The notes under the pieces: generated by a model | The model's input: the letters and a program-made list of their open reading frames with translations, nothing else | Database searches by the model: none | What the model was told of the DNA's origin: nothing | Part shown: piece after piece, positions 1 through 56,256 of the stretch | Position numbering within the stretch: the first letter of the stretch is position 1 | Layout of the letters: each line of letters begins with the position of its first letter | Program-made: the position numbers and the translations under genes | Assembly: GCA_964537895.1 (NCBI GenBank) | Contig: CAZIDK010000001.1 | Location: 233,338 to 289,593 of the forward strand | Direction of reading: 5' to 3' | Source: an uncultured Gammaproteobacteria bacterium | GTDB lineage: Bacteria > Patescibacteriota > Microgenomatia > Levybacterales > UBA12049 | Length of the DNA stretch: 56,256 nucleotides

Positions 1-1509
1 GCCGGTAAGTTTGATTATGAAGTTTTTGGCAAAGACGTTAAAGTTGCAATGAGATTTTTAGACAATGTTATTGACGATACTTATTATTTCTACAAAGAAA
101 ACGAAAAAGTCGCCAAAGACATCAGAAGGACCGGTCTTGGAATTTTGGGCCTGGCTGATGCTTTAATAAAAATGAAAGTTAAATACGGTTCCGAAGAATC
201 TTTAAAAGTTATTGACAAAATCTTCAAAACTCTAAGAGATAATGCCTATATTGCTTCATCGGATATCGCAGCTGAAAAAGGAAGTTTCCCAAAATATAAT
301 AAAGACAAATATCAAAAGGGATGGCATATTAAAAAATTACCCGAGGAAATAAGGAAAAGAATTGCCAAACAGGGAATAAGAAATGCCGTACTTTTAACAG
401 TTGCTCCTACAGGAACAACCTCACTTATCTCGGGAGTTTCATCGGGAATAGAGCCTGTTTACGAATTTGAATTTGTAAGAAACGACAGGCTTGGAAAACA
501 CATAATGCACCATCCTTTATTTGAAGAATGGAAAAAAGCAAATCCAGGCAAAACAAAACCGGATTACTTTGTTTCGGCAAATGATTTAACTCCGGAAGAA
601 CACGTTAAAGTTCAGGCAATTGCCCAAGATTACGTTGATTCTTCAATTTCCAAAACAGTTAATGCTCCCAAAACACACACGGTTGAGGACGTAAAAAATC
701 TTTATATGCTCTCATACGATGCGGGTCTTAAAGGCGTTACTTACATGAGAGACGGTTCCCGTCAGGGAGTTTTAGAAAGGATAGATGATAAATCTGCCTC
801 CGCCAAGGTTCCCGAAGGACAAGTAACTTCTCAAATTCCAACTTCATTACCTGTAATTCCAAGGCCCATGATGGTAGAAGGAGTTACTTATCAAACCGAA
901 ACGCCTGTTGGCAAAACTTATATCACCATAAACCACGATTTTAATAAAGAGCCTTTTGAAGTATTTATAACGGTTGGAAAATCAGGCTCCGATGTTGCGG
1001 CAATGGCGGATGCTTTGGGGCGGATGATTTCTCTTAATCTTCGCTTAAACGGTCAGCTTTCTTCAAGAGAAAGAATAAGGCAAGTAGTTGCCCAGCTTAT
1101 AGGTATTGGCGGAGCAAGAAGTGTTGGTTTTGGAGAAAACAAAGTCCGTTCTTTGCCTGATGCAATTGCTAAAGTTTTATCAAAACATTTTGAATTTAGA
1201 ATAAACGGCATTGTTGAAGATAAACCCAAGAATGGAACAAACGGCAACGGAATTGATCATAAAAATAGCACGGTAAATGGTCTTTCCAACGGCCGCGTAG
1301 AGCTGACTGCCGACGGAGTCCAGAAAAAACAAACAGATGAAATAGTTAAACTTGAACAGCTAACTCTTCAAACACAAGAAGGTTCTATGGTAGCAGGAGA
1401 AGGTTCGGCAACAGGACTTTATGATATCTGCCCCGAATGCGGCGGAGCAAGCCTTGCCTACGAAGAAGGCTGTAAAAAATGCTACGCTTGCGGTTACTCG
1501 GAATGTTAG
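1..1509 (+). CDS. nrdJ: Class II (AdoCbl-dependent) ribonucleotide reductase, C-terminal part with TSCPD-like domain and C-terminal Zn ribbon; 5' truncated by window edge
   Basis: TVAPTGTTS..SSGIEP, DSSISKTVN, GLKGVTYMRDGSR motifs; C-terminal CPECG..EEGCKKCYACGYSEC; frame open from base 1; next to a cobalamin adenosyltransferase. Confidence 0.93.
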   Translation, partial: AGKFDYEVFGKDVKVAMRFLDNVIDDTYYFYKENEKVAKDIRRTGLGILGLADALIKMKVKYGSEESLKVIDKIFKTLRDNAYIASSDIAAEKGSFPKYNKDKYQKGWHIKKLPEEIRKRIAKQGIRNAVLLTVAPTGTTSLISGVSSGIEPVYEFEFVRNDRLGKHIMHHPLFEEWKKANPGKTKPDYFVSANDLTPEEHVKVQAIAQDYVDSSISKTVNAPKTHTVEDVKNLYMLSYDAGLKGVTYMRDGSRQGVLERIDDKSASAKVPEGQVTSQIPTSLPVIPRPMMVEGVTYQTETPVGKTYITINHDFNKEPFEVFITVGKSGSDVAAMADALGRMISLNLRLNGQLSSRERIRQVVAQLIGIGGARSVGFGENKVRSLPDAIAKVLSKHFEFRINGIVEDKPKNGTNGNGIDHKNSTVNGLSNGRVELTADGVQKKQTDEIVKLEQLTLQTQEGSMVAGEGSATGLYDICPECGGASLAYEEGCKKCYACGYSEC

Positions 1510-1525
1510 AGTTAATTTGCTGAGG

Positions 1526-1720
1526 TCGCATTCTTAGTTCAAAAGTTTTCGAACGCAAGCGTCCCTGCGGCCGGATTTCATCCGTCCTCGGGATACGGTC
1601 CCGCCTTGGCGGGACTCTAGCGAAAACATTTCTCATAAGAAAGCTCCCCGCAAATTATAAATTAAAAATTACCCGCCTGCCGGCAGGGCAGGGAAATTGA
1701 AAATTGGAGCGAAGCGACAT
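1526..1720. repeat. Cluster of short GC-rich palindromic elements and AAATTNN heptamers between nrdJ and pduO
   Basis: gtcccgcc-tt-ggcgggac hairpin; cccgcctgccggcagggcaggg nested inside aaattat/aaattaa/aaattac/aaattga/aaattgg heptamers. Confidence 0.65.
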
Positions 1721-2260
1721 ATGAGTGTTTATACAAGATTCGGTGACAAAGGTAAAACTTCCTTATATGGCGGGAAAACGGTTTCTAAAGGCAGCTTAAG
1801 AGTTGATGCTTACGGCAGCCTTGACGAATTAAATAGCGCAATAGGAGTTGCGCTAATCGAGATTAAAGATTCCCCAATAAGGAAAGAGTTGTTGCTTATT
1901 CAAAATGATTTATTTGAAATTGGCGCAAATCTTGCAAGTAACATGGAAAATAAAGAACTTGAAGAGTATTTTAAAAAGCGTGTTAAAGATTTTGAAAAAC
2001 AAATAGACAGTCTTTCGGAAAAACTTCCGGAGCTTATGAATTTTATACTTCCCGGAGGAGGAAAAGGAAGCTCATTTTTGCATCTGGCAAGAACTGTTTG
2101 CAGACGCTCCGAAAGAAGGGTGGCTGAACTTTCTGAAAAAGAGAGTATCAACAAAGAGACGTTGATTTATATTAACAGACTTTCGGACTTGCTTTTTACT
2201 TTCGCAAGATTTATAAATTACAAAGAAAAGAAAAAGGAAATAAAGTGGAGCATTAGATAA
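1721..2260 (+). CDS. pduO: ATP:cob(I)alamin adenosyltransferase, PduO type
   Basis: SVYTRFGDKGKT, AYGSLDELNS, LARTVCRRSERR, YINRLSDLLF; ATG 1721 preferred over TTG 1697. Confidence 0.93.
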   Translation: MSVYTRFGDKGKTSLYGGKTVSKGSLRVDAYGSLDELNSAIGVALIEIKDSPIRKELLLIQNDLFEIGANLASNMENKELEEYFKKRVKDFEKQIDSLSEKLPELMNFILPGGGKGSSFLHLARTVCRRSERRVAELSEKESINKETLIYINRLSDLLFTFARFINYKEKKKEIKWSIR

Positions 2261-2272
2261 TAGCTCTATTTT

Positions 2273-2352
2273 CGGGTGAATCCAGTGTAATTCTGGAACT
2301 GTGCCGCAACCGTAAGTCCTGAGCGTAGTCGAAGGATATAGTCGGAGCCCCG
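2273..2352 (+). ncRNA. Cobalamin riboswitch (compact), with a REP-like hairpin inserted
   Basis: GGTGAA-tccag-tgtaatt-ctgg-AACTGtgCCGCAACcgtaa...AGTCGGAG matches the B12-box core; cggg/cccg closing stem; next to B12-related genes. Confidence 0.75.
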
Positions 2353-2456
2353 TCCCCGCTAAGCGGGGTAAAAATCTTCCGAGTCCCGATGGTAGTTTCC
2401 ATTCGGGATCCCGATGACAACGATCATCGGGGCAGAAGTAAGCATATTTTTGCGTT

Positions 2457-2489
2457 ACTCCTCTTGGAAGAAACCAGAGGAGTTTTTTT
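2457..2489 (+). terminator. Intrinsic terminator / RBS-sequestering hairpin immediately before ATG 2490
   Basis: actcctcttgg-aagaaa-ccagaggagt followed by a T7 run; 3' arm contains GAGGAG. Confidence 0.7.
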
Positions 2490-3827
2490 ATGGCTGAAAG
2501 ATTAAGACCAAGCATGATTCAATTTTCTGAGCGAAGACCTTACTCGGTTGATGGATCACTAGCTTTGGATGTACGCCCATCGTATTACCCATTACCCGGT
2601 CAAGAAAGTAACGTTATATTCTTAGAGCGGCAACAAAAGAGCCTGCTTCAAGAGCAAATAGACTATTTCGGCCAAAATTATAGGAGAGAAGAGCTTCCCC
2701 GCGATTGGTGGAATATAAATGACATTGGTTTTAGTATGAAATCACAGATGAGGCTTTTAGCAGAAACAGGCGATGTAAATCAGGTAGAAAGAGACTTGCG
2801 CGGTTTTGCCCTTGAGTATTTAAGACAAGGAACGGTGTTTCCATTTGAATACGAAATAGTAGACGGAGAACTTGTAGATAGGAAATACGGAAACAGAAGA
2901 TTGCTTGATACGGTCGATCCCAACGAAAGAGGCGGAGCAGTTAAGGAATCTCTTTCAAAAATACAAGAGTATTTGGTGGGCGGAGAAGATGGAGAAATGG
3001 CTATTATGGTAAGCCCTCCTGGCTGGACAGGTCTTGCGATGGATAATGGAGAAAAGATTGTATATGAGGATACTCAAACATTCTACTTGCAGAAAGTGGG
3101 AGATAGGGTTTTGGGGGCAGGTCTTAGAACGGATTTTGACTTAAACCAGGTAAAACAACTAATTAAACAATTAACAGGGCAAGAGCTTCCTGCTTCGGCA
3201 AGCGTTATTGATTGTGTCAAGGTTATTTCAACAATAAATCCAAACACAGATGGCGTAGGAAGCGCTAGTGATTTAGTTAGAATTTTGCAAAAAGTAAAAA
3301 AAGAGTCAAGGCCTGGTGAAGCAAGTTTTGCATACCAAGATAAAACTTGGGAAGACATGGAGCGAGATATCAGCAGACGGCAAGAGCTTTATGAATTTGA
3401 TGAAAGAACAGGAGAAATAATTAATGATTTTAGAGAGTATGTTCTTTCAGGTAATCGCACCCAGCTTGAGATACAAAAAGCATTGGCTGCAACTTTTCTT
3501 ATACTTTCCAGATACTTTTTGGTTGATAAAAAAATACAGTACGGCGAAATACATACAGAAACTTACGCTAGGGATATAGCTGCAATGCGCGTAATGACTT
3601 ACGGTCAGGTTGTTGAAGAAGTTCAAAAGCTTCCCGGATGCGCGGGAGGAGGTAGCAGTGCAACGTCAGTGACCTCAATTACGGAAAGGTCGGCGAAAAA
3701 GTGGGATGGGGAAACTTATGATGAAGATGGGCCTTGCCGGCTTTGCGGTAAAGATGTCGTCTGTGGCCCATGCAAAGTTTGCCAGGTATGTACAGAAGCG
3801 GATAATGCAAAGCGCCTGGCGGCATAA
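2490..3827 (+). CDS. Hypothetical protein with Cys-rich (Zn-binding) C-terminus
   Basis: 445-aa ORF; CRLC..CGPCKVCQVC at C-terminus; no family recognised. Confidence 0.75.
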   Translation: MAERLRPSMIQFSERRPYSVDGSLALDVRPSYYPLPGQESNVIFLERQQKSLLQEQIDYFGQNYRREELPRDWWNINDIGFSMKSQMRLLAETGDVNQVERDLRGFALEYLRQGTVFPFEYEIVDGELVDRKYGNRRLLDTVDPNERGGAVKESLSKIQEYLVGGEDGEMAIMVSPPGWTGLAMDNGEKIVYEDTQTFYLQKVGDRVLGAGLRTDFDLNQVKQLIKQLTGQELPASASVIDCVKVISTINPNTDGVGSASDLVRILQKVKKESRPGEASFAYQDKTWEDMERDISRRQELYEFDERTGEIINDFREYVLSGNRTQLEIQKALAATFLILSRYFLVDKKIQYGEIHTETYARDIAAMRVMTYGQVVEEVQKLPGCAGGGSSATSVTSITERSAKKWDGETYDEDGPCRLCGKDVVCGPCKVCQVCTEADNAKRLAA

Positions 3828-3829
3828 CT

Positions 3830-3982
3830 ATGGATACTCAATTAAATAAAGCTCAAGAAGATTGCGAAGTTTGCTTTAAAATTAAATGTACAAATTGCGG
3901 TTGGGAGCCGGACGAAAAAGAATTACCAAAAGTTCTTTCGGGCAGTCTTACGAATTGCCCTGACTGTGGCTTTGCAAAATAA
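3830..3982 (+). CDS. Small Zn-finger-like protein (50 aa), not in ORF track
   Basis: MDTQLNKAQEDCEVCFKIKCTNCGWEPDEKELPKVLSGSLTNCPDCGFAK; three CxxC; starts 2 nt after upstream stop. Confidence 0.65.
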   Translation: MDTQLNKAQEDCEVCFKIKCTNCGWEPDEKELPKVLSGSLTNCPDCGFAK

Positions 3983-4042
3983 CCGTTTATAACCTTAAAC
4001 TTCATTGCCGTTCACAGCGAATTCGTGTTATGATTATTGTGT

Positions 4043-4450
4043 ATGGATGATAATTCTCAAAAACAAAATCAAAGCGATAATCAGGTTCAACAGCCCCTAA
4101 ATCCCGTAAGCACCCCGCAAAAAGAGGTTGAGATGGCTCCTGTTAGTGATTATCTTGCGCCTTCCGCCGAAATAGAATCAATTATAAAGGATAAGGAAGT
4201 TACGGATGCGGGAGTTAAAGAAGTTGGTCAAGCGCCAAAGCTTACACAAGAGCATTTTAAAACCGGAATCAAGCACGCGGCCGAAAGCACACCGGTTCCA
4301 AGAGAGCCAACCGGGCAAGTAAAGCTTCCGATGTCTCAAGATCAGGTACAGCAGCAAGCCAAAGGAAGCACAACAGATGCTGCTACTTGGCTGGCAAACT
4401 TTATCTTAAGACTTTTTAAAAAAATGCGACTTAGCAGCACCGGTTCTTAA
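4043..4450 (+). CDS. Hypothetical protein, Q/P-rich with amphipathic C-terminal helix
   Basis: ORF abutting the VirD4-like gene; ATG 4043 just downstream of TGTTATGAT -10-like box. Confidence 0.7.
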   Translation: MDDNSQKQNQSDNQVQQPLNPVSTPQKEVEMAPVSDYLAPSAEIESIIKDKEVTDAGVKEVGQAPKLTQEHFKTGIKHAAESTPVPREPTGQVKLPMSQDQVQQQAKGSTTDAATWLANFILRLFKKMRLSSTGS

Positions 4451-4453
4451 AAT

Positions 4454-6826
4454 ATGCTTTTACAAGCTTTTTCTCTAAAAAATTTAATGTCTTTTTTTAC
4501 CTCCCTTATAGCGGGGTTTTTTATTACGGCTATTTTAGTTTTGCTTGGGGTTTTATTTTCTTATATTTTTGTTCTTTGGTATAGAAACAGAGATAGAGAA
4601 AAAGAGTCGTTGGAATCCACCCTTTTGCAAGTTACCCTTCCTAGGGATAACGAAATAAAAATTGATGCCGCAGAACAGCTTTTTGCAAGCCTTGGCTCGA
4701 TGCGAAAAGGCGGAAGGTTGTCTTTTTCAAAACTTCAGCCTCATCTTTCTTTTGAAATTGTCGGCATGCCCGGAGATATCCGTTTTTATGTTAACACCCC
4801 CAATAAATTTAAAGACCTGGTCGAAAAGCAAATAAACGGAGCTTATCCTGATGCGGATATTAAAGTAGTCGACGAAAAAACTCAAAAAGCCGGTTATGTT
4901 TTAGGCAATGAATATAATATTTTTTCCGATAGTGCAAAAGTTGCTTTTGCAAGTCTAAGGCTTAAAAGCTCAAACTATCTGCCGATAAAAGTTTTTAAAG
5001 ATTTGCCAACCGATCCTCTGTCTTCAATTACTTCGATTTTGGCAAAAATGACCTTGGGCGAAGGTGCGGCAATTCAGGTTTTAATAAGTCCTGCGGATTC
5101 AAAATGGAAAAAACTGGGCAGAGGATATATTGCCAGAACAAAAAAGAATGAGTCAAATCCCGAAACCGCAAAATATGCGGCCGACCCCAAAGAGCTTGAG
5201 GGAATAGAAAATAAAATAGGTAAGCCGGGATTTAATGTGGTTGTAAGAATCGTTGTTTCTTCAAGTTCTATCGAAGCCGCACAAGCACATCTTGGCAATA
5301 TAGTCAGTGCTTTTTCCCAATTTGACGGAGCAAATTCATTCACCAAAAACAAACATCGGTTTAAGGGAATGTTTATGACGGATTTTATTTACAGGTTTAC
5401 GCCAATGAGAGGGCAAACGTCGGTTTTAACCAGCGAAGAATTGGCAACTGTTTTCCACTTCCCCAATAAAAGCGTTTCAACACCTCATATTTTTTGGATT
5501 TCTTCCAAAAGAGCTCCGGCCCCCGCTCAAATTCCGGACAGCGGGCTTTATTTGGGAATGAGTACTTTCAGAGGACTTAGTAAGCCCGTTTATATGCAAA
5601 GGGATGATAGAAGAAGACATATGTATGTAATTGGAAAAACCGGTGTCGGGAAATCGGAATTCCTCAAGGATATGATTTTACAGGATATTAAAAACGGGGA
5701 AGGGGTTTGTTTTATAGACCCTCACGACACAATAGATAAACTGCTGCCGCTTATTCCGCCGGAGCGAGCCGAGGACGTAATTCTTTTTGACCCTTCCGAT
5801 ACCGATAGACCAATGGGTTTAAATATGCTTGAAGCAAATACCGAGTCGGAAAAACACTACGTTGTTTCATCAATTGTCGGTCTTATGTACAAACTTTACG
5901 ACCCTAATAAAACAGGTATTATCGGACCCCGCTTTGAGCATGCAATAAGAAACGCCATGTTAACCGTAATGTATGAAAAAGGCAGTACTTTTGTCGAAGT
6001 CGTAAGAGCCTTAACAGATGCAACTTTTGTCCAGGAACTGCTGCCAAAAGTAGAAGATCCAATTATCAGACGTTACTGGACAGACCAGATTGCGCAAACT
6101 TCAGATTTTCACAAGTCCGAAGTTTTAGACTACATTGTTTCAAAATTCGGCCGTTTTGTTACCAATAAAATGATGAGAAACATCATCGGCCAGTCAGAGT
6201 CGGCTTTTGATTTTCGAAAAGTTATGGACGAAGGAAAAATTCTTCTTGTTTCTCTTTCCAAAGGAAAAATAGGAGAGGAAAATGCCAGTTTCCTGGGTTT
6301 AATTCTGGTTCCAAAGATTTTGGTTGCGGCAATGAGCAGGCAAGACATTCCCGAAGAGAAAAGACGGGACTTTTTCCTGTACGTTGACGAGTTCCAGAAT
6401 TTCGCCACTCCTGATTTTGCTCAAATACTGTCGGAAGCAAGAAAATACAGGCTTGATTTAATAGTTGCCAATCAGTTTATCGGCCAAATGGACGAAGAGG
6501 TTAAAAACGCAATTTTTGGAAATGTCGGAACTTTGGCTTCTTTTAGGGTAGGAGTAACGGATGCAAACTATCTTGCGCATGAGTTCCAGCCGACTTTTAC
6601 GGAAGCCGATTTAATCAATGTAGATGTCTACAATACGTATGTTAAAACAATAGTGCATAATGAACCGGTTACGCCTTTTTCTATGGATTTAACCCGCGAT
6701 ATGAGTAAAGAAAAAGACGTTGCCAATCCAAGGGTAGCAGAGTTAATAAGAGAACTTTCAAGGCTAAAATACGGTAAAGATATGCGAACGATAGAAGGAG
6801 AAATTGCTCAGAGAGCACGGCTCTAG
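4454..6826 (+). CDS. VirD4/TrwB/TraG-like (HerA/FtsK-superfamily) membrane-anchored ATPase
   Basis: N-terminal TM; DRRRHMYVIGKTGVGKS Walker A; IDPH; LYVDEFQNF Walker B; LSEARKY..ANQ. Confidence 0.88.
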   Translation: MLLQAFSLKNLMSFFTSLIAGFFITAILVLLGVLFSYIFVLWYRNRDREKESLESTLLQVTLPRDNEIKIDAAEQLFASLGSMRKGGRLSFSKLQPHLSFEIVGMPGDIRFYVNTPNKFKDLVEKQINGAYPDADIKVVDEKTQKAGYVLGNEYNIFSDSAKVAFASLRLKSSNYLPIKVFKDLPTDPLSSITSILAKMTLGEGAAIQVLISPADSKWKKLGRGYIARTKKNESNPETAKYAADPKELEGIENKIGKPGFNVVVRIVVSSSSIEAAQAHLGNIVSAFSQFDGANSFTKNKHRFKGMFMTDFIYRFTPMRGQTSVLTSEELATVFHFPNKSVSTPHIFWISSKRAPAPAQIPDSGLYLGMSTFRGLSKPVYMQRDDRRRHMYVIGKTGVGKSEFLKDMILQDIKNGEGVCFIDPHDTIDKLLPLIPPERAEDVILFDPSDTDRPMGLNMLEANTESEKHYVVSSIVGLMYKLYDPNKTGIIGPRFEHAIRNAMLTVMYEKGSTFVEVVRALTDATFVQELLPKVEDPIIRRYWTDQIAQTSDFHKSEVLDYIVSKFGRFVTNKMMRNIIGQSESAFDFRKVMDEGKILLVSLSKGKIGEENASFLGLILVPKILVAAMSRQDIPEEKRRDFFLYVDEFQNFATPDFAQILSEARKYRLDLIVANQFIGQMDEEVKNAIFGNVGTLASFRVGVTDANYLAHEFQPTFTEADLINVDVYNTYVKTIVHNEPVTPFSMDLTRDMSKEKDVANPRVAELIRELSRLKYGKDMRTIEGEIAQRARL

Positions 6827-6895
6827 TTGACAACCTCAATTAAAACTCGTACTATATAAATATAAACACAGAATATTAGTTTCAGCGTTCGATTT

Positions 6896-7588
6896 ATGGC
6901 AAGAGTTATTGATAGGCAAAGGGCAACTGAATTAAGAAAGCAAGGCAAAACTTATGGTCAAATAAGTAAGGAGCTGGGAATTACTAAGAGCACACTTTCA
7001 GACTGGCTGGGTAATTATTCTCTTTCAGAAAAGCAACTTGATTTATTAAAGCTTAACAAAGAATACGCTAGGCAAGTAGCCGCAGAAAAGAACAGGATTA
7101 CAAAACAGAAAAAACATGAGAAAAGATTAAATGATGTTTATCAAAAAGAAAAAAAGAGATGGAAATTATTAACAAAAAGAGAGTTAGAGCTCGCAGGAAT
7201 ATTTTTATATTGGGGAGAGGGAGCAAAGCGCACGAATGGTCCAATATCTCTTAACAATACAGATCCGCAAGTTCTTAAATTTACCTTATATTGGTTGACA
7301 CATGCATTAGAAATTCCTAAGGAGGGAATACAAGTTTTTTTACATCTTTATAATGATATGGATGTTAAAAAGGAAATGGAGTATTGGAGTGAAGAATTAA
7401 AAATGCCATTAAAGCAATTTGCAAAACCCTTTATTAAAGAAAGTTCAAGAGTAGATATAACACATAAAGGTTTTGGGCATGGAACATGTGGCTTACGAGT
7501 AAGTAATATTTTGCAAAAAGAAAAACTTATGATGGCAATAAAAGCGATTTCTGATTATTATGTGTTAAAGCTTGAGGCTGTGATATAA
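6896..7588 (+). CDS. HTH + LAGLIDADG-like domain protein (YWGEG family) upstream of tRNA-Ile
   Basis: N-terminal HTH (GKTYGQISKELGITKSTLSDW); LAGIFLYWGEG and NTDP motifs; paralogous to 10123-10812. Confidence 0.75.
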   Translation: MARVIDRQRATELRKQGKTYGQISKELGITKSTLSDWLGNYSLSEKQLDLLKLNKEYARQVAAEKNRITKQKKHEKRLNDVYQKEKKRWKLLTKRELELAGIFLYWGEGAKRTNGPISLNNTDPQVLKFTLYWLTHALEIPKEGIQVFLHLYNDMDVKKEMEYWSEELKMPLKQFAKPFIKESSRVDITHKGFGHGTCGLRVSNILQKEKLMMAIKAISDYYVLKLEAVI

Positions 7589-7600
7589 TTATCAAAATTT

Positions 7601-7672
7601 GGGACCGTAACTCAGTGGTAGAGTGACATCCTTATAAGATGTAAGTCGATGGTTCGAATCCATCCGGTCCCA
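7601..7672 (+). tRNA. tRNA-Ile, anticodon UAU
   Basis: Cloverleaf GGGACCG/CGGTCCC; ACATC-CT TAT AA-GATGT; GATGG-TTCGAAT-CCATC; no encoded CCA. Confidence 0.92.
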
Positions 7673-7725
7673 CAGGTATATTAGAAAGCCCAAGCAGACG
7701 CACCGCGTCAAACGCGGCTTTGCTT

Positions 7726-8592
7726 TTACAGTTCGGAAAGCGCGGCGCCTTCTTTGCTTTTCCCAACTTCTCCAACGTATTGAAGATATCTTTCGGTTGT
7801 TGAAAGTCTTTTGTGTCCCAAAACTTTAGACAAAACAATCAGCGAAACACCGTGTTTTAAGTGGTGGGCAACAAAAGTGTGTCTCAAATCGTTAACCTTT
7901 GCCCCTTTTATTTCTGCTAAGCGGAAATATCTTTCAACAGCCGTTCTAATATTTCTTATCAAAAACGGCTTGCCGGATTTTGTTATGAATAAATGATCTT
8001 CTTTAACGCTTGGCCTAATGTTCATGTATCTGCTCAAAGCTTCCCGGGCGCTTTTGTTAAGGGGAACAATTCTGTCTTCGTGTTTTTCAAAAGGAGCAAT
8101 GTGCAAGCTGTCTTTTGTAATGTCCGAAAGCCTTAAGTTGGAAAGCTCGCCGATTCTAATGCCTGTTTGTAAAAGCAGTTCTATAATCGCAAACATTCTC
8201 GGGTCGTTTTTTGCGGCGTCTCTTAATGCCCTATATTCTGTTGGAGTTAAGATTCGCGGGGGTGCCAGCTGATATTTAGGATGGGATACCAAGAGGGAGG
8301 GGTCGTCCGTAACGTATTCGTTTACTTTTAAAAATCGGTAAAAGGTTCTGGTTGAATTTATTTTTCTGGAAATTGATTTAGGCGTATAGTTATCCTTGCT
8401 CATTTTGGCAAGAAAAGCTTCGATGTCTTCTTTAGACACCTCGTGAACCTGGTTTCTCTGCAGTTCTTCCAAGAACGAAAGAAGCTGATCAACGTCTTTT
8501 CCGTACGCAATTACAGTAGAGTTTGATCTATTATTTTCTTTTAAGTATTTTTTAAATTCTTCGTGGGCATCGCGAAGCTTAATTGGCTTCAT
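7726..8592 (-). CDS. XerC/XerD-like tyrosine recombinase
   Basis: SAM-like N-domain; LLQTGIRIGEL, NDLRHTF, LGH..LSTTERY. Confidence 0.88.
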   Translation of the reverse strand: MKPIKLRDAHEEFKKYLKENNRSNSTVIAYGKDVDQLLSFLEELQRNQVHEVSKEDIEAFLAKMSKDNYTPKSISRKINSTRTFYRFLKVNEYVTDDPSLLVSHPKYQLAPPRILTPTEYRALRDAAKNDPRMFAIIELLLQTGIRIGELSNLRLSDITKDSLHIAPFEKHEDRIVPLNKSAREALSRYMNIRPSVKEDHLFITKSGKPFLIRNIRTAVERYFRLAEIKGAKVNDLRHTFVAHHLKHGVSLIVLSKVLGHKRLSTTERYLQYVGEVGKSKEGAALSEL

Positions 8593-8608
8593 ATTTCAAT
8601 TCCTTCAA

Positions 8609-8637
8609 TATGACCCTGAGCTTGTCGAAGGGTCATA
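8609..8637. repeat. REP-like palindrome (CCCTGAGC-NN-GTCGAAGGG family)
   Basis: tatgaccctgagcttgtcgaagggtcata; related copies at 2316, 33248, 36975, 37406, 39331. Confidence 0.8.
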
Positions 8638-8724
8638 GTGTCCTATAATATCACTAATTTATACTATAGTCAAGGTCAAGAATTTAGGAACTTTTAAAAT
8701 ATGCTAGTATATCTAAGGATAGAT

Positions 8725-9060
8725 ATGGCAAAAAAAGCAATTTTTATAGTTGTTGTAATCGTTTTTCTTATTATTATTAATAACCTTGTCCGTTCCATTT
8801 ACGATATTTGGAGTAAGCAAGATTTATTGAACCAGGCTCAAAAAGAATTGACTAGAAAAGAGCAGAGAAACCAAAAGCTAAGAGCGGAACTTTCTTATGT
8901 CCAAACACCTAAATTTATCGAAGAAGAGGCAAGAAACAAGCTTTTTTTAGTAAAACCGGGGGAACAAAAAGTTTTAATTCCAAATAAAGTTTTGGAAACC
9001 CAGAAAAAACAAGAAAAAGATACTCCTAACTGGCAAAAGTGGCTTAAGCTGTTCTTTTAA
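8725..9060 (+). CDS. Septum formation initiator (FtsB/DivIC family)
   Basis: Single TM, coiled coil, FIEEEARNKLFLVKPGE motif; start 8725 or 8701. Confidence 0.85.
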   Translation: MAKKAIFIVVVIVFLIIINNLVRSIYDIWSKQDLLNQAQKELTRKEQRNQKLRAELSYVQTPKFIEEEARNKLFLVKPGEQKVLIPNKVLETQKKQEKDTPNWQKWLKLFF

Positions 9061-9973
9061 TCTTCTTTAAAACTCTCGATTTAATATTGCCTAATATTAT
9101 AGCTAAAGCTAGTTTGGGATCAGCTTTTTTACCCCGTAAGAAATATTGGTCGAAAGGCAAAACCCATTCTATTTCAGGATCGCTTGTTTGTCTCGCATTT
9201 CTTTGTCTTTCTTCAAGCCTCACCAGGTCAACTAAATGATGTTTTAAGAGAAATCTTTTTGGCTTCTCATAGGTCCACTTATATGCCTTATAAGGTAATG
9301 ATTTAAGAATTCTGTCCATAAGTCTTGCCGTATGATTGTCTTTGTGGGAAAACAGCCTCGTTTCATCGGTTTCTTCGTATTGTCTGTCTTGTACAGGGAC
9401 CTCTTTCCACGGAGTAGGCGTACCTTCTTTGTCTACATTTAGGACCCTTCTGACTTTGTAAACCCTTTCGAATTTATGAGTGTCCTTTTCTCTTAGTATG
9501 TCTTCTGCAGATTTGAAATCTATTCCAACCAGCCCCCCCATTCTTTCGAATAGTATTCTGATTGTTTTTTGGTGTTCTCCGAACGCCACGTCTATTATTC
9601 TGTTAGATTTTCTTTTTTCTGCGAACTCGACAACCGCCGCAACTTCTCCGCCCGTACTATAGACATCTCCTTCCCTTATTACATTTCTATCCGGGACGCC
9701 ATATCTAACCAGAGCCTCTTTGTATAAGTCTCCTTCAGCAGGTCTTTGAGGTCCTCTTAAATTTCCAAGAGGGGAAAGAACTTCGGCCGAATATCCAATT
9801 TCAGTAGCTTCTTTTTGTGCGAGAGCAGTAGCCTTTGCAGAAATGTGGCTCCATAAAGCAAGGACGGTCGCAATTTTTGTGGGGTTTATTTTTCTGTCTC
9901 CCATCCAGTATCCATGGCCCAATACTACTTTTGATTGTTCGGGTGTTTGATAGATTTGTGCGCGTTCTGTCAT
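9044..9973 (-). CDS. Divergent DUF218/YdcF/ElyC-like protein
   Basis: VVLGHG, AEGDLYKEALVRYGVP..I..E...STGGE, H..I pattern resembles DUF218; clear promoter upstream. Confidence 0.5.
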   Translation of the reverse strand: MTERAQIYQTPEQSKVVLGHGYWMGDRKINPTKIATVLALWSHISAKATALAQKEATEIGYSAEVLSPLGNLRGPQRPAEGDLYKEALVRYGVPDRNVIREGDVYSTGGEVAAVVEFAEKRKSNRIIDVAFGEHQKTIRILFERMGGLVGIDFKSAEDILREKDTHKFERVYKVRRVLNVDKEGTPTPWKEVPVQDRQYEETDETRLFSHKDNHTARLMDRILKSLPYKAYKWTYEKPKRFLLKHHLVDLVRLEERQRNARQTSDPEIEWVLPFDQYFLRGKKADPKLALAIILGNIKSRVLKKIKRTA

Positions 9974-9979
9974 GCGGGG

Positions 9980-10008
9980 ATTATAGCGCTGAATTTACTA
10001 TAAGTCAA
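9980..10008 (-). promoter_or_regulatory. Sigma70 promoter 6 nt upstream of ATG 9973 (leaderless type)
   Basis: TTGACT-17-TATAAT-6-ATG on minus strand. Confidence 0.75.
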
Positions 10009-10013
10009 ATTAG

Positions 10014-10085
10014 TACCAACGGTAGGATTCGGACCTACGACATGGCGCTTATGAAACGCCCGCTCTACCCCTGAGCTACGTTGGC
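10014..10085 (-). tRNA. tRNA-Met (CAU), elongator-type
   Basis: GCCAACG/CGTTGGT; GGCGT-TT CAT AA-GCGCC; T-loop TCCGAAT (variant). Confidence 0.88.
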
Positions 10086-10122
10086 TCGCCTGGGATATTT
10101 TATCAAGAAAAAGCTCAAAATG

Positions 10123-10812
10123 CTATTTTTCTAAATTCAACTTAAGCCCTTCAATAAAACCCTTCATCAAAAGTAGCATATTTAAACTATCCTTTACATG
10201 AATTCTTAAAACACCATGGTAATTGTCTTCATTATATTGTCTTTTCCATTTTGTTTTTTGATAAAAAGTTTTTGAAAATCCACTTTTTGGGATTCCTGTA
10301 ATTTTTGACCAATAATCCTCTATCTCTTTTGTTCTTTTTTCATAAGACTCATTTAAGGTTAACCTAGCAATTATGCTGTCTTTTTTTACTCCAAGAGAGT
10401 TTTCAAGCCATTTTATATAAAACCTTATCATTTCAGGATCAGAATTACAAAAACCCAACCGATGTTCGTGCTTGTTTTTAAATCCTTCTCCCCAATACAA
10501 AGCAATTCCTGCTATTAAGAAATCTCGATTAGTTAGGTTACCCATGCTTGTAATTCCTTTATGGAAAAGTTTCTTTTCGTTATTAAACCTTAAAGCTTTA
10601 CTCTGTTTTTGTTTTCTAATTCTTCCTTCCTGCAATGCTTTATGAGTTTTGGATTTCAATTCATCCAGTTGTCTTTGGGAAAGTTTAATATCCTTAATCC
10701 AGCTTCGAATAGTCGTTTTTGGAACATCTGTTTTTTCATATATCTGTCCTAAGCTTAAGCCTTTTGTACGAAGTTGACGTACATTGTTTTTAATAATCTG
10801 GTTATGCTGCAT
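10123..10812 (-). CDS. HTH + LAGLIDADG-like domain protein (YWGEG family) upstream of tRNA-Met
   Basis: GLSLGQIYEKTDVPKTTIRSW HTH; IAGIALYWGEG, FCNSDP, YWSKITGIP, HGVLRI; promoter TTGACA-17-CATAAT-6-ATG. Confidence 0.75.
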   Translation of the reverse strand: MQHNQIIKNNVRQLRTKGLSLGQIYEKTDVPKTTIRSWIKDIKLSQRQLDELKSKTHKALQEGRIRKQKQSKALRFNNEKKLFHKGITSMGNLTNRDFLIAGIALYWGEGFKNKHEHRLGFCNSDPEMIRFYIKWLENSLGVKKDSIIARLTLNESYEKRTKEIEDYWSKITGIPKSGFSKTFYQKTKWKRQYNEDNYHGVLRIHVKDSLNMLLLMKGFIEGLKLNLEK

Positions 10813-10920
10813 ATTTATATTATGGAAATATTATTGCTCCGTGTCAATAAGAATTTAATAAGCTCAATCATTGAGCAGTTTATTGACTATTAGCTTTATT
10901 TTTGATAGTATTCTTTTATG

Positions 10921-11181
10921 CGCGGGGTAGTGTACAGTGCACGTGAGGCTTAACATAATGGGCCGTTTTGATAGCAATAACAAAACAGTACTCAGCTATA
11001 TCGGTGAACCCCTAATTTAGGGCGATACCGAGGGAAGAGTTCGATGAGAATCGGACAACCCGTAGAGACTACACGCTGGGCTCCCTAAGATTTTAGGGAT
11101 GAAGATATAGTCCGACACTTCAAGTAATTGAAGAAACAGATGCATAATCTCACAGGCTAGGCGCAACTCCTAGCCCCGCAA
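10921..11181 (+). tRNA. Initiator tRNA-fMet (CAU) split by an intron; exons 10921-10950 and 11143-11181
   Basis: CGCGGGG/CCCCGCA with C1:A72 mismatch; spliced anticodon arm TGAGG-CT^CAT AA-TCTCA; T arm CTAGG-CGCAACT-CCTAG. Confidence 0.85.
10951..11142 (+). ncRNA. Group I self-splicing intron (192 nt, no ORF) after U33 of tRNA-fMet
   Basis: 5' exon ends in U that can pair with G of gggcc (P1); tatcggtgaa/taccga (P4), gtagagactacacg (R/P7), gaagatatagtcc (S); ends in omega-G. Confidence 0.88.
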
Positions 11182-12885
11182 CACAGTCGGAATAGAAGCA
11201 TACTTTTCTTCAAATTGTGCCTTCATTGCAAGCTCTTTTTCAGGTGCGACCGCTTCTCCGATAATCGGTGCATCTTCTTTCATTTCTTTAAGGGTGAGAA
11301 TATACTTCGGGCTGTCAATATCTACTATTCTATCCTTCAATGTTAGGTGCGACCCTAAACCCATGAAAATATCCCGTTTTATTTTCAGGTCATCCGTTGC
11401 AAATCGCTCCTTTGCCCTTGCAGCAAATGTAAACGCTTTTACCGTATCCTCGTTTGCTTGTAACATGCGGTTATCAATAGTCCCAAGCTGTTTCTCTAAG
11501 CCTCTCAATTCTTGCTCAAGCGTATCTTTCTCTCGCTTATATTGCTCATCGCTTAGCAAACCCCCATCACTATTGGCTGGTGATATTTTAAGCTGCAAGA
11601 GATTGTCCAGCTTCTTCCTACACTGATCGTGAGCTCGCTTAATGCCATCTATGGCATCCTCTCGGAAGTTTCGCTCATTATCATTCGCCTTGTGAATCTG
11701 GCGTATTGCCCAATCCATGAAAAGGGGTGAAATCTCAACATGCGTGAGCTTCTCATCAATTTGCTCCTCAAGTCTGTCAATCCGTATCGCTCGCTCTCTA
11801 CAGGCGGAGTTCTTCTTACGACTGCATCTGTAGTAGGTATAGTGCAGAATTGTAGGCTTTACCATATCTTCTATACGAGTATTACATGCCGTACACTTTT
11901 CTTTGTTGATCTTCGTCAGCGAAAACTTGAGCTTACAGTTTGTGCAAATACACTGCAACTTTTGCTCGGCAACGATACTTGAACTGCAAGACCCACACCT
12001 CACGAGGCTACCTGTATAGGCATACTCATGGTGCTTCAGTCTATACTGACTTCTGCGACCAAGTTTCAGTTGAATCTCATTAAATATCTCCTCACTTATG
12101 GTTTTTTCATGCTGTCCTTCGTACCACTTGCCGCTTCCAATAGGATACTCATACTTCCCAATGTAAAAGGGGTTCGTAAGAATAGCATAAAACATGCTTA
12201 TTGAGAGCTGCTTACCTCCGCTTCGCTTCTTCTGTCTCGTTGCAAAATGCCATTCATCTTTTGCAATCCTATGAATTTCTATAACTGGTGTACCTGTATG
12301 GAATAGCTCAAATATCTTTTTAACGAATGGTAAGCGTTCTGAATCGGTAAGTATTTTTCTAAACCCGCTTTCTGTGGTCTTGTCATTGAGATAGCCAACT
12401 GGTGCAACGCCTGGCCGCCAACCATCACGTGCTTTCTTTCCTAACCCTCGTACGACAACAATACTTTTATCATCGCTATCTTTCTTTGAAATACCAAATT
12501 CAAGCGTGAGCATAAACTTATCTTCTGGCGTATTGTGATAGGTACGGGAGGGTGTACGAATTTCTATAAGCTTGCCTTCATCCATTAAGTAAAGAATTCT
12601 GCCTGAATCAAGGGGGTTACGACATAACCTATTGGGATGCCACGTTAGGATAGCATTTGCTTTACCTACCTCTACCTTTTCAAGCATGGCATTGAATAAT
12701 TCTCTGCCTGCTTTATGAGCAGATTTTGATTCTTGGAGAATTTCAATAATGGCAAGATTATGTCGTGCTTTAATTCCTTCAAGAACGTACAGTTGCTCAG
12801 GTAAAGATGCTGCTTGCCGCTCCTTGTTATCCTCCGAGGACTTGCGAGCATAGCCTATGTATCGTAGAGTAATTTCTTTATCCAT
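11170..12885 (-). CDS. Large serine recombinase (resolvase + recombinase + Zn-ribbon + coiled coil)
   Basis: YARKSSE catalytic Ser; ESKSA, NRLCRN, APVGY, ILTNPFYIG, GQHEKTIS, CGSC, YYRC. Confidence 0.93.
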   Translation of the reverse strand: MDKEITLRYIGYARKSSEDNKERQAASLPEQLYVLEGIKARHNLAIIEILQESKSAHKAGRELFNAMLEKVEVGKANAILTWHPNRLCRNPLDSGRILYLMDEGKLIEIRTPSRTYHNTPEDKFMLTLEFGISKKDSDDKSIVVVRGLGKKARDGWRPGVAPVGYLNDKTTESGFRKILTDSERLPFVKKIFELFHTGTPVIEIHRIAKDEWHFATRQKKRSGGKQLSISMFYAILTNPFYIGKYEYPIGSGKWYEGQHEKTISEEIFNEIQLKLGRRSQYRLKHHEYAYTGSLVRCGSCSSSIVAEQKLQCICTNCKLKFSLTKINKEKCTACNTRIEDMVKPTILHYTYYRCSRKKNSACRERAIRIDRLEEQIDEKLTHVEISPLFMDWAIRQIHKANDNERNFREDAIDGIKRAHDQCRKKLDNLLQLKISPANSDGGLLSDEQYKREKDTLEQELRGLEKQLGTIDNRMLQANEDTVKAFTFAARAKERFATDDLKIKRDIFMGLGSHLTLKDRIVDIDSPKYILTLKEMKEDAPIIGEAVAPEKELAMKAQFEEKYASIPTVLRG

Positions 12886-12977
12886 AAATATCTATAATGG
12901 CCGCCCTAGTTGTACTCACACCCTTGCGGATATGTCTAGGACGGCCATTAAAAAACCGCAAGATAGGTGAGTACGAC

Positions 12978-13166
12978 TTAATTATCTTCTTTCTTGTCTT
13001 TGCTGTCAATATCTTTTTTCTTTGGTAAATCATTACCATACACAGCCTTTACAAGGCCTATTAGACGACTGCCATAGTCAATAGCTTGTTGATTGGTGAG
13101 TTTTATACCATATTCTCTAAAATACATCTGCTTAAATTCCTCAATTGATTCTTGATCCAACTGCAT
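12978..13166 (-). CDS. Small element protein next to integrase (candidate directionality/regulatory factor)
   Basis: 62-aa ORF with AAGGAG RBS, end of a three-gene operon upstream of the recombinase. Confidence 0.65.
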   Translation of the reverse strand: MQLDQESIEEFKQMYFREYGIKLTNQQAIDYGSRLIGLVKAVYGNDLPKKKDIDSKDKKEDN

Positions 13167-13167
13167 T

Positions 13168-13341
13168 TTACTCCTTTTCAGATGAGACTTTCTCCACTGC
13201 TAAAAGCTCTGCTAGATACCCTTCCAAAAGCGTTTTAATGCTCACTCCAGCCCTCGTTGCTTTAATTTTGAGTAATTGATGCAGTCCAGCGTCTATCCGT
13301 ACTTGCTTTGTAGAATTTTTGTCACTTTGTAACTTTTTCAT
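13168..13341 (-). CDS. Ribbon-helix-helix-like small DNA-binding protein (57 aa), not in ORF track
   Basis: MKKLQSDKNSTKQVRIDAGLHQLLKIKATRAGVSIKTLLEGYLAELLAVEKVSSEKE; ATGA overlap with upstream ORF. Confidence 0.7.
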   Translation of the reverse strand: MKKLQSDKNSTKQVRIDAGLHQLLKIKATRAGVSIKTLLEGYLAELLAVEKVSSEKE

Positions 13342-13667
13342 GTTTTCTTTTTGCGAACAACAATTCCATAAAAGTATTGAGCTGGTGTCGTTCTTATTCG
13401 TCCATCTTTTTGAGCCTCATTTGTTAATGCGAGACATTCAAATAGAGTTTCCGTGGAATATTGATAGGCAAGTTTTATATAAAGTTTGAGATTGTTTGGG
13501 GCATTAAGTTTTTCCGCTAACATTTCACCTATAGCTTTTGGTTTATCTATAGCGTCTCTAATTCTTTGAACAACGTTTTCATCGTAAACGTTGTTATATA
13601 TATTATTATCTACGTTAACGTTAGTACCAACGTTCTTTCTTTTAAGAATAGAATTTAAATCTTCCAT
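13338..13667 (-). CDS. Hypothetical protein, possible replication (DnaD/DnaB-C-like) protein
   Basis: N/V-rich linker then LAEKL..LYIKLA..LFECL..PAQYFYGIV; resembles 44751-45017; probable start MEDLNS. Confidence 0.5.
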   Translation of the reverse strand: MEDLNSILKRKNVGTNVNVDNNIYNNVYDENVVQRIRDAIDKPKAIGEMLAEKLNAPNNLKLYIKLAYQYSTETLFECLALTNEAQKDGRIRTTPAQYFYGIVVRKKKT

Positions 13668-13813
13668 ATAAAAAACAGTCTCCGAAGATAGGGCTCTCAA
13701 GGAGACTGTTTATTACTAATTAGTTCGTAACCTTGTATTAAACAAGCCCTATACGGTTGCTGTTATGGTAATGGAAAGGGGGTGAATATTATGGACAATA
13801 ACAGGTAGATGTG

Positions 13814-14482
13814 TTAATGTCCCTTGAGTACCTTTTTAAGGCGTTGCACGCCTTTATGGGTTGCCTCTAAGCTTCGTTCGTCATTTACATCACGAGGTAT
13901 AGATTTATCATATATTTCTTTCACTGTTTTACCTGTACTTTTTTGTTCCAGCACAGCAAAATCTTCCAATAGCCTTCTTTTTGTTCTTGCTGATTCATAA
14001 TCAGGTAAAGATTTTTGCAAGGCACGTACTTTATCCCATACCCTTTTAACATCGTTAAGAGTTGTATTTGCATTCAGCTCTAAGATTAGCAAATTAGGTC
14101 TATTGTCTTTAAAAAGCATTTTAATTTTGGGTAGAACAGGAGTATTTCCAGAACGCATAACAATCCTATCTCTTATTATTCCCCTTGTAAGATACAGAGC
14201 GAAAAAGTAAACCCAATAACGAGGTTTCTTAACAATAGGTAGAATAATTTCAGTAATATCTTGCAGAAAATTTGAATACAGAGATGGAGATTGCTTACCA
14301 GCAAATACTTTCTGTCTTGTTAATCTATCTAACCAATTCTTATACTCGCTGCTTTTTTGAAATCCTTTTGCAGGAATACTCCATTTCTTTCTAAGCTGAT
14401 TGATAGTAGCTTTTACTGCTTCTTTTGCAACCTCTAGCTGAGCGTTTTTGAATACAATTTCTCCTTGAGAGCCCTGTTTCAT
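13814..14482 (-). CDS. Hypothetical basic protein, possible C-terminal HTH
   Basis: 222-aa ORF with TGCTATACT -10 box 8 nt upstream. Confidence 0.65.
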   Translation of the reverse strand: MKQGSQGEIVFKNAQLEVAKEAVKATINQLRKKWSIPAKGFQKSSEYKNWLDRLTRQKVFAGKQSPSLYSNFLQDITEIILPIVKKPRYWVYFFALYLTRGIIRDRIVMRSGNTPVLPKIKMLFKDNRPNLLILELNANTTLNDVKRVWDKVRALQKSLPDYESARTKRRLLEDFAVLEQKSTGKTVKEIYDKSIPRDVNDERSLEATHKGVQRLKKVLKGH

Positions 14483-14519
14483 TACAGCCTAGTATAGCAT
14501 CTATGATAAAATACTTAGG

Positions 14520-16121
14520 TTGATGATCAATATTCAAAAGAAAGAATCGGAGACGATTGAATTTAAGGAATCCATGAGCGAACTTGAGAACGCTGGAGAA
14601 ACTTTATGCGCTTTCGCTAATCAAAGAGGGGGAGATTTATACTTCGGAGTAAAGAACAATGGAGAAGTAAAAGGTATCCCAAGTATTAACGAAAAGACAA
14701 CGAGAGATATTTCACAGTACATTTTTGATAATCTCGAGCCTAAAAAAATAATAAGCATAGACCAAGAAACTATTGAAGGAATAAGTATATTAAAAATTTC
14801 AATTGGAAAAAGTGATACTCCATATCATACTTTCCGCAAGAAGCCCTATATAAGAATAGGTGCATCAACAAAATTAATGCCACAAGAAGAATATCAGCAT
14901 CGCTTGATGCTCTATAAAAGCACGAACAAAGATTATTCTTCTCAAATTATCTCTGAAGCAAAACTATCGGATTTATCATCAGATGCTATAGTAAAACTTA
15001 GAGCTCTACTTATGCAATCTGGAAGATACGACGTAGATATAAGCAAATTAACTGACGAGCAACTATTAAAAGATTTATTATTGATCCGAGATAATCAATT
15101 AACAATTGCTTCCTTGGTTTTGCTTGGCTCTGAAAGTGCCTTAAGTAATTTCTTGCCTTACTCTGAAGTAAGATTCGGATATAAAATCTCCGAATCAGAA
15201 ATAAGAAATCAAGATACAGCAATATTTAAAGGGGGCTATTTACTTTATTATGATCGGATTTGGGAAAAAATTCAGGCAAGAAATCTTACTCTATCTATCC
15301 CCTTAGGAATGAGGCTGGTTGAAAAGAAGGCTTTTGATGAACAAACTATTAGAGAGGCTGTAAACAATGCAATAATTCACAGGGATTATCTCGTCCAAGA
15401 ATCTAGTTTTATTATGCAATATCCTATAAAAATCGTTATCAAAAGTCCAGGAGGATTTCCTGAAGGAATAACAATCAACAATATTATGTTTGAAACTAAA
15501 CCTAGAAATAAACTGCTGGCTGATCTGCTATTTAAGTGTGAACTAGTTGAACAATTCGGGAATGGAGTAAATTTAATGTATAAAAACCAACTGGGTCTTG
15601 GAAAGAGCCCGCCAAACTATAGACAATCAACAGATAAAAGAGTAGCCCTAGAATTAGATGGAAAAATTCAAGATTTGGAGTTCGCTAAATATGTACTCAG
15701 AGTAGCAGAAAATAAAAATAAAGTACTAAATGATGTAGAGTTATTAATTCTAAATAAAATAAAGAATAATCAAAGCGTAGTTCCTAATGAAACAACCGAA
15801 GAGCTATTAAATCTTGGACTAATAGAAAGACGAGGTTTCAAGAAATTTATGTTATCGAAACAATATTACGAAGATACTAATCAGAAAGGTATATACACTA
15901 AGCAAAAGGGTTTAACGAAGAGCACGAATAAGGCTCTCATACTTAAGCACTTGCAGAATTTCGGATCTGGCAGAAAAGAGGATATAGCTCAAATTTTTAA
16001 TTATGAAATGAATGAAAAAACTCTCTGGAAACTACTTGATGAGCTAAAGAAAGAAGAAAAAATCTATTTTGATGGAAAGCCTCGTTCACGTACTGGTCAG
16101 TGGAAATTAAAGGATAAGTAA
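14520..16121 (+). CDS. Schlafen/AlbA_2 + HATPase_c_4 (RecG-C-like) + winged-helix protein
   Basis: ESETIEFKES, CAFANQRGGDLYFGV, REAVNNAIIHRDY, SPGGFP, PRNKLLA, EQFGNG; C-terminal wHTH ending GQW. Confidence 0.85.
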   Translation: MMINIQKKESETIEFKESMSELENAGETLCAFANQRGGDLYFGVKNNGEVKGIPSINEKTTRDISQYIFDNLEPKKIISIDQETIEGISILKISIGKSDTPYHTFRKKPYIRIGASTKLMPQEEYQHRLMLYKSTNKDYSSQIISEAKLSDLSSDAIVKLRALLMQSGRYDVDISKLTDEQLLKDLLLIRDNQLTIASLVLLGSESALSNFLPYSEVRFGYKISESEIRNQDTAIFKGGYLLYYDRIWEKIQARNLTLSIPLGMRLVEKKAFDEQTIREAVNNAIIHRDYLVQESSFIMQYPIKIVIKSPGGFPEGITINNIMFETKPRNKLLADLLFKCELVEQFGNGVNLMYKNQLGLGKSPPNYRQSTDKRVALELDGKIQDLEFAKYVLRVAENKNKVLNDVELLILNKIKNNQSVVPNETTEELLNLGLIERRGFKKFMLSKQYYEDTNQKGIYTKQKGLTKSTNKALILKHLQNFGSGRKEDIAQIFNYEMNEKTLWKLLDELKKEEKIYFDGKPRSRTGQWKLKDK

Positions 16122-16190
16122 TAGGTACAGGATAGGTAGTCAAGGGGTAATCTAAGGCAACTTATAGGTACAGGATAGGTAGTCAAGGGG
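16121..16190 (+). repeat. Two exact 27-bp direct repeats with a 16-bp spacer
   Basis: ataggtacaggataggtagtcaagggg at 16121-16147 and 16164-16190. Confidence 0.9.
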
Positions 16191-16350
16191 CAGTTGATAG
16201 GTAGAGACTTCGTCTATTATAGATTCCTTATTTATAGCTCAATTCAGAAGATCATAACACTAAAAGATTTAGTAATTTTAGATAAAGTCTTAAATGTAGG
16301 ATTTCTTTTCCACTCTTAATTTCTATTATTGGCCGAGGGACACTCAAGGT

Positions 16351-16560
16351 TTAGAAGTCAAAAAGCTCAGATAGTTTGACTTCAAGGGCGTTTGCTATTT
16401 TCCACATGGTTCTTAGCATTGGTTCACGATTTCCGTTTTCAATTTCATTAACTGTCGTTAAATCTACGTTTGCCTTTTGAGCTAAATCAAGTTGAGACAT
16501 TCCTTTTCTCCCTCGTAGCTTCTTAATCTGAAAGCCTAGTCTTTGAGTAATGGTGGCCAT
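16351..16560 (-). CDS. XRE/Cro-family HTH regulator
   Basis: LRGRKGMSQLDLAQKANVDLTTVNEIENGNREP..KIANALEV. Confidence 0.9.
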   Translation of the reverse strand: MATITQRLGFQIKKLRGRKGMSQLDLAQKANVDLTTVNEIENGNREPMLRTMWKIANALEVKLSELFDF

Positions 16561-16650
16561 TGTTTCACCCCTTGAACAAATATGGCAGGGATGCCATACT
16601 TACGATATGGCGAGGATGCCAAATTTCAGCCTTTATCTAAGGGTAGATTT

Positions 16651-16914
16651 ATGAATAAAAAGAAATCTACAAAAGCAGAAGCGACTATTGCAGATAAAAT
16701 AAGAGTTAATATTGTTGATATAGTTGTAACGCTTGCAGTACCTATTATTGCCTCTCTCATTTACATTAAAGTTGCTGGCGAGGAATTTGTTTCTACTGAA
16801 CTAGGAGCGTTTATAATGTTAGGGGTAGTTTTGCTGTCCAGTATAACAGCTCATTTTACTTACAGATTCTTATTTCCGCATTATTCTGATGATCTAGGGG
16901 GTATAAAGTTTTAA
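16651..16914 (+). CDS. Two-TM membrane protein
   Basis: Two hydrophobic segments; probable start MNKKK (ORF track starts at 16582). Confidence 0.6.
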   Translation: MNKKKSTKAEATIADKIRVNIVDIVVTLAVPIIASLIYIKVAGEEFVSTELGAFIMLGVVLLSSITAHFTYRFLFPHYSDDLGGIKF

Positions 16915-16915
16915 T

Positions 16916-17644
16916 ATGATGAAAATATTTACTGGTAAGTTTTTCCGAAATGTATGGCTATTCTCAGTAGTAGTGTTCTTAGGAAATATAGCTTATGTAG
17001 TTTTCAGTCCTGGAGAGAAAAATTTACCAGAGGATAAAATATTAATCCCCACCATTATTCTCTTTGCCTCTGTTTTTATTGGCAGCATATCGTTTGTGTT
17101 CTGGATACTTTCAATAATTGATAAGCGTCTTAGCACTAGCTTTGAAAAATATTCCTCATCTCGTGGTAAAGCAGTAAAAATAATAAAAATATCCCTTATT
17201 ACTCTTTCAGCACTTTTTGTCGTTTTACTTTTAGTAATAACCTTTTTATTCTCAACGACTTCTATTACTGGTGATTCAATGGGTGGTAAATATAAAGATA
17301 ACAGCATCCAAATTATTTGTAAGATATGTAAGGAAATTAAACGAGGGGATGTGATTATATATAATACCATTCATGATCCCGACACAGATTACATTGGAAG
17401 AATAGTTGGATTGCCTAATGAAAATATAACAATTGAAAAAGGTAAGTTGCTTGTGAATGGTAATATCTTAATAGAAAATTATGCTGACTGGTCAGAATGG
17501 AATCCTCAAGAGAAGTTAGATATACAACTTAATGATGATGAATATTTTGCCTTATTTGATAGAAGAAAAATATATACAGAATCAGGGGAATTTATTAACA
17601 TTCATAAGTTTAAGAAAAGTAGTTATATAGGAAAAATCTTATGA
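16916..17644 (+). CDS. Signal peptidase I-like (S26) protein with three N-terminal TMs
   Basis: ITGDSM catalytic-Ser motif; RGDVIIY; YIGRIVGLPNE where the KR-box Lys appears replaced by G. Confidence 0.7.
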   Translation: MMKIFTGKFFRNVWLFSVVVFLGNIAYVVFSPGEKNLPEDKILIPTIILFASVFIGSISFVFWILSIIDKRLSTSFEKYSSSRGKAVKIIKISLITLSALFVVLLLVITFLFSTTSITGDSMGGKYKDNSIQIICKICKEIKRGDVIIYNTIHDPDTDYIGRIVGLPNENITIEKGKLLVNGNILIENYADWSEWNPQEKLDIQLNDDEYFALFDRRKIYTESGEFINIHKFKKSSYIGKIL

Positions 17645-17823
17645 ACTTCAATAAACCTTTTCTAAAAGGAGCTGTCATAGGAATCCTTATTTATCTTGTA
17701 TTTAATCTTTTTGTTTTACTCCTTGGTTTACCTATTCTCCTTGGATATTATTTTGCAATAGTTTTTGCACTAATTGGAGGATTAACGTCCTTGTTGTTTA
17801 ATAAAAAGAAATTAATTCAATGA
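17641..17823 (+). CDS. Small two-TM membrane protein
   Basis: 60 aa, hydrophobic, ATGA overlaps on both sides. Confidence 0.6.
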   Translation: MNFNKPFLKGAVIGILIYLVFNLFVLLLGLPILLGYYFAIVFALIGGLTSLLFNKKKLIQ

Positions 17824-18089
17824 GAGATTTATTGATTGAAGCTCTTTATAGAATTAAAGAAAATATTGGTAATATATTTGGACTGATTATATTGACAATC
17901 GTTCTTGCGCCAATCATCCTCCTACTTTTTAAAATGATAGATTATCTCTTTCCAGGTTTGCACCCAATAACATCAGCAATTAGCAATATAATATTATTTG
18001 TACCAAACTGGCTATTTTCAGGTTATACAGGTGGAGATCCCTACGAATACTGTACAGAAGATAGATTTGGTACTCCTATCTGTCCTTAA
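17820..18089 (+). CDS. Small membrane protein
   Basis: 89 aa, TM segments, C-terminal Cys pair. Confidence 0.6.
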   Translation: MRDLLIEALYRIKENIGNIFGLIILTIVLAPIILLLFKMIDYLFPGLHPITSAISNIILFVPNWLFSGYTGGDPYEYCTEDRFGTPICP

Positions 18090-18149
18090 TATCTGAAAAT
18101 ATATAAACTGATTTTAATATAAAATATTCCTATGTATTGGAAAAACAAA

Positions 18150-18923
18150 ATGAAATTATCACGTAAGCTCTACCTACCCTTTGTATTCTTAATTATCGTT
18201 AGTGCTGTTTATGTATATTCCTTTAAAACAAGTAATAACAAATTACAACAAGTAAGAACACAGGATAATACTGTAGCTTTATGGAATAAGGAAATAACAG
18301 AGAAATACGACGACGAACCAAAATATGAAGATGACTATCGTAAAATTTCTTCGTCATCTGCATGGATTGTACCTCCTGATCCATATGTTGTAAGACCCCT
18401 GCATGTTCCAGAGGACGAAAATGTTGATATGTTGCTTAAAATGGCAAGCAGAGGAACAAGCACCCCAGTATTATCTGATAAAGACATTGACGAGATATGG
18501 ACAAATAGTACTCTTAACAAAGACATATTAGAAAAGTTTGTTAAAACAAATAAACTTCCTGAGTTTTTTTCCTATTTCTTCTATAGGGAAACACGTCTAC
18601 CCCTAAAGTTTTGGGATGAGGATATTACAGGAGATGGGTTTAAAGACCAGTTGTTCTCAGGTGTAGGGGTAGGCTGCATTAGTTGTCATACTTCATTCAT
18701 TGACATTTTTGTTAAGGGACAGGGTATATTCCAAGCAGAAACAAATAAAGGAACTATTTATTCAAGGGTAGACAACAAAGGATTTTACCTTGATAGTTAC
18801 TATACTGGAAAAGATTACGCTACATGCTGTCCAGATAAGGTAGTAGTAAGTAAATATGAATGGAATGGTAATGGCTTTACAGAGATAGCAAGAAAAGAAT
18901 TGATTCTAAAAAGTATTAAGTGA
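18150..18923 (+). CDS. Exported/membrane-anchored hypothetical protein
   Basis: N-terminal TM; DITGDG, CISCH, CCPD..YEWNGNGF. Confidence 0.65.
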   Translation: MKLSRKLYLPFVFLIIVSAVYVYSFKTSNNKLQQVRTQDNTVALWNKEITEKYDDEPKYEDDYRKISSSSAWIVPPDPYVVRPLHVPEDENVDMLLKMASRGTSTPVLSDKDIDEIWTNSTLNKDILEKFVKTNKLPEFFSYFFYRETRLPLKFWDEDITGDGFKDQLFSGVGVGCISCHTSFIDIFVKGQGIFQAETNKGTIYSRVDNKGFYLDSYYTGKDYATCCPDKVVVSKYEWNGNGFTEIARKELILKSIK

Positions 18924-19408
18924 CTATTATGGAAAGAAATATTTGGAAGATTTTCGGATTAGCATTACTAGCTACTCCAATGGCAACCTTTGTTGGTCTT
19001 ATCGTCATTACTTTAATTGAGGCTATAGGCGACGCAATTACTAAAATTCAATTAGCTGGATACTGGTGGATAATTCTGATCGTAGCATATGTTTTATCAT
19101 TTCTATATTTTTTCTATATACCTACATTCCGCAAGAATCGAGAAAGAGAAAAAATTGCTTATGGACTTCTGTTTTATTGGGAAGAACAACTTATAAAACA
19201 AATTAAGCCCTTGCCATCAGATAGAGAGCGTGAAGTAATAAGCGATTTAATTCTTGAAAGAGTGAAGATTTGGGCATGGAAAGATCCCAAGTTATGGTCT
19301 AGGTACTTTAGTAACGAAGAATATTCAAAATATCTTTTCGTAATGATAGATATTCTAATGAAAAAATATTACTCTAAAAATCCTGTAAAGGCTTTCTTCG
19401 GACGTTAG
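18920..19408 (+). CDS. Membrane hypothetical protein
   Basis: Two N-terminal TMs; GTGA overlap with upstream gene. Confidence 0.6.
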   Translation: MTIMERNIWKIFGLALLATPMATFVGLIVITLIEAIGDAITKIQLAGYWWIILIVAYVLSFLYFFYIPTFRKNREREKIAYGLLFYWEEQLIKQIKPLPSDREREVISDLILERVKIWAWKDPKLWSRYFSNEEYSKYLFVMIDILMKKYYSKNPVKAFFGR

Positions 19409-19852
19409 AATTATTTGCAAATACAATAGAGTAATTCTAGCCATTCTAATAAAAAACAGTATTTTGGAATATGTGTATAGGGAATATACCCTTTTTGGAA
19501 TGTCATTTAAATACTTTTAAGTGCAAAAGAGATCAATTTATGTCAAAAATAGCACTTAGACTTACGTCAAAAATAACATAGTCTATCACCTAGACATAGC
19601 TAAGTTTAGCATTTAGGGTAGCATAGTAATAGCATATAAATAGCCTATAGATCCCCCACTCTGTATAGGCAATAACCCTAGTCTAATGAGCATTTTCTAT
19701 AATTTGAACTACTAGTACCCCAGCCTTAATAAATTTGAAATCTGATTATTAGTGGAAAACTTACCTCAAGTCTGGTATAAATAGAGGCGTGGACTGGGTG
19801 AGGAAGAAAATTCGTATTTCTTCCAATCCCCGCAACATATTCCTCTTTTCCT

Positions 19853-20632
19853 ATGAAAGAACCTATTGGAATAATCGACTCGGGGGTCGGCGGGCTCTCC
19901 ATAGCTTCGGTTTTAATTAAAAAACTTCCAAACGAATCAATAATTTATCTGGCAGATTCCAAAAACTGTCCTTACGGAGAAAAAAGTAAAGAAGAGATTT
20001 ATAATTTAACAAAAAGGATGGCAAGGTTCCTTCTTAAAAGCAGGATAAAACTTTTAGTTGTGGCCTGCAACACAATTACTGTAACTTGCATTGATAGACT
20101 TAGGCAAGATTATCCGAATTTGCCAATTGTAGGCATAGTTCCTGTCTTAAAAACAGCCGCAGAAAGAACTAAAAACGGCAAAATAGGCATATTTTCAACT
20201 AAAGCTACAGCAAAAAGTCTTTATCAAAAAGACTTGATAGAAAAATTTGCCTCAAATTGCCATGTTGTAAATGTTGGTTCTTCATTGCTGGTTCCCTTAA
20301 TAGAAAAACTGGATTTTGAAAGTATTGATAAACTGTTAAAGAAAGAACTTAAACCGTTCAAGGAAGCAAAAATAGATACGCTTGCGTTGGGCTGCTCACA
20401 TTTTCCGCTAATTAAAGTCCAAATCCAAAAGATTTTACCCGGGGTTTTAATTTTGGATAGCGCGGGAGCCGTTGCAAGGCAGATACAAAGAATTTTAGAA
20501 CACAATAAAATGCTATCTAATTCCGGCGATGCGAGTTATAATTTTTATACAACCGGAAGCCTAGAAACGCTGAAGTATTTTGTCAGTAAATTGACAAACA
20601 AGGCTAAGTTAAGTAGAATTTCGCTTCTATGA
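19853..20632 (+). CDS. murI: Glutamate racemase
   Basis: IGIIDSGVGGLS, PYGEK, VACNT, LGCSHFP. Confidence 0.96.
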   Translation: MKEPIGIIDSGVGGLSIASVLIKKLPNESIIYLADSKNCPYGEKSKEEIYNLTKRMARFLLKSRIKLLVVACNTITVTCIDRLRQDYPNLPIVGIVPVLKTAAERTKNGKIGIFSTKATAKSLYQKDLIEKFASNCHVVNVGSSLLVPLIEKLDFESIDKLLKKELKPFKEAKIDTLALGCSHFPLIKVQIQKILPGVLILDSAGAVARQIQRILEHNKMLSNSGDASYNFYTTGSLETLKYFVSKLTNKAKLSRISLL

Positions 20633-22027
20633 ATAATTTTAAAGACAAAAAAATTGCAGTAGTTAATGCTGGAGGTAGGGTAGAGAGTACTTCCAACGCT
20701 GAGTTTTTTGAAAAACAAGGCGCTATAGTTACTATTATTGATCAAACCAAAGGAGAAAATTATCTGAAAAAACTTGATGAATTTGATTTGGTGGTTAGAA
20801 GTCCGGGAGTTAAATTAAGCGCTCTTGAGGTATATGTTTCGAAAGAAAAAATAACCTCTCAAACAAAACTTTTTTTTGATTTAGCCCCTTGTAAAATCAT
20901 TGGTGTAACCGGAACAAAAGGAAAGGGAACAACGTCGTCTTTAATTTACGAAATGCTTAAAAAACAATCCTCCTCCGCCTCCCACTCCGCTAAAGCTTCA
21001 AGGGATAAAAAGGCTTCGGGGGACAGGGGTTTTGATGCGTATCTAGGAGGGAATATTGGTGTTCCTCCTTTTGAGTTTTTGGATAAATTAAATGCTCAAT
21101 CAGTTGTAGTCCTGGAGTTATCTAGTTTTCAGCTAATAGATCTTGATAAGAGCCCTCACGTTGCGGTAATGCTTATGACAACAAGCGAACATCTTGACTA
21201 TCATAAAGATCTTCAAGATTATGTTGATGCCAAAAGAAATATTTTAAGATTTCAAAACGAAAAAGATTTTGCAATTATAAACAAAGATTATTTGGCAAGC
21301 AGGGAATCGGATATAGAAACAAAAGGGCAAGTTTATTATGTTACAAGGGTTGATGAAGCGCAAAGAGGTTGTTTTGTAAAAGACAATGCTATTTGGATAA
21401 GAGATGGGGAAGTTCTTGAAAACATAATAAATACCAAAGATATTTTTATTCCGGGGGAACATAACTATGAAAATGCCAGCGCAGCTTCGATGGCAGCGTA
21501 TTTGGCAGGAGTAAAGGTTCGCAACATTTCTCAAGTCTTAAAAACTTTTAAAGGCTTGGAGCATAGATTGGAATTGGTTTCAACTGTCAATGGCGTTAAA
21601 TATTACGATGATTCTTTTTCCAGCATTCCGGAAACTACAATTGCGGCGATTAAGGCTTTTAAAAATCCCGAGATTTTAATCCTGGGAGGATCGAGTAAAA
21701 ACAGTGATTTTCAAGAATTAGGCGAAGTTATATCAAAAGCGGAGAACATAAAAGCGATTATCGGCATTGGAAAAGAATGGGTACGCATTAAAGCGCAATT
21801 CAGAGTTCAGGATTCCCCGGCCTCGCCAAGCGAAGCGGGGCGGGCAAAATTCATAATTATCGAAGGAGCAGATAATATGGAGAAAATAGTAAAAGCAGCT
21901 TCAAAAATTGCATTACCCGGAGATGTTGTTTTGCTAACTCCTGCCTGCGCCTCTTTTGATATGTTTAAAAATTACAAAGACAGAGGAGAACAGTTTAAGT
22001 CGGAAGTTTTAAAACTTAAAACTCCCT

Positions 22028-22029
<2 letters not shown>
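20629..22029 (+). CDS. murD: UDP-MurNAc-L-Ala:D-Glu ligase
   Basis: RSPGV, GVTGTKGKGTT, GGNIG, LELSSFQL, EHLDYH, GLEHRLE, PACASFDMFKNYKDRG. Confidence 0.95.
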
Positions 22030-23452
<1,423 letters not shown>

Positions 23453-23464
23453 TAATATACAGAT

Positions 23465-24469
23465 ATGAGTAAAGTTGTTTTTTCGGGAGTTCAGCCATCG
23501 GGGAATTTACACATTGGAAATTATATCGGTGCAATAAGGCAGTGGGTTGACCTACAGAATTCAGAATCTAGAGTTCAAAATTCAGAATTATACTTCTGCA
23601 TTGTTGATTTGCACGCGATAACTTCTCCTCAAGATCCAAAAATTCTAAAAGAAAAAATACTGGAAGCTGTTGCTTTATATTTAGCCTGCGGAATAAATCC
23701 TGAAAAAGCGCATACTTTTGTTCAATCGGAGAACCCCGATCATACCTCTCTTGCTTGGATTTTAAATTGCATCACGCCTTTTGGGCAACTGGAAAGAATG
23801 ACTCAATTTAAAGATAAAAGCGGACAGCAAAAGGAAGGAACAACAGCAGGGCTTTTTGATTATCCTGTTTTAATGGCAGCGGACATCCTTTTATATCAGA
23901 CCGACGAAGTTCCGGTTGGGGAAGACCAAAAACAACACATTGAATTAGCAAGGGATTTGGCGGAAAAATTCAATAAAACTTTCGGGCAAACTTTTAAACT
24001 TCCAATACCTCTTATCCAAAAAGAAACAGCTAGAATTATGAGTCTGCAAAATCCAACTTCAAAAATGTCAAAATCAGACAATAATCCTCTTGGAACAATT
24101 AATTTATTAGACAGCGAAGAGGATATTCGCGGGAAAATTAAAAAAGCGGTTACGGATTCGGGTTCACATATTTCAAAAGACAGAGGTTCGGCAGGACTTT
24201 CTAACCTTTTAACTATTTACTCTGCTTTCAAAAACCAGAATTTGGAAAGTTCAATTTCGGAGCTTGAGGGTAAATCATACGCTGATTTTAAAGCGCTTTT
24301 GGCAGATTTAATCGTTCAGGTTTTGGGCGAAATCCAGAAGAAATATAAAGAAATAAGAAGTGATGAAAATTATCTAAGACAGGTGCTTAATGAGGGAAGA
24401 GATTTTTCTCTTGAAAAATCCTCTCAAACTCTCCTGTTGGTAAAAGAAAAAGTTGGCTTAGGTATTTAA
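23465..24469 (+). CDS. trpS: Tryptophan-tRNA ligase
   Basis: SGVQPSG.LHIGNY, YPVLMAADIL, VPVGEDQ, KMSKS. Confidence 0.97.
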   Translation: MSKVVFSGVQPSGNLHIGNYIGAIRQWVDLQNSESRVQNSELYFCIVDLHAITSPQDPKILKEKILEAVALYLACGINPEKAHTFVQSENPDHTSLAWILNCITPFGQLERMTQFKDKSGQQKEGTTAGLFDYPVLMAADILLYQTDEVPVGEDQKQHIELARDLAEKFNKTFGQTFKLPIPLIQKETARIMSLQNPTSKMSKSDNNPLGTINLLDSEEDIRGKIKKAVTDSGSHISKDRGSAGLSNLLTIYSAFKNQNLESSISELEGKSYADFKALLADLIVQVLGEIQKKYKEIRSDENYLRQVLNEGRDFSLEKSSQTLLLVKEKVGLGI

Positions 24470-24521
24470 TTTCCCCAAAAAGTATAGTAAACGTACTCAA
24501 ATTATGCTATACTTTCGCCGT

Positions 24522-26381
24522 ATGGCAAACGGAAAAAGAGCAAAACATCTAAAACGCATCAAAGTAAAAATGAATTTCTCCTGGAAAAACATAATTATTT
24601 ATGCATTCCTCCTTCTTTTTATGGCGTTTATTTTCATGGGTCTTAACCAGTCGGCCGAACTTTCATCGGAGAATACAAAAACAGTTCCGCTTTCTAGAGT
24701 TATCTCCGATGTAAAAGCGGGAAAGGTTACAAGTATTGAAGTTTTGCCTAATAAGCTTATCGTTCACGAAAAAACAGGCAACTTGGAAAGCTTTAAGGAA
24801 TCAAACGCCAACGTTTACGAGCTTTTCAAAGATGCGGGTGTTCCTTTGGATAAAACAAATGTTGCAATAAAGGATGAAACAGCGATTAATAACTGGATAA
24901 ATATTCTTTCTTCAATTCTTCCTGTTATTTTAATGGTGGCCTTTTTCTACTTTATTTTTAGACAAGCAAGAGGAGCGCAGGAGAGCGTTTTTTCTTTCGG
25001 CCAATCAAAAGCAAAAGTATTTAATAAAGACAATCCAAAAATTACTTTTGCAGATGTTGCAGGCGTTGATGAAGCAAAGCAAGAATTAATGGAAATTGTT
25101 GATTTTCTAAAAAATCCCGGAAAATACAAAGCAATGGGCGCAAGAACTCCAAAAGGAGTACTTATGATTGGTCCTTCGGGAACAGGAAAAACTTTATTGG
25201 CAAGAGCAACCGCAGGAGAAGCAGGCGTTCCGTTCTTCTCAATGGCAGGGAGCGAATTTATGGAGATGTTGGTTGGAGTTGGAGCGTCCAGAGTCAGGGA
25301 TTTATTCAACACTGCTAAAAAAGCCCAACCCGCAATTATTTTTATAGATGAAGTTGATGCAATCGGAAGACAAAGAGGATATGGATTAATGGGGGGGCAT
25401 GATGAAAGAGAGCAAACCTTAAATCAAATCCTGGTTGAAATGGACGGGTTTGCTCCGACAGAACAATTAGTAGTAATAGCGGCAACAAATAGACCTGACG
25501 TTTTGGATCCTGCGCTTGTAAGACCCGGAAGATTTGATAGAAGAGTGGCTTTGGATATGCCGGATGTTAACGGCAGGAAAGAAATTCTGGCAATCCACGC
25601 GAGAGGCAAGCCTTTTGCAAAGAATGTGGTTTGGGAAAAAATTGCTAAAAGAACAGTCGGATTTTCAGGAGCCGATTTAGAAAATATGTTAAACGAAGCG
25701 GCAATTTTAGCAGCGCGTTTGGGTAAAAAAGCAATTGATATGAGCGATTTGGAAGAGGCGGCTACAAAAGTAAAATTAGGACCGGAAAAAAAGAGATTGC
25801 AGACGGAAGAAGATAGACGTATGACAGCGTATCACGAAGCAGGACACGCGCTGGTTAGTTGGTTTATGCCGGGCATGGATCCTGTCCACAGAATTTCAAT
25901 TGTTTCAAGAGGAATGTCTTTGGGGCATACAATGATGGAGCCAATGGATAGAATTCATGAAACAAAAACCCATCTCTTGGAACAAATCGCCGTAATGTTT
26001 GGCGGACGGGCGGCAGAGAGCTTGGTTTTTAAAGAGATGACAACCGGTGCATCAGATGATATTGCCAAAGCAACAGAAGTAGCAAGGACAATGGTTGTCG
26101 AATTCGGAATGAGTGAACTCGGACCTATTAATTTAGACGGAGAAAGACGGTCGCCATACGAGCAATCTCAAATTTCTCCGGAAATGGCTGCAAAAATAGA
26201 CGGGCAGGTTAAAAAAATAACAGATGAGGCTTACGGAAAAGCTTCGGATATTCTTAAAAAATTAACAGATAAATTAGATATTTTAGCTGGGGAGCTTTTG
26301 AAAAAAGAAACAATAGAATCTGACGAATTTGTAAGAATAATCGGTCCTAAAAAGGCTGTTCTTGCAAAAATAAGAGCATAA
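24522..26381 (+). CDS. ftsH: ATP-dependent Zn metalloprotease FtsH
   Basis: Two TMs, [25 protein letters not shown]; start 24522 follows TGCTATACT. Confidence 0.96.
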
Positions 26382-26422
26382 ATTTGACAATTATAATCTA
26401 CTCGTGAGATTATCAAAAAGAT

Positions 26423-27106
26423 ATGGCAACAGTAAAAAAGAAAACCTCTGCAAAATCCGAAAAGAAAGTTTTAAAAACTACTAAACAGCATTTTTCCAAA
26501 AAAGAAGCAATAAACCTGGGATTTAAATTGGCAAAGAAAAATATTATATTTTTCATCGGGATTTTCGTTATAGTCGTTGTTATTTCCTCTATATCGTCAG
26601 CAATTCAAATAGGCGTAGCTTTAGAGAAACAGTCAATGTTGTATATTTTATTGAATATCTTAACATTTATTGTTAACGCAATTATTGGCATGGGACTTAT
26701 TAAAATATCTTTGGCGTTTATCGATAATAAAAAACCCAAATTCTCAGATCTTTTTTATGTAAAACCGTTTGTTAATTTTATATTAGCCAGTTTAATAAGA
26801 GGCGTAATAACTTTTATTGGTTTTATTTTGCTTATTATTCCGGGAATTATTTTTTCTATAAGATTGCAATATGTTACATATTTAATTGTCGATAAAAATT
26901 TGCCTCCGGTTGAGGCTATTAAAAAAAGCTGGGAAATGACAAAGGGAAATACATGGAATCTTTTTTTCTTTGGTATTTTGCTTTTCTTAGTTAATGTATT
27001 GGGCGCAATTATTCTTTTAGTAGGTCTTTTTGTAACAGTGCCCTTAACAATGCTTGCCATAACCTTTGTTTATCGTAAGCTCCTCTTACATTCAAAAGCT
27101 GCCTAG
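26423..27106 (+). CDS. Integral membrane protein (DUF975/glycerophosphodiesterase membrane-domain-like)
   Basis: LLIIPGII, AIKKSWEMTKG, multiple TMs. Confidence 0.75.
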   Translation: MATVKKKTSAKSEKKVLKTTKQHFSKKEAINLGFKLAKKNIIFFIGIFVIVVVISSISSAIQIGVALEKQSMLYILLNILTFIVNAIIGMGLIKISLAFIDNKKPKFSDLFYVKPFVNFILASLIRGVITFIGFILLIIPGIIFSIRLQYVTYLIVDKNLPPVEAIKKSWEMTKGNTWNLFFFGILLFLVNVLGAIILLVGLFVTVPLTMLAITFVYRKLLLHSKAA

Positions 27107-27125
27107 GTTATAATCATTTTATGGA

Positions 27126-27189
27126 CCCCGCATATTCTTACTTTCTCGCGAGGCTTACATCCTCGCCTCGAAAGAGCGAATATACGGGG
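27126..27189. mobile_element. ~65-bp hairpin element, copy A (CCCC..CTTA..RGCG..GGGG family)
   Basis: Homologous to 28176-28240 and 29822-29886; lies between ATGGAC (27121) and ATGGAT (27208). Confidence 0.8.
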
Positions 27190-27207
27190 CAAGAAAATTA
27201 ATAATTT

Positions 27208-28137
27208 ATGGATAAATTAGTAATAATAGACGGTAACGCGATTGTGCATCGCGCATTCCACGCCCTACCTCCGATGAATACTCAAGACGGCCAGTTAACA
27301 AACGCAGTTTATGGTTTTTTTGCCATGCTTTTAAAGCTTTTAAACGACTTAAAACCGGAATATTTAATAGTTTGCTTTGACAGGCCTAAGCCAACTTTTA
27401 GAAAGCAAATGTATGTAGGTTATCAGGCAAAAAGACCGAAAATGTCAGACGATTTAGCTCCGCAAATAGATCTTTTGCACAAAGTATTAGAAAAAGCCAA
27501 AATAGAACATTTTGAAATAGACGGATATGAGGCAGATGACATTATCGGAACAATTGCGACTCAATCCGCCGCAAAAAATCTCCAGGCAATTATCGTCTCC
27601 GGAGACAGGGACATGCTTCAGCTTGTAAATCATAAAGTTCTTGTTTTGGCCCCAATCTCGGGTATTACAAAAATGATGCTTTTCAATGAGGAGAAAGTAA
27701 AAGAAAAATATGGTTTAAAACCATCGCAATTTATAGATTACAAAGCTTTGGTAGGTGACTCTTCGGACAATTACCCGGGAGTTACGGGAATTGGACCAAA
27801 AACAGCCAGTAATCTTCTTAATAAATATAATACTTTTGAAAACCTTTATGAGCATATCTCCGAACTTCCGGAAAATATCGGTTCAAAACTTGCGACGGAT
27901 GCGGAACAAGCTGCTCTTGCCAAAAAACTGGCAACAATCGTTACGGATGCACCTGTAAAAATGGATTTGGAAAAAGCAAAAATAGGAAAGATTGATAAAA
28001 TAGGACTTCTTGAGGCTTTTAAAGAGCTTGGTTTTAAAACTTTAATGGGAAGAGTTCTTGTGCAGGAAGTTCCGGTTAAAAAACTAAACAAGAAAGAGAA
28101 TAAAAAAGAAATTAGAGATCAACTGAATTTATTATGA
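27208..28137 (+). CDS. Stand-alone 5'-3' exonuclease/flap endonuclease (PolA N-terminal domain only)
   Basis: IDGN..HRAFHA, YEADD, SGDRD, LVGDSSDNYPGV.GIGPKTA; stops after 309 aa. Confidence 0.92.
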   Translation: MDKLVIIDGNAIVHRAFHALPPMNTQDGQLTNAVYGFFAMLLKLLNDLKPEYLIVCFDRPKPTFRKQMYVGYQAKRPKMSDDLAPQIDLLHKVLEKAKIEHFEIDGYEADDIIGTIATQSAAKNLQAIIVSGDRDMLQLVNHKVLVLAPISGITKMMLFNEEKVKEKYGLKPSQFIDYKALVGDSSDNYPGVTGIGPKTASNLLNKYNTFENLYEHISELPENIGSKLATDAEQAALAKKLATIVTDAPVKMDLEKAKIGKIDKIGLLEAFKELGFKTLMGRVLVQEVPVKKLNKKENKKEIRDQLNLL

Positions 28138-28175
28138 AAGTCGCAATTGTTCACGATTATATAAAAGAATACGGC

Positions 28176-28240
28176 CCCCGCACAGAACTTACCTTCTTCC
28201 GAGGCCTACGTCCTCGCGGCGAAGGGGCGTTTATGCGGGG
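28176..28240. mobile_element. ~65-bp hairpin element, copy B, between duplicated glycosyltransferase starts
   Basis: ccccgcacagaa-ctta-ccttc..gaagg-ggcg-tttatgcgggg. Confidence 0.8.
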
Positions 28241-28255
28241 TAAAGGAGCAGGGAA

Positions 28256-29398
28256 ATGAGAGTGGCTATCGTTCATGACTACATCAAGGAATTTGGAGGT
28301 GCAGAGAGAGTGCTAGAAAAGCTTCATGAAGTTTTTCCCGATGCGCCTATCTATACAACTGTATATTTACCTTCATTTTTAGGGCCTCATAAAAAAAGAT
28401 TTGCGGGTATGAATATTAAAACTTCGTTTTTGCAGTTTTTTCCGTTTAAAGCAAAACTAATCAGTCCTTTTAGGCTTTTGGCCCCAACTGCATTCAGAAG
28501 CTTTGATTTTTCCGCATATGATGCAATAATTGTTTCCCAAACCGGTTCGTATTTCCCAAATGCGATTAAAAAAAGAGGAGCTAAGCTTATTTGCTATTGC
28601 CATACGCCGCCAAGGTATCTGTATGGGTTTGAAACGGCAAGGGATTGGAAGAAAAATAAGCTTTTTATGGTTTTGGGGATGATTTCGATTCACTTTTTAA
28701 GAATGACAGACTTTAAATCTTCGCAAAATGTAGATTATTTTATTGCAAACTCGGAAAATGTCAGGAAAAGAATACAAAAGTTTTATAGAAGAGATGCGAT
28801 TGTGATTTTTCCGCCTGTAAGTTCAGCAACTAGTAATCTAGCAACTAGCCATCAGTTACAGAACGACGAACTGAATGCTAACTCGCTAGTTGCTAGAGGC
28901 TATTATCTGGCTGGAGGAAGACTTGCAAGGCCAAAGCATATAGATTTAATAGTAGAAACATTTTCAAAACTAAATCTTCCCTTAAAAATATTCGGAAAAG
29001 CATTTGCCGGCTATGGGAAAGAACTTAAAGATAAAGCAAAAGAAAATGTTGAATTTTTAGGCGAAATTACAGATGAAGAAAAATATAAATTTATGAAAGG
29101 AGCAAAAGCATTTGTTTTTGCTTCGGAAGACGAAGATTTTGGCATAACTCCGGCAGAGGCAGAGGCCCTGGGGACGCCGGTTATAGCTTTTGCATCAGGA
29201 GGAACATTGGAAACAGTAGTTGATAATAAAACAGGAATATTTTTTAACGAATTAACAATTGAGTCACTTTCGGAAGCGATAGAAAAGCTTAATAAAACTA
29301 AATTTAAAACAGAAGACATTATTGCTCAAGGGAATAAATTTTCGGAAAGTATTTTTAAATCTAAAATAAATGAATTTGTAGATTCAAAAATAAAATGA
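28256..29398 (+). CDS. Glycosyltransferase family 4
   Basis: VAIVHDY..GGAERV, YCHTPPRY, EDFGITPAEA..GTPVIA. Confidence 0.92.
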   Translation: MRVAIVHDYIKEFGGAERVLEKLHEVFPDAPIYTTVYLPSFLGPHKKRFAGMNIKTSFLQFFPFKAKLISPFRLLAPTAFRSFDFSAYDAIIVSQTGSYFPNAIKKRGAKLICYCHTPPRYLYGFETARDWKKNKLFMVLGMISIHFLRMTDFKSSQNVDYFIANSENVRKRIQKFYRRDAIVIFPPVSSATSNLATSHQLQNDELNANSLVARGYYLAGGRLARPKHIDLIVETFSKLNLPLKIFGKAFAGYGKELKDKAKENVEFLGEITDEEKYKFMKGAKAFVFASEDEDFGITPAEAEALGTPVIAFASGGTLETVVDNKTGIFFNELTIESLSEAIEKLNKTKFKTEDIIAQGNKFSESIFKSKINEFVDSKIK

Positions 29399-29799
29399 AA
29401 TCAAGAATTTGTGTCTCAGCAGTTATAGAAAAAGACGGTAAGATTCTCTTGGGACAGAAGATAAAAGATTTAGGTCCATATCCGAATACGTGGCTTTTGC
29501 CAGGCGGAGGTGTTGAGCAAGGGGAATCTTTAGAAGAGGCAATTAGAAGAGAAATTAAAGAAGAGACCGGCTTAGAGGTGAATAATCTTGAAAAAATAGG
29601 CGTTGATGAAGATGATGAGCCTAATAAGTATGAAGAAATGACGCATTATATTTTTCATTCTTTCAAGGCAAATCCGATAGGGAAACACAAAGACACAGAA
29701 GAATTTCCCACGCTTGGGTGGTTTAAGATAGCTGAACTTAAAAATATCCTTCACGCAAGACCATCAATAAAACTTTTTAAGAAACTGGGGTATTTATAA
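29395..29799 (+). CDS. NUDIX hydrolase
   Basis: PGGGVEQGESLEEAIRREIKEETGL Nudix box. Confidence 0.92.
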   Translation: MKSRICVSAVIEKDGKILLGQKIKDLGPYPNTWLLPGGGVEQGESLEEAIRREIKEETGLEVNNLEKIGVDEDDEPNKYEEMTHYIFHSFKANPIGKHKDTEEFPTLGWFKIAELKNILHARPSIKLFKKLGYL

Positions 29800-29821
29800 T
29801 GCCGGAATTACCTGAAATAGA

Positions 29822-29886
29822 CCCCATACAAAACTTACTTTCTCCCGAGGTCTACGCCCTCGCGTCGAAGGGGCGTTTATACGGGG
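29822..29886. mobile_element. ~65-bp hairpin element, copy C, between duplicated mutM starts
   Basis: ccccatacaaaa-ctta-ctttc..gaagg-ggcg-tttatacgggg. Confidence 0.8.
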
Positions 29887-29917
29887 CAAGAACAATTAAT
29901 ACGAAAGGAGTAATGCT

Positions 29918-30865
29918 ATGCCCGAGCTACCTGAAGTAGAGACAATAAGGCTTGGTTTGCAAAAATATCTTGTCGGGCATAAGATTGAAAATATTGAGGT
30001 TAGAATTCCTAAAATGTTTGCCGGCAGAAAAGAAGATATTTTAGGAGTAAAAATTACTAATATCAAAAGAATAGGTAAAGGATTAATTATCGAATTTGAT
30101 AATGATTATCTTTTAGCAGTGCATTTTAAAATGACCGGCCAGTTGGTTTTTCGGGATAAAAATACTCAAAACCTGGTTCTTTCCAAAAAAGTTGGGGGCG
30201 ATGTCCTGCCAACAAAGTATTCCCATGTTATTTTCACCTTGGATAAAGGAGCTATGCTTTACTATAACGACCTGCGCCGCTTTGGCTGGGTAAAGATTTT
30301 GAAAAAAGATGAACTGATGAAAATGCCATTTTTTAGCGAAATGGGACCGGAACCCTTCGTCAGCAAAGCTTCCTCAGGGCAAGCCGTTTTAACTCTCGAT
30401 AAGTTTAAATCAATACTTTCAAACTCAAGCGTTGCTGTAAAGCCTCTGATAATGGATCAGAAGAGAATAGGAGGAATAGGTAATATCTACGCCAATGATG
30501 CCTTATTCAAAGCCGGAATTGATCCAAGAAGATCTGCAAAGCAGATTACAAAAGAAGAGGCTAAGAAACTGTACAAGGCAATATTTGATGTTTTAAAAAA
30601 AAGTTTGGAATACGGCGGATCATCGGATGAAAATTTTGTTAATGCGCTTGGACAAGAGGGGGCATATCAAAATCATACCTTAGTTTATGGGAAAAAAGGC
30701 CAAAAATGTCCAAAATGTCATTCGACTCTGAGGGACAAGCCCTCAGGCTCAGATCTTCGATTCCGAGATCACTCAGATTCGAGGAACTCGAAGAGCGGCT
30801 CAATAATTGAAAAGATCCAGCTTGGGGGCCGTGGAACCTTTTTTTGCGAGAAGTGTCAGGGGTAG
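29918..30865 (+). CDS. mutM: Formamidopyrimidine-DNA glycosylase
   Basis: MPELPEVET, HFKMTG, DLRRFG, GIGNIYA, Zn finger CPKC...GRGTFFCEKCQ. Confidence 0.96.
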   Translation: MPELPEVETIRLGLQKYLVGHKIENIEVRIPKMFAGRKEDILGVKITNIKRIGKGLIIEFDNDYLLAVHFKMTGQLVFRDKNTQNLVLSKKVGGDVLPTKYSHVIFTLDKGAMLYYNDLRRFGWVKILKKDELMKMPFFSEMGPEPFVSKASSGQAVLTLDKFKSILSNSSVAVKPLIMDQKRIGGIGNIYANDALFKAGIDPRRSAKQITKEEAKKLYKAIFDVLKKSLEYGGSSDENFVNALGQEGAYQNHTLVYGKKGQKCPKCHSTLRDKPSGSDLRFRDHSDSRNSKSGSIIEKIQLGGRGTFFCEKCQG

Positions 30866-30911
30866 TTAATTAATTATTTGGACTTATGATATAATCTTTT
30901 GAGGTAATAGG

Positions 30912-31637
30912 ATGAAACCTACGGAAATAAAATATAAACGAGTGCTTTTAAAGTTAACAGGGGAACTTTTTGGTGGCGAGGAAGGTAAAAAAGGAATAGA
31001 CTTCACAGAAATAAAAAAAATAGCTACTTATATCCACGAACTTCATGAAGAGACAAAGATAGAATTTGCAATAGTTATTGGAGCAGGTAATTTGTTGCGT
31101 GCTAGAGAGCTTTCGGGAACAAACGTAGATAGGGTTACAGCAGATTATATCGGAATGTTGGGAACCATAATGAACGCACTTGCATTACAAGAGGAGTTGG
31201 AAAAATTAGGAAGCATAACAAGGGTAATGTCATCCTTAAGTGTTCAGACTGTTTGTGAACCTTTTATTAAAAGAAGGGCAATACGTCATTTAGAAAAAGG
31301 TAGAATTGTTATACTTGCAGGAGGAACCGGAAATCCTTTTTTTACAACGGATTCAGCGGCAGCTCTAAAAGCATGTGAACTCAATTGCGAGATACTTCTT
31401 AAAGCTAGTAATATAGACGGAGTTTTTAATATTGATCCTAAAATTGACAAAAGAGCAAAATTATATGAGAGAGTTAGCTTCGAAATAGCTTTAAAAAAGG
31501 GTTTAACTGTTATGGACAATACAGCTTTTTCTCTTTGTCAGCAAGAAAAAATTCCGATTATAGTTTTTAATATTAGTTCATTCGATAATATTGAGAAAAT
31601 TCTTCGCGGAGAAAAAATAGGCACATTAGTTAATTAA
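30912..31637 (+). CDS. pyrH: UMP kinase, bacterial type
   Basis: YKRVLLKLTGE, DYIGMLGT, GTGNPFFTTDSAAAL, VMDNTA. Confidence 0.93.
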   Translation: MKPTEIKYKRVLLKLTGELFGGEEGKKGIDFTEIKKIATYIHELHEETKIEFAIVIGAGNLLRARELSGTNVDRVTADYIGMLGTIMNALALQEELEKLGSITRVMSSLSVQTVCEPFIKRRAIRHLEKGRIVILAGGTGNPFFTTDSAAALKACELNCEILLKASNIDGVFNIDPKIDKRAKLYERVSFEIALKKGLTVMDNTAFSLCQQEKIPIIVFNISSFDNIEKILRGEKIGTLVN

Positions 31638-31725
31638 ACAAAAGCGGTTTAGGATAATAAACATATTTGATTTATTTGACGATTAATGGTAGTATTAACA
31701 TCTAGCACCACGTGCTAGTTTTTTT

Positions 31726-32427
31726 ATGGCTTATACGGAGAAGGTTGTAATGTCCATAGGAGGATCCCTTATCGTTCCAAACGGAGGGATTGACACTAAG
31801 TTTCTTAAGGAACTTAATCAATTTATTAGAAAAGAACTGGCAGAAAATAAAAATCGCCAGTTTTTTTTGATAATTGGGGGAGGGAAAATTGCCAGAAAAT
31901 ATAGAGACGCCGGAAGAGAAGTAATAGGCCACGAGTTAACAAAAGACGATTTGGATTGGTTAGGAATCCACGCAACTAAACTTAACGCGCATCTTGTTCG
32001 CACTATCTTTAGAGACATTGCCCACCCCTATATCATTAAGCATTATGAGATTATCAGAAAAGCCGAAGAGCCGGTTGTTGTGGCCGCCGGCTGGAAGCCC
32101 GGTTGGTCAACTGATTATCCTGCGGTTTTACTTTGCGAAGATTATAATGTAAAAGAAATGATCAATTTAAGTAATGTTGCCCAAGTTTATGACAAAGATC
32201 CAAATAAAAACGAAGACGCAAAGCCGATAAAGAAAATTTCCTGGCAGGATTTTAGAAAACTGGTTGGAGATGAATGGATTCCCGGAATGAATGCTCCTTT
32301 TGATCCAGTTGCATCACAAAAAGCTCAAGAACTTGGTGTTAAAGTGGTAGTTCTATCAGGGCATGATTTTGCTAATTTAGAAAAATATTTTAAAGGCGAA
32401 GAGTTTGTCGGAACTGTGATAGAATAA
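31726..32427 (+). CDS. pyrH: UMP kinase, archaeal-like type
   Basis: SIGGSLIVP, GGGKIARKY, DWLGIHATKLNA, PGWSTD, PGMNAPFDP. Confidence 0.85.
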   Translation: MAYTEKVVMSIGGSLIVPNGGIDTKFLKELNQFIRKELAENKNRQFFLIIGGGKIARKYRDAGREVIGHELTKDDLDWLGIHATKLNAHLVRTIFRDIAHPYIIKHYEIIRKAEEPVVVAAGWKPGWSTDYPAVLLCEDYNVKEMINLSNVAQVYDKDPNKNEDAKPIKKISWQDFRKLVGDEWIPGMNAPFDPVASQKAQELGVKVVVLSGHDFANLEKYFKGEEFVGTVIE

Positions 32428-32431
32428 CCTC

Positions 32432-33547
32432 GTGCTAAAAAGTATTTCCCTTCAAAATTTCAGAAATTACTCACAGGACGAATTCAAATTCAACGGTAAC
32501 ACCACGGTTATTATCGGTCCGAATACCTCCGGCAAAACCAATCTTATTGAGGCTATTTTCTTACTTTCTACGGGAAAAAGTTTTAGAACGGATAAAGATA
32601 TTCAGATGATTTCTTTTAGACAGGATTTGGCAAGAGTCATCGGGAGAGTAGACCCTTCGGTGGATTCGGCAAGCTCACCACAAGCAAGCTCAGGGCAAGC
32701 AGCAAGCCTTGAGGTTGTCATAACCAACGGGCAGCTGGGAGGTAAATCCCCGCAATTTAAAAAGTTTCTGGTAAACGGTGTTGCCAAAAGAAGAGCAGAT
32801 TTTGTAGAAAACTTTCCCGCTGTTTTATTTTCGCCGGAAGACTTAGAAATTATTGTTGATTCCCCATCCCTCCGCAGAAAATTCCTGGACAGCATTTTAG
32901 AGCAGGTTGACAGGGAATATAGGCTGGCTATTGTTTCTTATGCCAAAGGTTTGCGGCAAAGGAACGCGCTTTTGGAAAACACCAGAGAAACAAATATCAG
33001 AAATGAAAAACAGTTTGAGTACTGGGATAATTTGGTAATTGAAAATGGAGATTTAATCACTAAAAAAAGAGAAGAATTTATTAATTTTGTAAATAATGAA
33101 ACCAAAGATATTTTTGATTTTGCCGCTTTTTACGATAAAAGCGTAATTTCCAAGGCTAGACTTTTGCAATACAAAGAAGCGGAAGTTGCCTCCGGGGTAA
33201 CTTTGGTTGGTCCTCATAGAGATGATTTTTCAATTAGTATGTTTAATCCTTCGGCAGGCTCAGGACAAGCAACGACCCACGATGTTAAGTATTTCGGTTC
33301 ACGCGGCCAGCAAAGATTGACAGTTTTACAGCTAAAAATGCTTGAGCTTTTGTTTATTGAAAAAAAATTGGGGCAAAGACCGGTTTTGCTTCTTGATGAT
33401 ATCTTTTCGGAACTAGACGAAAGCCATATAGAGTTAATTTTAGAAATGATAGGACTTCAGCAGACGATTATTACAACAACTCACAAGGAATTTATTCCCG
33501 CTAATGTTTTAAAGAAGATGCAAATCCTGCATTTTTCTAAAGAGTAA
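32432..33547 (+). CDS. recF: DNA replication/repair protein RecF
   Basis: NFRNY, GPNTSGKTN, GPHRDD, SRGQQR, LLLDDIFSELD. Confidence 0.94.
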   Translation: MLKSISLQNFRNYSQDEFKFNGNTTVIIGPNTSGKTNLIEAIFLLSTGKSFRTDKDIQMISFRQDLARVIGRVDPSVDSASSPQASSGQAASLEVVITNGQLGGKSPQFKKFLVNGVAKRRADFVENFPAVLFSPEDLEIIVDSPSLRRKFLDSILEQVDREYRLAIVSYAKGLRQRNALLENTRETNIRNEKQFEYWDNLVIENGDLITKKREEFINFVNNETKDIFDFAAFYDKSVISKARLLQYKEAEVASGVTLVGPHRDDFSISMFNPSAGSGQATTHDVKYFGSRGQQRLTVLQLKMLELLFIEKKLGQRPVLLLDDIFSELDESHIELILEMIGLQQTIITTTHKEFIPANVLKKMQILHFSKE

Positions 33548-33559
33548 CAAAAAGCAGGA
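33525..33559. mobile_element. MITE-like hairpin (YCCTGC...GCAGGR) in the recF 3' end
   Basis: caaa-tcctgc..gcagga-taaa; same ends as 33594-33656 and 44685-44747. Confidence 0.6.
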
Positions 33560-33589
33560 TAAATGATAAAATTAACCAAGGAGGAAAAA

Positions 33590-33660
33590 TAAATCCTGCA
33601 CTTTTATGTTAAAATTTATAAGACTTCATAAGTTCAAGAAGGGAGAAAGTGCAGGGTAAA
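33590..33660. mobile_element. MITE-like element flanked by TAAA duplication
   Basis: taaa-tcctgcacttttatgttaaaattta...ggagaaagtgcaggg-taaa; homologous to 44681-44751. Confidence 0.7.
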
Positions 33661-34529
33661 TGGAAGAATTTAATATTGCCGATTTAAAGAAACTTTATGT
33701 TCCGTTAAAAGATTCTCACAAGGGTCAAAACGGAAAGCTGATGGTTATCGGAGGGTCTGTGCTTTTCCACGCCGCATCGCTCTGGTCACTAGAAATTGCA
33801 TCAAGGATTGTTGATATGGTGTTTTACTCCTCGGTTGATTCGAATAACAAAATTGTTCAGCAAGAAAAGCAGGAATTTAGGGACGGAATTGTAGTTCCAA
33901 GAGATAAAATAGAACATTATATTGACGAAGCAGACGTTGTCTTAATCGGCCCCGGTCTTTCAAGAGAAGAAGGAGTAGAAAAAGGGGATGACGACACAAA
34001 GCTTCTTACGGAAACTCTTTTACAAAAATACAAAAACAAAAAATGGGTCGTGGATGGCGGTTCGTTGCAGGTTATAAAACCGGAAATCTTACCAACTGGT
34101 TCGATTATTACACCTCATCATAAAGAGTTTTCCAAGCTTTTTAATTTTCAATTTTCAATTTCCAATTTCCAATCAAATTCAAATAAACAAATGTCTCAAA
34201 TTCAAAACAAGGTTTCCGAAATGGCTAAGAAATTTAACTGTACTATTTTATTGAAAGGGGAGATTGATGTTATATCGAATGGGGCAAGAACTGTTCAAAT
34301 TTCGGGCGGGAATGCGGGAATGACAAAAGGCGGAACAGGGGATGTTTTGGCAGGTTTGGTTGCTGCTTTGTATTGCAAAAACGATGCGTTTTTGTCGGCA
34401 AGCTGCGGTTCATACATTAACAAAAAGGCAGGAGATGGGCTTTATAAAAAAGTTGGTTTATATTTTAATTCTTCCGATTTGGCTGACGAAATTCCCATTG
34501 TAATGAAAAATCTAATCTTGACAAGCTAA
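33660..34529 (+). CDS. nnrD: ADP-dependent NAD(P)H-hydrate dehydratase (YjeF C-terminal type)
   Basis: SHKGQNG..IGGS, IGPGL, ITPH..EF, LLKG, GGTGDVLAG. Confidence 0.88.
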   Translation: MEEFNIADLKKLYVPLKDSHKGQNGKLMVIGGSVLFHAASLWSLEIASRIVDMVFYSSVDSNNKIVQQEKQEFRDGIVVPRDKIEHYIDEADVVLIGPGLSREEGVEKGDDDTKLLTETLLQKYKNKKWVVDGGSLQVIKPEILPTGSIITPHHKEFSKLFNFQFSISNFQSNSNKQMSQIQNKVSEMAKKFNCTILLKGEIDVISNGARTVQISGGNAGMTKGGTGDVLAGLVAALYCKNDAFLSASCGSYINKKAGDGLYKKVGLYFNSSDLADEIPIVMKNLILTS

Positions 34530-34590
34530 AATGGCGGTGTTATATCAATCTATAGAGAAATTTATTTTATAAAGAGAGGAGGATATATAT

Positions 34591-34794
34591 ATGGGAAGTA
34601 GACAAGAAATAAGGCAAATTATCAATCAGGTAAGAGCCCAAGCAAGGGGAGATTTAGCTAGCGCAGCACCAGTAACCGAAAATACTAGTAGATATGCTTA
34701 TCAAGATAGGCAAAGCCAAGGAATTGTTGATCTCGGAAGAGGCAGAAGGTGTACTAGTGGAGATTTGGCAGGCATAATAGCCTCAAGAAGATAG
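34591..34794 (+). CDS. Small hypothetical protein
   Basis: 67 aa; GAGGAGG RBS and TTGACA upstream. Confidence 0.5.
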   Translation: MGSRQEIRQIINQVRAQARGDLASAAPVTENTSRYAYQDRQSQGIVDLGRGRRCTSGDLAGIIASRR

Positions 34795-34797
34795 AAT

Positions 34798-35073
34798 TTA
34801 TTTTTGTAATTTTTCGGAGAGTTTTGAAAGCTGATAAGTAACAAAAACAGCGAGAACGGTTACTATCAGAGCATAAATTAAAAGAGAAAGTATTCCGCTT
34901 CCACCTGGCAGTAATTTTTTAACATAAGAATTTACAAACTCTTGAATAAGACTGTTCCATGCCAAAGCCGCAACCAAACCAAAACCCGACGTGGCAAGAG
35001 TTAACATCTGTCTTACGAGTTCTATGTGTAGTTTTTTGTCAGTAGCTGTTTCTTTTCGGGAATTCTTCGGCAT
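34798..35073 (-). CDS. Small two-TM protein (DUF5654-like)
   Basis: LATSGFGLVAALAWN..I, YALIVTVLAV. Confidence 0.8.
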   Translation of the reverse strand: MPKNSRKETATDKKLHIELVRQMLTLATSGFGLVAALAWNSLIQEFVNSYVKKLLPGGSGILSLLIYALIVTVLAVFVTYQLSKLSEKLQK

Positions 35074-35088
35074 ATAATGATATAATTA

Positions 35089-35163
35089 TAGCAGAGCAAC
35101 TAGCAACTGGCCAATAGCAATTAGTTAAAACTAGACGCTAGCGGCTGATGGCTAAAGGCTAAA
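35089..35163. repeat. TAGCAAC-type heptamer fold-back
   Basis: agcaact/agcaact/ggccaat/agcaatt then cgctagc/ggctgat/ggctaaa; related to 28825-28902 and 43849-43918. Confidence 0.7.
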
Positions 35164-35165
35164 TT

Positions 35166-36218
35166 ATGTATACTCCTAAGTTTATTATCACTAATAAGAT
35201 TTTAAAAAATATCGGCAGTATTGAAGCCTCAAAGGAAATAATAGATCACGCACCGCTTCTTCCCTATTATGAAAAAGAATTTAAAAAAGACGCAATAGTT
35301 AGAAGCGTCCACTTTGGAACCCACATTGAGGGAAACGAGCTTAATTTATCGCAAGCGGAAAAGGTGCTAAGCGGTCAGGAGATTGCGGCAAGAGACAGGG
35401 ATATTCAGGAGGTTATAAATTACAGAAAAGTAATGGATTATATTGAAAAATCCGAAATTCTAAATTCGAAATCCGAAATCACTGAGGAATTAATAAAACA
35501 CCTACACAAATTAACAGTTGAAAAAATCCTTCCTAAGGAACAGTGCGGGGTTTTCAGAAAAACACAGGTCGTTGTTAAAAATAGTCATACAGGAGAGGTT
35601 TCGTTTAAGCCCCCTATGGCTGTTGCAGTTACTTTTCAGGTAAAAAATCTTTTGGAATTTGTTAATAATTCCGCAGAGGATGACATAAATCCTGTTTTAA
35701 AATCAGGAGCAGTCCATTATGAACTTGTTAAAATTCATCCTTTTTTGGACGGAAACGGACGGGTGGCAAGAGCTTTTGCAACGCTCGTTTTATATAAAGA
35801 AGGCTATGATATCAGAAAATTTTTCTCTTTGGAAGAATATTTCGATTCGGACGCCGGAGCTTATTACGACGCTTTGCAAAGTGTTTCCAAAAGAGAAGGG
35901 GATTTAACAGTTTGGCTTGAGTATTTTTCTTTAGGACTTTCAATAGAGCTTTCTAAAATAAGAGAGAAGGTCGAAAATATCTCAATTGACGCAAAATTAA
36001 AAGAAAAATTGGGCGGAAAACCTTTGCTTTTATCAAACAGGCAGTTAAAAATAATTGAATATATTCAAAAAACAGGGTTTTTGCAAAATCAGGCATTTGA
36101 ACAATTGTTTCCAATGGTCTCCGAAGACACAATTTTAAATGAGCTGAAATCTCTTGTTAAATCGGAAATTGTAAAAAAACACGGCGTAACCAAAGGCGCG
36201 AAATACATAATGGCATGA
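35166..36218 (+). CDS. Fic family protein with C-terminal HTH
   Basis: HPFLDGNGRVAR canonical Fic motif; THIEGN. Confidence 0.92.
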   Translation: MYTPKFIITNKILKNIGSIEASKEIIDHAPLLPYYEKEFKKDAIVRSVHFGTHIEGNELNLSQAEKVLSGQEIAARDRDIQEVINYRKVMDYIEKSEILNSKSEITEELIKHLHKLTVEKILPKEQCGVFRKTQVVVKNSHTGEVSFKPPMAVAVTFQVKNLLEFVNNSAEDDINPVLKSGAVHYELVKIHPFLDGNGRVARAFATLVLYKEGYDIRKFFSLEEYFDSDAGAYYDALQSVSKREGDLTVWLEYFSLGLSIELSKIREKVENISIDAKLKEKLGGKPLLLSNRQLKIIEYIQKTGFLQNQAFEQLFPMVSEDTILNELKSLVKSEIVKKHGVTKGAKYIMA

Positions 36219-36236
36219 AATAATTTTCCTTTGAAT

Positions 36237-36646
36237 CCCCTCCTTGGGGGGAGAGGATTAAGGTGAGGGGATTAAAATGAAAAACTACTTAAAAAAGATA
36301 TCTTTTGCTCGTCAATTAAGACAAAATCAGACTGATGTAGAACAATTATTGTGGAAATACCTAAGAAATCGACGATTTGATGGTGTAAAATTTAGACGTC
36401 AACATCCCATTGATCCATACATTGTTGATTTTATTTGCTTGGAGAAGAAATTAATTATAGAGCTTGATGGTGGAAATCATAATACGGAAGAAGGAAAGAA
36501 AAATGATAAAGAAAGATCACTTTATTTACAAAAGAATAATTATAAACTATTAAGATTTTGGAATAATGAACTTATTACTGATCTGGATGAAGTATTATTA
36601 ATAATTCATCACGCCCTCACCCTGCCCCTCTCCCGAGAGGAGAGGG
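36237..36646. mobile_element. DUF559 endonuclease cassette bounded by inverted palindromic repeats
   Basis: cccctccttggggggagaggattaaggtgagggg (36237-36270) is inverted relative to ccctcaccctgcccctctcccgagaggagaggg (36614-36646). Confidence 0.75.
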
Positions 36647-36669
36647 TTAAGAGGAAGCAAATTTTATGA
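36277..36669 (+). CDS. DUF559 / Vsr-like endonuclease
   Basis: ARQLRQNQT..E..LW, KFRRQHPI..YIVDF, IELDGG.H, LRFWN. Confidence 0.92.
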   Translation: MKNYLKKISFARQLRQNQTDVEQLLWKYLRNRRFDGVKFRRQHPIDPYIVDFICLEKKLIIELDGGNHNTEEGKKNDKERSLYLQKNNYKLLRFWNNELITDLDEVLLIIHHALTLPLSREERVKRKQIL

Positions 36670-39515
36670 AGTTTAAAGAATTATCAGAATATTTCGAAAA
36701 ATTGGAGAAAATTTCATCCAGGCTTGCCTTAATTGATATTCTTTCCGAACTTTTCAAAAAAACTCCAAAAGAAGAAATTGAAAAAACCATTTATTTAATA
36801 CAAGGCCGTCTCGCGCCGTTTTTTGTCCCGATTGAGATAGGAATGGCAGAAAAAACCGTTGCTGTCTCTATTGCCAATGCTTATGATTTGACAAGAGAAG
36901 AAGTTCTTAAACTTTATCAAAAACTTGGGGATATGGGGCTGGCCAGTTACGAACTGGCCAGAAATTCGAAATCCGTCCATTCGACAAGCTCAGGACGAAA
37001 TTCGAAATTATCGGTATCGGAAGTCTTTGATGTACTTAATGAAATTGCAAATACAAAAGGAGAAGGAACGGTTGAAAAAAGACAGACGTTGCTATCAAAT
37101 CTTCTCAAAGAGCTTGATCCTATTTCCGCAAAACATCTGGTTAGAATTCCTTTGGGCAATACGCGTTTGGGAATCGGCGACCCGACAGTTTTAGATGCAT
37201 TGGCAACTGCAAAATTGGGAGATAAGAGCAACAGAAAACTTTTAGAAGGCGCTTATAACAGAACTTCGGATTTAGGCTTAATTGCAAAAACTTTGTGGGA
37301 AAAGGGATTAACAGGCGTTGAAAAACTTGAAGTAAGGGTTGGTTCTCCAATACGAAGCGAACTTTGCGAAAGGCTTCCAACTCCAGAAAAAGTTATTGAA
37401 AAAATGTCCCTCGACTCCGCTCGGGATAAAATTGGCGTTGATGTCCAGTATAAATACGATGGTTTTCGTTGCGTAGGAGGATATACGCCTATCTACACAA
37501 AAAGAAAAGGAATTACCGTAATGCGGGATCTTCAAGTTGGAGATGAAGTGCTTACTAAAAGCGGCAGATTTAAGAAAGTGCTTGCCAAGCGTAAAAGAAT
37601 GATTAGGAAAAAAGAGCGCCTTTTTGTATTTAAGACATATTTAGGGGAAGAGATTAAAGTCTCAGAAGGGCATCCAGTACTAGCTTTAGTCGATGGAAAA
37701 GAGCAGTGGAAATTTATTGAAAATATTAAATCAGGCGATGAAGTTGTTTTTCCATTACCTATTTTCCCTCCAAGCAATCCTCATCCTGCGCCTAAAAAAC
37801 TTGAGCTACAAACAATTTCAGGATATAAAAAAACATTTGTTTTAAATGAGGATTTCTATAGATTTATGGGTTTTTGGATAGGCGACGGATTTACAAACGA
37901 TTTTCATAATACAGAAAGAGTAGGTTTAACATTTAATAACAGAACTGAAAAGAAACTCGCTGATGAATACGAAAAAATTATTAATACAACACTACAAGTT
38001 TCTTCTATTTCTAGAAATATTCACAATGGCGGATTGAATTTATATTGGAGAGACGAACCCCTCAAGCATTGGCTTTCAACTTATTTTAGAAGAGAATGGC
38101 AAGGTAAAATGTTGCCGGAATGGTTTTCTCATGTTACAAAAAAACAGTTCATGGCGTTTTTAACCGGCTGGATTGAATCTGATGGCCATACCGATAAAGA
38201 CGGATTTACAAAAATTGTTACAAAAGAACGTGATTTAGCTGCATTTGCGCAACTTATTGCATTGTCTTTTGGAATAATAATGGGACTGCGTTACATCCGT
38301 ATAAAAAATAAAACATACTACTCGCTGCTGATTCCCAAAACACAAAGAAAAGCAAGAATTATCGGACAAAAAATATATGTAAAAGTCCTAAGAAATGCAG
38401 AATTTAAAAATAGGGATGAGAGAACACAACTTTATGATATTCAGATTGAGGATGATGAAAGTTTTTGCATACCAATGGCAACATTGCATAATTGTCAAAT
38501 TCATAAAAACGGAGATGAAATTAGGATGTTTTCAAGAAATTTAGAAGAAATGACGCATATGTTTCCCGAGTTAACAGTAGCCGCAAGAAAACAAATCAAA
38601 GCCGAAAATGTAATTTTGGATACAGAGGCCCTTGCTTATAACCCGGAGTCTGAAGAGTTTCTGCCTTTTCAGGAAACTACCAAAAGAAGAAGAAAACACA
38701 ACATTTTAGAAATGGCCGAAAAGCTCCCCCTTAAAGCTTTTGTTTTTGACATTTTGTATAAAGACGGAAAACAGCTTTTGGATGAGCCTCTTTATAAAAG
38801 AATGGAAATTTTAAAAGAAGTAATTTCGGAAGACGGTGTTTTAATCAGAACAAAAAATCAGACCGTAAAAGACGCAAAGACACTGGGAATTTTATTGGAA
38901 GACGCTATTTCCAAAGGCCTGGAGGGATTGGTTGTAAAACGCTTAGAAAGCCCCTATGAAGCCGGTGGGCGCAACTTTAATTGGGTAAAGCTGAAAAGAC
39001 ATTCAAGCGGAGAATTAAACGATACAATCGACTGTGTAATCCTAGGCTATATTACAGGAAAAGGTAAAAGAGCGGCATTTGGCGCTGGAGCTTTATTAGT
39101 TGGCGTTTACGACGATAAAAAAGATGAATTTGTAACCGTTTCTAAAATCGGTACCGGACTTACGGATGAAGAGTGGCGAGAGGTTCATAAAAGAGCAGAC
39201 ATAATAAAACTTGAAAGTAAACCGGCAAGAGTTAACTCACAAATTATTCCGTCTGTTTGGATAAAACCGGAGATTGTGATTGAGGTTTTGGCAGACGAGA
39301 TAACCCGTTCTCCGATTCATACCGCCGGTGCTTCGACAAGTTCAGCATCCCATTCGGGTCTGAGCTCCTCAGGGTTGAAGACTGGCGAAAAAGAGCCGGG
39401 GTACGCGTTAAGATTTCCGCGGTTAGTTTCATTCAGAAATTTTGATAAAAAAGCGGAGGACTCAACTTCGGTTAAAGAATTAATCGATATGTACAAGCAG
39501 CAAAAACTAAGTTAA
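36666..39515 (+). CDS. lig: ATP-dependent DNA ligase (archaeal/eukaryotic-like) containing an intein
   Basis: KYDGFR motif I, ILDTE, FDILY, EGLVVK, WVKLK, LRFPR. Confidence 0.92.
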   Translation: MKFKELSEYFEKLEKISSRLALIDILSELFKKTPKEEIEKTIYLIQGRLAPFFVPIEIGMAEKTVAVSIANAYDLTREEVLKLYQKLGDMGLASYELARNSKSVHSTSSGRNSKLSVSEVFDVLNEIANTKGEGTVEKRQTLLSNLLKELDPISAKHLVRIPLGNTRLGIGDPTVLDALATAKLGDKSNRKLLEGAYNRTSDLGLIAKTLWEKGLTGVEKLEVRVGSPIRSELCERLPTPEKVIEKMSLDSARDKIGVDVQYKYDGFRCVGGYTPIYTKRKGITVMRDLQVGDEVLTKSGRFKKVLAKRKRMIRKKERLFVFKTYLGEEIKVSEGHPVLALVDGKEQWKFIENIKSGDEVVFPLPIFPPSNPHPAPKKLELQTISGYKKTFVLNEDFYRFMGFWIGDGFTNDFHNTERVGLTFNNRTEKKLADEYEKIINTTLQVSSISRNIHNGGLNLYWRDEPLKHWLSTYFRREWQGKMLPEWFSHVTKKQFMAFLTGWIESDGHTDKDGFTKIVTKERDLAAFAQLIALSFGIIMGLRYIRIKNKTYYSLLIPKTQRKARIIGQKIYVKVLRNAEFKNRDERTQLYDIQIEDDESFCIPMATLHNCQIHKNGDEIRMFSRNLEEMTHMFPELTVAARKQIKAENVILDTEALAYNPESEEFLPFQETTKRRRKHNILEMAEKLPLKAFVFDILYKDGKQLLDEPLYKRMEILKEVISEDGVLIRTKNQTVKDAKTLGILLEDAISKGLEGLVVKRLESPYEAGGRNFNWVKLKRHSSGELNDTIDCVILGYITGKGKRAAFGAGALLVGVYDDKKDEFVTVSKIGTGLTDEEWREVHKRADIIKLESKPARVNSQIIPSVWIKPEIVIEVLADEITRSPIHTAGASTSSASHSGLSSSGLKTGEKEPGYALRFPRLVSFRNFDKKAEDSTSVKELIDMYKQQKLS
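37470..38492 (+). mobile_element. Intein (341 aa) with LAGLIDADG homing endonuclease
   Basis: Starts C(VGGYT); block B VSEGHPVL; FMGFWIGDG and FLTGWIESDG endonuclease motifs; ends YDIQIE..TLHN followed by +1 Cys (CQIHK). Confidence 0.93.
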
Positions 39516-39518
39516 ATA

Positions 39519-39809
39519 TTACTTAACAACTTCTCCAACCAACCCAGCAACCACATTTCTTATTCTTGCCAATGGTCTTCTTTGTTCGCCAACTGGTTGC
39601 TGTCCTTGGGCTCTTTCCATCTCTTCTCTTTTCATCTCTTCTGCTACTAGTTCACCGGTAAAAGCATTTATATCATTAACAATTGGTATTTTTTCACCGT
39701 TTGGTAGCCTTCTCATTTTGGGGTCACCACGATGAAATAAGCTAAATCTTGGTTTTTCTGAAGAATCTGTGATGTTTCCCATATCTCTGTCTCCTTCCAC
39801 AAGTGTCAT
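39519..39809 (-). CDS. Hypothetical protein
   Basis: 96-aa ORF in intergenic gap. Confidence 0.5.
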   Translation of the reverse strand: MTLVEGDRDMGNITDSSEKPRFSLFHRGDPKMRRLPNGEKIPIVNDINAFTGELVAEEMKREEMERAQGQQPVGEQRRPLARIRNVVAGLVGEVVK

Positions 39810-39902
39810 AAATCCTATAAGAACATTTTTGCACTATAAGACCTGTTTGTCAGGTTATATATTTAGCTTAACATGTATTTCTGTTTTGTTTCAAGAGGGA
39901 TT

Positions 39903-40937
39903 TTATTTAAAATAGTCTTTTTTAGATATTCTTTCGATTAATTGATTAAAAAACTGAATCTGAAGAGTTAAAAGATGCTTAACTGCTTCATTAGTTTCAT
40001 TTCTTGAGCCTGTATCTATCAATATTGCCCCCGTTGTTCTCTCAAGAAGCATTAAGTGTATGTTTTTGATTGCCTTTTCATCATTTTTGACAACCGGAAT
40101 CTGATAGAAATTATCAAACCATTTTTTAACAAATTCAACATACTTTTCAAGAGTGAATATCTTATCTTCTATAGCTTCAAGGCACCAATGTAGGTTGAAT
40201 ACAAGATCGTAATACTCTGGTCTGTATGTCCAATAAAGATTAGAAAGAAGGACAAACTCTTTGCCGTTATAAAGAATATCTTTTGAGCTTAAATGTCCAT
40301 GCGAAAACACCATTTTGCTATCCATGTTTTTAGACATAAAATCTTTATAAATATTTACAATATTTTCGATTTGTTTACGGGAAATGGTTTTTTCTAATAA
40401 TCCTTTATGATCTGATATTTTTTTCCAGGTTTCTACGCGTTTCAGGACAAAATTTTTGGTGCTAGTTTCCTCATCTGTTTTTACGAAAGGAGAGTTGATG
40501 CATTTAGTTTTATATTCCTCATAAAAATCACAGAACAATTTTATTTGGTTAGAGCTTGGAAAAGGCATTTCATGAATTTTAGGGTAGGGGACAAATTCTG
40601 CTACTAAAAATCCAAATCCATCTTTTTCGTTCCATTTTTGGTAAGCATAAAGCTCGGGTAATCTAATAATTTTACTTTTATTCTGTTTTTTAAAGCCAAT
40701 TAAGATGTCTACTTCATCGGTTTCCGGATGAAGACCCTGAAGTTTTAGAACTGCAGGTTTGCCTTTGTAAATTCCTTTATAGATTATGCTCCCGATTTTA
40801 TCGGGGTCAAAAATCATTCCCTTAAAAAGAACCGCTTGTGGAGTAAATCCTGTTTTAGAGACTACAATTTCCAAAACCTCTTTTTCTCTTTTGGAGAAAT
40901 CTTCTTGGGTAAAATATTTCTCAACGATTTTTATCAT
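39903..40937 (-). CDS. Kinase-like / aminoglycoside-phosphotransferase-fold protein
   Basis: AVLKLQG, IRLPELY, VFSHGHLSSKDI (Brenner-like motif with D to H), W..RPEYYDL. Confidence 0.6.
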   Translation of the reverse strand: MIKIVEKYFTQEDFSKREKEVLEIVVSKTGFTPQAVLFKGMIFDPDKIGSIIYKGIYKGKPAVLKLQGLHPETDEVDILIGFKKQNKSKIIRLPELYAYQKWNEKDGFGFLVAEFVPYPKIHEMPFPSSNQIKLFCDFYEEYKTKCINSPFVKTDEETSTKNFVLKRVETWKKISDHKGLLEKTISRKQIENIVNIYKDFMSKNMDSKMVFSHGHLSSKDILYNGKEFVLLSNLYWTYRPEYYDLVFNLHWCLEAIEDKIFTLEKYVEFVKKWFDNFYQIPVVKNDEKAIKNIHLMLLERTTGAILIDTGSRNETNEAVKHLLTLQIQFFNQLIERISKKDYFK

Positions 40938-41044
40938 AGATTATATAAATTATAACAAATTAGTTTATGATAAAATGACTCTATGCCCGCTTAATCTTAG
41001 TCCGATGTTCTTCGGACAGCGATTTAGCGCCGGACAATCCGTAT

Positions 41045-42439
41045 ATGGAATATGTAGCAGATTTACATTTACATTCAAAATATAGCCGGGCAGTAAGTAA
41101 AGACATGGTTTTGCCGACAATGGCTTTTTGGGCCAAGAAAAAAGGAATTAGTATTCTTTCAACCGGAGACTGGACTCACCCTTTGTGGCTTAGAGAAATA
41201 AAAGATCAGCTTGAAGAGGCGAGCGAAGGCCTCTTTAAACTCTCCGCCAAAGGCGGATCCGCCTCGGGCGGAAAATCTCAAAATCAGGAAAAAGAAGTCC
41301 TATTTCTTCTTTCCGTTGAGATTTCCAGCATTTATTCTCAAGGAGGAAGAGGACACAGGATACATAATCTGGTTTTTTCACCAAGTTTTGAAACAGCAGA
41401 AAAAATAAACAATGAACTTGTAAAAAGAGGCTGTAATTTGGCCTCGGATGGACGTCCGATAATAGGATTTTCTTCGATCCAGCTCTTAGAACTCATAAAG
41501 TCTATAGACGAGAACACGCTTCTTATTCCGTGTCATGCCTGGACGCCGTGGTTTTCCTTATACGGGTCAAACTCCGGATTTGATTCTATAGACGAAGCTT
41601 TTGGCGAGTATGGAAAATACATTTACGGGGTTGAAACCGGTCTTTCAAGCGATCCTTTTATGAACTGGCAAATCCCGGAGCTTAAAAACCGTTCGATTTT
41701 GTCTTTTTCCGACGCCCATTCTCCGATGAAAATGGGACGTGAATGCACCGTCTTTATTCATAAAGACGGAAATCCGAAATCCGAAATCCGAAATCCGAAA
41801 ATTACATACGACGATATAATTTCGGCAATAAAAAAAGAAGATTCGGCAAAGTTTAAAATAGGTTACACAATTGAGTTTTATCCCGAAGAAGGAAAATATC
41901 ATTACAATGGGCACAGAAACTGCCAAGTTGTACAAACGCCTCAAGAAACAAAAGAGAAGGGGACAATTTGTCCGGCTTGCCACAGGCCTTTAACGGTTGG
42001 AGTTATGGATAGAGTCCAAGAGCTGGCAAGAGGTAATGATTGGTTCGGTCAGGAAACCGTAAAACTTAACCCAAACGGGGTTAAATGGATACTTGACAAA
42101 ACAGGTAACCACCCGCCTTTTGTAAAACTTGTTCAGCTTGTTCAGATTATCGCAGAAAGCTTATCTTCAACAGTACCAAGTTTAAAAGTTGTAAATATGT
42201 ATAACGATGTTTGCAATAAATTTGGTTCCGAACTTGAAGTTTTACTCAAAACGCCGATTAAAGAAATTCAAAAAGAGGCAGGCGAAAGGGTAGCAGAGGG
42301 AGTTGAAAAGGTCAGAAAAGGAGAGATTGTTATTTTGCCCGGATTTGACGGACAGTACGGAATTGTAAAAATTTGGGACGATAAAAAGATAACCGAAAAA
42401 CAAACGAATCTGGTGAATCAGCTCGGTCTTGATTTTTAA
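41045..42439 (+). CDS. Endonuclease Q family (PHP domain + Zn finger)
   Basis: ADLHLHSKYSRA, TGDWTHP, HAWTPW, ETGLSSD, SDAHS, GKYH..GHRNC, CPAC, PGFDGQYG. Confidence 0.85.
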   Translation: MEYVADLHLHSKYSRAVSKDMVLPTMAFWAKKKGISILSTGDWTHPLWLREIKDQLEEASEGLFKLSAKGGSASGGKSQNQEKEVLFLLSVEISSIYSQGGRGHRIHNLVFSPSFETAEKINNELVKRGCNLASDGRPIIGFSSIQLLELIKSIDENTLLIPCHAWTPWFSLYGSNSGFDSIDEAFGEYGKYIYGVETGLSSDPFMNWQIPELKNRSILSFSDAHSPMKMGRECTVFIHKDGNPKSEIRNPKITYDDIISAIKKEDSAKFKIGYTIEFYPEEGKYHYNGHRNCQVVQTPQETKEKGTICPACHRPLTVGVMDRVQELARGNDWFGQETVKLNPNGVKWILDKTGNHPPFVKLVQLVQIIAESLSSTVPSLKVVNMYNDVCNKFGSELEVLLKTPIKEIQKEAGERVAEGVEKVRKGEIVILPGFDGQYGIVKIWDDKKITEKQTNLVNQLGLDF

Positions 42440-42596
42440 TTGCGGTTGGTTTACCATCAAGTTATATAAGGAACCCGCCTAAGTTTTCCGTTCGCCTTTC
42501 CCGCCTGCAATGCTTTGCATAGCAATGCGGGCAGGTCAGTACTATTCGTACACGGCTCACGGAGCGCTTCATCGGCGGGCAGAAGGGAGGTGAAAT

Positions 42597-43037
42597 ATGG
42601 CAGAAGCAAAAAACATGAATCTTATGGTAACATTAGAGGAAACGTTTGCTAAACTTCCTCCTTTGTCACCAAGTGTCCGCGAAGTTATCGTAACAATTAC
42701 TCCCTGGCTCGCATTAATTTTTGGAGTCTTAGGAGTTTTGGCATCATTATCAGCTTTTGGTCTCTCTGCAGCTTTTGCTCCGGCAGTTGCATTGGGAGGC
42801 GGAGTTGGGCTTGCAACAGGTCTTATGGTGGCAGCAGTTTTAGGCCTTGCTCAAAGCGCATTGATGCTCGTTGCAACACCAAATCTTTTCAAAAGGAAAG
42901 CGTTTGGTTGGACACTTTTATTTTGGTCGGAAGTATTAGCAGTAGTTGCGGCAGGAGTATCATTTTCCGTTGTAGGAGTACTCGTTGCTGTTCTTTCTTT
43001 CTATTTCTTATTCCAAATAAAATCTTATTATAAATAA
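42597..43037 (+). CDS. Membrane protein
   Basis: Four hydrophobic segments, YFLFQIKSYY end, GGGAGGTG RBS. Confidence 0.75.
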   Translation: MAEAKNMNLMVTLEETFAKLPPLSPSVREVIVTITPWLALIFGVLGVLASLSAFGLSAAFAPAVALGGGVGLATGLMVAAVLGLAQSALMLVATPNLFKRKAFGWTLLFWSEVLAVVAAGVSFSVVGVLVAVLSFYFLFQIKSYYK

Positions 43038-43166
43038 GAATGGAGCTAATTTATCCAGCACCTTTTTAAAACTCCGCGGCTTGCCGCGGGGGTATTGTTC
43101 TTGATTTTTCCCACGTGAGCTTAATGCTCCGTGGGGGGAAAGGTACTGGATTTATAAAGGGCCATT

Positions 43167-43195
43167 CCTTTAAAAGGGTGGCTCTTTTGTTTTGG
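43167..43195 (+). terminator. Probable intrinsic terminator (3' part of hairpin starting ~43158)
   Basis: agggccattcct-ttaa-aagggtggctct followed by tttgtttt. Confidence 0.5.
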
Positions 43196-43238
43196 CGTCG
43201 CCCAGAGGGCTTTGCCCGGCGGGTGTATAATGTGTGGG

Positions 43239-43865
43239 ATGTTTGAAAACAGAGAAGAAGCGGCCTTAAAACTTTGTTTAAAACTTAAAAGCGCTGTTAA
43301 AGGTAAGGATATTGTTGTTATAGCCCTGGTAAGAGGCGGAGTAATTTTAGGTAAAATTATCGCAGACAATTTTAAAGCTCCCTTAGATATTATTGTTATT
43401 AAAAAAATAGGCGCGCCTGGGAATAATGAACTTGCAATTGGAGCAGTCGGTCCTAAAAACACAGCTTATTGGAACAATGATTTATGTAAAGTTTTGGGTT
43501 TATCTCAAAAAGAAAAATTAGAGTTAAAAAAAGAAAAAGAGAGACAAAGAAGAGAACAGGAAAAACTATTTAAAAGCCGCCATATTGACTTTAGAAAAAA
43601 ATCGGTTATCCTTGTTGATGACGGAATCGCAACGGGCGCAACCGCAATAGTTGCTGCCAAATTTCTTAAAAAGAGTAAAGGAAAAAAAGTAATTTTGGCA
43701 GTTCCGGTAATTTCAAAAGATACATTAATTAATATTAAAGAATATTTTGATATGGTGTTAAGTTTGAAAATTGTTAAAGATTTCTCTGCGGTTGGAGAGT
43801 TTTACAAAAGTTTTCCTCAAGTAGAAAATGAGCAAGTTATTAAAATTTTAGCAACTAGCCACTAG
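43239..43865 (+). CDS. Phosphoribosyltransferase-family protein
   Basis: MFENREEA, RGGV, KKIGAPGN.ELAIGA, VILVDDGIATGAT; ATG 7 nt after TGTATAAT. Confidence 0.88.
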   Translation: MFENREEAALKLCLKLKSAVKGKDIVVIALVRGGVILGKIIADNFKAPLDIIVIKKIGAPGNNELAIGAVGPKNTAYWNNDLCKVLGLSQKEKLELKKEKERQRREQEKLFKSRHIDFRKKSVILVDDGIATGATAIVAAKFLKKSKGKKVILAVPVISKDTLINIKEYFDMVLSLKIVKDFSAVGEFYKSFPQVENEQVIKILATSH

Positions 43866-44059
43866 CACTTAGCAATCAGTTATAATAAATTAACTAGTTG
43901 CTATTTGCTGAAGGCTAAATTTATGAAGCTTATTGTAGGACTGGTCCATCCTAATCTTTCCGTTCGATCGCGTTCGACGCGACTCACGGAGCCCCGCCTG
44001 CATTGCCTTTCGGCAAAAGCCGATGGCGGGCAGGGATTTAAGGAGGATCTCGCATCATT

Positions 44060-44683
44060 ATGAAGTTGATAGTTGGGCTCGGTAATCCGGGATTAAAATA
44101 CGAACGTACAAGACATAACCTGGGTTTTGTTGCTGTTGAACATTTTTTAAAAGACTTCGCGCCGGTAAAAGATGGAACTTGGGAAGATTCAAAAAAATTT
44201 AAAAGCGAGATTGCAGAAATTACTTGGCAGCCGAAAGCCTCGTTACCGCAAAAAGTAATTCTCTGTAAGCCCAAAACCTATATGAATAACTCCGGAATGG
44301 CTGTTAAAATAATTAAAGATTTTTATAAAATTCACCCATCGGATATTTGGATCATTCACGATGATGTTGATTTACCTTTAGGCAGCATGAAAATAAGACT
44401 TGGGGGAGCATCTGCGGGGCATAAGGGCGTTGATTCAATAATTAACACTCTTGGTACGGACAAGTTTTGGAGATTTAGATTAGGTATTGGAAAGCCGAAA
44501 CAAAATTTAAGTGAAAAGCACCAGAGCTTTGTTTTTAAAGGTGTTGATAACTATGTTTTGGGGGAATTAATGGGCGGAGATTGGAGCAGGGCAAAAACTC
44601 TTATTAAAAAATCGGTAAAAGCAATTGAAACAGCGCTTGAAAAGGATCTTACAGTTGCCATGAACAGGTTTAATACAAAATAA
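44060..44683 (+). CDS. pth: Peptidyl-tRNA hydrolase
   Basis: MKLIVGLGNPG, TRHNLGF, KPKTYMN.SG, HDDVDL, GHKG, RLGIG. Confidence 0.96.
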   Translation: MKLIVGLGNPGLKYERTRHNLGFVAVEHFLKDFAPVKDGTWEDSKKFKSEIAEITWQPKASLPQKVILCKPKTYMNNSGMAVKIIKDFYKIHPSDIWIIHDDVDLPLGSMKIRLGGASAGHKGVDSIINTLGTDKFWRFRLGIGKPKQNLSEKHQSFVFKGVDNYVLGELMGGDWSRAKTLIKKSVKAIETALEKDLTVAMNRFNTK

Positions 44684-44751
44684 ACCCTGCGCTTTTATGT
44701 TAAAATTTAGAAAAATTTCAAAAATTATTGAAGGAGAAGGTGCAAGATAAA
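44681..44751. mobile_element. MITE-like element flanked by TAAA duplication
   Basis: taaa-ccctgcgcttttatgttaaaattta...ggagaaggtgcaaga-taaa. Confidence 0.7.
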
Positions 44752-45017
44752 TGCAGAAAGTATCGCAAATTCTTAAAAACTTCGATCCTGTAAAGGATAA
44801 GTATATTTCCAGGGATTTTCAGGCATTCGGAATATGGCTTGCCGAAGAGATGGACGATTACAAAAATAGGTCAATGTATATAAAACTTGCAAAAGTAAAT
44901 CACAGGAGCATTCTGGAAAAATCCCTGTCTTTTGTTAAAGACAGCAATGCCGATAATAAAGTTGCTCTTTTTTTGTGGAAATTAAAACAGCTTAAAAACG
45001 AAGTAAAAACAAAATAA
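44751..45017 (+). CDS. Small basic hypothetical protein
   Basis: FQAFGIWLAEEM..MYIKLAK..ILEKSLSFVKDS..LFLWKL. Confidence 0.75.
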   Translation: MQKVSQILKNFDPVKDKYISRDFQAFGIWLAEEMDDYKNRSMYIKLAKVNHRSILEKSLSFVKDSNADNKVALFLWKLKQLKNEVKTK

Positions 45018-45545
45018 ATGACATCCCGAAAATATTTCTCCATTTTTGTATTAATACTTTCTTTTGTTTTATCCATAGGAGTTTTTGTTTTAAGAGACAA
45101 TTTTAAGGAAGCCACCAACTTGGGGCTTTTGGGAATATTTTTAATCAATTTGGCATCAAGCTCTACTTTTTTTGTCTCCGGACCGGCATTTCTTACGGTC
45201 ATTGCCGGAGGCTCAATATACCCGCCCCTTCTTGTTGCCCTTGTCGCGTCTTTGGGAGCGGCAGCAGGAGACATGGTTTCTTTTTTTCTTGGATTCTCCG
45301 GAAGAAGCTTGACAGAGCATAAGCTTAAGAAAAAATTATGGTTTAGGGTGCTTGAGGATTTATTTAAAGCATACGGCACGATTATTGTTCTTACCCTTGC
45401 CATTATTCCTAATCCCGTTTTCGACGCAATAGGCCTTGTGGCCGGAGTTTTAGGGTTTAAGCCGCTTAAGTTTTTTGCTCTTATGCTTATAGGACGCTTT
45501 GCAAGATTTGTTATTTTAGCTCTTATTGGAGCAAGATTCTATTAA
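45018..45545 (+). CDS. VTT/DedA (SNARE-associated) membrane protein
   Basis: GAAAGDMVSFFLG, IPNPVFDAIGLVAG, GRFARF. Confidence 0.85.
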   Translation: MTSRKYFSIFVLILSFVLSIGVFVLRDNFKEATNLGLLGIFLINLASSSTFFVSGPAFLTVIAGGSIYPPLLVALVASLGAAAGDMVSFFLGFSGRSLTEHKLKKKLWFRVLEDLFKAYGTIIVLTLAIIPNPVFDAIGLVAGVLGFKPLKFFALMLIGRFARFVILALIGARFY

Positions 45546-45594
45546 TGATAAAGGATGAAGGATTAGGGATTAAAGTAAAGATTAAGGATAAATT

Positions 45595-45963
45595 ATGAGT
45601 GATGAGAAGCCAAGAGATATTAAAGAAAGATCATTTACATTTGCGGTAAGAGTTTTAAAGATGACAAAATATCTATCCAAAAACTCAATTAATAATGTTT
45701 TGATAAATCAGGTAATACGTTCAGCAACCTCAATTGGGGCTAACATAGAAGAGGCACAGGGAGCTCATACCAAAAGTGATTTTGCTCATTGTATGAATAT
45801 AGCCAAAAAAGAAGCAAGGGAAACATTCTATTGGCTAAAATTAATAAATGAAATGAACCATACTATTTCAGAAAGGTTAAATCTTTTAGTAATAGAAAAT
45901 GAAGAAATCATTAAAATTCTTACAACAATAGTTAAGAAATCTAATCCGAGAAATTTTAATTAA
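45595..45963 (+). CDS. Four-helix bundle protein (23S rRNA IVS-protein / Avd-like family)
   Basis: RSFTFAVRV, QVIRSATSIGANIEEA, IAKKEARETFYWL; flanked by heptamer repeats. Confidence 0.92.
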   Translation: MSDEKPRDIKERSFTFAVRVLKMTKYLSKNSINNVLINQVIRSATSIGANIEEAQGAHTKSDFAHCMNIAKKEARETFYWLKLINEMNHTISERLNLLVIENEEIIKILTTIVKKSNPRNFN

Positions 45964-45994
45964 TCACTAACCATTTATCATTAATAATTATAAT

Positions 45995-46261
45995 ATGCAG
46001 GCAAGAATTTATGTTTTGGGTTTTGTTCAGGGTGTTGGATTCAGGCAATTTATTAAGAAAAACGCTCGCTCTCTTGGGCTTAAGGGATTTGTTAGAAATC
46101 TTCCCGACGGAAGGGTAGAGATAGTCGCAAAGAGCGCAAAGGAACAAATAGAAAAACTTATTGATCTTTGTGAAAAAGGACCGTTTTTCTCGGAAGTAAA
46201 GTCAGTTGGGGTTAATTTCGAAGAGGAAGAAGAGTTTGAGGGATTTGAAATACTTCGCTGA
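45995..46261 (+). CDS. acyP: Acylphosphatase
   Basis: GFVQGVGFR, GFVRNLPDGRVE, GP. Confidence 0.92.
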   Translation: MQARIYVLGFVQGVGFRQFIKKNARSLGLKGFVRNLPDGRVEIVAKSAKEQIEKLIDLCEKGPFFSEVKSVGVNFEEEEEFEGFEILR

Positions 46262-46302
46262 ATTTTCATTCAGGTTTGATTGTACCAGATTAATTTTACA
46301 TC

Positions 46303-46331
46303 TTGACAAATGCAAGTAACTTGCATATAAT
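46303..46331 (+). promoter_or_regulatory. Consensus promoter with a palindromic operator (candidate Fur/Zur box) in the spacer
   Basis: TTGACA(46303)-17-TATAAT(46326); ATGCAAG-taa-CTTGCAT at 46310-46326. Confidence 0.8.
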
Positions 46332-46401
46332 CAGTAAATAGATCTTACACAATGCATAGATACTATACTAAAGAGTCCGCGGATCTTTTTAGATTTCAAC
46401 C

Positions 46402-46824
46402 ATGGAAGATATACATAATTGTAAAGATGAATTAAGAAAACTAGATATAAAGGTTACTCCTTTAAGACTTGCTGTTATGAGGTTTTTAGAATCAACGAAA
46501 AAACCAGCAGACGTAAATACAATTCTTAGTTATCTAGAGAAAAACAAAATAGATGTAGATCCCGCAACCATCTTTAGAATGATGAATTTATTTGTCAAAA
46601 AAGGAATAACTCATCAAGTTCAGTTTCAAGAGGGCAAGACAAGATACGAATTATCCGCAAAAGAAGATCACCACCATTTAATCTGTGAAAAATGTGGTAG
46701 CATTGAAGATATCTCAGACGATTTTATGGAAGAGTTTGAAAAAGAAATAAATAAAAAAAAGAAATTTTTAGTTAAATCACACTCTTTGGAGTTTTTTGGA
46801 ATATGCAGGAATTGTCAATCTTAA
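46402..46824 (+). CDS. Fur-family regulator (Zur-like)
   Basis: ATIFR, HHHLICEKCG, FFGICRNC; upstream of ZIP transporter. Confidence 0.9.
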   Translation: MEDIHNCKDELRKLDIKVTPLRLAVMRFLESTKKPADVNTILSYLEKNKIDVDPATIFRMMNLFVKKGITHQVQFQEGKTRYELSAKEDHHHLICEKCGSIEDISDDFMEEFEKEINKKKKFLVKSHSLEFFGICRNCQS

Positions 46825-47588
46825 TTTACATTATATTTTTTACACTTATAGGAAGTGTATTCTCCTTAATAGGAGGATTAATTCTTTTATACAAAGAAAA
46901 ACTTGCTCTTAAATACTCGCATTTTCTGGCTGCATTTGCCGCAGGAACCTTGCTTGGAACGGTATTTTTTGATTTACTTCCCGAAGCGGTTCATGAAAGT
47001 GAAAATTTAGAAAAATCAGGAACAGAAGTGAATATTTTCATATGGACACTTTTTGGAATTTTAGGTTTTTTCCTTTTGGAGCGTTTTACACACTGGTTTC
47101 ATCATCATCAGCATGAATATGAAGAGGAACCGGTCAAGCCTACCGTTCCTCTAATTATTATCGGAGATTCGGTTCATAATTTTATAGACGGAGTTGTAAT
47201 AGCGGCAACATTCTTAGTAAGTATTCCGCTTGGAATTGTTACAACTTTGGCGGTTGCGGCTCACGAAATACCTCAAGAAATAGGAGACTTTGGTATTCTT
47301 CTTCACAAAGGCTTAGAAAGAAAAAAAGTTTTACTTGTAAATATACTAAGCGCTTTAACGGCAGTGATAGGTGCTTTAATTACTTTTTGGATAGGAGAGA
47401 GTATTGAATCATCCTTACCCATTCTCTTAGCTGTAACCTCAGGATTTTTTATATATATCGCAGCTTCAGATTTAATTCCTGAAATTCACCATGAAAATAG
47501 GAAAGGTTTTGCAGTAATTGAAACATCCCTTATGTTTTTAGGTGTTGCCACGATTTATGTTTTTATAATGTTACTTGAAGGTTTTTGA
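46803..47588 (+). CDS. ZIP-family Zn transporter
   Basis: FAAGTLL, His-rich loop, DSVHNFIDG, HEIPQEIGDF, YIAASDLIPE. Confidence 0.93.
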   Translation: MQELSILIYIIFFTLIGSVFSLIGGLILLYKEKLALKYSHFLAAFAAGTLLGTVFFDLLPEAVHESENLEKSGTEVNIFIWTLFGILGFFLLERFTHWFHHHQHEYEEEPVKPTVPLIIIGDSVHNFIDGVVIAATFLVSIPLGIVTTLAVAAHEIPQEIGDFGILLHKGLERKKVLLVNILSALTAVIGALITFWIGESIESSLPILLAVTSGFFIYIAASDLIPEIHHENRKGFAVIETSLMFLGVATIYVFIMLLEGF

Positions 47589-47598
47589 GTGCATTAAA

Positions 47599-48140
47599 TC
47601 ACTTAATTTTACAGACTATTTTCTGGTGGTAAGTTTTTAGCGAGTACCAGAAAGAAAAAATAAGAAGGCTAATAGTAATTGCATGGAGACCCATTCCGCC
47701 AAAAGGGATAAGAGATAAACTGCCGGCAAGCCCCAAAAGCGATAAAACAGAAAACCCGCATGAAAAACATCGTGCGACAACAATGCCAAAAACCGTGCTT
47801 CCGCCAACAGCAAAACTAAGCTTTACACGAGCAGTTCTTAAGCTTTTTATCATTTTAACAATAAGTAGCATGTTTAATCCAACTAATAAAGAGGTTATGA
47901 TAAGAAGGGAAAAATCAAGCATATTAAACGCAGAGTATGACCCTATTAAAAGCTGGAATAGTATATTGACTTTAAAATCTAAAGGGTATTGGCCGAAAAT
48001 ACTGGCTAAAACCAGTCTGTAATTTAATAAAAAACGACAAAGGAAAAATAAATAAAAGAAATAACAAAAACTAAAATTAAAGAATAGAGATTTAAGAACT
48101 GGGCTTCAAACGTTTGCTAAAGCGTGGGGAATTGGGACAT
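47599..48140 (-). pseudogene. Membrane protein gene with in-frame TAG and a 1-nt frameshift
   Basis: ATG 48140 directly after DsbA stop; TAG at codon 8 (48117-48119); T6 run (A 48029-48034) one base short of joining ..FSFVVF to LLNYRLV..; downstream CFSCG motif. Confidence 0.65.
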
Positions 48141-48141
48141 T

Positions 48142-48930
48142 TTATTTTGCTAATTCCTGGTCGATGATTGTTTTGAACGCGCTGTAAGGTTGCGCTCCCA
48201 CCAGAGACATGCCATTTATAAAGAATGTTGGAGTTCCATTTACGCCAGCAGTAGCGCCTTCTTGCTGGTCCTTATCTACATTTGCTTTATATTTCGCAGA
48301 ATCGAGGCAGCTATTAAATTGCGAGGTGTTTAAGTTTAAGCTTGCTGCAAAATTTTTAAGAGCTTGTGTTGTTCCCTCCGGTGTTTGCCCTGTTATTTTA
48401 GCTTGATCTTTAAATACTAAATCATGAAATTCCCAAAATTTTCCTTGTTCATTTGCGCATTCTGAAGCAAGAGCTGCCGGTTTTGCAGCAGGGTGGAAAT
48501 CAAGAGGAAAATGCCTGTAATAGTAAATAACTTTTCCGGTATCAATATAGTCTTTTTTAATTTGACCAAATGTTTGGTCAAAATATTGTTTACAGAATGG
48601 ACATTCAAAATCAGAAAAATCTACCACCACTACTTTTGCGTTTTTATCTCCCAGAGCAGGCAAGTGTCCCTTATCAACTTCAACTTTTACTCCCGGAGCA
48701 GGAGCTTGGGGTTGAGCTCCTTGCGTAGGTGCTTGCGCAGTAGGCGCCGCCGCTTGATTGTTTCCATTTTTTTCCAAGTACGAAATTTTTGTTGTTAATG
48801 CTCCCAGGAGAAAAGATGCGACTAGGAGAAGAGCCATGAGTACCGGAGTGTATTTTAGATTTTTATAATCAACATTAGGAACTTTGAAAGAAACAGTCTT
48901 TGTTGGTGAGTCTCCGGATTTTTTTGCCAT
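48142..48930 (-). CDS. DsbA/thioredoxin-fold oxidoreductase, membrane anchored
   Basis: FSDFECPFC, RHFPL, GVNGTPTFFING, GAQP; start 48930 after TTGACA-18-TACAAT-6. Confidence 0.92.
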   Translation of the reverse strand: MAKKSGDSPTKTVSFKVPNVDYKNLKYTPVLMALLLVASFLLGALTTKISYLEKNGNNQAAAPTAQAPTQGAQPQAPAPGVKVEVDKGHLPALGDKNAKVVVVDFSDFECPFCKQYFDQTFGQIKKDYIDTGKVIYYYRHFPLDFHPAAKPAALASECANEQGKFWEFHDLVFKDQAKITGQTPEGTTQALKNFAASLNLNTSQFNSCLDSAKYKANVDKDQQEGATAGVNGTPTFFINGMSLVGAQPYSAFKTIIDQELAK

Positions 48931-49036
48931 AAAAGCATTGTATGTTTTTTCAAAAAGCCTTGTCAATAGGTAAAAGGCAAGTATATGAAATATTACACAA
49001 TAATGATACAATTTTACTGTTAGAGGGGTGATAGAT

Positions 49037-49168
49037 ATGATGTGGGGGTATCAAAACATGATGAATTGGGGAGGTTTTTGGTTTTTAGGAACACTTTTCT
49101 GGGTTGTTATTTTTATTGACCTTGTTCTTTTGGGCATGTGGCTTTGGAAACAGCTTAACAAAAAATAA
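49037..49168 (+). CDS. Small membrane protein (43 aa), not in ORF track
   Basis: MMWGYQNMMNWGGFWFLGTLFWVVIFIDLVLLGMWLWKQLNKK; GAGGGGTG RBS; stop 1 nt before ATG 49170. Confidence 0.7.
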   Translation: MMWGYQNMMNWGGFWFLGTLFWVVIFIDLVLLGMWLWKQLNKK

Positions 49169-49169
49169 T

Positions 49170-50168
49170 ATGGCAAAAATTGTTTTTTTTGATACTGAAA
49201 AATGGGAAGAGATATTTGTAAAAAACGGTCTTTTGGGACTTAGCGCAGTAATAACCTCGGAAAAACTCGATGAAAATACAGCTTCCAAATACCAAGATGC
49301 GGAAATTATCTCCTGTTTTATCTACTCAAAGCTTAATAAAGATATTTTAGAAAAACTCCCCAATTTAAAATTTATAGCCACGCGTTCAACCGGCTTTGAC
49401 CATATAAACCTTTCATATTGTAAGGAGAAAAATATTTTGATATCAAATGTTCCTACTTACGGAGCCCACACGGTTGCCGAACACACGTTTGCTTTAATTT
49501 TGACAATTTCCCGAAAAATAGTTCCAAGTGTTGAGCAGGCAAAAAGAGGAGATTTTTCAAGCGAGGGGCTTGAGGGATTTGATTTAAACGGAAAAACCTT
49601 AGGCGTTGTCGGAACGGGGAATATAGGTACAAATGTTTGCGAAATTGGGCTTTCTTTTGGAATGAAAGTATTGGCTTTTTCAAGAACGGTAAGCGAAGAA
49701 TTAGTTTCAAAAGGGGTAAAATACGTATCATTTGACGAGCTTTTGGCAAATTCCGATATTATCACTCTCCATCTTCCCCACACAAAAGAAACGGAACATA
49801 TTATAAATTTACAAAACCTAGAAAGAATAAAAAAGGGCGCTACTTTAATCAACACGGCAAGGGGGGTATTAGTTGAAACTCAAGCAATAGTAGAGGGATT
49901 AGAAAAGGGGATCTTTTCTGGAGTAGGGTTAGATGTCTTGGAAGAGGAAGCTTTTCTCAAAGAAGAAAGAGAACTTTTGTCAACGGAATATCTTAATAAA
50001 ATAGATGTTAAAACCGAACTTTTAAACCATGTGCTTTTAACAAGAGATGACGTTGTGATTACTCCGCATAACGCCTTTAATAGCCGTGAGGCGGTAAGGG
50101 AGATAATGGAAGTGTCAGTTGCGAATATTAAATCTTTCCAAGCAGGCACTCCTCGGAACACCGTCTGA
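49170..50168 (+). CDS. D-isomer-specific 2-hydroxyacid (D-lactate-type) dehydrogenase
   Basis: TRSTGFDHI, VAEH, GTGNIG, INTARG, LDVLEEE, TPHNAF. Confidence 0.92.
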   Translation: MAKIVFFDTEKWEEIFVKNGLLGLSAVITSEKLDENTASKYQDAEIISCFIYSKLNKDILEKLPNLKFIATRSTGFDHINLSYCKEKNILISNVPTYGAHTVAEHTFALILTISRKIVPSVEQAKRGDFSSEGLEGFDLNGKTLGVVGTGNIGTNVCEIGLSFGMKVLAFSRTVSEELVSKGVKYVSFDELLANSDIITLHLPHTKETEHIINLQNLERIKKGATLINTARGVLVETQAIVEGLEKGIFSGVGLDVLEEEAFLKEERELLSTEYLNKIDVKTELLNHVLLTRDDVVITPHNAFNSREAVREIMEVSVANIKSFQAGTPRNTV

Positions 50169-50182
50169 AATAATTGATTGTT

Positions 50183-50293
50183 GACATTAGAAGCTTGAAG
50201 CTGAAATTTGAGATTTAAAGGTGGAAGCTGGAAGATTCTATTTTCTAACCTCTAACTTCAAGATCTAGCTTCCAGTGTCCAGCGTCTATCATC
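50183..50293. repeat. Heptamer fold-back element, intergenic sibling of the in-frame insert in tgt (22484-22599)
   Basis: tagaagc/ttgaagc/tgaaatt..ggtggaagctggaagatt then ctaacct/ctaactt/ctagctt/ccagtgt/ccagcgt/ctatcat. Confidence 0.7.
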
Positions 50294-50345
50294 AAAAATA
50301 ATTTTCCCTCTTGACAAAAAGAATAAGGTATTATATCCTTCTCTA

Positions 50346-50364
50346 TATCCCCCTAGGGGGGATA
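50346..50364. promoter_or_regulatory. CsoR-type operator
   Basis: TATCCCCCTAGGGGGGATA C/G-tract palindrome just after TTGACA(50311)-17-TATCCT. Confidence 0.75.
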
Positions 50365-50372
50365 ACAAGACT

Positions 50373-50870
50373 ATGTCGTTTGAATTAAAACTAGTTCTAC
50401 TAACAATCGTTTCAACAATAGTGATTATGGCTGGAGGAATGATTTTTCTTAGCTCTTCTCAAGCTCCTCAAGTGACTGCGTCTCAAAACGCAAAAGCGTA
50501 CACAATTGATGCTACAAGCGCCGACTGGGGACAAATTTCAATGTTTAAAGGAAATGTTGCTAAAACATTTACAATTAAAAACACCGGAACCGATACCTTA
50601 AAACTCTTCAATATAAAAACTTCCTGTCATTGCACGAAAGCAAACGTTAGCATTGGGTCTGATGAAAGTCCTAATTTTGGAATGGATTCCTATTCGTCTT
50701 GGGTAGGGGAAGTGGCTCCGGGAAAAGAAGCAAAATTGTCTGTTATTTTTGACCCTGCTTATCACGGGCCAGGCGGTGTCGGTCCAATTAATAGATTTGT
50801 TTCGGTTGAAACAAATGATAAAACAAATTCTAAATTAACATTTACCGTAACAGGTACGGTATTTAAATAA
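50373..50870 (+). CDS. DUF1573 (Ig-like) membrane-anchored protein
   Basis: FTIKNTG..LKL..IKTSCHCT, VAPG, FDP..HG. Confidence 0.82.
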   Translation: MSFELKLVLLTIVSTIVIMAGGMIFLSSSQAPQVTASQNAKAYTIDATSADWGQISMFKGNVAKTFTIKNTGTDTLKLFNIKTSCHCTKANVSIGSDESPNFGMDSYSSWVGEVAPGKEAKLSVIFDPAYHGPGGVGPINRFVSVETNDKTNSKLTFTVTGTVFK

Positions 50871-51817
50871 TGAGAAAAAGTAATATTAAACTTAAAGCAA
50901 AAAAAATCTTACATAAAGCAGTTCCTTTATGGTTGGTTGCGGTTTTGATTTTTAATTCGATTATCGGGGTTGGTTTTTTAGAATATCTGATAATGAAAAG
51001 GAATTTTAACCAGTATCTTGCCGCTCTTTCAAAAACCACCAAAAGCCCTGATGAACTTGTTCAAATATTAAAAGAGAAAGTATTGCCTCAAAAAGGATAT
51101 GTACTGGCAGTAACGTGGGGGGGCATAGGGAGACAGCTTTTAGAATCAGGGGCAATAGATAGGCAAAAATACGATCAGCAGTTCGCACAAGATCCGGTCG
51201 GAAAGGACATGATGCAATATCTTGACCGTTTCTCTGTTAATCATATGACAATAAACGAAAAAAATTCGCATTTTATGGTTAATACTTTGTGGGCTTTGGG
51301 ACTAGTTAATAAAAGTGACACTTTGGATGAAGGGCCAATGAGGGGTCAGGATGTAGATGCAGGCAATATGGCTTCGACCGGAGGATGGACGTTGGGCGCA
51401 AAACAGCCGATGGAGCTATATTCTTCAAAGACCATTATACCCTTAACGCCTCAACAGGAAGAGCTCGTTAAGAAAATTGCAAGTAATATATACAGACCAT
51501 GCTGCGGTAATTCTACATACTTTCCAGACTGCAACCATGGAATGGCAGCTTTAGGTTACATTGAATTGGCGGTAAAACAGGGAGTTCCCGAACAAAGAAT
51601 TTATAAAGATATTCTTGCCTTAAATTCATTTTGGTTTCCCCAGCAATACGTAAATCTTGCCGCATACTATAATAAACAGGGAACAGATTGGAAGAAGGTA
51701 GATGCAAAGCTGGCGCTGGGAATTGATTACTCTTCGGGTGAGGGCGCCGCAAGAATACAACAAGCCATTCAAGATGTCCCTGGATTAAATGTTAAAGGCG
51801 GAGGCTGCAGCGCATAA
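50870..51817 (+). CDS. Membrane-anchored Cys/His-rich hypothetical protein
   Basis: YRPCCGNSTYFPDCNHGMA, C-terminal GGGCSA. Confidence 0.75.
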   Translation: MRKSNIKLKAKKILHKAVPLWLVAVLIFNSIIGVGFLEYLIMKRNFNQYLAALSKTTKSPDELVQILKEKVLPQKGYVLAVTWGGIGRQLLESGAIDRQKYDQQFAQDPVGKDMMQYLDRFSVNHMTINEKNSHFMVNTLWALGLVNKSDTLDEGPMRGQDVDAGNMASTGGWTLGAKQPMELYSSKTIIPLTPQQEELVKKIASNIYRPCCGNSTYFPDCNHGMAALGYIELAVKQGVPEQRIYKDILALNSFWFPQQYVNLAAYYNKQGTDWKKVDAKLALGIDYSSGEGAARIQQAIQDVPGLNVKGGGCSA

Positions 51818-52651
51818 ATGGAACAAGTTTTATTCCAAACGTCTTTAATAGCCGCTTTTGTTGCGGGAATGGTTGCTCTTTTTGCCCCATGCTGTATTTC
51901 TTTCTTGCTCCCTGCCTACTTAGGGAGTGTTTTTAAAGAAAAGGAAAAAGTTCTCTTAATGACTTTGATTTTTGGTTTGGGGATATTTGTTGTTATGATG
52001 CCGGCGGTCTTGGGTGTTGCGGTTCTTTCGAAAGCTCTGTTTGTATATCATGACGATATTTATGTAATTGGAGGTTTTGTAATGCTTATTGCGGCTTTAG
52101 TTACTTTTTTAGGAATAAAATTACCAATGCCAACTCTACCCGGAAGGCAATCTGGGAAGCATGATCCTTTGTCAATATTTATTTTAGGCATCTTTTCAGG
52201 TATTACCAGCGCTTGCTGTGCCCCTGTACTTATAGGAATATTAACTCTCACTTTTCTTACGCCAAATTTTTTCGGCGCTTTAAGCATAGGAGCAACTTAT
52301 GTCTTAGGAATGGTTTTTCCACTTCTTATTATTTCTATATTTTTATCGGGGAAAGTAGATAGATTTATGATTTTAAGAAAACCGATGTTGCAATTTAATT
52401 TTTTGGGTAAAGAAAGAGTGGTAATTGTCAGCAATTTTCTGGCAAGCGCAATATTTGCGGCAACGGGCATTATGATACTTTCTTTGAAAGCAACGGGAAA
52501 ACTATCAATGAGCAATCTTGAAGGTTTTACAAAAATTATTACCGATGCGGGCAATTACGTAAATCAATATGCGGGAGGAAACACGGCATATAACATATTG
52601 TTTATACTATTGTTAGGAATATTTATTTATTACCTTGTAAAAAAACTTTAA
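51818..52651 (+). CDS. CcdA/DsbD-like transmembrane electron transporter
   Basis: LFAPCCISFLLPAY and SACCAPVL motifs. Confidence 0.85.
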   Translation: MEQVLFQTSLIAAFVAGMVALFAPCCISFLLPAYLGSVFKEKEKVLLMTLIFGLGIFVVMMPAVLGVAVLSKALFVYHDDIYVIGGFVMLIAALVTFLGIKLPMPTLPGRQSGKHDPLSIFILGIFSGITSACCAPVLIGILTLTFLTPNFFGALSIGATYVLGMVFPLLIISIFLSGKVDRFMILRKPMLQFNFLGKERVVIVSNFLASAIFAATGIMILSLKATGKLSMSNLEGFTKIITDAGNYVNQYAGGNTAYNILFILLLGIFIYYLVKKL

Positions 52652-52675
52652 GATTGACAAAAAGGAGGTGATAAC

Positions 52676-52939
52676 ATGTTAAAACCGATAGCATTTGCCA
52701 ACTCATTTACGGTTATTGGTCTTGGAGCATACGTAGTTTGCAGAGCGCTTACGCTTATTGCGCCGGATTTACTTTTTAGTATCGGACAAAGCTGGTTTCA
52801 CACTCTAAACCTAAGTTTTGTGAAGGCAGTAATACCAATGGATATTGGGACATTTTTATTTGGAGGAATTACTTTTGCTATTTTTGTCTGGATTATAAGT
52901 TACGCTTTTGCAAATCTTTACAATAGTTTTTCAAAGTAA
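52676..52939 (+). CDS. Two-TM protein (DUF5676-like)
   Basis: YVVC, SWFH, YN pattern; AAGGAGGTG RBS. Confidence 0.7.
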   Translation: MLKPIAFANSFTVIGLGAYVVCRALTLIAPDLLFSIGQSWFHTLNLSFVKAVIPMDIGTFLFGGITFAIFVWIISYAFANLYNSFSK

Positions 52940-52977
52940 TTTTTACTTGACAAACGAATATATCTAATTTAAGATAT

Positions 52978-53000
52978 CTAAATCCCTCGGGGGGAGATAT
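52978..53000. promoter_or_regulatory. CsoR-type operator upstream of csoR
   Basis: atccctcggggggagatat after TTGACA(52947)-17-TAAGAT. Confidence 0.6.
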
Positions 53001-53024
53001 CTTCCAAAGGAGGATAAGCATATT

Positions 53025-53294
53025 ATGTATAGACCAAAAGATACGCAGGAAAGAATACTGCACAGATTAAAAATTGCAAAAGGACATTTGGATAAGGTAA
53101 TAAATATGGTTGAAAACGACCACTATTGTATTGACGTTTTACACCAATCCCAGGCAATTCAGGCGGCACTTAAGGAAACAGACGGAGTTATATTGGAAAA
53201 TCATCTTCGAACCTGTGTTTCCGATTCAATAAAAAGCGGAAACCAGGAAGAGGCAATAAAAGAGGTAATGGAGGTTTTTAAGAAGAAAGTTTGA
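53025..53294 (+). CDS. csoR: Cu-sensing repressor CsoR
   Basis: RLKIAKGH, YCIDVL.Q, LENHLRTCV (C-H-C ligands). Confidence 0.9.
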   Translation: MYRPKDTQERILHRLKIAKGHLDKVINMVENDHYCIDVLHQSQAIQAALKETDGVILENHLRTCVSDSIKSGNQEEAIKEVMEVFKKKV

Positions 53295-53312
53295 TGTCCT
53301 CTTTAATTTTCT

Positions 53313-53672
53313 ATGGATAAAATAATTGTAACCATGGGGGGAATTTTTGGTATTTTTTTCACTTTTTGGTTTTTCTTAGGCAAAAAAGACTCAAAAGCAA
53401 AAGAAGTAACCGGGTCTATTGATGTCCTTGTTAAGGGCGGATATTCTCCGGATGTAATTTCTGTTAAAAGGGGTAAAGCTATAACTATAAATTTTATCAG
53501 AAAAGACGAAAACAGCTGTTTGGAAGAAGTTATTTTATCCGATTTTAAAATTAAAAAATACCTTCCCATCAATAAAAAAGTCAGTGTTCAAATTACTCCT
53601 CAAGAGGTTGGAAAGTTTGATTTTTCCTGCGGAATGGGAATGTTTCACGGAAAGCTGATTGTCAAAGATTAA
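53313..53672 (+). CDS. Cupredoxin-domain protein (CupA-like)
   Basis: [21 protein letters not shown]. Confidence 0.88.
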
Positions 53673-53674
53673 TT

Positions 53675-55918
53675 ATGGCAGAAAGTAAAAAAACATTTTC
53701 AATAAAAGGTATGCATTGCGCTTCATGCGTCAGGGTTTTGGAGAGGTCCTTAAAAAAAGTTGATGGAGTAGTTGATGCAAATGTAAATTTGGCAACAGAA
53801 AAAGCAACTGTAACTTTTGATAAAGGCAAGGTAAACGATGAAAAAATAACTTCAACCGTTGCTAATGCCGGCTATAAAGCTTTACTTAACGAAGAAGGGG
53901 TTCATCAAGACGAAGAAAAACTGGAGAAACAAAAAGAGCTTAAAAGACTAAGAAATAAAGTTATTGTAAGTTTGTTTTTAGGCAGTCTTATTGTTTGGGG
54001 AAGTTTTCCCGGGCTCATGAATACGGCTCCAAAACTGCTTCAAAACTTTTTAATTCAGTTTCTTTTAGCTTTACCTGTTCAATTTTGGGCAGGGTTTGAA
54101 TTTTATAAAGCAACAATACCGGCTTTAAGACATAGAACCGCCAATATGGATACGCTTGTCGCATTGGGAACTTCGGTTGCCTTTGCTTATTCATCAGCTG
54201 TTGTGTTTTTTCCTAAGTCTATTAATAGTATAGGAGTTGAAGCAATGCCTTATTTTGATGTTTCGACCATTATTATCGGCCTGATACTTCTTGGCAGGTA
54301 TTTTGAAGCTAAAGCAAAAGCCGGAACGTCAGAGGCGATTAAAAAATTAATAGGCCTTTCTCCTAAAACCGCAAGAGTTGTAAGAAACGGCAAGGAAATA
54401 GATGTTCCCATAGAAGGAGTTTTGGCAGGCGATGTTTTGAGGGTAAGGCCCGGAGAGAAAATAGCGGTTGACGGAGTAGTTACGGAAGGAGAAAGTTCGG
54501 TTGACGAGTCCATGGTTACCGGAGAGAGTATTCCGGTTGAAAAAGCAAAGGGCGATTTAGTAATAGGGGCAACCATCAATAAATCAGGCACATTTCTGTA
54601 TAAAGCCACAAAAGTAGGTAAAGATACCATGCTTTCACAAATAATTAAACTTGTTCAGGAAGCACAGGGTTCCAAAGCGCCAATCCAAAGGATTGCAGAT
54701 TTAATTTCTTCATATTTTGTTCCGATTGTCATAATGTTGGCAATTGCAACTTTTGTCGTTTGGTATGATTTCGGAGGAGCAAATGCGCTTCTTTTTGCAT
54801 TACTAAACATGGTTGCGGTTTTAATTATTGCCTGTCCGTGTGCAATGGGCTTGGCAACTCCAACGGCTGTTATGGTTGGAACAGGCAAAGGCGCGCAAAG
54901 CGGAATTTTAATAAGAGACGCAAAAAGCCTAGAGATAGCGCACAAAGTAAATACGGTTATTTTTGATAAAACAGGAACTTTAACAAAAGGAAAACCGGAA
55001 GTAACGGACGTAATCTTAGTTCAAAGTTCAAAGTTAAAAGTTCAAAGTATTCTAAAATTTGCAGCTTCCTTAGAAAAGGTTTCGGAACATCCGTTAGCAC
55101 AGGCAATTGTTTCAAAAGCAGAAGCGGAAAAGGCAGATTTTGAAAAAGTAGATAAATTTAAAGCAATTGCAGGTCACGGAGTAGAGGGGTTAATAGGTAA
55201 AAGCAGGGTTCTTTTCGGCAATAAAAGATTAATGGAAAAAGAAGGAATAGACATCAAAAGCATAAGTGAAAAGATGGATGAACTGGAGAGTCAGGGGAAA
55301 ACAGTAATGATATTGACTGTAAATAAGAATGTTGAGGGCTTAATTGCTGTTGCCGATACTATTAAAGAAAATGCCAAAGAGGGAGTTTTCAATCTTTTAA
55401 AAATGGGAATAGAGGTTGTAATGATAACAGGTGACAATAAAAAAACAGCAGAAGCAATTGCAAAAAAGCTTGGGATAAAAAGAGTTTTATCGGAAGTTTT
55501 GCCTTCGGAAAAAGAAGCCGAAGTTAAAAAAATTCAAAAAGAAGGAAAAGTGGTTGCAATGGTAGGAGACGGAATAAACGATGCACCGGCTTTAGCTTCT
55601 GCGGATGTCGGGATTGCAATGGGTTCGGGCACAGACGTTGCAATAGAAGCCGCAGACATTACTTTAATAAATAAAGACTTGAGATCGGTTTCTTGGACGG
55701 TTAATCTTTCTAAAAAAACAATGAAAACTATAAAGATGAATCTTTTCTGGGCGTTTGGCTATAACATAGTTTTAATTCCGGTTGCTATGGGAGTTTTATA
55801 CCCTTTCTTTCATATGCTTATGAACCCGATATTTGCCTCCGGAGCTATGGCTTTAAGTTCGATTTCGGTTGTAACTAATTCACTAAGACTTAAGAGGGTA
55901 AACATTACCAAAATATAG
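53675..55918 (+). CDS. copA: Cu(I)-translocating P1B ATPase
   Basis: [38 protein letters not shown]. Confidence 0.96.
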
Positions 55919-55931
55919 TATAATAATATTT

Positions 55932-56256
55932 ATGGGAAATACTAATTTAATTGCGATTTTTTTAACAGGACTTATAACAGGAGGGCTTACCTGCTTAGCC
56001 GTTCAAGGCGGACTTTTGGTAGCAACAATAGCCCAAAGAGAAGAACAAAGACTTAAGGCAAATCTTAAAAAGGGCGGAAATGCTTTGCCAATCGTCTCTT
56101 TTTTAATAGCAAAATTAACTGCTTATACACTTTTAGGATTACTTCTTGGATGGTTTGGCTCGCTTTTTACGCTTTCAATTACCACAAGAGTAATTATGCA
56201 GATTGCCGTTGTGATTTTTATGTTGGGGACTGCTTTAAATATTCTTAATGTTCACC
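55932..56256 (+). CDS. Sulfite exporter TauE/SafE (DsbD_2)-like protein, 3' truncated
   Basis: MGNTNLIAIFLTGLITGGLTCLAVQGGLL...KLTAYTLLGLLLG; runs off window. Confidence 0.75.
   Translation, partial: MGNTNLIAIFLTGLITGGLTCLAVQGGLLVATIAQREEQRLKANLKKGGNALPIVSFLIAKLTAYTLLGLLLGWFGSLFTLSITTRVIMQIAVVIFMLGTALNILNVH

Follow-up and report, generated by a model that had tools for sequence, protein, structure and literature searches.

A tRNA-fMet island that carries attP within its own large serine recombinase gene and probably exchanges the recombinase C-terminus on integration

A mobile island of 8,654 bp, core to core (positions 11184-19837 of the window, the whole 56,256-nt stretch of DNA that was analysed), occupies the 3' end of the tRNA-fMet gene of a tiny candidate-phyla-radiation (CPR) bacterium, where it was inserted by recombination by a large serine recombinase (LSR). 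It is very probable that the island carries attP within its own integrase gene and that integration swaps one integrase isoform for another, and the overall explanation, in which the C-terminal tail lost upon integration is also a functional part of the protein, is considered probable. That the swap acts as a real directionality or stability switch is a tentative possibility.

Occupied and empty attachment sites

The core repeat CCCCGCAACA, exactly 10 nt long with different bases on either side, is found within the end of the integrase ORF and again just ahead of murI (Table 1), as the first-pass annotation, which placed an att core inside the integrase ORF, had indicated. The same annotation had the recombinase ending in PTVLRG-stop through a TAG in the antisense T-arm of tRNA-fMet, and the sequence is read exactly so: the C-terminus of the 571-residue LSR is ...IPTVLRG, and its stop codon is the reverse complement of 11170-11172, within the 3' strand of the T-stem of the plus-strand tRNA. 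The intact tRNA is regenerated at this end of the island, exon 2 matching relatives through the core, and a 3' fragment of it remains at the other end. In relatives the shared core is 7-20 nt long. The symmetry of the att arms gave an ungapped score of 0.34, with an ambiguous centre and with the row of the window mis-assigned among 19.

The anticodon loop of the tRNA-fMet gene is interrupted by a group I intron (Rfam RF00028, 70.3 bits, E 2.1e-17, at 10941-11134), which is why ARAGORN missed the gene. Its exons are identical to the intronless tRNA-fMet of two relatives, G019 and the same-genus G001, the exon 1 comparison with G001 starting at base 10937, where the G001 contig begins. ARAGORN places a tRNA-Met exactly at the LSR junction in 10 of 24 loci, and a group I intron is found at the junction instead in five of the eight examined loci for which ARAGORN gave no tRNA-Met.

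An unoccupied tRNA-fMet upstream of murI, which the first-pass reading called for in relatives, was found in both of these genomes: G001 has the tRNA, a 440-bp spacer with a GIY-YIG fragment and murI, G019 has the tRNA, a 352-bp spacer and murI, and neither site contains an LSR. Orthologues of murI are present in 25 of 41 genomes (40 relatives and G000 itself), and in six relatives (L005, L007, L008, L013, L014 and L017) tRNA-fMet is present but faces away from murI. These sites bear on the reading that the CCCCGCAACA repeat arose by chance and that the LSR is a resident recombinase unconnected to the flanks. The repeat is just 10 nt long and might by itself arise by chance in 56 kb, and its 8-mer CCCCGCAA has four more copies in the window beyond the attL and attR cores (six in total); but one CCCCGCAACA copy is the 3' end of the sole tRNA-fMet gene found in the genome, and the same layout with a conserved in-frame peptide recurs in 19 other loci. 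With these tailed loci and the two empty sites, the chance reading was rejected as extremely improbable.

Table 1. Coordinates of the island, its integrase gene and the flanking host features in the window
Feature	Position	Strand	Basis or remark
tRNA-fMet exon 1	10921..10950	+	acceptor 5' strand CGCGGGG to anticodon-loop U33; read by eye
Group I intron in tRNA-fMet anticodon loop	10951..11142	+	bounds from comparison with intronless genes
tRNA-fMet exon 2	11143..11183	+	anticodon CAT, T-arm, acceptor 3' strand; ends in att core
LSR, integrated (short) form, 571 aa	11170..12885	-	ORF call, Pfam PF00239 and PF07508, PHROG 95 integrase
attL core CCCCGCAACA	11174..11183	.	tRNA 3' end, antisense of LSR codons V-L-R-G
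Presumed P' arm of attP	11184..11211	-	within last LSR codons ...EEKYASIPT; family keeps ...ASIPT[LV]
Candidate gene for a recombination directionality factor (62 aa), immediately upstream of int	12978..13166	-	
57-aa ribbon-helix-helix-like regulator	13168..13341	-	weak matches only
Variable cargo	13338..19408	.	ORF calls, Pfam
Schlafen AlbA_2 and HATPase_c_4 protein, 533 aa (cargo)	14520-16121		
XRE-type HTH (cargo)	16351-16560		
S26 signal peptidase (cargo)	16916-17644		
Integrase tail exon, 21 codons and TAA	19761..19826	-	readable only with cores joined (attP form)
TGGTATAAAT, extended -10-like motif facing murI	19773..19782	+	antisense to tail codons (F)IPD; read by eye
attR core CCCCGCAACA	19828..19837	.	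displaced tRNA 3' fragment
murI (glutamate racemase), flanking host gene	19853..20632	+	Pfam PF01177

The integrase and its truncated form

The island integrase is a large serine recombinase. A resolvase-type catalytic domain (PF00239, E 8.4e-14, residues 10-153) and the DBD1 Recombinase domain (PF07508, E 4.5e-9) are present, and its Pfam matches contain no tyrosine-recombinase family. Arg14 and Ser16 are invariant in alignments of 26 and 36 sequences. Cys297, Cys300, Cys314, Cys317, Cys331, Cys334, Cys354 and Cys362 of the zinc-ribbon region are invariant in the alignment of 26, and the structure model has an inserted coiled coil of long antiparallel helices at residues 368-496.

Homologues of the LSR number 476, and the close set consists of 25 loci whose LSRs are 52-78% identical to that of the window. 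In all 25 the junction with the antisense tRNA is encoded as ...LR[GS] or ...CRD. When the C-termini of the 120 listed proteins were classified with regular expressions, 35 stop at the motif, 66 continue for 5-52 unrelated residues, five have the true tail and 14 remain unclassed. The layout, as shown by comparison of the locus sequences, is common to the whole tRNA-fMet clade of CPR islands, within which a sub-lineage has moved to tRNA-Phe, LLRG becoming LCR[DH] to match the new target.

The tail of the attP form

Minus-strand translation of 19835-19761 gives LRG, then LEEIRIFFLTQSTPLFIPDLR, then TAA at 19763-19761. The translation thus agrees with the earlier proposal that joining the two cores keeps the integrase frame open through 19826-19764, and the attP arrangement would encode 21 residues more than the integrated gene, as had been suggested when a long integrase was assigned to the circle and a shorter one to the integrated element. 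The tail was further expected to be in frame and conserved in homologues, which holds for 19 of the 25 close loci: in these a second core lies 4-11.5 kb behind the LSR C-terminus and is followed by an in-frame L[EQHK]E[ILV]R[TN][YFW][FY]L, and four of the six tail-less loci have less than 4.6 kb of upstream sequence.

The variation within the tail has the pattern of a coding sequence. Its column entropy follows a three-column cycle, close to 0 at position 2 and 1.3-1.7 at position 3. The Leu and Arg codons of the proximal tail vary synonymously. For tail codons 3-10, pN/pS is 0.31 in frame and 1.37 and 1.42 in the shifted frames; for the distal codons 11-22 the values are 0.42 in frame and 0.64 and 1.86 in the shifted frames, a weak result from eight rows picked by motif, and all of these figures are descriptive only, because the compared sequences are mutually related. 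In 17 loci without an adjacent tRNA (Bacteroidota, Rhodothermales, Akkermansia and unclassified) the ORF contains the tail motif uninterrupted, and likewise in P0114-P0116 and P0118; the tail is homologous to the C-terminal motif that is contiguous in the Bacteroidota relatives. Among 17 wider-clade loci (at tRNA-Asn, Ser, Asp and Tyr, with 10 kb available), a distal in-frame tail was found in just one, L045.

The proximal tail codons overlap the expected attP half-site and the distal codons overlap the outward -10-like motif TGGTATAAAT, and constraint at the DNA level therefore contributes to the conservation. The overlap might even be mere genome compaction, with the tail kept as DNA of the attP P arm and as an outward promoter for the host gene, its residues being idle. 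The nine to ten conserved tail codons cover about as much DNA as an LSR attP half-site is expected to occupy (27 nt). Other islands have the same -10-like motif on the strand opposite their distal tail: in the window, L022, L025, L034, L036 and L044, the distal ..FIPDL codons read TGGTATAA[AT] on the complementary strand; in L034 the peptide is altered (SVIIPNL) yet the motif becomes a perfect TGGTATAAT, and murI of G001 and G019 has TGnTATAAT 7 nt ahead of its ATG. A promoter scan, which requires a -35 element, did not list TGGTATAAAT. Moreover, the host-encoded replacements of the tail are unrelated and range from 0 to about 50 residues, so that the enzyme tolerates anything after LRG. Idle residues are nevertheless distinctly unlikely in view of the period-three variability, the synonymous Leu and Arg changes and the low in-frame pN/pS of the proximal tail, of the uninterrupted occurrence of the peptide motif in 17 distant LSR ORFs away from any tRNA, and of the confident helix as which the tail peptide is modelled. 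We prefer the reading in which the tail contributes to the function of the protein and would do so only when the island is excised.

The long form and its modelled structure

A natural long form exists in P0024, a protein of 591 residues with the C-terminus ...SLCRHLEEIRTYFLTSPTPAFIPDLR. It is the sole long form found for the close clade (one among the 120 listed proteins) and the only match of a tail-region search over 5.8 billion proteins, and it could derive from a tandem array instead of a circle. The LSR of L026, 78% identical to P0024, occupies tRNA-Phe and ends in ...SLCRDQESNLD. The AlphaFold2 model of P0024 has a mean pLDDT of 86.5 with helices at 547-563 and 565-580, so that the crossover would cut the last helix. 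Full-length Foldseek matches of this model are the SPbeta, Bxb1 and phiC31 integrases, the best being the SPbeta integrase with an E value of about 1e-18 at a sequence identity of about 19-20%.

Excision and persistence of the integrated form

In the Logan contigs of four locus-bearing runs, which belong to one study and are probably the source samples, only the integrated form was found and no attP or attB junction, rare forms being missed by assembled contigs. An attP-specific DNA pattern had no match in viral contigs, and in none of the nine metagenome-contig stretches examined with this pattern was a full-length int joined to the tail.

The lack of an excision junction in these contigs would be expected of a one-way lock-in, in which the truncated form is crippled for excision and islands stay, decay and accumulate, the truncation acting as a stabiliser and not as a reversible switch. 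For the SPbeta integrase, excision is described as requiring the C-terminus and integration as largely independent of it (bioRxiv 10.1101/2025.01.03.631226). Tandem copies (two to three) of the core plus tail are present in seven of the 25 loci, and at the metagenome loci L090, L091, L093 and L096 an attP-like remnant without int lies 930 bp from the tRNA. In the account of the Mx8 review, integration modifies the enzyme and does not inactivate it (PMC6070905). Against a lock-in, each of the 25 close loci has an undamaged integrated LSR ORF, at the identities given above, and the 62-residue partner is kept, which suggests continued selection on the short form. Since the tail can be translated only after excision, its conservation at the protein level implies recurrent excision and re-integration. 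On balance we regard lock-in as doubtful.

A candidate directionality factor and the other island genes

Homologues of the 62-residue gene are present in 21 of the 25 close loci, always on the strand of int and, in 20 of these 21, no more than about 300 nt upstream of it; the protein has no Pfam or PHROG family. In complex prediction with the LSR, in which it contacts residues 385-400, 487-512 and 526-528, it scored 0.75 against 0.02 for the best of three controls, the complex-score mark being attained by 58 of 80 solved complexes and two of 110 mismatched pairs, counts that apply only approximately here, as our own alignments were used, and likeness to the existing solved complexes of LSRs with recombination directionality factors (RDFs) may raise the score. 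At least 69% of the contacts are shared between runs, with a partner pLDDT of at least 76. The protein is thus predicted to sit on the coiled-coil hinge of the LSR, as a directionality factor would bind.

The 57-residue ORF matches Omega_Repress at E 4.2e-6 and 27.3 bits, below the Pfam cut-off of 33.3, and the Arc-like PHROG 582. Beyond the genes named in Table 1, the cargo holds small membrane-like ORFs and others that match no family, and most cargo ORFs have no homologue in other islands.

Comparison with known systems

The target of Myxococcus phage Mx8 is tRNA-Asp. Its attP lies inside the integrase coding sequence, and integration is described as making a recombinant gene, intX from intP, whose 3' end is new; the enzyme of the prophage is modified and not destroyed (PMC6070905). 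The island shares the attP within the integrase ORF and the new int 3' end; however, Mx8 Int is a tyrosine recombinase, whereas the island enzyme is an LSR with other chemistry and with directionality that would depend on a coiled coil and an RDF, antisense tRNA supplies its replacement tail, which can be as short as zero residues, and the layout is clade-wide in CPR islands. In SSV-type archaeal elements the integrase ORF likewise extends across attP (PMC4383910), but there int is split in two by integration and the enzymes are tyrosine recombinases of archaeal viruses.

In mycobacteriophage BPs, attP lies inside a regulatory gene, and integration truncates the product and alters its behaviour. 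The gene that is remodelled there encodes the repressor and not the integrase, a tyrosine recombinase. This integration-dependent immunity is described for BPs and its relatives (PMC4557955). The islands of the Islander catalogue resemble the present one in the regenerated tRNA 3' end, the displaced fragment at the far end and the int that abuts the tRNA. The catalogue states that only tyrosine integrases are known to target tRNA genes (PMC4383910), whereas LSRs are found here at tRNA-fMet and, in relatives, at tRNA-Phe, Asn, Ser, Asp and Tyr.

The SPbeta integrase SprA, structures of which with its RDF are available (9dxd, 9dxf, 9dxh and 9y66), has a small RDF on DBD2 and the coiled-coil hinge and an extreme C-terminus that is active in directionality, which the 62-residue protein and the tail of the island may parallel. 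It differs in that its C-terminus is constant and its target, spsM, is protein-coding. Its extreme C-terminus (residues 530-545, with F532) is described as sitting in the DBD2 pocket in contact with the RDF and is termed part of a 'molecular toggle switch' (bioRxiv 10.1101/2025.01.03.631226), and the passages drawn on here report no attP inside the gene. An LSR of this kind, aimed at tRNA genes and altered by its own insertion, has its closest precedent in intP/intX of Mx8, which uses a tyrosine integrase.

Proposed mechanism and conclusions

In the excised circle, int would encode the long form, with a last helix of the pattern ...[TS][LV]LRG-LEEIRxFFL... followed by about 12 residues. Integration would cut int within the LRG codons, which are antisense to the tRNA acceptor stem, so that the island DNA regenerates the tRNA and int ends in antisense-tRNA codons, with an immediate TAG here and 0 to about 50 unrelated residues in relatives. 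The tail may lie beside the DBD2 pocket and the hinge of the coiled coil, the predicted binding place of the 62-residue protein. We favour a long form that is proficient in integration and a loss of the helix that alters the response to the 62-residue factor; this loss may either permit excision or attenuate the enzyme, as happens with IntX of Mx8. With SPbeta as a guide, an enzyme that has lost its C-terminus would be impaired in excision and not enabled for it, so the sign of any switch may be either.

Because the candidate RDF and int share an operon, both proteins would be produced at the same time, and an RDF that is simply present cannot by that alone set direction. The structure of the int gene could itself supply the directionality signal through the attP-spanning last helix, although we hold this self-resetting toggle to be a doubtful possibility. 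In the circle, the last helix would occupy or shield the hinge/DBD2 pocket, the RDF would be ineffective and attP x attB integration would proceed; in the integrated island, the helix would be deleted, the pocket exposed and the enzyme RDF-responsive for attL x attR excision. If this proposal is true, the island would contain a covalently encoded, self-resetting serine-integrase toggle, common to the examined tRNA-fMet clade of CPR islands.

Integrase reading frame, split tRNA-fMet and att cores

The host genome of the window is 0.79 Mb in size (97.55% complete), and the closest homologues of the large serine recombinase (LSR) of its island are from Microgenomates and Patescibacteria MAGs. The LSR gene ends in the codons P-T-V-L-R-G-TAG, which lie antisense to the 3' end of the plus-strand tRNA-fMet gene; no second copy of this 3' end was found elsewhere in the genome. 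The anticodon loop of this tRNA is split by a group I intron, and for this reason the gene was missed by ARAGORN, even with the intron option. The intron is absent from two relatives without the island, G001 (same genus) and G019, and is located at the same spot in five of the eight other LSR-occupied loci examined (L022, L023, L032, L040 and L043). A 10-nt core, CCCCGCAACA, at the end of the tRNA is repeated 15 nt upstream of murI, and on the minus strand from this second core the integrase frame runs on as LRG-LEEIRIFFLTQSTPLFIPDLR-TAA, giving a tail of 21 codons that is read only when the two cores are joined as attP. On re-reading the sequence, the coordinates and residues that the first-pass annotation had assigned to the ORF end, the cores and the tail were all correct; the crossover centre was ambiguous in an ungapped symmetry scan.

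Positions of the features of the island and its surroundings in the window
Feature	Position	Strand	Description
229-aa ORF	10123-10812	-	between tRNA-Met and tRNA-fMet; no Pfam family; weak N-terminal HTH/transposase-like PHROG match
tRNA-fMet exons	10921-10950 and 11143-11183	+	letter-identical to intronless tRNA-fMet of G001 and G019
Group I intron	10951-11142		Rfam RF00028, 70.3 bits; between U33 and C34 of tRNA-fMet
LSR	11170-12885	-	571 aa; Pfam Resolvase + Recombinase; PHROG 95 'integrase'
attL core	11174-11183		10 nt
62-aa ORF	12978-13166		no Pfam or PHROG family
Schlafen AlbA_2 + HATPase_c_4 protein	14520-16121	+	533 aa
S26 signal peptidase	16916-17644
Extended -10-like motif	19773-19782	+	TGGTATAAAT; island end, facing murI
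attR core	19828-19837		10 nt

Two further observations concern the region of the tRNA. Next to the tRNA-fMet region, homologues of the 229-aa ORF (32-59% identity) occur in L023 (three copies), L027, L037, L039, L040 (two copies), L043 and L091, and this ORF may be a mobile or homing-type gene. In sequencing run X4, an alternative contig with a depth of 2.8, compared with 55, links the 5' end of tRNA-fMet, at window positions 10920-10949, to a different sequence; it probably derives from another strain or organism sharing the tRNA.

Homologous islands

LSR homologues numbered 476 at E <= 0.001, and C-termini were classed by regular expression among the 120 matches listed: 35 end exactly at an ...[LV]LRG-type motif, 66 run on for 5-52 residues of antisense tRNA-fMet translation (for example ...WELNPACEIM..., where the antisense of the anticodon loop encodes EIM), five carry the true tail and 14 were left unclassed. 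Across 25 close loci (52-78% identity) the junction codons are TGTTGCGG[GA]G, or TGCCGG in L026, and ARAGORN placed a tRNA-Met exactly at the junction in ten of 24 loci. In 19 of the 25, a second core of 7-20 nt is found at a distance of 4-11.5 kb behind the C-terminal end of the LSR, and behind this core the tail L-[EQHK]-E-[ILV]-R-[TN]-[YFW]-[FY]-L follows in frame, prolonged as ..TP[IV]FIPDL before the stop in about one third of these 19; the sequence upstream of the distal cores is not conserved and contains stop codons. Six loci lack a tail, and in four of them the upstream sequence is shorter than 4.6 kb. The proposal that homologous elements would conserve the tail in frame was thus borne out in the close loci.

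In the wider clade, the LSR C-termini lie on tRNA-Asn, Ser, Asp, Tyr and Met genes. For the tRNA-Asn, Ser, Asp and Tyr loci, a repeat search of 10-kb flanks gave a distal in-frame tail in one of 17 (L045), and a peptide regular expression found no distal tail in the 10-kb flanks of 21; therefore, the tail swap is demonstrated only for the tRNA-fMet clade and the tRNA-Phe pair P0024/L026 (an LSR protein and the locus of its relative). On comparison of these sequences, an architecture common to a clade of islands is strongly supported: the last 21 codons of the integrase are seen to be replaced by a stop in the window genome, and the same arrangement recurs across the clade.

Unoccupied sites and the murI neighbourhood

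murI is found in 25 of 41 genomes (40 relatives and the source genome). The expectation that relatives lacking the island would have tRNA-fMet joined to murI held in the two that share the gene order of the window: in G001 the contig starts inside the intronless tRNA-fMet, which is separated from murI by 440 bp that contain a frameshifted GIY-YIG fragment, and in G019 tRNA-fMet and murI are separated by 352 bp. The 8.65-kb insert is absent from both. The att core within the integrase ORF is real: a chance repeat of the two cores was rejected on the basis of the in-frame tail behind the distal core in 19 of the 25 loci and these empty sites in relatives. As far as can be read from the sequences, this comparison shows integration into the tRNA 3' end, with the tRNA regenerated from island DNA.

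The orientation of the tRNA-fMet gene relative to murI varies: it runs towards murI in the window and in G001 and G019, and away from murI in six other genomes; in L005, L007, L008, L013, L014 and L017 the initiator tRNA is beside murI in the opposite orientation, with an elongator-type tRNA-Met between them. The tRNA pair has therefore been inverted between genera; the divergent tRNA-Met/tRNA-fMet pair was compared in these six loci and L003. The GIY-YIG nuclease fragment of G001 (L002, 274-462; Pfam E 7.7e-6) directly follows the unoccupied tRNA-fMet, and L025 and L036 have similar sequence after the core. Another type of element may use this tRNA-fMet site.

Conservation of the tail as protein and as DNA

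The proximal tail lies where the attP half-site is expected, so DNA-level constraint is to be anticipated regardless. The column entropy of the tail shows a period of three, with position 2 near 0 and position 3 at 1.3-1.7, and its Leu codons alternate among TTG, CTC, TTA and CTA. The pN/pS ratio over codons 3-10 of 27 tails is 0.31 in frame versus 1.37 and 1.42 in the shifted frames, figures that are descriptive only, as the rows are mutually related. The motif P-x-[LV]-L-R-G-[LW]-[DEN]-[DEN]-[VI]-R-T occurs uninterrupted at the C-terminal end of 17 distant homologues, which belong to Flavobacteriaceae, Rhodothermales, Akkermansia and unclassified bins; these are located on chromosomes as large as 5.6 Mb and have no adjoining tRNA. 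The homologues P0114-P0116 and P0118 also have the motif in contiguous form. Within the close clade, P0024 (591 aa, from a 7,128-bp contig) is a natural protein with the tail in one piece. The entropy and pN/pS values, the contiguous motif and P0024 all argue that the tail is translated, besides being constrained as DNA.

In the AlphaFold2 model of P0024 (36-row alignment, mean pLDDT of 86.5), residues 565-580 (SLCRHLEEIRTYFLTS) form the last helix, which the crossover would accordingly cut about one third of the way along. The LSR of L026, 78% identical to P0024, is integrated in tRNA-Phe and ends in ...SLCRD-QESNLD; thus, the residues at the crossover change with the acceptor stem of the targeted tRNA, as a core inside the ORF requires.

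For the distal tail the frame test is weak (0.42 versus 0.64 and 1.86, with eight rows chosen by motif), and its reverse complement is an extended -10-like sequence, TGGTATAA[AT], facing murI. A promoter role alone could explain the conservation of ..FIPDL. The murI genes of G001 and G019 carry a TGnTATAAT of their own, placed 7 nt ahead of the ATG; such a position suggests leaderless transcription. In the window, the murI upstream region is reduced to 15 nt. The -10-like motif at the island end of the window is not listed by the sigma-70 scan used, which requires a -35; the displaced murI probably receives a promoter from the island end.

A candidate directionality factor and the cargo

Homologues of the 62-aa ORF are found in 21 of the 25 close loci, all on the integrase strand and 20 of them within about 300 nt upstream of the integrase. 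Complex prediction for LSR residues 285-571 with the 62-aa protein gave a score of 0.75, versus 0.02 for the best of three controls, with at least 69% contact agreement between runs and a partner pLDDT of at least 76. Among solved complexes, 58 of 80 reached the mark for this score, as did two of 110 mismatched pairs; these counts hold only roughly because the alignments were our own. The predicted interface (LSR residues 385-400, 487-512 and 526-528) comprises the coiled-coil base and the adjoining part of the zinc ribbon, which is where recombination directionality factors (RDFs) act in solved systems according to the consulted portion of a recent preprint (bioRxiv 10.1101/2025.01.03.631226). 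The model supports binding of the 62-aa protein to the LSR, and likeness to solved LSR-RDF complexes may contribute to this result; we regard the protein as a candidate RDF.

The cargo, which includes several small membrane-like ORFs besides the Schlafen-type protein and the signal peptidase, is mostly unique to the window island; the Schlafen-type protein, the signal peptidase and the membrane-like ORFs have no counterpart in the other islands, and only an XRE-type HTH protein is shared with them (seven loci). In L026, a 538-aa protein (642-2258) with a P-loop-like motif and no Pfam family is located next to the 62-aa/integrase module; it could be a replication protein, in which case the islands would be integrative plasmid-like elements.

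Excised forms, remnants and mechanism

Four sequencing runs (X1-X4) of one study, probably the source, hold the locus in full; two runs with a small share were left out. Their contigs give full cover with no joints and minor loose ends unrelated to the att sites, and as these data are assembled contigs they provide no evidence against excision. An attP-specific degenerate pattern had no matches in viral contigs and matched nine stretches in metagenome contigs, none of which joins a full-length integrase to the tail: four correspond to a single integrase-less attP-like remnant in four samples, another is a 57-aa remnant, and the others are of the attR type (two) or unrelated (two). The tail region of P0024 matched P0024 alone in a collection of 5.8 billion proteins. 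Two or three tandem core-plus-tail copies follow one LSR in seven of the 25 loci (L028, L030, L031, L032, L035, L038 and L076), and L090, L091, L093 and L096, from one metagenomic organism, hold a complete attP-like site without an integrase (the last 14 integrase codons plus the tail) 930 bp from tRNA-fMet. These copies and remnants suggest repeated insertion into an occupied site followed by decay.

The tail presumably functions in the excised state, the sole state in which it is translated, and the two isoforms would differ near the hinge pocket that governs direction. We favour the reading that the swap tunes the response of the enzyme to the co-encoded 62-aa factor. That a directionality or stability switch, of either sign, is real is a plausible but tentative proposition, less likely than not; the specific form in which the last helix shields the hinge/DBD2 pocket in the circle and its loss on integration makes the enzyme RDF-responsive is unlikely. 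In the SPbeta integrase, as the preprint reports in the part consulted, the extreme C-terminus lies in the hinge pocket, contacts the RDF, is essential for excision and is largely dispensable for integration (bioRxiv 10.1101/2025.01.03.631226). Carried over directly, this role predicts a short resident enzyme impaired for excision, which would lock the island in; the tandem core-plus-tail copies and the integrase-less attP-like remnants fit such an outcome. Two points speak against pure locking-in, which seems rather improbable: short-form ORFs are intact throughout the clade, as is their 62-aa partner, and the tail can be kept under coding constraint only if excision and re-integration recur.

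Relation to known systems and significance

In phage Mx8, attP is inside the integrase gene, which gains a new 3' end after integration (PMC6070905, in the portion consulted), and integrase ORFs crossing attP have been noted for Mx8 and SSV in passages of the Islander paper (PMC4383910); however, these integrases are tyrosine recombinases, whereas the window enzyme is an LSR. The Islander authors wrote in the same passages that, as of 2015, tRNA genes were not known as targets of serine integrases (PMC4383910). Our search of literature listings and cited passages found neither an LSR with attP in its own ORF nor, for Patescibacteria, any LSR island at a tRNA gene; such cases may be present, unremarked, in large att-site catalogues like that behind PMC12884075. 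The clade described here adds LSRs to the recombinases that target tRNA genes, and tRNA-island tools limited to tyrosine integrases would miss these islands.

Serine integrases, for which a separate RDF protein normally determines direction, are major genome-engineering tools. If integration itself rewrites the C-terminal helix, this clade gives two natural isoforms to compare directly, and such rewriting might offer a way to build self-limiting integrases. The C-terminal region has recently been implicated in the directionality of the SPbeta integrase, according to the part of the preprint consulted (bioRxiv 10.1101/2025.01.03.631226). For CPR/Patescibacteria, these findings describe a recurrent small mobile element at a single initiator-tRNA gene, with variable cargo and tandem decay products.

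What the first reader, a model, noticed from the sequence alone, without database searches (positions are those of the whole stretch)
28134..28300. Gene start duplicated and synonymously recoded around a 65-bp hairpin element (glycosyltransferase)
Seen: ATG 28134 overlaps the exonuclease stop and encodes MKVAIVHDYIKEYG. Element B follows, then AAAGGAG, then ATG 28256 encoding MRVAIVHDYIKEFG. 12 of 14 residues are identical, yet 11 of 14 codons differ, mostly at third positions. The abandoned start reads through the element and ends in a TGA overlapping the new ATG, so translational coupling is preserved. Inference: a simple target-site duplication would be identical DNA. This looks like an element that inserts into a gene's 5' end and brings a recoded replacement N-terminus plus RBS. 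It could be the remnant of an intron-less homing element whose recoded copy is immune to cleavage.
Basis: partly seen in the sequence, partly recalled or inferred. Interest (0 to 1): 0.85.

Follow-up and report, generated by a model that had tools for sequence, protein, structure and literature searches.

The report
Hairpin cassette replacing gene starts
A 65-base GC-rich hairpin sits just inside a glycosyltransferase gene in an ultra-small (CPR) bacterium, with a spare, synonymously different copy of the gene's start behind it; it is one of many such insertions, which look like a new miniature way for mobile DNA to enter genes without breaking them.

Summary
ATG 28134 overlaps the exonuclease stop and encodes 14 codons. 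A 65-nt hairpin (28176-28240), an RBS and ATG 28256 follow; the second ATG starts the full GT4 glycosyltransferase. The hairpin belongs to a palindromic family with strong covariation: 11 copies in this 0.79-Mb genome and matches in 22 of 61 relatives, and every named pattern hit is a Microgenomates MAG. About a third of copies sit between a displaced gene-end remnant and a working replacement. Targets include fpg (also in this window), trxB, ychF, uvrA, mreB, tsaD, tRNA ends and -35 boxes. The two copies differ at synonymous sites as much as unrelated alleles do. Close relatives have empty sites. In three filled/empty pairs the replacement start is far more diverged than the gene body. Best reading (0.6): a horizontally spreading gene-end replacement cassette, the ORF-less bacterial counterpart of mitochondrial mobile-ORF gene-end replacement. 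The recoding reflects foreign origin rather than design. The same genomes hold GIY-YIG nuclease genes that lie between a tRNA 5' remnant and an intact tRNA. None is linked to this hairpin, so nuclease-driven homing remains unproven.

The parts
27120..27191 (+). Hairpin element copy upstream of the 5'-3' exonuclease gene; only a few bases of the old start remain on its left
   Evidence: Covariance model R1 scores 81.8 bits. A promoter-like site at 27085-27114 ends just before it. G002 and contigs of runs X5/X9 have the empty site. The G001 remnant still holds codons 2-4 of the native start.
27208..28137 (+). 5'-3' exonuclease gene; its TGA overlaps the abandoned glycosyltransferase ATG
   Evidence: ORF list; Pfam 5_3_exonuc_N and 5_3_exonuc.
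28134..28175 (+). Displaced start of the glycosyltransferase (14 codons); the dead-end ORF runs on to 28259
   Evidence: It is 37 of 42 nt identical to the single start of congener G002. Contigs of run X5 continue from it straight into a GT gene.
28176..28240 (+). Hairpin element core, 65 nt, 65% G+C in a 37% G+C window
   Evidence: Model hit 28170-28242 at 96.1 bits. Fold -32.5 kcal/mol on the + strand and -35.6 on the - strand. Family covariation: 22 of 22 pairs show compensatory change. No Rfam family matches.
28242..28248 (+). Ribosome-binding site AAAGGAG in the 15-nt spacer
   Evidence: Read from the sequence.
28256..29398 (+). Working glycosyltransferase gene (GT4 type). Codons 1-23 (28256-28324) form a patch that is hyper-diverged at synonymous sites
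   Evidence: Pfam Glycos_transf_1 and Glyco_transf_4. Against G002, codons 2-23 differ at 17 of 22 and the rest at 49 of 164; Fisher p = 2.6e-5; this is the highest of all 22-codon windows.
29395..29799 (+). NUDIX gene; its TAA overlaps the abandoned fpg ATG
29799..29821 (+). Displaced start of fpg (MPELPEI); the dead-end ORF runs to 29939
   Evidence: Ile at codon 7 matches the empty allele of G002.
29822..29886 (+). Second hairpin element copy, 65 nt
   Evidence: Model hit 29816-29888 at 92 bits; 85% identical to the first copy.
29918..30865 (+). Working fpg gene; RBS at 29904-29910; its first 15 codons are hyper-diverged from G002
   Evidence: The Pfam Fapy_DNA_glyco domain aligns from residue 1. 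Against G002, 12 of 14 codons 2-15 differ, then 3 of 20.
43923..44059 (+). Third duplicated start in the window: displaced pth start (MKLIVGL, 43923-43944) followed by a composite GC-rich hairpin insert and an RBS
   Evidence: Reverse scan; sequence. G001 has the empty site.
44060..44683 (+). Working peptidyl-tRNA hydrolase gene
   Evidence: Pfam Pept_tRNA_hydro. It is nearly identical to G001 except codons 2-7.

Best explanation
The feature is one insertion of a Microgenomates-wide family of 65-75-nt GC-rich palindromic elements that act as gene-end replacement cassettes. The inserted unit is the hairpin, a short spacer with a ribosome-binding site, and a copy of the first codons of the target gene taken from a distantly related allele. 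It lies a few codons inside the gene, usually within the most conserved N-terminal motif. The resident start still overlaps the upstream gene's stop and is left as a short dead-end ORF. The gene is now expressed from the cassette's start. Shown: the anatomy, the family and its conserved structure, the recurrence at many genes and in many genomes, empty alleles, and saturation of synonymous differences between the two copies. Also shown: the replacement start is far more diverged from a close relative's empty allele than the rest of the gene. Inferred: the cassettes, or whole blocks that include the remnant, spread between lineages by DNA uptake and recombination. The conserved codons on both sides would serve as homology, and first creation would be by one-sided homologous plus illegitimate joining or by double-strand-break repair. 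More speculative (about 0.3): a homing nuclease drives the process, and these are ORF-less derivatives of fuller elements like the GIY-YIG genes that sit between tRNA 5' remnants and restored tRNAs in the same genomes.
For: Family and structure: 11 copies in the genome; matches in 22 of 61 genomes of the order; 101 pattern hits, and every informatively named one is a Microgenomates MAG. All 22 of 22 stem pairs show compensatory changes, 91% of cells are paired against 71.5% in shuffles and 39-53% when partners are slid. Link to duplicated gene ends: 26 of 73 copies against 11 of 600 mismatched controls, and 26 of 81 against 14 of 600 in a second set, where one of the 26 is a locus-edge artefact. 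Targets include fpg (at least 7 genomes, same junction), ychF, trxB 5' and 3' ends, uvrA, mreB, tsaD, lepA, radA, GT, tRNA ends and -35 boxes. In the reverse scan, the highest-scoring duplicated starts of the genome (GT, trxB, fpg, pth, glmS and one C6 gene) all have a GC-rich hairpin insert. Divergence: in 43 pairs and 515 codons, 171 are identical, 233 synonymous and 111 non-synonymous, with differences by codon position 97/60/290. In 39 distinct pairs, 131 identical codons are observed against 138.5 expected for independent draws, z = -0.87. Empty alleles occur in congeners at GT, fpg, exo and trxB (G002) and at pth (G001), and in other metagenomes. Foreign patch: in GT, codons 2-23 differ at 17 of 22 against 49 of 164 for the rest, p = 2.6e-5. 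In fpg, 12 of 14 codons differ and then 3 of 20. In pth, 4 of 6 codons differ and then about 8%. Remnants look native: the GT remnant matches G002 at 37 of 42 nt against 31 of 42 for the working copy; the trxB remnant has the short N-terminus of G002; the exo remnant of G001 keeps native codons 2-4. Element copies are closest to copies at the same target in other genomes (34) rather than in the same genome (5), out of 61. Nuclease-bearing analogues: in 3 of the 5 loci where the stop of a small GIY-YIG gene abuts or overlaps the 5' end of the next tRNA (of 21 ORF-tRNA pairs examined), a remnant of that tRNA end plus a hairpin lies upstream of the gene.
Against: No enzyme is tied to this hairpin. 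No copy lies within 1.5 kb of 30 GIY-YIG loci (0 hits in 92 kb). Only 6 GIY-YIG ORFs occur in 657 kb of element-bearing loci, and none is between the element and its target. By my hand tally, the Y1 transposase is present in 13 of 22 genomes with the element and in 19 of 39 without it. No young, near-identical duplication of a protein start was seen, so the creation event is not observed. At pth both copies differ from the empty allele at 4 of 6 codons. There the whole block, remnant included, seems imported, which weakens the simple scheme 'remnant native, replacement foreign'. The trxB remnant plus hairpin is almost identical between G000 and G001, while a third of the gene's codons differ. 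That could mean a function rather than recent transfer. Synonymous divergence between G000 and G002 is uneven along the GT gene in any case. The excess of synonymous changes is partly an effect of detecting pairs by amino-acid similarity.
Confidence: 0.6

Rival explanations
1. Passive by-product. The hairpin is a host-useful or neutral REP/MITE-like element of 5' leaders, for example an mRNA 5' stabiliser or a protein-binding palindrome. The duplicated starts would be scars of ordinary homeologous or illegitimate recombination in a genome without intergenic room, with no selfish drive and no nuclease.
For: Copies at one locus are 86-99% identical across genera while the neighbouring synonymous sites are saturated, which suggests constraint on the element itself. 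Many copies have no remnant and lie in leaders or just upstream of -35 boxes. A promoter-like site puts the exo copy at the 5' end of the transcript. Gene-end duplication also occurs without the hairpin, as in the 2.6-kb insertion at the trxB 3' end of G002. No linked enzyme was found.
Against: The junction sits exactly at the foot of the hairpin in dozens of independent cases, and within conserved motifs of the same genes again and again. All six strongest duplicated starts of the genome carry a hairpin. The wobble test does not favour the mRNA-sense strand: 45 G.T against 66 A.C.
Confidence: 0.25
2. A mini integrative element moved by a site-specific (tyrosine or serine) recombinase. A small circle made of hairpin, spacer and gene-end fragment would integrate by crossover within the gene end, like attP x attB of islands that restore tRNA or gene ends.
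For: The layout of remnant, element and replacement is that of attL/attR. tRNA T-loop and D-loop positions are used. The genome encodes 2 tyrosine and 3 large serine recombinases.
Against: The two copies share no identical core. Targets are many and unrelated in sequence. No recombinase gene lies next to the elements. A circle of about 130 bp is physically unlikely as a duplex (inference).
Confidence: 0.07
3. The short upstream ORF is a working leader peptide or coupling device kept by selection, and the duplication is an adaptation for translational control.
For: The remnant ORF reads through the element and stops at or near the new ATG in GT, fpg and trxB. Remnants keep their amino-acid sequence.
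Against: The element is open in all three frames because it is GC-rich, so read-through comes free (my reading of the sequence). Remnants decay by deletion, as in exo and uvrA. The same layout occurs at tRNA ends and -35 boxes, where no peptide is involved.
Confidence: 0.04
4. Ordinary transposition with a long target-site duplication that later diverged; or an assembly chimera of two strain alleles.
For: The element has a 7-bp terminal inverted repeat and many copies.
Against: The copies are as different as independent alleles, yet differ mainly at third positions. The spacer is not a copy of the sequence upstream of the old start. Independent contigs span the locus without alternative joints, and the pattern recurs in many assemblies.
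Confidence: 0.03

Closest known systems
Mitochondrial mobile-ORF (mORF) gene-end replacement: Allomyces macrogynus atp6; Glomus atp6, atp9, cox2, nad3
   Same: A mobile insert carries a foreign copy of a gene end. The native end is left behind as a duplicate. The native copy resembles the close relative, while the inserted copy is diverged in DNA (64-81%) but nearly the same in protein. This comes from passages of PMC3630166 read; the Allomyces paper (Paquin et al. 1994) is known to me only through that citation.
   Different: The mitochondrial cases have an endonuclease ORF (LAGLIDADG or GIY-YIG) and replace the 3' end, in fungal mitochondria. Here the insert is a 65-nt hairpin without an ORF, mostly at 5' ends and carrying its own RBS and start, in CPR bacteria and at a dozen or more different genes. 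The supplementary figures of that paper were not seen.
Integrative elements that restore the gene they enter (SXT/R391 in the 5' end of prfC; islands in tRNA 3' ends)
   Same: Insertion is inside a gene end, with a displaced remnant on one side and a restored gene on the other. The SXT position in prfC comes from a passage of PMC5812530. That SXT supplies a new 5' coding end and promoter is recalled (Hochhut and Waldor 1999) and was not read.
   Different: Those elements are 10-100 kb, carry an integrase and have one fixed attB with an identical core. Here there is no integrase, no shared core and many targets.
Intron-less homing by free-standing endonucleases of T-even phages (Seg, Mob) (recalled, not read)
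   Same: A nuclease gene spreads by cutting the empty allele, flanking markers are co-converted, and the donor allele is immune through sequence differences.
   Different: No duplication of a gene end, and no ORF-less hairpin form.
Bacterial MITE/REP-type palindromic repeats, Rickettsia palindromic elements, mycobacterial MIRUs, and mitochondrial GC clusters (recalled; review PMC10969869 and PMC3733652 seen only in a search listing)
   Same: Short GC-rich palindromes in many copies, non-autonomous, and sometimes translated in frame. One copy here is read through in frame as 24 aa in zwf of G011.
   Different: None of those is described, to my knowledge, as carrying a replacement gene start or leaving a displaced one.
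Homology-facilitated illegitimate recombination in transformable bacteria (search listing only; details recalled)
   Same: One homologous anchor plus a microhomology join brings in foreign DNA. This would give a foreign patch that runs past the duplication, as seen in GT and fpg.
   Different: It is described as insertion-deletion, not as a recurrent family with the join always at a hairpin foot.

Membership tests
MITE (miniature inverted-repeat transposable element) | Short, no ORF, many copies, terminal inverted repeats | tested here: met
   65-75 nt; 11 copies in the genome; the outer stem is a 7-bp inverted repeat.
MITE (miniature inverted-repeat transposable element) | Short target-site duplication of fixed length made from resident DNA; a related autonomous IS with the same ends | tested here: not met
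   The flanking repeats are 5 to about 60 nt long, differ at synonymous sites to saturation, and the right-hand one is separated by a unique spacer. No longer element with the same ends was seen. Nearest neighbours lie at the same locus in other genomes, not within the genome.
REP / RAYT system | 20-40-nt extragenic palindromes with a conserved tag, co-occurring with a Y1 (RAYT) transposase | tested here: inconclusive
   One Y1_Tnp gene in the genome. By my hand tally it occurs in 13 of 22 genomes with the element and 19 of 39 without. The element is longer than a REP and not extragenic.
Homing-endonuclease mobile ORF with gene-end replacement | Duplicated gene end, with the inserted copy diverged in DNA but conserved in protein, and the native copy close to relatives | tested here: met
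   Pth is an exception, because both of its copies differ from the empty allele.
Homing-endonuclease mobile ORF with gene-end replacement | An endonuclease ORF inside the insert | tested here: not met
   No ORF in the 15-50-nt spacers. No GIY-YIG gene lies between an element and its target in 142 loci. No element lies near 30 GIY-YIG loci. The feature is met only for other hairpins at tRNA genes.
Homing-endonuclease mobile ORF with gene-end replacement | Cleavage of the empty site and immunity of the filled allele | not testable with these tools
   Needs enzyme assays.
Integrase-type integrative element (attL/attR) | Identical crossover core in both repeats and a linked recombinase | tested here: not met
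   The repeats share only scattered identities. The recombinase genes of the genome are not next to the elements.
Known RNA families (Rfam 15), including riboswitches, ribozymes and introns | Match to a curated covariance model | tested here: not met
   No match to the element even at E up to 10 in 27000-30100.
Diversity-generating retroelement (template/variable repeat) | Differences confined to adenines of one copy | tested here: not met
   The differences between the copies listed involve all four bases (read by eye). A reverse transcriptase was not searched for.

The most novel reading that the evidence does not exclude
These hairpins are miniature homing cassettes, a third route beside introns and inteins by which selfish DNA colonises the most conserved parts of essential genes. 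The cassette brings its own RBS, start and first codons, so the host gene survives. The displaced and the replacement copies together give two homology arms aimed at the same conserved target in any lineage. Their sequence difference protects the filled allele from a trans-acting nuclease, perhaps one of the many small GIY-YIG proteins, and from loss by repeat recombination.
Probability: 0.3. Interest if true: 0.9.

Novelty: new variant of a known kind. Interest (0 to 1): 0.8.

Why it matters
If the reading holds, ultra-compact CPR genomes tolerate and exchange mobile DNA inside the conserved 5' ends of housekeeping genes such as fpg, trxB, ychF, uvrA, mreB, tsaD and pth. They would do so by swapping the gene end rather than by splicing. 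That gives a directly testable system for intron-less homing in bacteria and for recombination between diverged lineages of organisms that cannot yet be grown alone. It also has practical use. Gene callers will pick wrong starts or report spurious 40-aa ORFs at these sites. The foreign patches are fine-scale markers of gene flow among Microgenomates. The natural design (hairpin, RBS, recoded first codons) is the same trick used in genome engineering to stop re-cutting of an edited allele. I found no paper describing it. Searches, on CPR/Patescibacteria with palindromic, MITE, REP or GIY-YIG terms, gave nothing on duplicated gene starts. They cover open-access full text only.

Tried and rejected
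Rfam: no family matches the element.

Plain BLAST found only 3 copies; the covariance model was needed to find the rest.

Long target-site duplication followed by drift was rejected, because the copies are saturated at synonymous sites yet conserved in protein.

Selection for extra recoding (avoidance of identical codons) is not supported: z = -0.87.

DGR-type adenine mutagenesis was rejected by eye.

I tested whether the spacer is a decayed continuation of the remnant, which would put the hairpin inside a longer remnant. The result was not significant: mean local score 5.03 against 4.76, permutation p = 0.096, 38 pairs. The apparent 10-of-13 match at GT may be chance.

Long-range pairing of remnant with spacer or new start was not robust. 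The 148-nt folds gave z = -0.78 and +0.73. Only the trxB stem extends into the flanks.

The strand of folding could not be decided: wobble pairs number 45 on the sense strand against 66 on the opposite strand.

Enzyme partners gave no lead. The Y1 transposase shows no clear co-occurrence. TnpB and HNH were not found in this 97.6%-complete genome. GIY-YIG genes are abundant but not linked to this hairpin. Flanks of 33 small GIY-YIG ORFs showed no duplicated protein-gene start.

A half-site search for split elements carrying cargo in the genome was uninformative.

Expression: no RNA holder was listed by the run search.

Promoter and terminator scans gave counts no higher than shuffles.

Two literature searches failed on term format. 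Supplements of PMC3630166 were not seen. No structure, complex or atlas tools were used.
Full report
1. THE OBSERVATION

The sequence is as described. The 5'-3' exonuclease ORF (27208..28137) ends in a TGA that overlaps ATG 28134. That ATG opens a 41-aa ORF whose first 14 residues are MKVAIVHDYIKEYG.

The ORF then runs through a 65-nt element of 65% G+C (28176-28240, in a window of 37% G+C). It stops in a TGA that overlaps ATG 28256. AAAGGAG lies 7 nt before that ATG. ORF 28256..29398 begins MRVAIVHDYIKEFG and is a complete GT4-type glycosyltransferase.

Of the 14 codon pairs, 3 are identical, 9 are synonymous and 2 are non-synonymous. Ten of the 12 base differences are at third positions. Among 3154 candidate starts of the genome this is the strongest repeat of a start within its own upstream 300 nt.

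Logan contigs of two runs that may be the source samples span 27000-30100 in one piece, without a difference and without an alternative joint. These are contigs, not raw reads.

2. IT IS NOT ALONE

The window holds the same layout 1.6 kb further on.
- The NUDIX gene's TAA overlaps ATG 29799 (MPELPEI).
- A second copy of the element follows at 29822-29886, 85% identical to the first.
- An RBS and ATG 29918 of fpg (MPELPEVE) come next.

A third case lies just outside the window at trxB. A further copy of the element precedes the exonuclease gene itself (27120-27191).

I built a covariance model from three copies.
- It finds 11 copies in this 0.79-Mb genome.
- It finds matches in 22 of 61 genomes of the order, this one included.
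- A degenerate core pattern hits 101 stretches of the species-representative genome collection. Every informatively named record is a Microgenomates MAG: Woese-, Curtiss-, Levy-, Gottesman-, Roizman- or Amesbacteria.

No Rfam family matches.

3. THE ELEMENT IS A CONSERVED PALINDROME

On 74 aligned copies, all 22 predicted pairs show compensatory changes. 91% of cells are paired, against 71.5% in column shuffles and 39-53% when partners are slid. The alignment was fitted to the model, which favours the structure somewhat.

Wobble pairs do not favour the mRNA-sense strand (45 G.T against 66 A.C). The constraint may therefore act on DNA, or on either strand.

Copies are closest to copies at the same target in other genomes (34 of 61) and rarely to copies in the same genome (5 of 61). 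Copies at one locus can be 94-99% identical across families, while neighbouring synonymous sites are saturated.

4. LINK TO DUPLICATED GENE ENDS

I compared the left flank of each copy with its right flank at protein level.
- First set: 26 of 73 copies score 30 or more, against 11 of 600 mismatched left/right pairs.
- Second set: 26 of 81 copies from the genome collection (one of them an edge artefact), against 14 of 600.

The targets recur:
- fpg, at the same junction in at least seven genomes
- ychF, after GLPNVG
- trxB, at two different 5' sites, and with a variant hairpin directly after the stop codon followed by a second copy of the last 20 codons
- uvrA, mreB, tsaD, lepA, radA and the glycosyltransferase
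- tRNA 3' and 5' ends
- the -35 box of promoters

The junction is at the foot of the hairpin, and usually within the most conserved motif near the gene end. One copy in zwf of G011 is simply read through in frame.

In the reverse scan of this genome, the top duplicated starts are GT, trxB and fpg with this hairpin. Pth (window 43923-44060), glmS and one further gene follow, each with another GC-rich hairpin insert.

5. HOW DIFFERENT ARE THE TWO COPIES?

Over 43 pairs (515 codons), 171 codons are identical, 233 synonymous and 111 non-synonymous. Differences by codon position are 97/60/290. Detection by amino-acid similarity inflates the synonymous share.

The telling figure is another one. In 39 distinct pairs, 131 of 344 same-residue codons are identical, against 138.5 expected if both were drawn independently from this genome's codon usage (z = -0.87). 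The copies are therefore no more alike than unrelated alleles, and no less.

There is no sign of young duplications, and no sign of extra recoding beyond saturation. A resident-DNA duplication followed by drift cannot give this while both copies keep the protein sequence.

6. EMPTY SITES AND FOREIGN PATCHES

Congener G002 has single starts at GT, fpg, exo and trxB. G001 has a single start at pth. Contigs from unrelated groundwater metagenomes skip the exo copy, or continue from the upstream GT start straight into the gene.

GT. The GT remnant matches the start of G002 at 37 of 42 nt, the working copy at 31 of 42. Against G002, codons 2-23 of the working gene differ at 17 of 22, against 49 of 164 for the rest (p = 2.6e-5). 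This is the highest of all windows. The diverged patch thus runs nine codons past the duplication.

fpg. 12 of 14 codons differ, and then 3 of 20.

trxB and exo. The trxB remnant has the short N-terminus of G002. The exo remnant of G001 keeps native codons 2-4 and is further eroded in G000.

pth is the youngest case, because the gene body is about 97% identical to G001. Both copies differ from the empty allele at 4 of 6 codons, all synonymously. The intergenic region differs too, and identity resumes exactly after the duplication, in the conserved GLGNPG codons. There the whole block, remnant included, appears to have been imported.

7. WHAT THIS MEANS

The recoded start is best read as DNA from a distant allele that came in together with the hairpin. 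This is what is described for mitochondrial mobile ORFs that replace the 3' ends of atp6, atp9, cox2 and nad3 (passages of PMC3630166).

Once a remnant-hairpin-start structure exists, both of its flanks are homologous to the same conserved target. It can then enter an empty allele of any lineage by ordinary recombination after DNA uptake. CPR bacteria are reported to have competence and recombination genes (passage of PMC12455944).

Element-level selection for arms that still match conserved codon positions would also explain why remnants keep the amino-acid sequence. These steps are inference.

8. IS A NUCLEASE INVOLVED?

The genome has no HNH or TnpB match. It has one Y1 transposase without clear co-occurrence with the element, two tyrosine recombinases and three large serine recombinases.

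It also has 13 small GIY-YIG genes beside uvrC. Such genes are present in 26 of 26 genomes searched. Many lie between co-oriented tRNA genes, and some are flanked by 13-bp inverted repeats.

I examined 21 ORF-tRNA pairs. In 5 loci the ORF's stop abuts or overlaps the 5' end of the next tRNA. In 3 of those 5, a copy of the first 16 nt or more of that tRNA lies upstream of the ORF and is interrupted by a GC-rich hairpin.

One of those hairpin types is the insert of a duplicated protein start in this genome. Another forms half of the pth insert.

The hairpin of this finding, however, is absent from 30 GIY-YIG loci. No GIY-YIG gene lies between it and a target. Nuclease-driven homing therefore remains an analogy, which I rate at about 0.3.

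9. VERDICT

The nuclease and immunity part is open. The recoding is better explained by foreign origin than by design.

I found nothing in print on duplicated gene starts flanking hairpins in CPR bacteria (searches; open-access full text only). I rate it a new variant of a known kind, namely gene-end replacement by mobile DNA, and of high interest.

Noticed in passing
window 43923-44683: The peptidyl-tRNA hydrolase gene has a duplicated start (MKLIVGL) around a composite insert. The insert is a variant of the hairpin plus a second hairpin that also occurs nested inside the uvrA copy and next to a GIY-YIG gene. G001 has the empty site.
   Followed up: yes
G000 contigs C1, C2, C3, C6, C7 (e.g. 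L226 408-790; L227): There are thirteen small (about 80-100 aa) GIY-YIG genes in a 0.79-Mb genome. Many lie between tRNA genes, and some have 13-bp inverted repeats. In some, the ORF's last codons re-create the 5' end of the next tRNA while a remnant of that end lies upstream.
   Followed up: partly
L111 (G002:C36) 1151-4892, minus strand: A 2.6-kb insertion after trxB carries a radical-SAM/SPASM enzyme, an MA-type peptidase and a Pro/Gly-rich 79-aa ORF, which looks like a peptide-maturation set. It is followed by a second copy of the last 50 or so trxB codons. The first ~95 nt of the two copies are identical and the tails differ. No hairpin is present.
   Followed up: partly
L091, L094, L095, L101 (trxB 3' ends of G037, G059, G001, G052): A variant hairpin lies just after the trxB stop codon and is followed directly by a recoded copy of the last ~20 codons. 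This is the mirror image of the 5' layout. In G001 both ends of trxB carry an insertion.
   Followed up: partly
L087 (G011:C40) 301-370: One copy of the element lies inside zwf and is read through in frame, adding 24 residues.
   Followed up: no
G000 C4:46795, C3:89097 and relatives (L021, L023, L026, L033, L040, L076): A subfamily is inserted after the first bases of a -35 box. Each copy is followed by a unique perfect 8-12-bp hairpin and then a restored TTGACA promoter. The origin of the unique hairpins is unexplained.
   Followed up: no
L044 1340-1500; window ~43860-43920; L226 330-400: Intergenic regions are made of short TAG/CTAG-rich repeats. They are rich in stop codons in all frames, diverge fast between congeners, and coincide with assembly gaps (runs of N).
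   Followed up: no
L044 440-480 (G002) versus window 27085-27210: In the empty allele the exonuclease ATG lies 6 nt after a TATAAT box, which suggests a leaderless mRNA. In G000 and G001 the hairpin would form the 5' end of the transcript.
   Followed up: no
G000:C2:155570-155760 (L229); L080, L084, L106: A 24-nt remnant of the tRNA-Val 3' end plus the hairpin is conserved across four genomes. The sequence right of the hairpin resembles the next part of the tRNA. In three genomes the adjacent intact tRNA is a different one.
   Followed up: partly
window 7780-8253 and 12421-12858, minus strand: A tyrosine recombinase domain and a large (573-aa ORF) serine recombinase domain lie in the window. 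Their neighbourhoods were not examined.
   Followed up: no

Follow-up and report, generated by a model that had tools for sequence, protein, structure and literature searches.

How can a gene whose product relies on its N-terminal residue carry a hairpin repeat within its first codons? The nucleophile of Fpg is its N-terminal Pro, and in the window (the whole 56,256-nt stretch of DNA that was analysed) the opening codons of mutM/fpg occur twice, once on each side of such a repeat. A first-pass annotation had taken the locus for an independent instance of a start-replacing mechanism, in which the insertion supplies an exact new start. Two questions follow: which start is the working one, and how the gene came to be preceded by a copy of its own beginning.

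Two mutM Starts on Either Side of a Hairpin

The locus comprises the following features.

29395..29799, + strand: NUDIX hydrolase gene (PF00293, 1.1e-22), ending in TAA
29799..29821, + strand: displaced mutM start copy (U), 23 nt, ATG plus 7 codons with GA at the junction
29799..29939, + strand: leader ORF of 46 aa, opening MPELPEID, which begins at U and runs through the hairpin
29822..29886, + strand: element C, a rod-like hairpin repeat (CCCC...GGGG) with four helices, 95.1 bits with the covariance model
29887..29917, + strand: spacer CAAGAACAATTAA followed by the Shine-Dalgarno motif (SD); CAAGAACAATTAA is common to the mutM copies of other genomes
29918..30865, + strand: mutM/fpg (D), 315 aa, the working reading frame from ORF and Pfam analysis, opening MPELPEVE

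The first-pass annotation had listed a TAATG overlap, MPELPEID, an element, AAAGGAG, and MPELPEVE at 29918, and all of these were found as described. The last A of the NUDIX TAA is the A of the ATG at 29799, and the SD AAAGGAG occupies 29904-29910, 7 nt 5' of the ATG at 29918. Element C is 65 nt long (a repeat search of the window places it at 29822-29889) and has no stop triplet in any of the three forward frames; the leader ORF, for which no Pfam family was matched, stops 19 nt beyond the downstream ATG in a different frame. The two start copies (24 nt each) show six differences, four of them synonymous, the others being I/V and D/E.

The ORF from 29918 matches PF01149 (Fapy_DNA_glyco) at residues 1-124 (profile 1-116), PF06831 (H2TH) at 157-236, and PF06827 (zf-FPG_IleRS) at 295-314, and its Pro-2 aligns to profile position 1-2. 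It thus has the composition of an Fpg/MutM protein: an N-terminal Fapy_DNA_glyco domain with Pro after the Met, plus H2TH and zinc finger. The zinc-finger region contains an extra in-frame insert at about 30733-30800. The proposal that a downstream start is supplied therefore stands, as the ATG at 29918, with its own SD, is continuous with the full-length Fpg, and the upstream copy is a cut-off start.

Positions 26900-30400 of the window lie on one contig with 0 differences in each of four runs, all from one study and possibly the source of the analysed DNA. An assembly chimera is ruled out by this single-contig match in four runs, and also because genomes from other origins have the layout too. 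No element-less contig was seen among the contigs of these runs, which drop rare variants.

Element C Belongs to a Structured Repeat Family

Element C is a member of a family of ∼65-nt structured hairpin repeats (hereafter E) of an order of small-genome (CPR-like) bacteria. Of 101 relatives searched with a covariance model (R1), 29 contain E, and 11 copies are present in the genome under study (G000). Two further copies lie close to mutM, next to genes for a 5'-3' exonuclease and a glycosyltransferase (GT).

27126..27189, + strand: element A, same family as C, 90.4 bits, before the 5'-3' exonuclease gene (27208-28137)
28134..28175, + strand: U of the GT gene, MKVAIVHDYIKEYG, whose ATG overlaps the exonuclease stop (ATGA)
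28176..28240, + strand: element B, same family as C, 82.4 bits
28256..29398, + strand: GT gene (D), beginning MRVAIVHDYIKEFGG..., with an SD AAAGGAG that abuts the end of element B

The earlier assignment of C to one family with A and B is borne out: A and B give 68% and 85% identity in register, and a single covariance model scores all three at 82-95 bits. In 74 E copies, 91.1% of cells pair, and 17 of the 20 pairs show compensatory changes. This level of pairing was reached by 0 of 500 shuffles, slid controls were at most 55.7% paired, and the middle helix is 89.8% paired though it was absent from the model used for the alignment. The 45-nt core of the element has 0.00 expected occurrences in shuffles. 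An Rfam cmscan of 26800-30100 with E-values up to 1 returned two chance-level matches, none on the elements.

E itself contains no gene-specific start. It usually lies just 5' of a co-directional gene start, in the leader directly before SD and start: 24 of 65 copies have the start of a long ORF within 30 nt downstream on their own strand, as against 2 of 65 for the other side and strand. Every forward frame is free of stops in 37 of 65 copies, compared with 0 of 65 on the reverse strand and 9% of shuffles. All three frames are used, which rules out a common peptide encoded through E. The ends of the repeat are terminal inverted repeats of the MITE kind, CCCCRYAYA on the left and TRTRYGGGG on the right, and E copies from one locus group together across genera rather than with other copies of their own genome. 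One E subfamily is located in apparent promoter -35 boxes.

Diverged Copies of Gene Ends Flank E

The first-pass annotation had claimed the same architecture elsewhere, and the layout indeed recurs at the neighbouring GT gene and at other genes. When a duplicate is defined by an upstream/downstream score of at least 33 in a BLOSUM62 local alignment, a conserved gene end lies on both sides of E in 26 of 71 copies, versus 9 of 426 mismatched-pair controls. The duplicated ends are the N-termini of mutM, GT, trxB, ychF, tsaD, uvrA, and lepA, as well as trxB C-termini and tRNA 3' ends. The left junction is the first C of CCCC in every case, while the flanking copies range from 4 to 57 nt. At element A, the duplicated stretch is ATGGA only, and an orthologous copy of this element is present in the sister genome G001.

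The claim of an exact new start by insertion does not hold in that form, as the copies differ synonymously at mutM and in 20 other coding pairs, and ∼60 nt after the mutM ATG are anomalously diverged. Across the 20 coding pairs (211 codons, 72% nucleotide identity), 111 codon differences are synonymous and 30 are non-synonymous. The latter make up a fraction of 0.21, whereas a simulation of neutral decay yielded 0.85 and never fell below 0.73 in 2000 runs; the pairs were chosen by amino-acid score, a choice that favours synonymous differences. No coding pair is identical, the closest being mutM of G011 (21/23 nt). Because the copies differ at synonymous sites, they do not represent a fresh target duplication. 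GC3 shows no shift between copies (73/177 vs 65/177). DGR-type mutagenesis was ruled out by eye, the differences between copies not being limited to adenines.

The downstream copy has its own ATG in 18 of 18 cases and its own SD-like motif in 12 of 18, and the leader ORF stops between -6 and +19 nt from the new start in 17 of 18. At trxB, no SD precedes the new start, and the stop of the leader ORF lies 3 nt before it.

G028 and G169 have the GT junction at +4, whereas G000 and G138 have it at +41, which indicates more than one junction event at a single gene. The two GT copies of G138 share lineage-specific residues and differ at 6 of 41 nt, all synonymous. The 41-nt U of GT resembles native GT starts order-wide (83-95% in more than 40 genomes), so that its likeness to sister genomes is no proof that it is the resident start.

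mutM in Relatives and Its Anomalous 5' Tract

The comparison of mutM 5' regions that the first-pass annotation had proposed covered 30 loci. In 25 of them, both the upstream MPELPE copy and the insert are absent; the other five have the copy, all with the insert. An upstream MPELPE without the insert, the arrangement that would have spoken against the proposal, thus occurs in 0 of 30. The description of mutM as an independent instance must be given up, since the same junction, after the GA of codon 8, recurs in at least nine other genomes of several genera and two families. Presence and absence vary within genera (G000 vs G001 and G002; G024 vs G145), and genera g1, g23, g61, g75, and g90 are polymorphic for E at mutM.

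The 5' tract of mutM (29918..29980) is anomalously diverged from the sister species G001. Identity to G001 is 67-70% over nt 1-60, 83-100% in later 30-nt windows, and 87.8% over nt 61-800. Over nt 1-93, identity is 74% to G001, 81% to G002, and 83% to G145; to G028 it is 86% over nt 1-69. The first 60 nt of the GT gene have diverged from the sister in the same manner. The NUDIX gene was not found at the corresponding place in G001 and G002, and G041 has a homologous NUDIX with the same TAATG overlap (86/134 aa identical to that of G000). The mutM layout in G000 probably came along with this NUDIX gene.

Alleles of the donor type do occur: in G199, the mutM leader contains E and an upstream copy is absent, and in G028 and G169, E lies right after the ATGA overlap and before GT. 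An order-wide BLAST of the mutM and GT blocks against 245 genomes retrieved homologous blocks and no near-identical donor of E plus 5' tract, the best candidate being G075 at 82%. The 5' tracts of carriers and non-carriers are equally alike (D-D 0.805, native-native 0.805); as the carrier tracts are no more alike, they lend no support to co-travel of the gene start with E.

The upstream copies are themselves conserved across genera in the manner of coding sequence. Nine of the ten carriers found through E have an intact upstream mutM copy. Across ten mutM carriers, the upstream copies differ almost solely in the third base of codons, apart from ATG/GTG and I/V, and they are more uniform in codon use than native starts, with GAA in 8/10 and TTA in 8/10 as against 9/22 each.

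Proposed Recombination at the Foot of the Hairpin

The explanation we favour, to which we assign about an even chance, is that the downstream start works, that the layout arose by recombination of diverged homologues at the left foot of the hairpin, and that the upstream copy now serves as the beginning of a leader ORF through E. The upstream MPELPEID would be the cut-off beginning of a different, perhaps earlier, mutM allele. The incoming piece would have consisted of E, the spacer with its SD, and the first codons of a homologous gene; on its right side it would have been joined by homology within the gene body, and on its left precisely at the hairpin foot, a few codons into the resident gene, whose own start would be left stranded. 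The resulting allele could then spread by descent and by ordinary homologous exchange among relatives. The stranded start may still recruit ribosomes, and its ORF would traverse the stop-free E and end at or beside the new start, so that translation of the new cistron would remain linked to the earlier ribosome entry site as well as to the gene upstream. What is observed is the anatomy of the locus, the structured and oriented repeat family, the recurring layout, the synonymously diverged copies, and the anomalous 5' tract. From the constant left junction, the divergence of the copies, the 5' tract, and the stops of the leader ORFs we infer how the pieces recombined, that the hairpin foot has a special role in this, and that translation is coupled. 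Natural competence is reported in CPR bacteria (PMC10633639), which makes DNA uptake plausible. An anomalous 5' tract would likewise result if the new start had changed faster at synonymous sites following a duplication, and the upstream copies look, from their codons, selected rather than stranded. Both points speak against recombination, as do the failure to find a near-identical donor in 245 genomes, the GT pair of G138, and the lack of any enzyme tied to E.

Beyond this, E may be a selfish "gene-end-replacing" hairpin, a proposal that we consider rather unlikely. A structure-specific enzyme (HUH/RAYT-like) would cut at the foot and give a one-ended strand, which would be guided in by homology of the gene start that it drags along. 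Such an element could enter even essential genes without killing them, and both starts would be kept for a ribosome hand-over, with ribosomes from the old start needed to open the hairpin and pass to the new one.

Alternative Explanations

The conservation of the upstream copies is an argument for a different history. The arrangement would be an old one, inherited vertically with many losses, and the upstream copy would be a selected, functional leader ORF; it might, for example, bring in ribosomes that unfold the hairpin and begin again at the new start, or act as a regulatory uORF. We regard this as a real possibility, if on the unlikely side. Besides varying almost only at third positions, the ten upstream mutM copies are as far apart among themselves (0.834) as native starts are (0.805), and the junction from NUDIX through TAATG to U is common to G000 and G041 despite NUDIX proteins that are only 64% identical. 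The grouping of E copies by locus across genera, the upkeep of E without forward stops, and the ending of leader ORFs at the new start agree with this history, as does trxB with its SD-less new start and neighbouring leader stop. On the other hand, the use of all three frames through E yields no common peptide, presence and absence differ within genera (as in the pairs given above), and the 5' tract of G000 is incongruent with its gene body. We know of no reason for a leader ORF to conserve the N-terminal amino acids of eight different proteins.

E could also be a non-autonomous transposon (MITE/REP-like) with a long, variable target duplication, whose surviving insertions duplicate gene starts that then diverge. 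Its terminal inverted repeats and its copies at many unrelated loci are in keeping with this, and so are near-identical duplicates at tRNA ends (22/22 and 22/23) and the 21/23 mutM pair of G011. We nevertheless find it quite improbable. A MITE would leave short, identical target duplications of fixed length, whereas the duplicates here span 4-57 nt; there are 0 identical coding pairs, the differences are mostly synonymous and far from simulated neutral decay, the diverged tract reaches beyond the duplicate, and clustering is by locus, not by genome.

Candidate enzymes for such a transposon were sought in G000 in the families Y1_Tnp, Phage_integrase, IS110, and RVT_1. One Y1_Tnp gene was found (54.4 bits); it is RAYT-like, and its match to NF047646 (49.3 bits) is below the cut-off of 80. 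No E lies near this gene (contig C3, 14646-14987), only a local 17-nt palindrome, and Y1 genes do not clearly follow E, being present in 17 of the 29 E carriers and in 33 of the 72 non-carriers. Neither an IS110-type nor an RVT_1 (reverse transcriptase) match was obtained in G000.

The same search found two Phage_integrase-family genes, and E plus spacer might be a miniature integrative element, moved in trans by a tyrosine recombinase and carrying a replacement for the end of its target. tRNA 3' ends and conserved gene ends are classical targets of such elements, and the layout, in which E separates a displaced fragment from a restored gene, would fit, yet we hold this to be very unlikely. 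No crossover core shared by both junctions was found, the identity there being 2-8 nt and gene-specific; a single repeat family serves many different genes; both integrase genes are away from E, and none adjoins any E copy examined; and the anomalous tract has no fixed end point within the gene.

Use of the upstream ATG for the protein, with a ribosomal or RNA-level step that skips E, the spacer, and the second copy, can be given almost no weight. GC-rich hairpin inserts are bypassed by ribosomes in phage T4 gene 60 and in a yeast mitochondrion, and a bypass would account for the upstream copy keeping the amino acids of the true N-terminus. The gap here would be about 95-150 nt. In T4 gene 60, take-off and landing codons match and a stop lies right after take-off; here the last codons before the junction often mismatch (ATA/GAC vs GTA/GAG at mutM, GGC vs GGA at GT), no stop follows the junction, and the downstream copy retains its own SD (12/18) and ATG (18/18). 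An integron attC site was set aside, as the ends of E do not seem to resemble the attC end motifs; integron recombination proceeds without target duplication.

Comparison with Known Systems

Several small repeats share single features with E. REP2 of Neisseria has internal inverted repeats, lies immediately 5' of genes, and brings a promoter, ribosome binding site, and ATG (PMC3184786). By comparison, E holds neither an ATG nor a fixed SD, and its spacers differ between genes; the REP2 passages of PMC3184786 give no position between two diverged copies of a gene's start. Mycobacterial MIRUs are described in the same source as short intercistronic repeats with small ORFs that overlap the flanking stop and start, so that the cistrons are translationally linked (PMC3184786). 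As described there, MIRUs are direct-repeat units between genes, whereas E forms one rod hairpin within what used to be a coding start, and the first codons are present twice. Correia, RPE, and Nezha MITEs have terminal inverted repeats, a long RNA stem-loop, through-ORFs, and fusions to host ORFs (PMC3184786). E has these features in common with them, as far as that source describes them, and differs by 4-57 nt synonymously diverged flanks and by locus clustering across genera.

E resembles REP/RAYT systems (REPtrons) and IS200/IS605-type hairpin elements in being a GC-rich hairpin in an AT-rich genome, with compensatory changes that preserve its structure; a RAYT-like HUH gene with a below-cut-off match is also present. 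A joint placed exactly at a hairpin foot is what one would expect of an HUH enzyme. Unlike in a REPtron, only 11 copies of E are present in G000, no E flanks the RAYT-like gene, and there is no fixed target motif. To our knowledge, REPs are not known to duplicate gene ends.

Among larger elements, SXT supplies a new prfC 5' end. It is an integrative element located at the 5' end of this gene (PMC2654960). As in SXT and in tRNA-gene islands, the target end is displaced at E and a replacement copy, which differs from the displaced one as a copy from elsewhere would, keeps the gene intact, and tRNA 3' ends are among the targets; unlike these elements of tens of kilobases, the unit at E is ∼100 nt, has no integrase and no crossover core, and occupies many targets. 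Closest in topology to the recombination that we propose is homology-facilitated illegitimate recombination in natural transformation, which has a homology anchor on one side and a microhomology joint on the other. The two would have the same topology, except that the joint at E is always the first base of the hairpin, whereas it falls at varied points in that process.

Implications

Promoters, terminators, and in-frame peptides are known contributions of small interspersed hairpin repeats. In a limited full-text search and in passages of PMC3184786, we found no repeat family described as separating two copies of one gene's end that have diverged at synonymous sites. The recurring layout points to a so far undescribed way of gene-end replacement. 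In annotation, gene callers may choose the wrong ATG or call spurious 40-aa ORFs at E sites. Should selection maintain the upstream copies, leader ORFs imitating the N-terminus of the protein encoded downstream would have a so far undescribed function. If E is a selfish hairpin, it would represent both a new class of homology-guided mobile element and a new device for translational coupling. If the layout did arise by recombination, E would mark the seams of gene-end replacement, an insertion in the first codons of an essential gene could be harmless, and the repeat would offer a handle on how genes are reshaped in CPR bacteria, whose genes often overlap.

A Doubled Gene Start Flanks a Hairpin Element at mutM

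The mutM gene of the genome under study (G000; 0.79 Mb, 37% G+C, 11 contigs) has a NUDIX hydrolase, a GT1/GT4 glycosyltransferase, and a 5'-3' exonuclease as neighbors (Pfam). The start of mutM, within the window G000:C1:233338-289593, consists of the following elements.

Features of the mutM start of G000 (window positions, forward strand)
29395-29799: NUDIX ORF, stop TAA, the final A of which is the first base of ATG 29799
29799-29939: upstream ORF of 46 codons from ATG 29799, beginning MPELPEID
29822-29886: element C, GC-rich, from CCCC at 29822 to GGGG at 29886
29904-29910: AAAGGAG
29918: ATG of the mutM ORF, 315 aa, beginning MPELPEVE

In the ORF from 29918, Pfam recognizes the H2TH domain, the Fpg zinc finger, and an Fpg N-terminal domain that begins at residue 1. 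The first-pass annotation had called the new start exact, which overstates the match, as the two 24-nt copies differ at six positions, of which four are synonymous and the remaining two are I/V and D/E. The region 26900-30400 lies within a single contig with 0 differences in each of four public runs, which belong to a single study and are possibly the source of this DNA. We note that the Fpg of G000 also carries an extra in-frame stretch of ∼22 residues between the zinc-finger cysteine pairs (30733-30800), the DNA of which is GC-rich and contains a short hairpin; the Fpg proteins of relatives align only to residues 1-271 and 293-314.

A Polar Hairpin Repeat Family

Repeat grouping of the window places 27125-27192, 28176-28243, and 29822-29889, the copies before the exonuclease, glycosyltransferase, and mutM genes, in one family of a ∼65-nt repeat (here E), and nhmmer locates ten sites of it in G000. 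With a covariance model derived from 11 copies, the family is detected in 29 of 101 relatives, each carrying between 1 and 11 copies; Rfam contains no match to it. The fold is a rod-like hairpin of four helices and 20 pairs that is kept across 74 model-aligned copies, with 91.1% of cells paired and both-sided changes at 17 of the 20 pairs. None of 500 shuffles matches these values, and pairing with slid partners never exceeds 55.7% of cells. For the middle helix, which is absent from the aligning model, the paired fraction is still 89.8%. Reading the orthologous exonuclease-leader copies of G000 and its same-genus sister G001 side by side reveals a compensatory A-T to G-C change, and the trxB copies of these two genomes are identical while the adjoining spacer differs. 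The copy before uvrA (L031, G000:C2:76646-76756) holds a nested 33-nt GC-rich hairpin in its inner loop, a form seen alike in contigs of the four public runs.

E is a polar element. On the strand of E, 24 of 65 copies have the start of a long ORF no more than 30 nt downstream, whereas the opposite side and strand give 2 of 65. The forward strand lacks stop triplets in every frame in 37/65 copies (mean 0.55), whereas no copy is stop-free on the reverse strand (0/65, mean 3.0); 9% of shuffles are stop-free. Because the copies are related, these figures do not amount to a clean statistical test. Copies cluster by locus across genomes and not by genome: the closest relative of a mutM copy is the mutM copy of another genome, and the same holds at ychF, trxB, the exonuclease, the lon leader, and tRNAs.

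The Layout Recurs at Other Genes

We compared the 60 nt to the left of each E with the 250 nt to its right, taking a score of at least 33 as a duplicate. Duplicates were found at 26 of 71 copies compared with 9 of 426 mismatched controls, the positives among the latter being mostly the same gene in another genome. Intermediate scores are rare, with only 3 more copies at 28-32. The layout described at mutM (ATG 29799, element, AAAGGAG, ATG 29918) is real and general, and the duplicated piece is of four kinds.

Kinds of duplicated piece
First 2-14 codons: mutM, glycosyltransferase, trxB, ychF, tsaD, uvrA, lepA, and two further genes
Last 15-19 codons of trxB: G001 and G037
tRNA 3' ends: ∼22 nt
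CTTGA of a putative -35 box, with the full TTGACA and -10 further on: one subfamily, read by eye

The left junction is the first C of CCCC in every case, and apart from a purine, the preceding bases show no clear consensus. At mutM, the junction follows the GA of codon 8 in eight genomes (G000, G037, G075, G007, G024, G011, G021, and G205), and G041 and G035 share it with a different inner part of the insert. In G199, E lies in the mutM leader without an upstream copy, and 25 of the 30 mutM loci first examined, including both same-genus species, have neither the upstream copy nor the insert. The glycosyltransferase shows two junction types, at +4 (G028 and G169) and at +41 (G000 and G138).

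In G124 (L120, G124:C136, ∼1501-1700), mutM consists of the upstream copy and E followed by the last ∼20 zinc-finger codons, the gene body being deleted. The element between the two copies of the trxB 3' end (L105, G001:C12; L106, G037:C7) is a diverged relative of E; the duplicate at L105 includes the stop codon, and trxB of G001 has an element at both gene ends.

The Two Copies Differ as Coding Sequences Do

Across 20 coding pairs (211 codons), 175 of 633 nt differ, giving 111 synonymous and 30 non-synonymous codon differences, a count biased by the picking of pairs on amino-acid score. The non-synonymous fraction is 0.21, compared with 0.85 (minimum 0.73 in 2000 runs) when substitutions are placed at random to equal nucleotide distance. 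The upstream mutM copies of ten carriers vary only at third positions, apart from ATG/GTG and I/V, and are mutually as distant as native starts (0.834 vs 0.805), with a more uniform use of GAA and TTA (8/10 each vs 9/22 each). The glycosyltransferase copies of G138 have lineage-specific residues in common, and their six differences are all synonymous. Judged from these sequences, the upstream copies behave as coding sequence, a misfit with the proposal below that they are stranded starts. Selection of some unnamed kind may act on the upstream copy, the copy may be repeatedly renewed from working starts through recombination, or all such alleles may be young. A start traveling with E is not supported, since the 5' tracts of carriers are mutually no closer than those of non-carriers. 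Decay of a target duplication is contradicted by the synonymous excess and by the missing near-identical young coding pairs, many of which it would leave; the closest pair matches at 21/23 nt (G011).

The mutM Block of G000 Was Probably Acquired Whole

The mutM locus of G000 is a mosaic, as read from its identity to the sisters. Identity to G001 is 91% at the ftsH end, 88% in the membrane protein, and 91% in the exonuclease, 74-76% over most of the glycosyltransferase, 87.8% over mutM nt 61-800, and 89% and 91% in the next two genes. Nucleotides 1-60 of mutM give no BLAST match in G001; in 30-nt windows, the first two reach 67% and 70% and later ones 83-100%. The first 60 nt of the glycosyltransferase show the same divergence pattern. 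Over nt 1-93, mutM is 74% identical to G001, 81% to G002 (the other sister), and 83% to G145, and G028 matches it at 86% over nt 1-69. The gene body shows the opposite ranking, a pattern more suggestive of exchange than of uniform acceleration, although the tract is short and the difference amounts to a few bases.

The NUDIX gene has no match in G001 by locus comparison and was not found at the mutM-adjacent place in either sister. In G041, of another family, a NUDIX gene precedes the upstream copy with the same TAATG overlap, and the proteins share 86 of 134 residues. Taken with the diverged 5' tract, these observations make it most likely that the block arrived ready-made as NUDIX, upstream copy, E, and mutM, with the right crossover near mutM nt 60-90. 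The first-pass annotation took mutM for an independent instance of start replacement, which the shared codon-8 junction and this probable acquisition speak against.

Elsewhere in the region, the UMP-kinase-like gene 3' of mutM (30912-31637) has no match in the corresponding regions of the two same-genus genomes, and identity of the glycosyltransferase gene to G002 is 90% across 443 nt and 78% beyond.

Other Repeats in the Window

A second, 77-nt family (D2; 33586-33662 and 44677-44753; 77% identity) has an internal inverted repeat and a GGAG-like motif, ends in ATG, and may be another leader element. A GC-rich motif lies in frame inside mutM and recF (30372-30385 and 32688-32701; 2 matches vs 0.17 expected), encodes SSGQA-like peptides, and may represent a second family of in-frame inserts. 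Two 32-nt direct repeats (D16), 94% identical and 43 nt apart, occupy 16116-16190.

Proposed Origin and Function

The origin of the layout looks recombinational. Leader-located E occurs in alleles of G199, G028, and G169. We propose that a piece comprising E, a Shine-Dalgarno motif, a start, and the first codons reaches a relative without E, where it would be able to pair only within the gene. If its far end were joined to the resident strand a few codons downstream of the resident start, exactly this layout would result, with copies diverged from birth. At overlapping genes (ATGA and TAATG), such a joint would leave the upstream gene intact only within the first codons of the downstream one. 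Repeat slippage would readily remove E from alleles born with identical copies, so born-diverged alleles would be expected to persist; this is an argument and not a result. The constant joint at the hairpin foot would require a defined DNA end there, and an HUH enzyme making a structure-specific cut is one candidate source of that end. G000 has one RAYT-like gene, and nothing links it to E. This Y1 gene (L116, G000:C3:13400-16400, 1031-1780, minus strand) contains two in-frame copies of a perfect 17-nt palindrome, with partial copies alongside; the palindrome occurs nowhere else in the G000 genome.

The stranded start would retain its ribosome entry site, and its ORF would cross the stop-free hairpin. 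In 17 of 18 cases, the leader ORF ends at -6 to +19 nt relative to the new start, and 12 of the 18 new starts have an SD-like motif, those without one lying 7-15 nt behind E. This geometry fits termination-reinitiation coupling, although short AT-rich spacers would give similar distances by default.

Relation to Described Repeats

The nearest described repeats are Neisseria REP2, MIRU, REP/RAYT, and MITEs in general (PMC3184786). REP2 bears a promoter, RBS, and ATG before genes, and the small ORFs of MIRU overlap the flanking stop and start (PMC3184786). E shares hairpin and inverted-repeat features with these groups, but it has no fixed target duplication, no flanking RAYT, and no recombinase with a shared core, the three defining tests. 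Full-text searching for repeats of this type in CPR/Patescibacteria yielded no pertinent description, a thin basis for claiming that they are unpublished. The first-pass idea that the start is replaced is right in substance, and we rate E as a small interspersed hairpin repeat of an apparently undescribed variety, with one feature unexplained.

Follow-up and report, generated by a model that had tools for sequence, protein, structure and literature searches.

The question raised by this locus is why the gene for peptidyl-tRNA hydrolase (pth) appears to begin twice, and what kind of DNA lies between its two beginnings. The locus is part of a 56,256-nt stretch of DNA (the window), analyzed together with the rest of the genome under study (G000), a CPR genome of 791,528 bp with 37% GC and a completeness of 97.55%. 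Our reading, to which we give a probability of about 0.55, is that the insert is a small, ORF-less and gene-specific "gene-end replacement cassette," which would restart the gene it enters and would spread horizontally by recombination.

The two starts of pth and the hairpin between them

The first copy of the pth start, at 43923-43943 (ATG AAG CTT ATT GTA GGA CTG), encodes MKLIVGL and is followed by VHP. The second copy, at 44060-44080 (ATG AAG TTG ATA GTT GGG CTC), also encodes MKLIVGL and is followed by GNP. They differ at 6 of 21 bases and at 5 of 7 codons, with no residue change. An earlier note on this DNA had described exactly such a duplicated start, synonymously different at five of seven codons, and the letters confirm it. 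The strong AAGGAGG that it placed between the twin starts is present at 44040-44046, and the motifs tttccgttcg and ctcacggagc, which it reported as shared with 42484-42565, are both found there. The insert between the twin starts is 116 nt long, and leader read-through is its only frame. The features of the locus are as follows.

43923..43943, + strand: displaced old pth start, ATG and six codons (MKLIVGL), at the position of the sole pth start in the same-genus genome G001
43923..44063, + strand: leader frame, 46 codons from the old start, open across the entire cassette (43905..44063 in the ORF list)
43944..43966, + strand: left half of the cassette, with the outer-left arm (43944-43958) and the inner-left arm (43959-43966), from alignment A1
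43967..43992, + strand: loop (43967-43982) and inner-right arm (43983-43992), from alignment A1
43993..44034, + strand: nested mini-palindrome of 42 nt (cccgcc..ggcggg), missing from the other 10 cassettes of A1 and from contig X6
44035..44049, + strand: outer-right arm with the Shine-Dalgarno sequence AAGGAGG, from A1 and the RNA fold
44050..44059, + strand: conserved unpaired tail from the hairpin to the new ATG, kept across the cassette family in A1
44060..44683, + strand: pth, peptidyl-tRNA hydrolase, 207 aa, an ORF whose codons 1-7 are the replacement copy
42466..42596, + strand: solo member of the same core family, with no twin start, just 5' of the start at 42597; its tail carries GGGAGGTGA

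The sequence ctaaattt before the old ATG is upstream context common to G000 and G001. The stop codon TGA of the leader frame overlaps the new pth ATG as ATGA, in which T and G are common to both. L046, L048, L050 and L052 have this overlap as well, and G010 has it at each of its two junctions. Among G000 and nine GTDB records, the leader frame ends 18-55 nt short of the new ATG in 4 of 10. The two pth copies of G000 differ next to the junction, and ATGAAG is all that they share.

The alignment A1 consists of 11 homologous pth cassettes. Their order is outer-left arm, inner arm, loop, inner arm, outer-right arm, a conserved tail of 10-18 nt, and the new ATG. The outer-left arm at 43944-43958 pairs with 44035-44049, and compensatory changes are seen: at 10 of 18 consensus pairs, both sides are changed in at least one sequence. 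In the subfamily of G000, the outer-right arm is the Shine-Dalgarno site, and in the minimum-energy RNA fold it is paired with 43944-43958. The fold of 43905-44095 as a whole is no better than those of shuffled sequences (z = -1.38). A search of 26000-46000 against Rfam with E up to 1 gave no family for the cassette, and two chance-level matches elsewhere.

The loop at 43967-43982 is peculiar to G000. The contig X6, which comes from another study, has the usual loop of the family instead, and 43966 is joined to 44035 via 35 other letters. From its distribution in the alignment, the 42-nt mini-palindrome is considered to be a later insertion into the pth cassette. Partial matches of this stretch are found on C7, C5 and C6. 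By eye, it resembles an insert at 42497-42532 that G001 does not have, and also an insert in the uvrA copy of the D1 palindrome family described below. The solo element at 42466..42596 is present in G001 without the nested mini-palindrome, and the pth cassette itself is single-copy in G000. The earlier note had assigned the DNA between the starts to a different palindrome family. The hairpins are real, but they are better described as one composite cassette with a later nested insertion.

Filled and empty alleles at pth and at other genes

G001 belongs to the same genus, and its Pth protein is 98% identical to that of G000. It has one pth start at the position of the old start of G000, and no cassette. 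Between the two genomes, pth DNA is 76% identical over codons 1-7 and 95-100% identical over codons 8-207. Both start copies of G000 differ from G001, at 4 and 5 of 21 bases, so that neither stands out as the native one. By eye, over ~150 nt, the gene 5' of pth is nearly identical in G000 and G001 up to its C-terminal tail, while the intergenic DNA and the old pth copy show more differences than the upstream gene; thus, the whole twin-start segment looks swapped in. Another empty allele is the contig X7, where 85 nt replace 43846-44057, from the upstream gene to the pth ATG. X6 carries a twin-start pth allele. In the set of relatives, twin starts were found at 3 of 30 pth loci (G000, G027 and G010). 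G010 has three pth starts in a row, and each leader ends in ATGA. An apparent split pth in G019 turned out to be two contigs with overlapping ends, and its allele is empty.

In nine further GTDB records, a cassette of this family likewise interrupts pth at that codon and gives twin starts, and the family as a whole reaches pth in other genera and families. The GTDB species set was searched with a pattern consisting of a pth-like start, a gap and a canonical pth start, and the pattern scans covered gaps of 66-126 nt only. Sixteen records were obtained, and inspection showed all of them to have true twin starts. Twin pth starts with unrelated inserts were also found, in L040, L044 and five low-GC MAG records. 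The recurrence at one codon in other genera and families agrees with the suggestion of the earlier note that start replacement reaches genes that are usually essential.

The earlier note had also suggested searching the space between twin starts for larger inserts (GIY-YIG, HNH, LAGLIDADG, DUF559 or four-helix genes). No such insert was found within 1.5 kb upstream of pth at 29 loci. Separately, the four-helix gene at 45595-45963 is inserted when compared with G001, and no twin start accompanies it.

The core family of the pth cassette is not confined to pth. A metagenome scan gave at least 120 stretches, and among the matches listed there were 92 non-redundant copies with full flanks. Duplicated gene ends were seen in 15 of these 92 copies, in contrast to 2 of 92 in the reversed-flank control, among the matches listed. 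The reversed-flank control was used because the permuted metagenome control was contaminated by loci of the same gene (maximum score 53). Among the matches listed, the duplicated ends are at pth (4-5), galU starts (2) and the start of a PHP-domain gene (1), and there are duplicated 3' ends with stop codons, two of a ychF-like gene and three of another gene. In five metagenome contigs among the matches listed, a core-family copy precedes the pth start, and all five have twin starts and none is solo. Many other core-family copies among the matches listed are located just 5' of a start and have a tail with a Shine-Dalgarno sequence, like the element at 42484. In the G010 sample of 301,575 bases, none of 53 islands has twin ends beyond pth, and the single high score is a natural zinc-ribbon repeat; thus, the twin-end layout is uncommon per genome.

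A second family, the D1 palindrome, shows the same layout at other genes. Three D1 sites are in the window.

28134..28297, + strand: glycosyltransferase (GT) gene, with the old start (28134-28174), D1 and a spacer with a Shine-Dalgarno sequence (28175-28255), and the new start at 28256 (from the island screen)
29799..29940, + strand: fpg, with the old start (29799-29821), D1 and a spacer (29822-29917), and the new start at 29918 (from the island screen)
27121..27210, + strand: 5'-3' exonuclease gene, short form, with ATGGA, D1 and a spacer, and the real start at 27208; shared by G001, empty in G002

G000 carries the GT and fpg cassettes, and the alleles of G001 and G002 are empty. At the exonuclease gene and trxB, the cassette is present in both G000 and G001, with an empty allele in G002, and a cassette at a tRNA gene is filled in G000 and G002. 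The duplicated lengths in G000 are 41 nt for GT, 23 nt for fpg and 29 nt for trxB. At the tRNA gene, 23 nt from the T-loop to the 3' end are duplicated. Short forms, in which only ATG plus two bases is duplicated, are found at the exonuclease gene and uvrA in G000, and two intergenic copies have a duplicated -35-like word.

The D1 core is present in 33 of 201 genomes of the order, versus one match with a reversed-pattern control. In other genomes, 28 copies have readable flanks. Nine of them show duplicated N-terminal codons with scores over 35, and the genes involved recur. The junctions of GT in G141 and fpg in G007 are shared with G000, and further duplicated starts belong to a ychF-like gene (three genomes, two families), uvrA and an MreB-like gene. 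Another four copies are short ATG forms (ATG plus 1-2 nt) and six have a duplicated -35-like word, so that any direct left-flank duplication is seen in 19 of 28. Within each gene-specific lineage, similar spacers separate D1 from the new ATG.

Two palindrome families that are not related to each other and several further unrelated inserts (L040, L044 and the five low-GC MAG records) therefore share one layout. This supports the proposal of the earlier note that start replacement is not bound to one repeat sequence and represents a general class of elements.

In a screen of 172 GC-rich, strongly folding islands across the whole genome, the peptide similarity between left and right flanks was scored. 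The scores were 67 for GT, 46-49 for trxB (just outside the window), 42 for fpg and 41 for pth. The highest score among 343 permuted pairs was 32. The earlier note held that its proposal would fall if there were no related inserts or empty alleles and the similarity were not significant; empty alleles exist, and pth scores above the permuted maximum.

Divergence of the copies and rival explanations

When 26 twin pairs were pooled, pS was 0.82 and pN was 0.09, and their ratio was 0.116 (bootstrap 0.08-0.16). Selecting pairs by peptide similarity favors low pN, and the twin pairs are not independent, because the pth cassettes share descent. Nine pth pairs that were found without requiring the old copy gave a pN/pS of 0.105. 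In a simulation with an identical origin and a freely drifting old copy, the median of pN/pS was 0.64 and the minimum was 0.44. The low ratio implies that the two copies diverged mostly as functional gene ends, each in its own lineage. Another possibility is that the old copy was continually renewed from cassette-free alleles.

At GT and fpg, the old copy looks like the resident one. Over 28 bases, the old copy of GT matches the native G001 and G002 sequences exactly, and 7 of 9 codons are changed in the new copy. For fpg, G001 is close to the old copy, and the divergence of the new copy extends to about codon 15. In trxB, the G002 sequence differs from both copies at six positions and favors neither as native. 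Old copies do decay: 6 of 11 pth old copies have a residue change, and all 11 new copies read MKLI[IV]GL. The codon identity of new starts is modestly higher among cassette hosts (0.44) than for empty alleles (0.31-0.34). That the new copy always travels with the hairpin is only partly supported.

Some twin copies are identical or almost identical. L042 has no difference in 21 bases, L054 has one in 21, and L044 has 32 identical bases. In these cases, in-place duplication or gene conversion fits better than a foreign origin, or the events are young. Together with the low-GC records, they are what would be expected of an ordinary non-autonomous transposon (MITE- or REPIN-like), which duplicates a target of 5-42 nt at insertion and whose copies then diverge in place. 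The multi-copy nature of the cassette families, the single Y1 (RAYT-like) transposase gene in the genome, and the direct left-flank duplications at 19 of 28 D1 copies (9 long, 4 ATG forms, 6 -35-like words) are in line with such a transposon. We consider it unlikely, on several grounds. The observed pN/pS of 0.116 is far from the value of at least 0.44 expected for a drifting old copy. Within one family, duplications range from 5 to 41 nt, yet they are constant in each gene-specific lineage. They begin at the ATG or end at the 3' end of the tRNA, which is not arbitrary, and a variable spacer separates the palindrome from the second copy. Moreover, the hairpins beside the RAYT-like gene have a different sequence, and the pth cassette is single-copy in G000.

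It is less likely still that the twin starts are scars of independent illegitimate joins at the border of homology in horizontal transfer, where the donor merely had a palindrome upstream of its gene. Such joins would explain the foreign-looking new copies and the microhomologies GG, GGCCC and CC, seen by eye at left junctions, and many core-family copies are indeed just 5' of a start with a ribosome site. However, the same junction is found in at least 17 pth cases and in the GT, fpg and ychF lineages across genera, and spacers and tails are conserved within lineages. The solo arrangement that a donor should have was seen in none of eight unselected cases at pth, among the matches listed.

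The new ATG is where the leader frame ends, and a conserved hairpin sequesters the Shine-Dalgarno sequence. These features could belong to a host regulatory leader, an upstream mini-ORF and hairpin that control pth translation and are not mobile DNA, and we regard pth as a plausible target of short-ORF control. The probability of this is small. The presence of the leader varies between genomes of the same genus, unrelated genes show the same arrangement, as do the 3' ends of genes and a tRNA gene, and there is no Rfam match. No terminator-like site was found in 43700-44250, which covers the pth leader, or at L041; therefore, neither is called an attenuator.

Chance resemblance or an assembly artefact, for which only a naive count of start-codon pairs with 6 of 7 identical residues could be cited (2 observed versus 2-7 in controls, a count not above control because all internal start codons were counted as gene starts), is refuted by the island score of 41 against a permuted maximum of 32, the 16 of 16 records that were real by inspection, and the same allele in contigs from another study.

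Between cassettes of different hosts, the arms plus tail are 87-94% identical. In the same host comparisons, the silent sites of pth are saturated, with an identity of 25-37% at fourfold sites, and the identity of the Pth protein is 54-76%. Cassette identity is only weakly correlated with host protein identity (r = 0.27, 55 pairs). The conserved arms, the patchy distribution and the empty alleles within a genus favor transfer between lineages. High conservation of the cassette could also come from constraint instead of transfer. From these sequence comparisons, we read the elements as probable gene-specific gene-end replacement cassettes that move horizontally among Patescibacteria.

Possible mechanism

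A gene-end replacement cassette at pth would consist of a hairpin of ~75 nt, a 10-nt tail, and its own ATG and first seven pth codons, placed after codon 7 of the resident gene. The cassette of G000 additionally carries the 42-nt mini-palindrome as a nested passenger. The resident promoter, ribosome site and ATG would still start translation, and the frame would cross the hairpin. Ribosomes passing through the hairpin may free the new Shine-Dalgarno sequence in the 3' arm and stop at the ATGA on the new start. Pth would then be made via termination-reinitiation, via unmasking of the new ribosome site, or both. Its output would stay under host control, and the insertion would be nearly harmless.

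The cassette is gained or lost between close relatives and occurs at the same codon in distant hosts. Since the copies differ almost only synonymously, they probably diverged as working starts in different lineages, and the cassette would move horizontally together with the new start. The most likely route would be that foreign DNA is taken up and then integrated by homologous recombination or break repair. In this process, the old copy would provide a short homology arm on the left and the gene body the arm on the right, and with these arms the cassette would need no conserved gene order. A new copy diverged at silent sites would compete less for pairing with the start of the target gene. It is possible, though we hold this tentatively, that such movement amounts to nuclease-free "homing," in which the displaced copy of the gene end is a portable homology arm for the same gene of any lineage and the leader is translationally coupled. 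If true, selfish DNA would have a third means of persisting within essential genes, in addition to splicing and in-frame read-through.

G000 has two matches to tyrosine recombinases and one match to Y1_Tnp (RAYT-like). No nuclease, recombinase or transposase linked to the cassettes was found in G000, and no reverse transcriptase or TnpB-type match was found in this 97.55% complete genome. If the spread of the cassettes needs only host recombination, they would be a simple model of enzyme-free, non-coding selfish DNA that targets conserved genes. Small mobile DNA would be able to settle in the opening codons of essential genes, with a specific and testable means of avoiding harm. The hairpin and ATGA restart may also represent a compact translational-coupling module that can be tested and reused. 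In practical terms, gene callers and start predictors may report wrong starts or spurious short ORFs at such CPR loci, and the twin copies could be used as a natural marker of DNA exchange between lineages in uncultivated bacteria.

Comparison with known systems

In the literature searched, no published description of twin-start hairpin cassettes was found. Among the closest described systems, none unites a hairpin devoid of ORFs and a ribosome site and start of its own with a duplicated gene end and repeated occurrence at a single codon of an essential gene. The cassette looks like an undescribed kind of small mobile DNA with both MITE-like and homing-like traits.

Like MITEs such as the Correia elements, the cassettes are non-autonomous, hairpin-forming and multi-copy, and can alter the expression of a neighboring gene. 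The palindrome itself is MITE-like: outer and inner arms pair, with compensation at 10 of 18 pairs. MITEs, however, have short target duplications of fixed length and are mostly at intergenic sites, whereas the duplications here are 5, 21-23, 29 and 41 nt long and most copies are diverged with a synonymous bias. In a 2024 review of MITEs (PMC10969869), the terms "start codon" and "Shine" are absent. A REP/REPIN system would have a RAYT gene with the same REP on its flanks. By eye, the short hairpin flanking the RAYT-like gene at C3:14646-14987 is a different one that resembles neither the pth cassette nor D1.

Some integrative elements bring along a substitute for the gene end that they displace, such as the 3' end of a tRNA gene at an att site, and integrase-less derivatives exist. 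The cassettes resemble them in that direct repeats of a gene end flank the insert and the copy on the body side restores the gene, as in the tRNA case of D1. They differ in their size of ~100 nt, in having no integrase, and in the use of many genes by one family; at the G000 pth there is no ORF in the insert and no identical core, as the two copies differ next to the junction. The R-box motif of attC sites was not seen by eye at the cassette ends.

The T4 gene 60/mobA cassette is counted among the homing-type comparisons. The other homing elements compared were group I introns, inteins, free-standing homing endonuclease genes and intronless homing in T4-like phages (PMC2988022, PMC2790892). 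As with homing elements, the most conserved stretch of a conserved gene is targeted, the same site is used across lineages, the insertion is neutralized, and the flanking copies are diverged at silent sites. Distant lineages carry the insert at one site of a conserved gene, and empty alleles are found between them. Unlike homing elements, the cassette has no endonuclease gene, splicing or bypass, and function is restored by duplication and restart; the 116-nt insert has the leader frame only, and no Rfam match.

The REP2 repeats of Neisseria and the IR repeats of Borrelia carry a ribosome site and ATG upstream of genes, according to the passages on them in Delihas 2011 (PMC3184786). There, they are described as upstream regulatory modules with a promoter; the pth cassette has a ribosome site and ATG, and a search for a promoter within it gave none. 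A displaced old start, duplicated and recoded codons, insertion into a coding sequence and recurrence at one gene across genera are not mentioned in those passages.

The palindromic elements of Rickettsia are also similar. Both are small, GC-rich palindromes that enter essential genes non-lethally, and come and go between relatives. One such mini-palindrome is nested in the pth cassette. The Rickettsia elements are read through as extra loops in the protein, whereas the cassette leaves the Pth protein unchanged: it supplies a new ribosome site and ATG together with a copy of the displaced codons, and with these the gene would start afresh.

Duplications at gene 3' ends, a tRNA gene and putative promoters

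The palindrome core of the pth cassette family is found between two copies of a gene's 3' end in metagenome contigs L105, L148, L095, L071, L094 and L168. The duplicated end comprises the last 8-13 codons and the stop codon, and the two copies differ mostly at silent sites. This layout reads as gene-end replacement at 3' ends.

Copies of D1, the second palindrome family of the genome under study (G000), are found beside a tRNA gene and in intergenic DNA:
G000 C2:155480-155770, D1 copy adjoining a tRNA gene
G000 C4:46700-46990 and C3:89000-89290, and L217, L225, L232, L237, L239 and L241, intergenic D1 subfamily

Across the tRNA-side element, 23 nt are duplicated with one mismatch. The duplication spans the T-loop to 3 bases beyond the tRNA 3' end, and its second copy lies past the element, away from the tRNA gene. 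This element is common to G000 and its relative G002, whose copy has an additional 19-nt nested insert. A duplicated -35-like word, CTTGA or CTTTAA, stands on either side of the intergenic subfamily; its right copy comes after an extra small hairpin and is completed to a TTGACA-like box. It is as though promoters had undergone the replacement seen at gene starts.

Serial and second-kind pth starts

Three pth starts in series are observed in the relative G010 (locus L010):
L010 1335-1530, MLLIVGLG, palindrome cassette, MKLIIGLGNP, 32-nt insert with AAGGAG, real start

Both leader frames, the reading frames opened by the first two starts, end in ATGA.

A second kind of pth twin start is present in GTDB records L039, L041, L043, L047 and L049, which are titled Candidatus Onthoplasma, Lachnospiraceae and Clostridia and have a GC content of ~30%. 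Their old copy is 17 codons long and closes with a stop that arises at the junction. After it come a different hairpin, a stretch rich in T and a ribosome site. What is duplicated is the ribosome site plus codons, and within any one genome the copies match exactly or almost exactly. In L041, where a terminator search at the twin start called none, two units precede the real pth.

Other hairpins and insertions

Further features of G000 are as follows:
window 42497-42532, window 43993-44034 and C2:76652-76757, nested mini-palindromes
window 33593-33659 and window 44684-44750, D2 hairpin element, separating a gene's ribosome site from its ATG
window 45595-45963, inside 45546-45994, four-helix-bundle gene (122 aa), insertion relative to G001 (same genus)
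C3:14440-15110, Y1 (RAYT-like) transposase gene, the sole such gene in the genome
window 43850-43915, window 35095-35130 and C1:291080-291170, 'ctag'-rich low-complexity stretches

The mini-palindromes, similar-looking and 33-42 nt long, sit inside the loops of larger palindromes like a Russian doll; the one at 42497 is missing in G001. D2 brings its own replacement ribosome site. G001 lacks the D2 copy found at 33593, and its native ribosome site immediately precedes the ATG.

The four-helix-bundle gene is inserted after a stop codon and ahead of the next ATG, and comparison of positions 45546-45994 with G001 showed that a twin start is absent. At another place in its genome, G001 has a copy with 70% identity. 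The Y1 gene contains a short hairpin and has further copies of it on its flanks; this hairpin bears no relation to the twin-start cassettes.

The 'ctag'-rich stretches span C-terminal tails of genes and the DNA immediately upstream of the pth and trxB old starts. They are alike from locus to locus and differ between G000 and G001.
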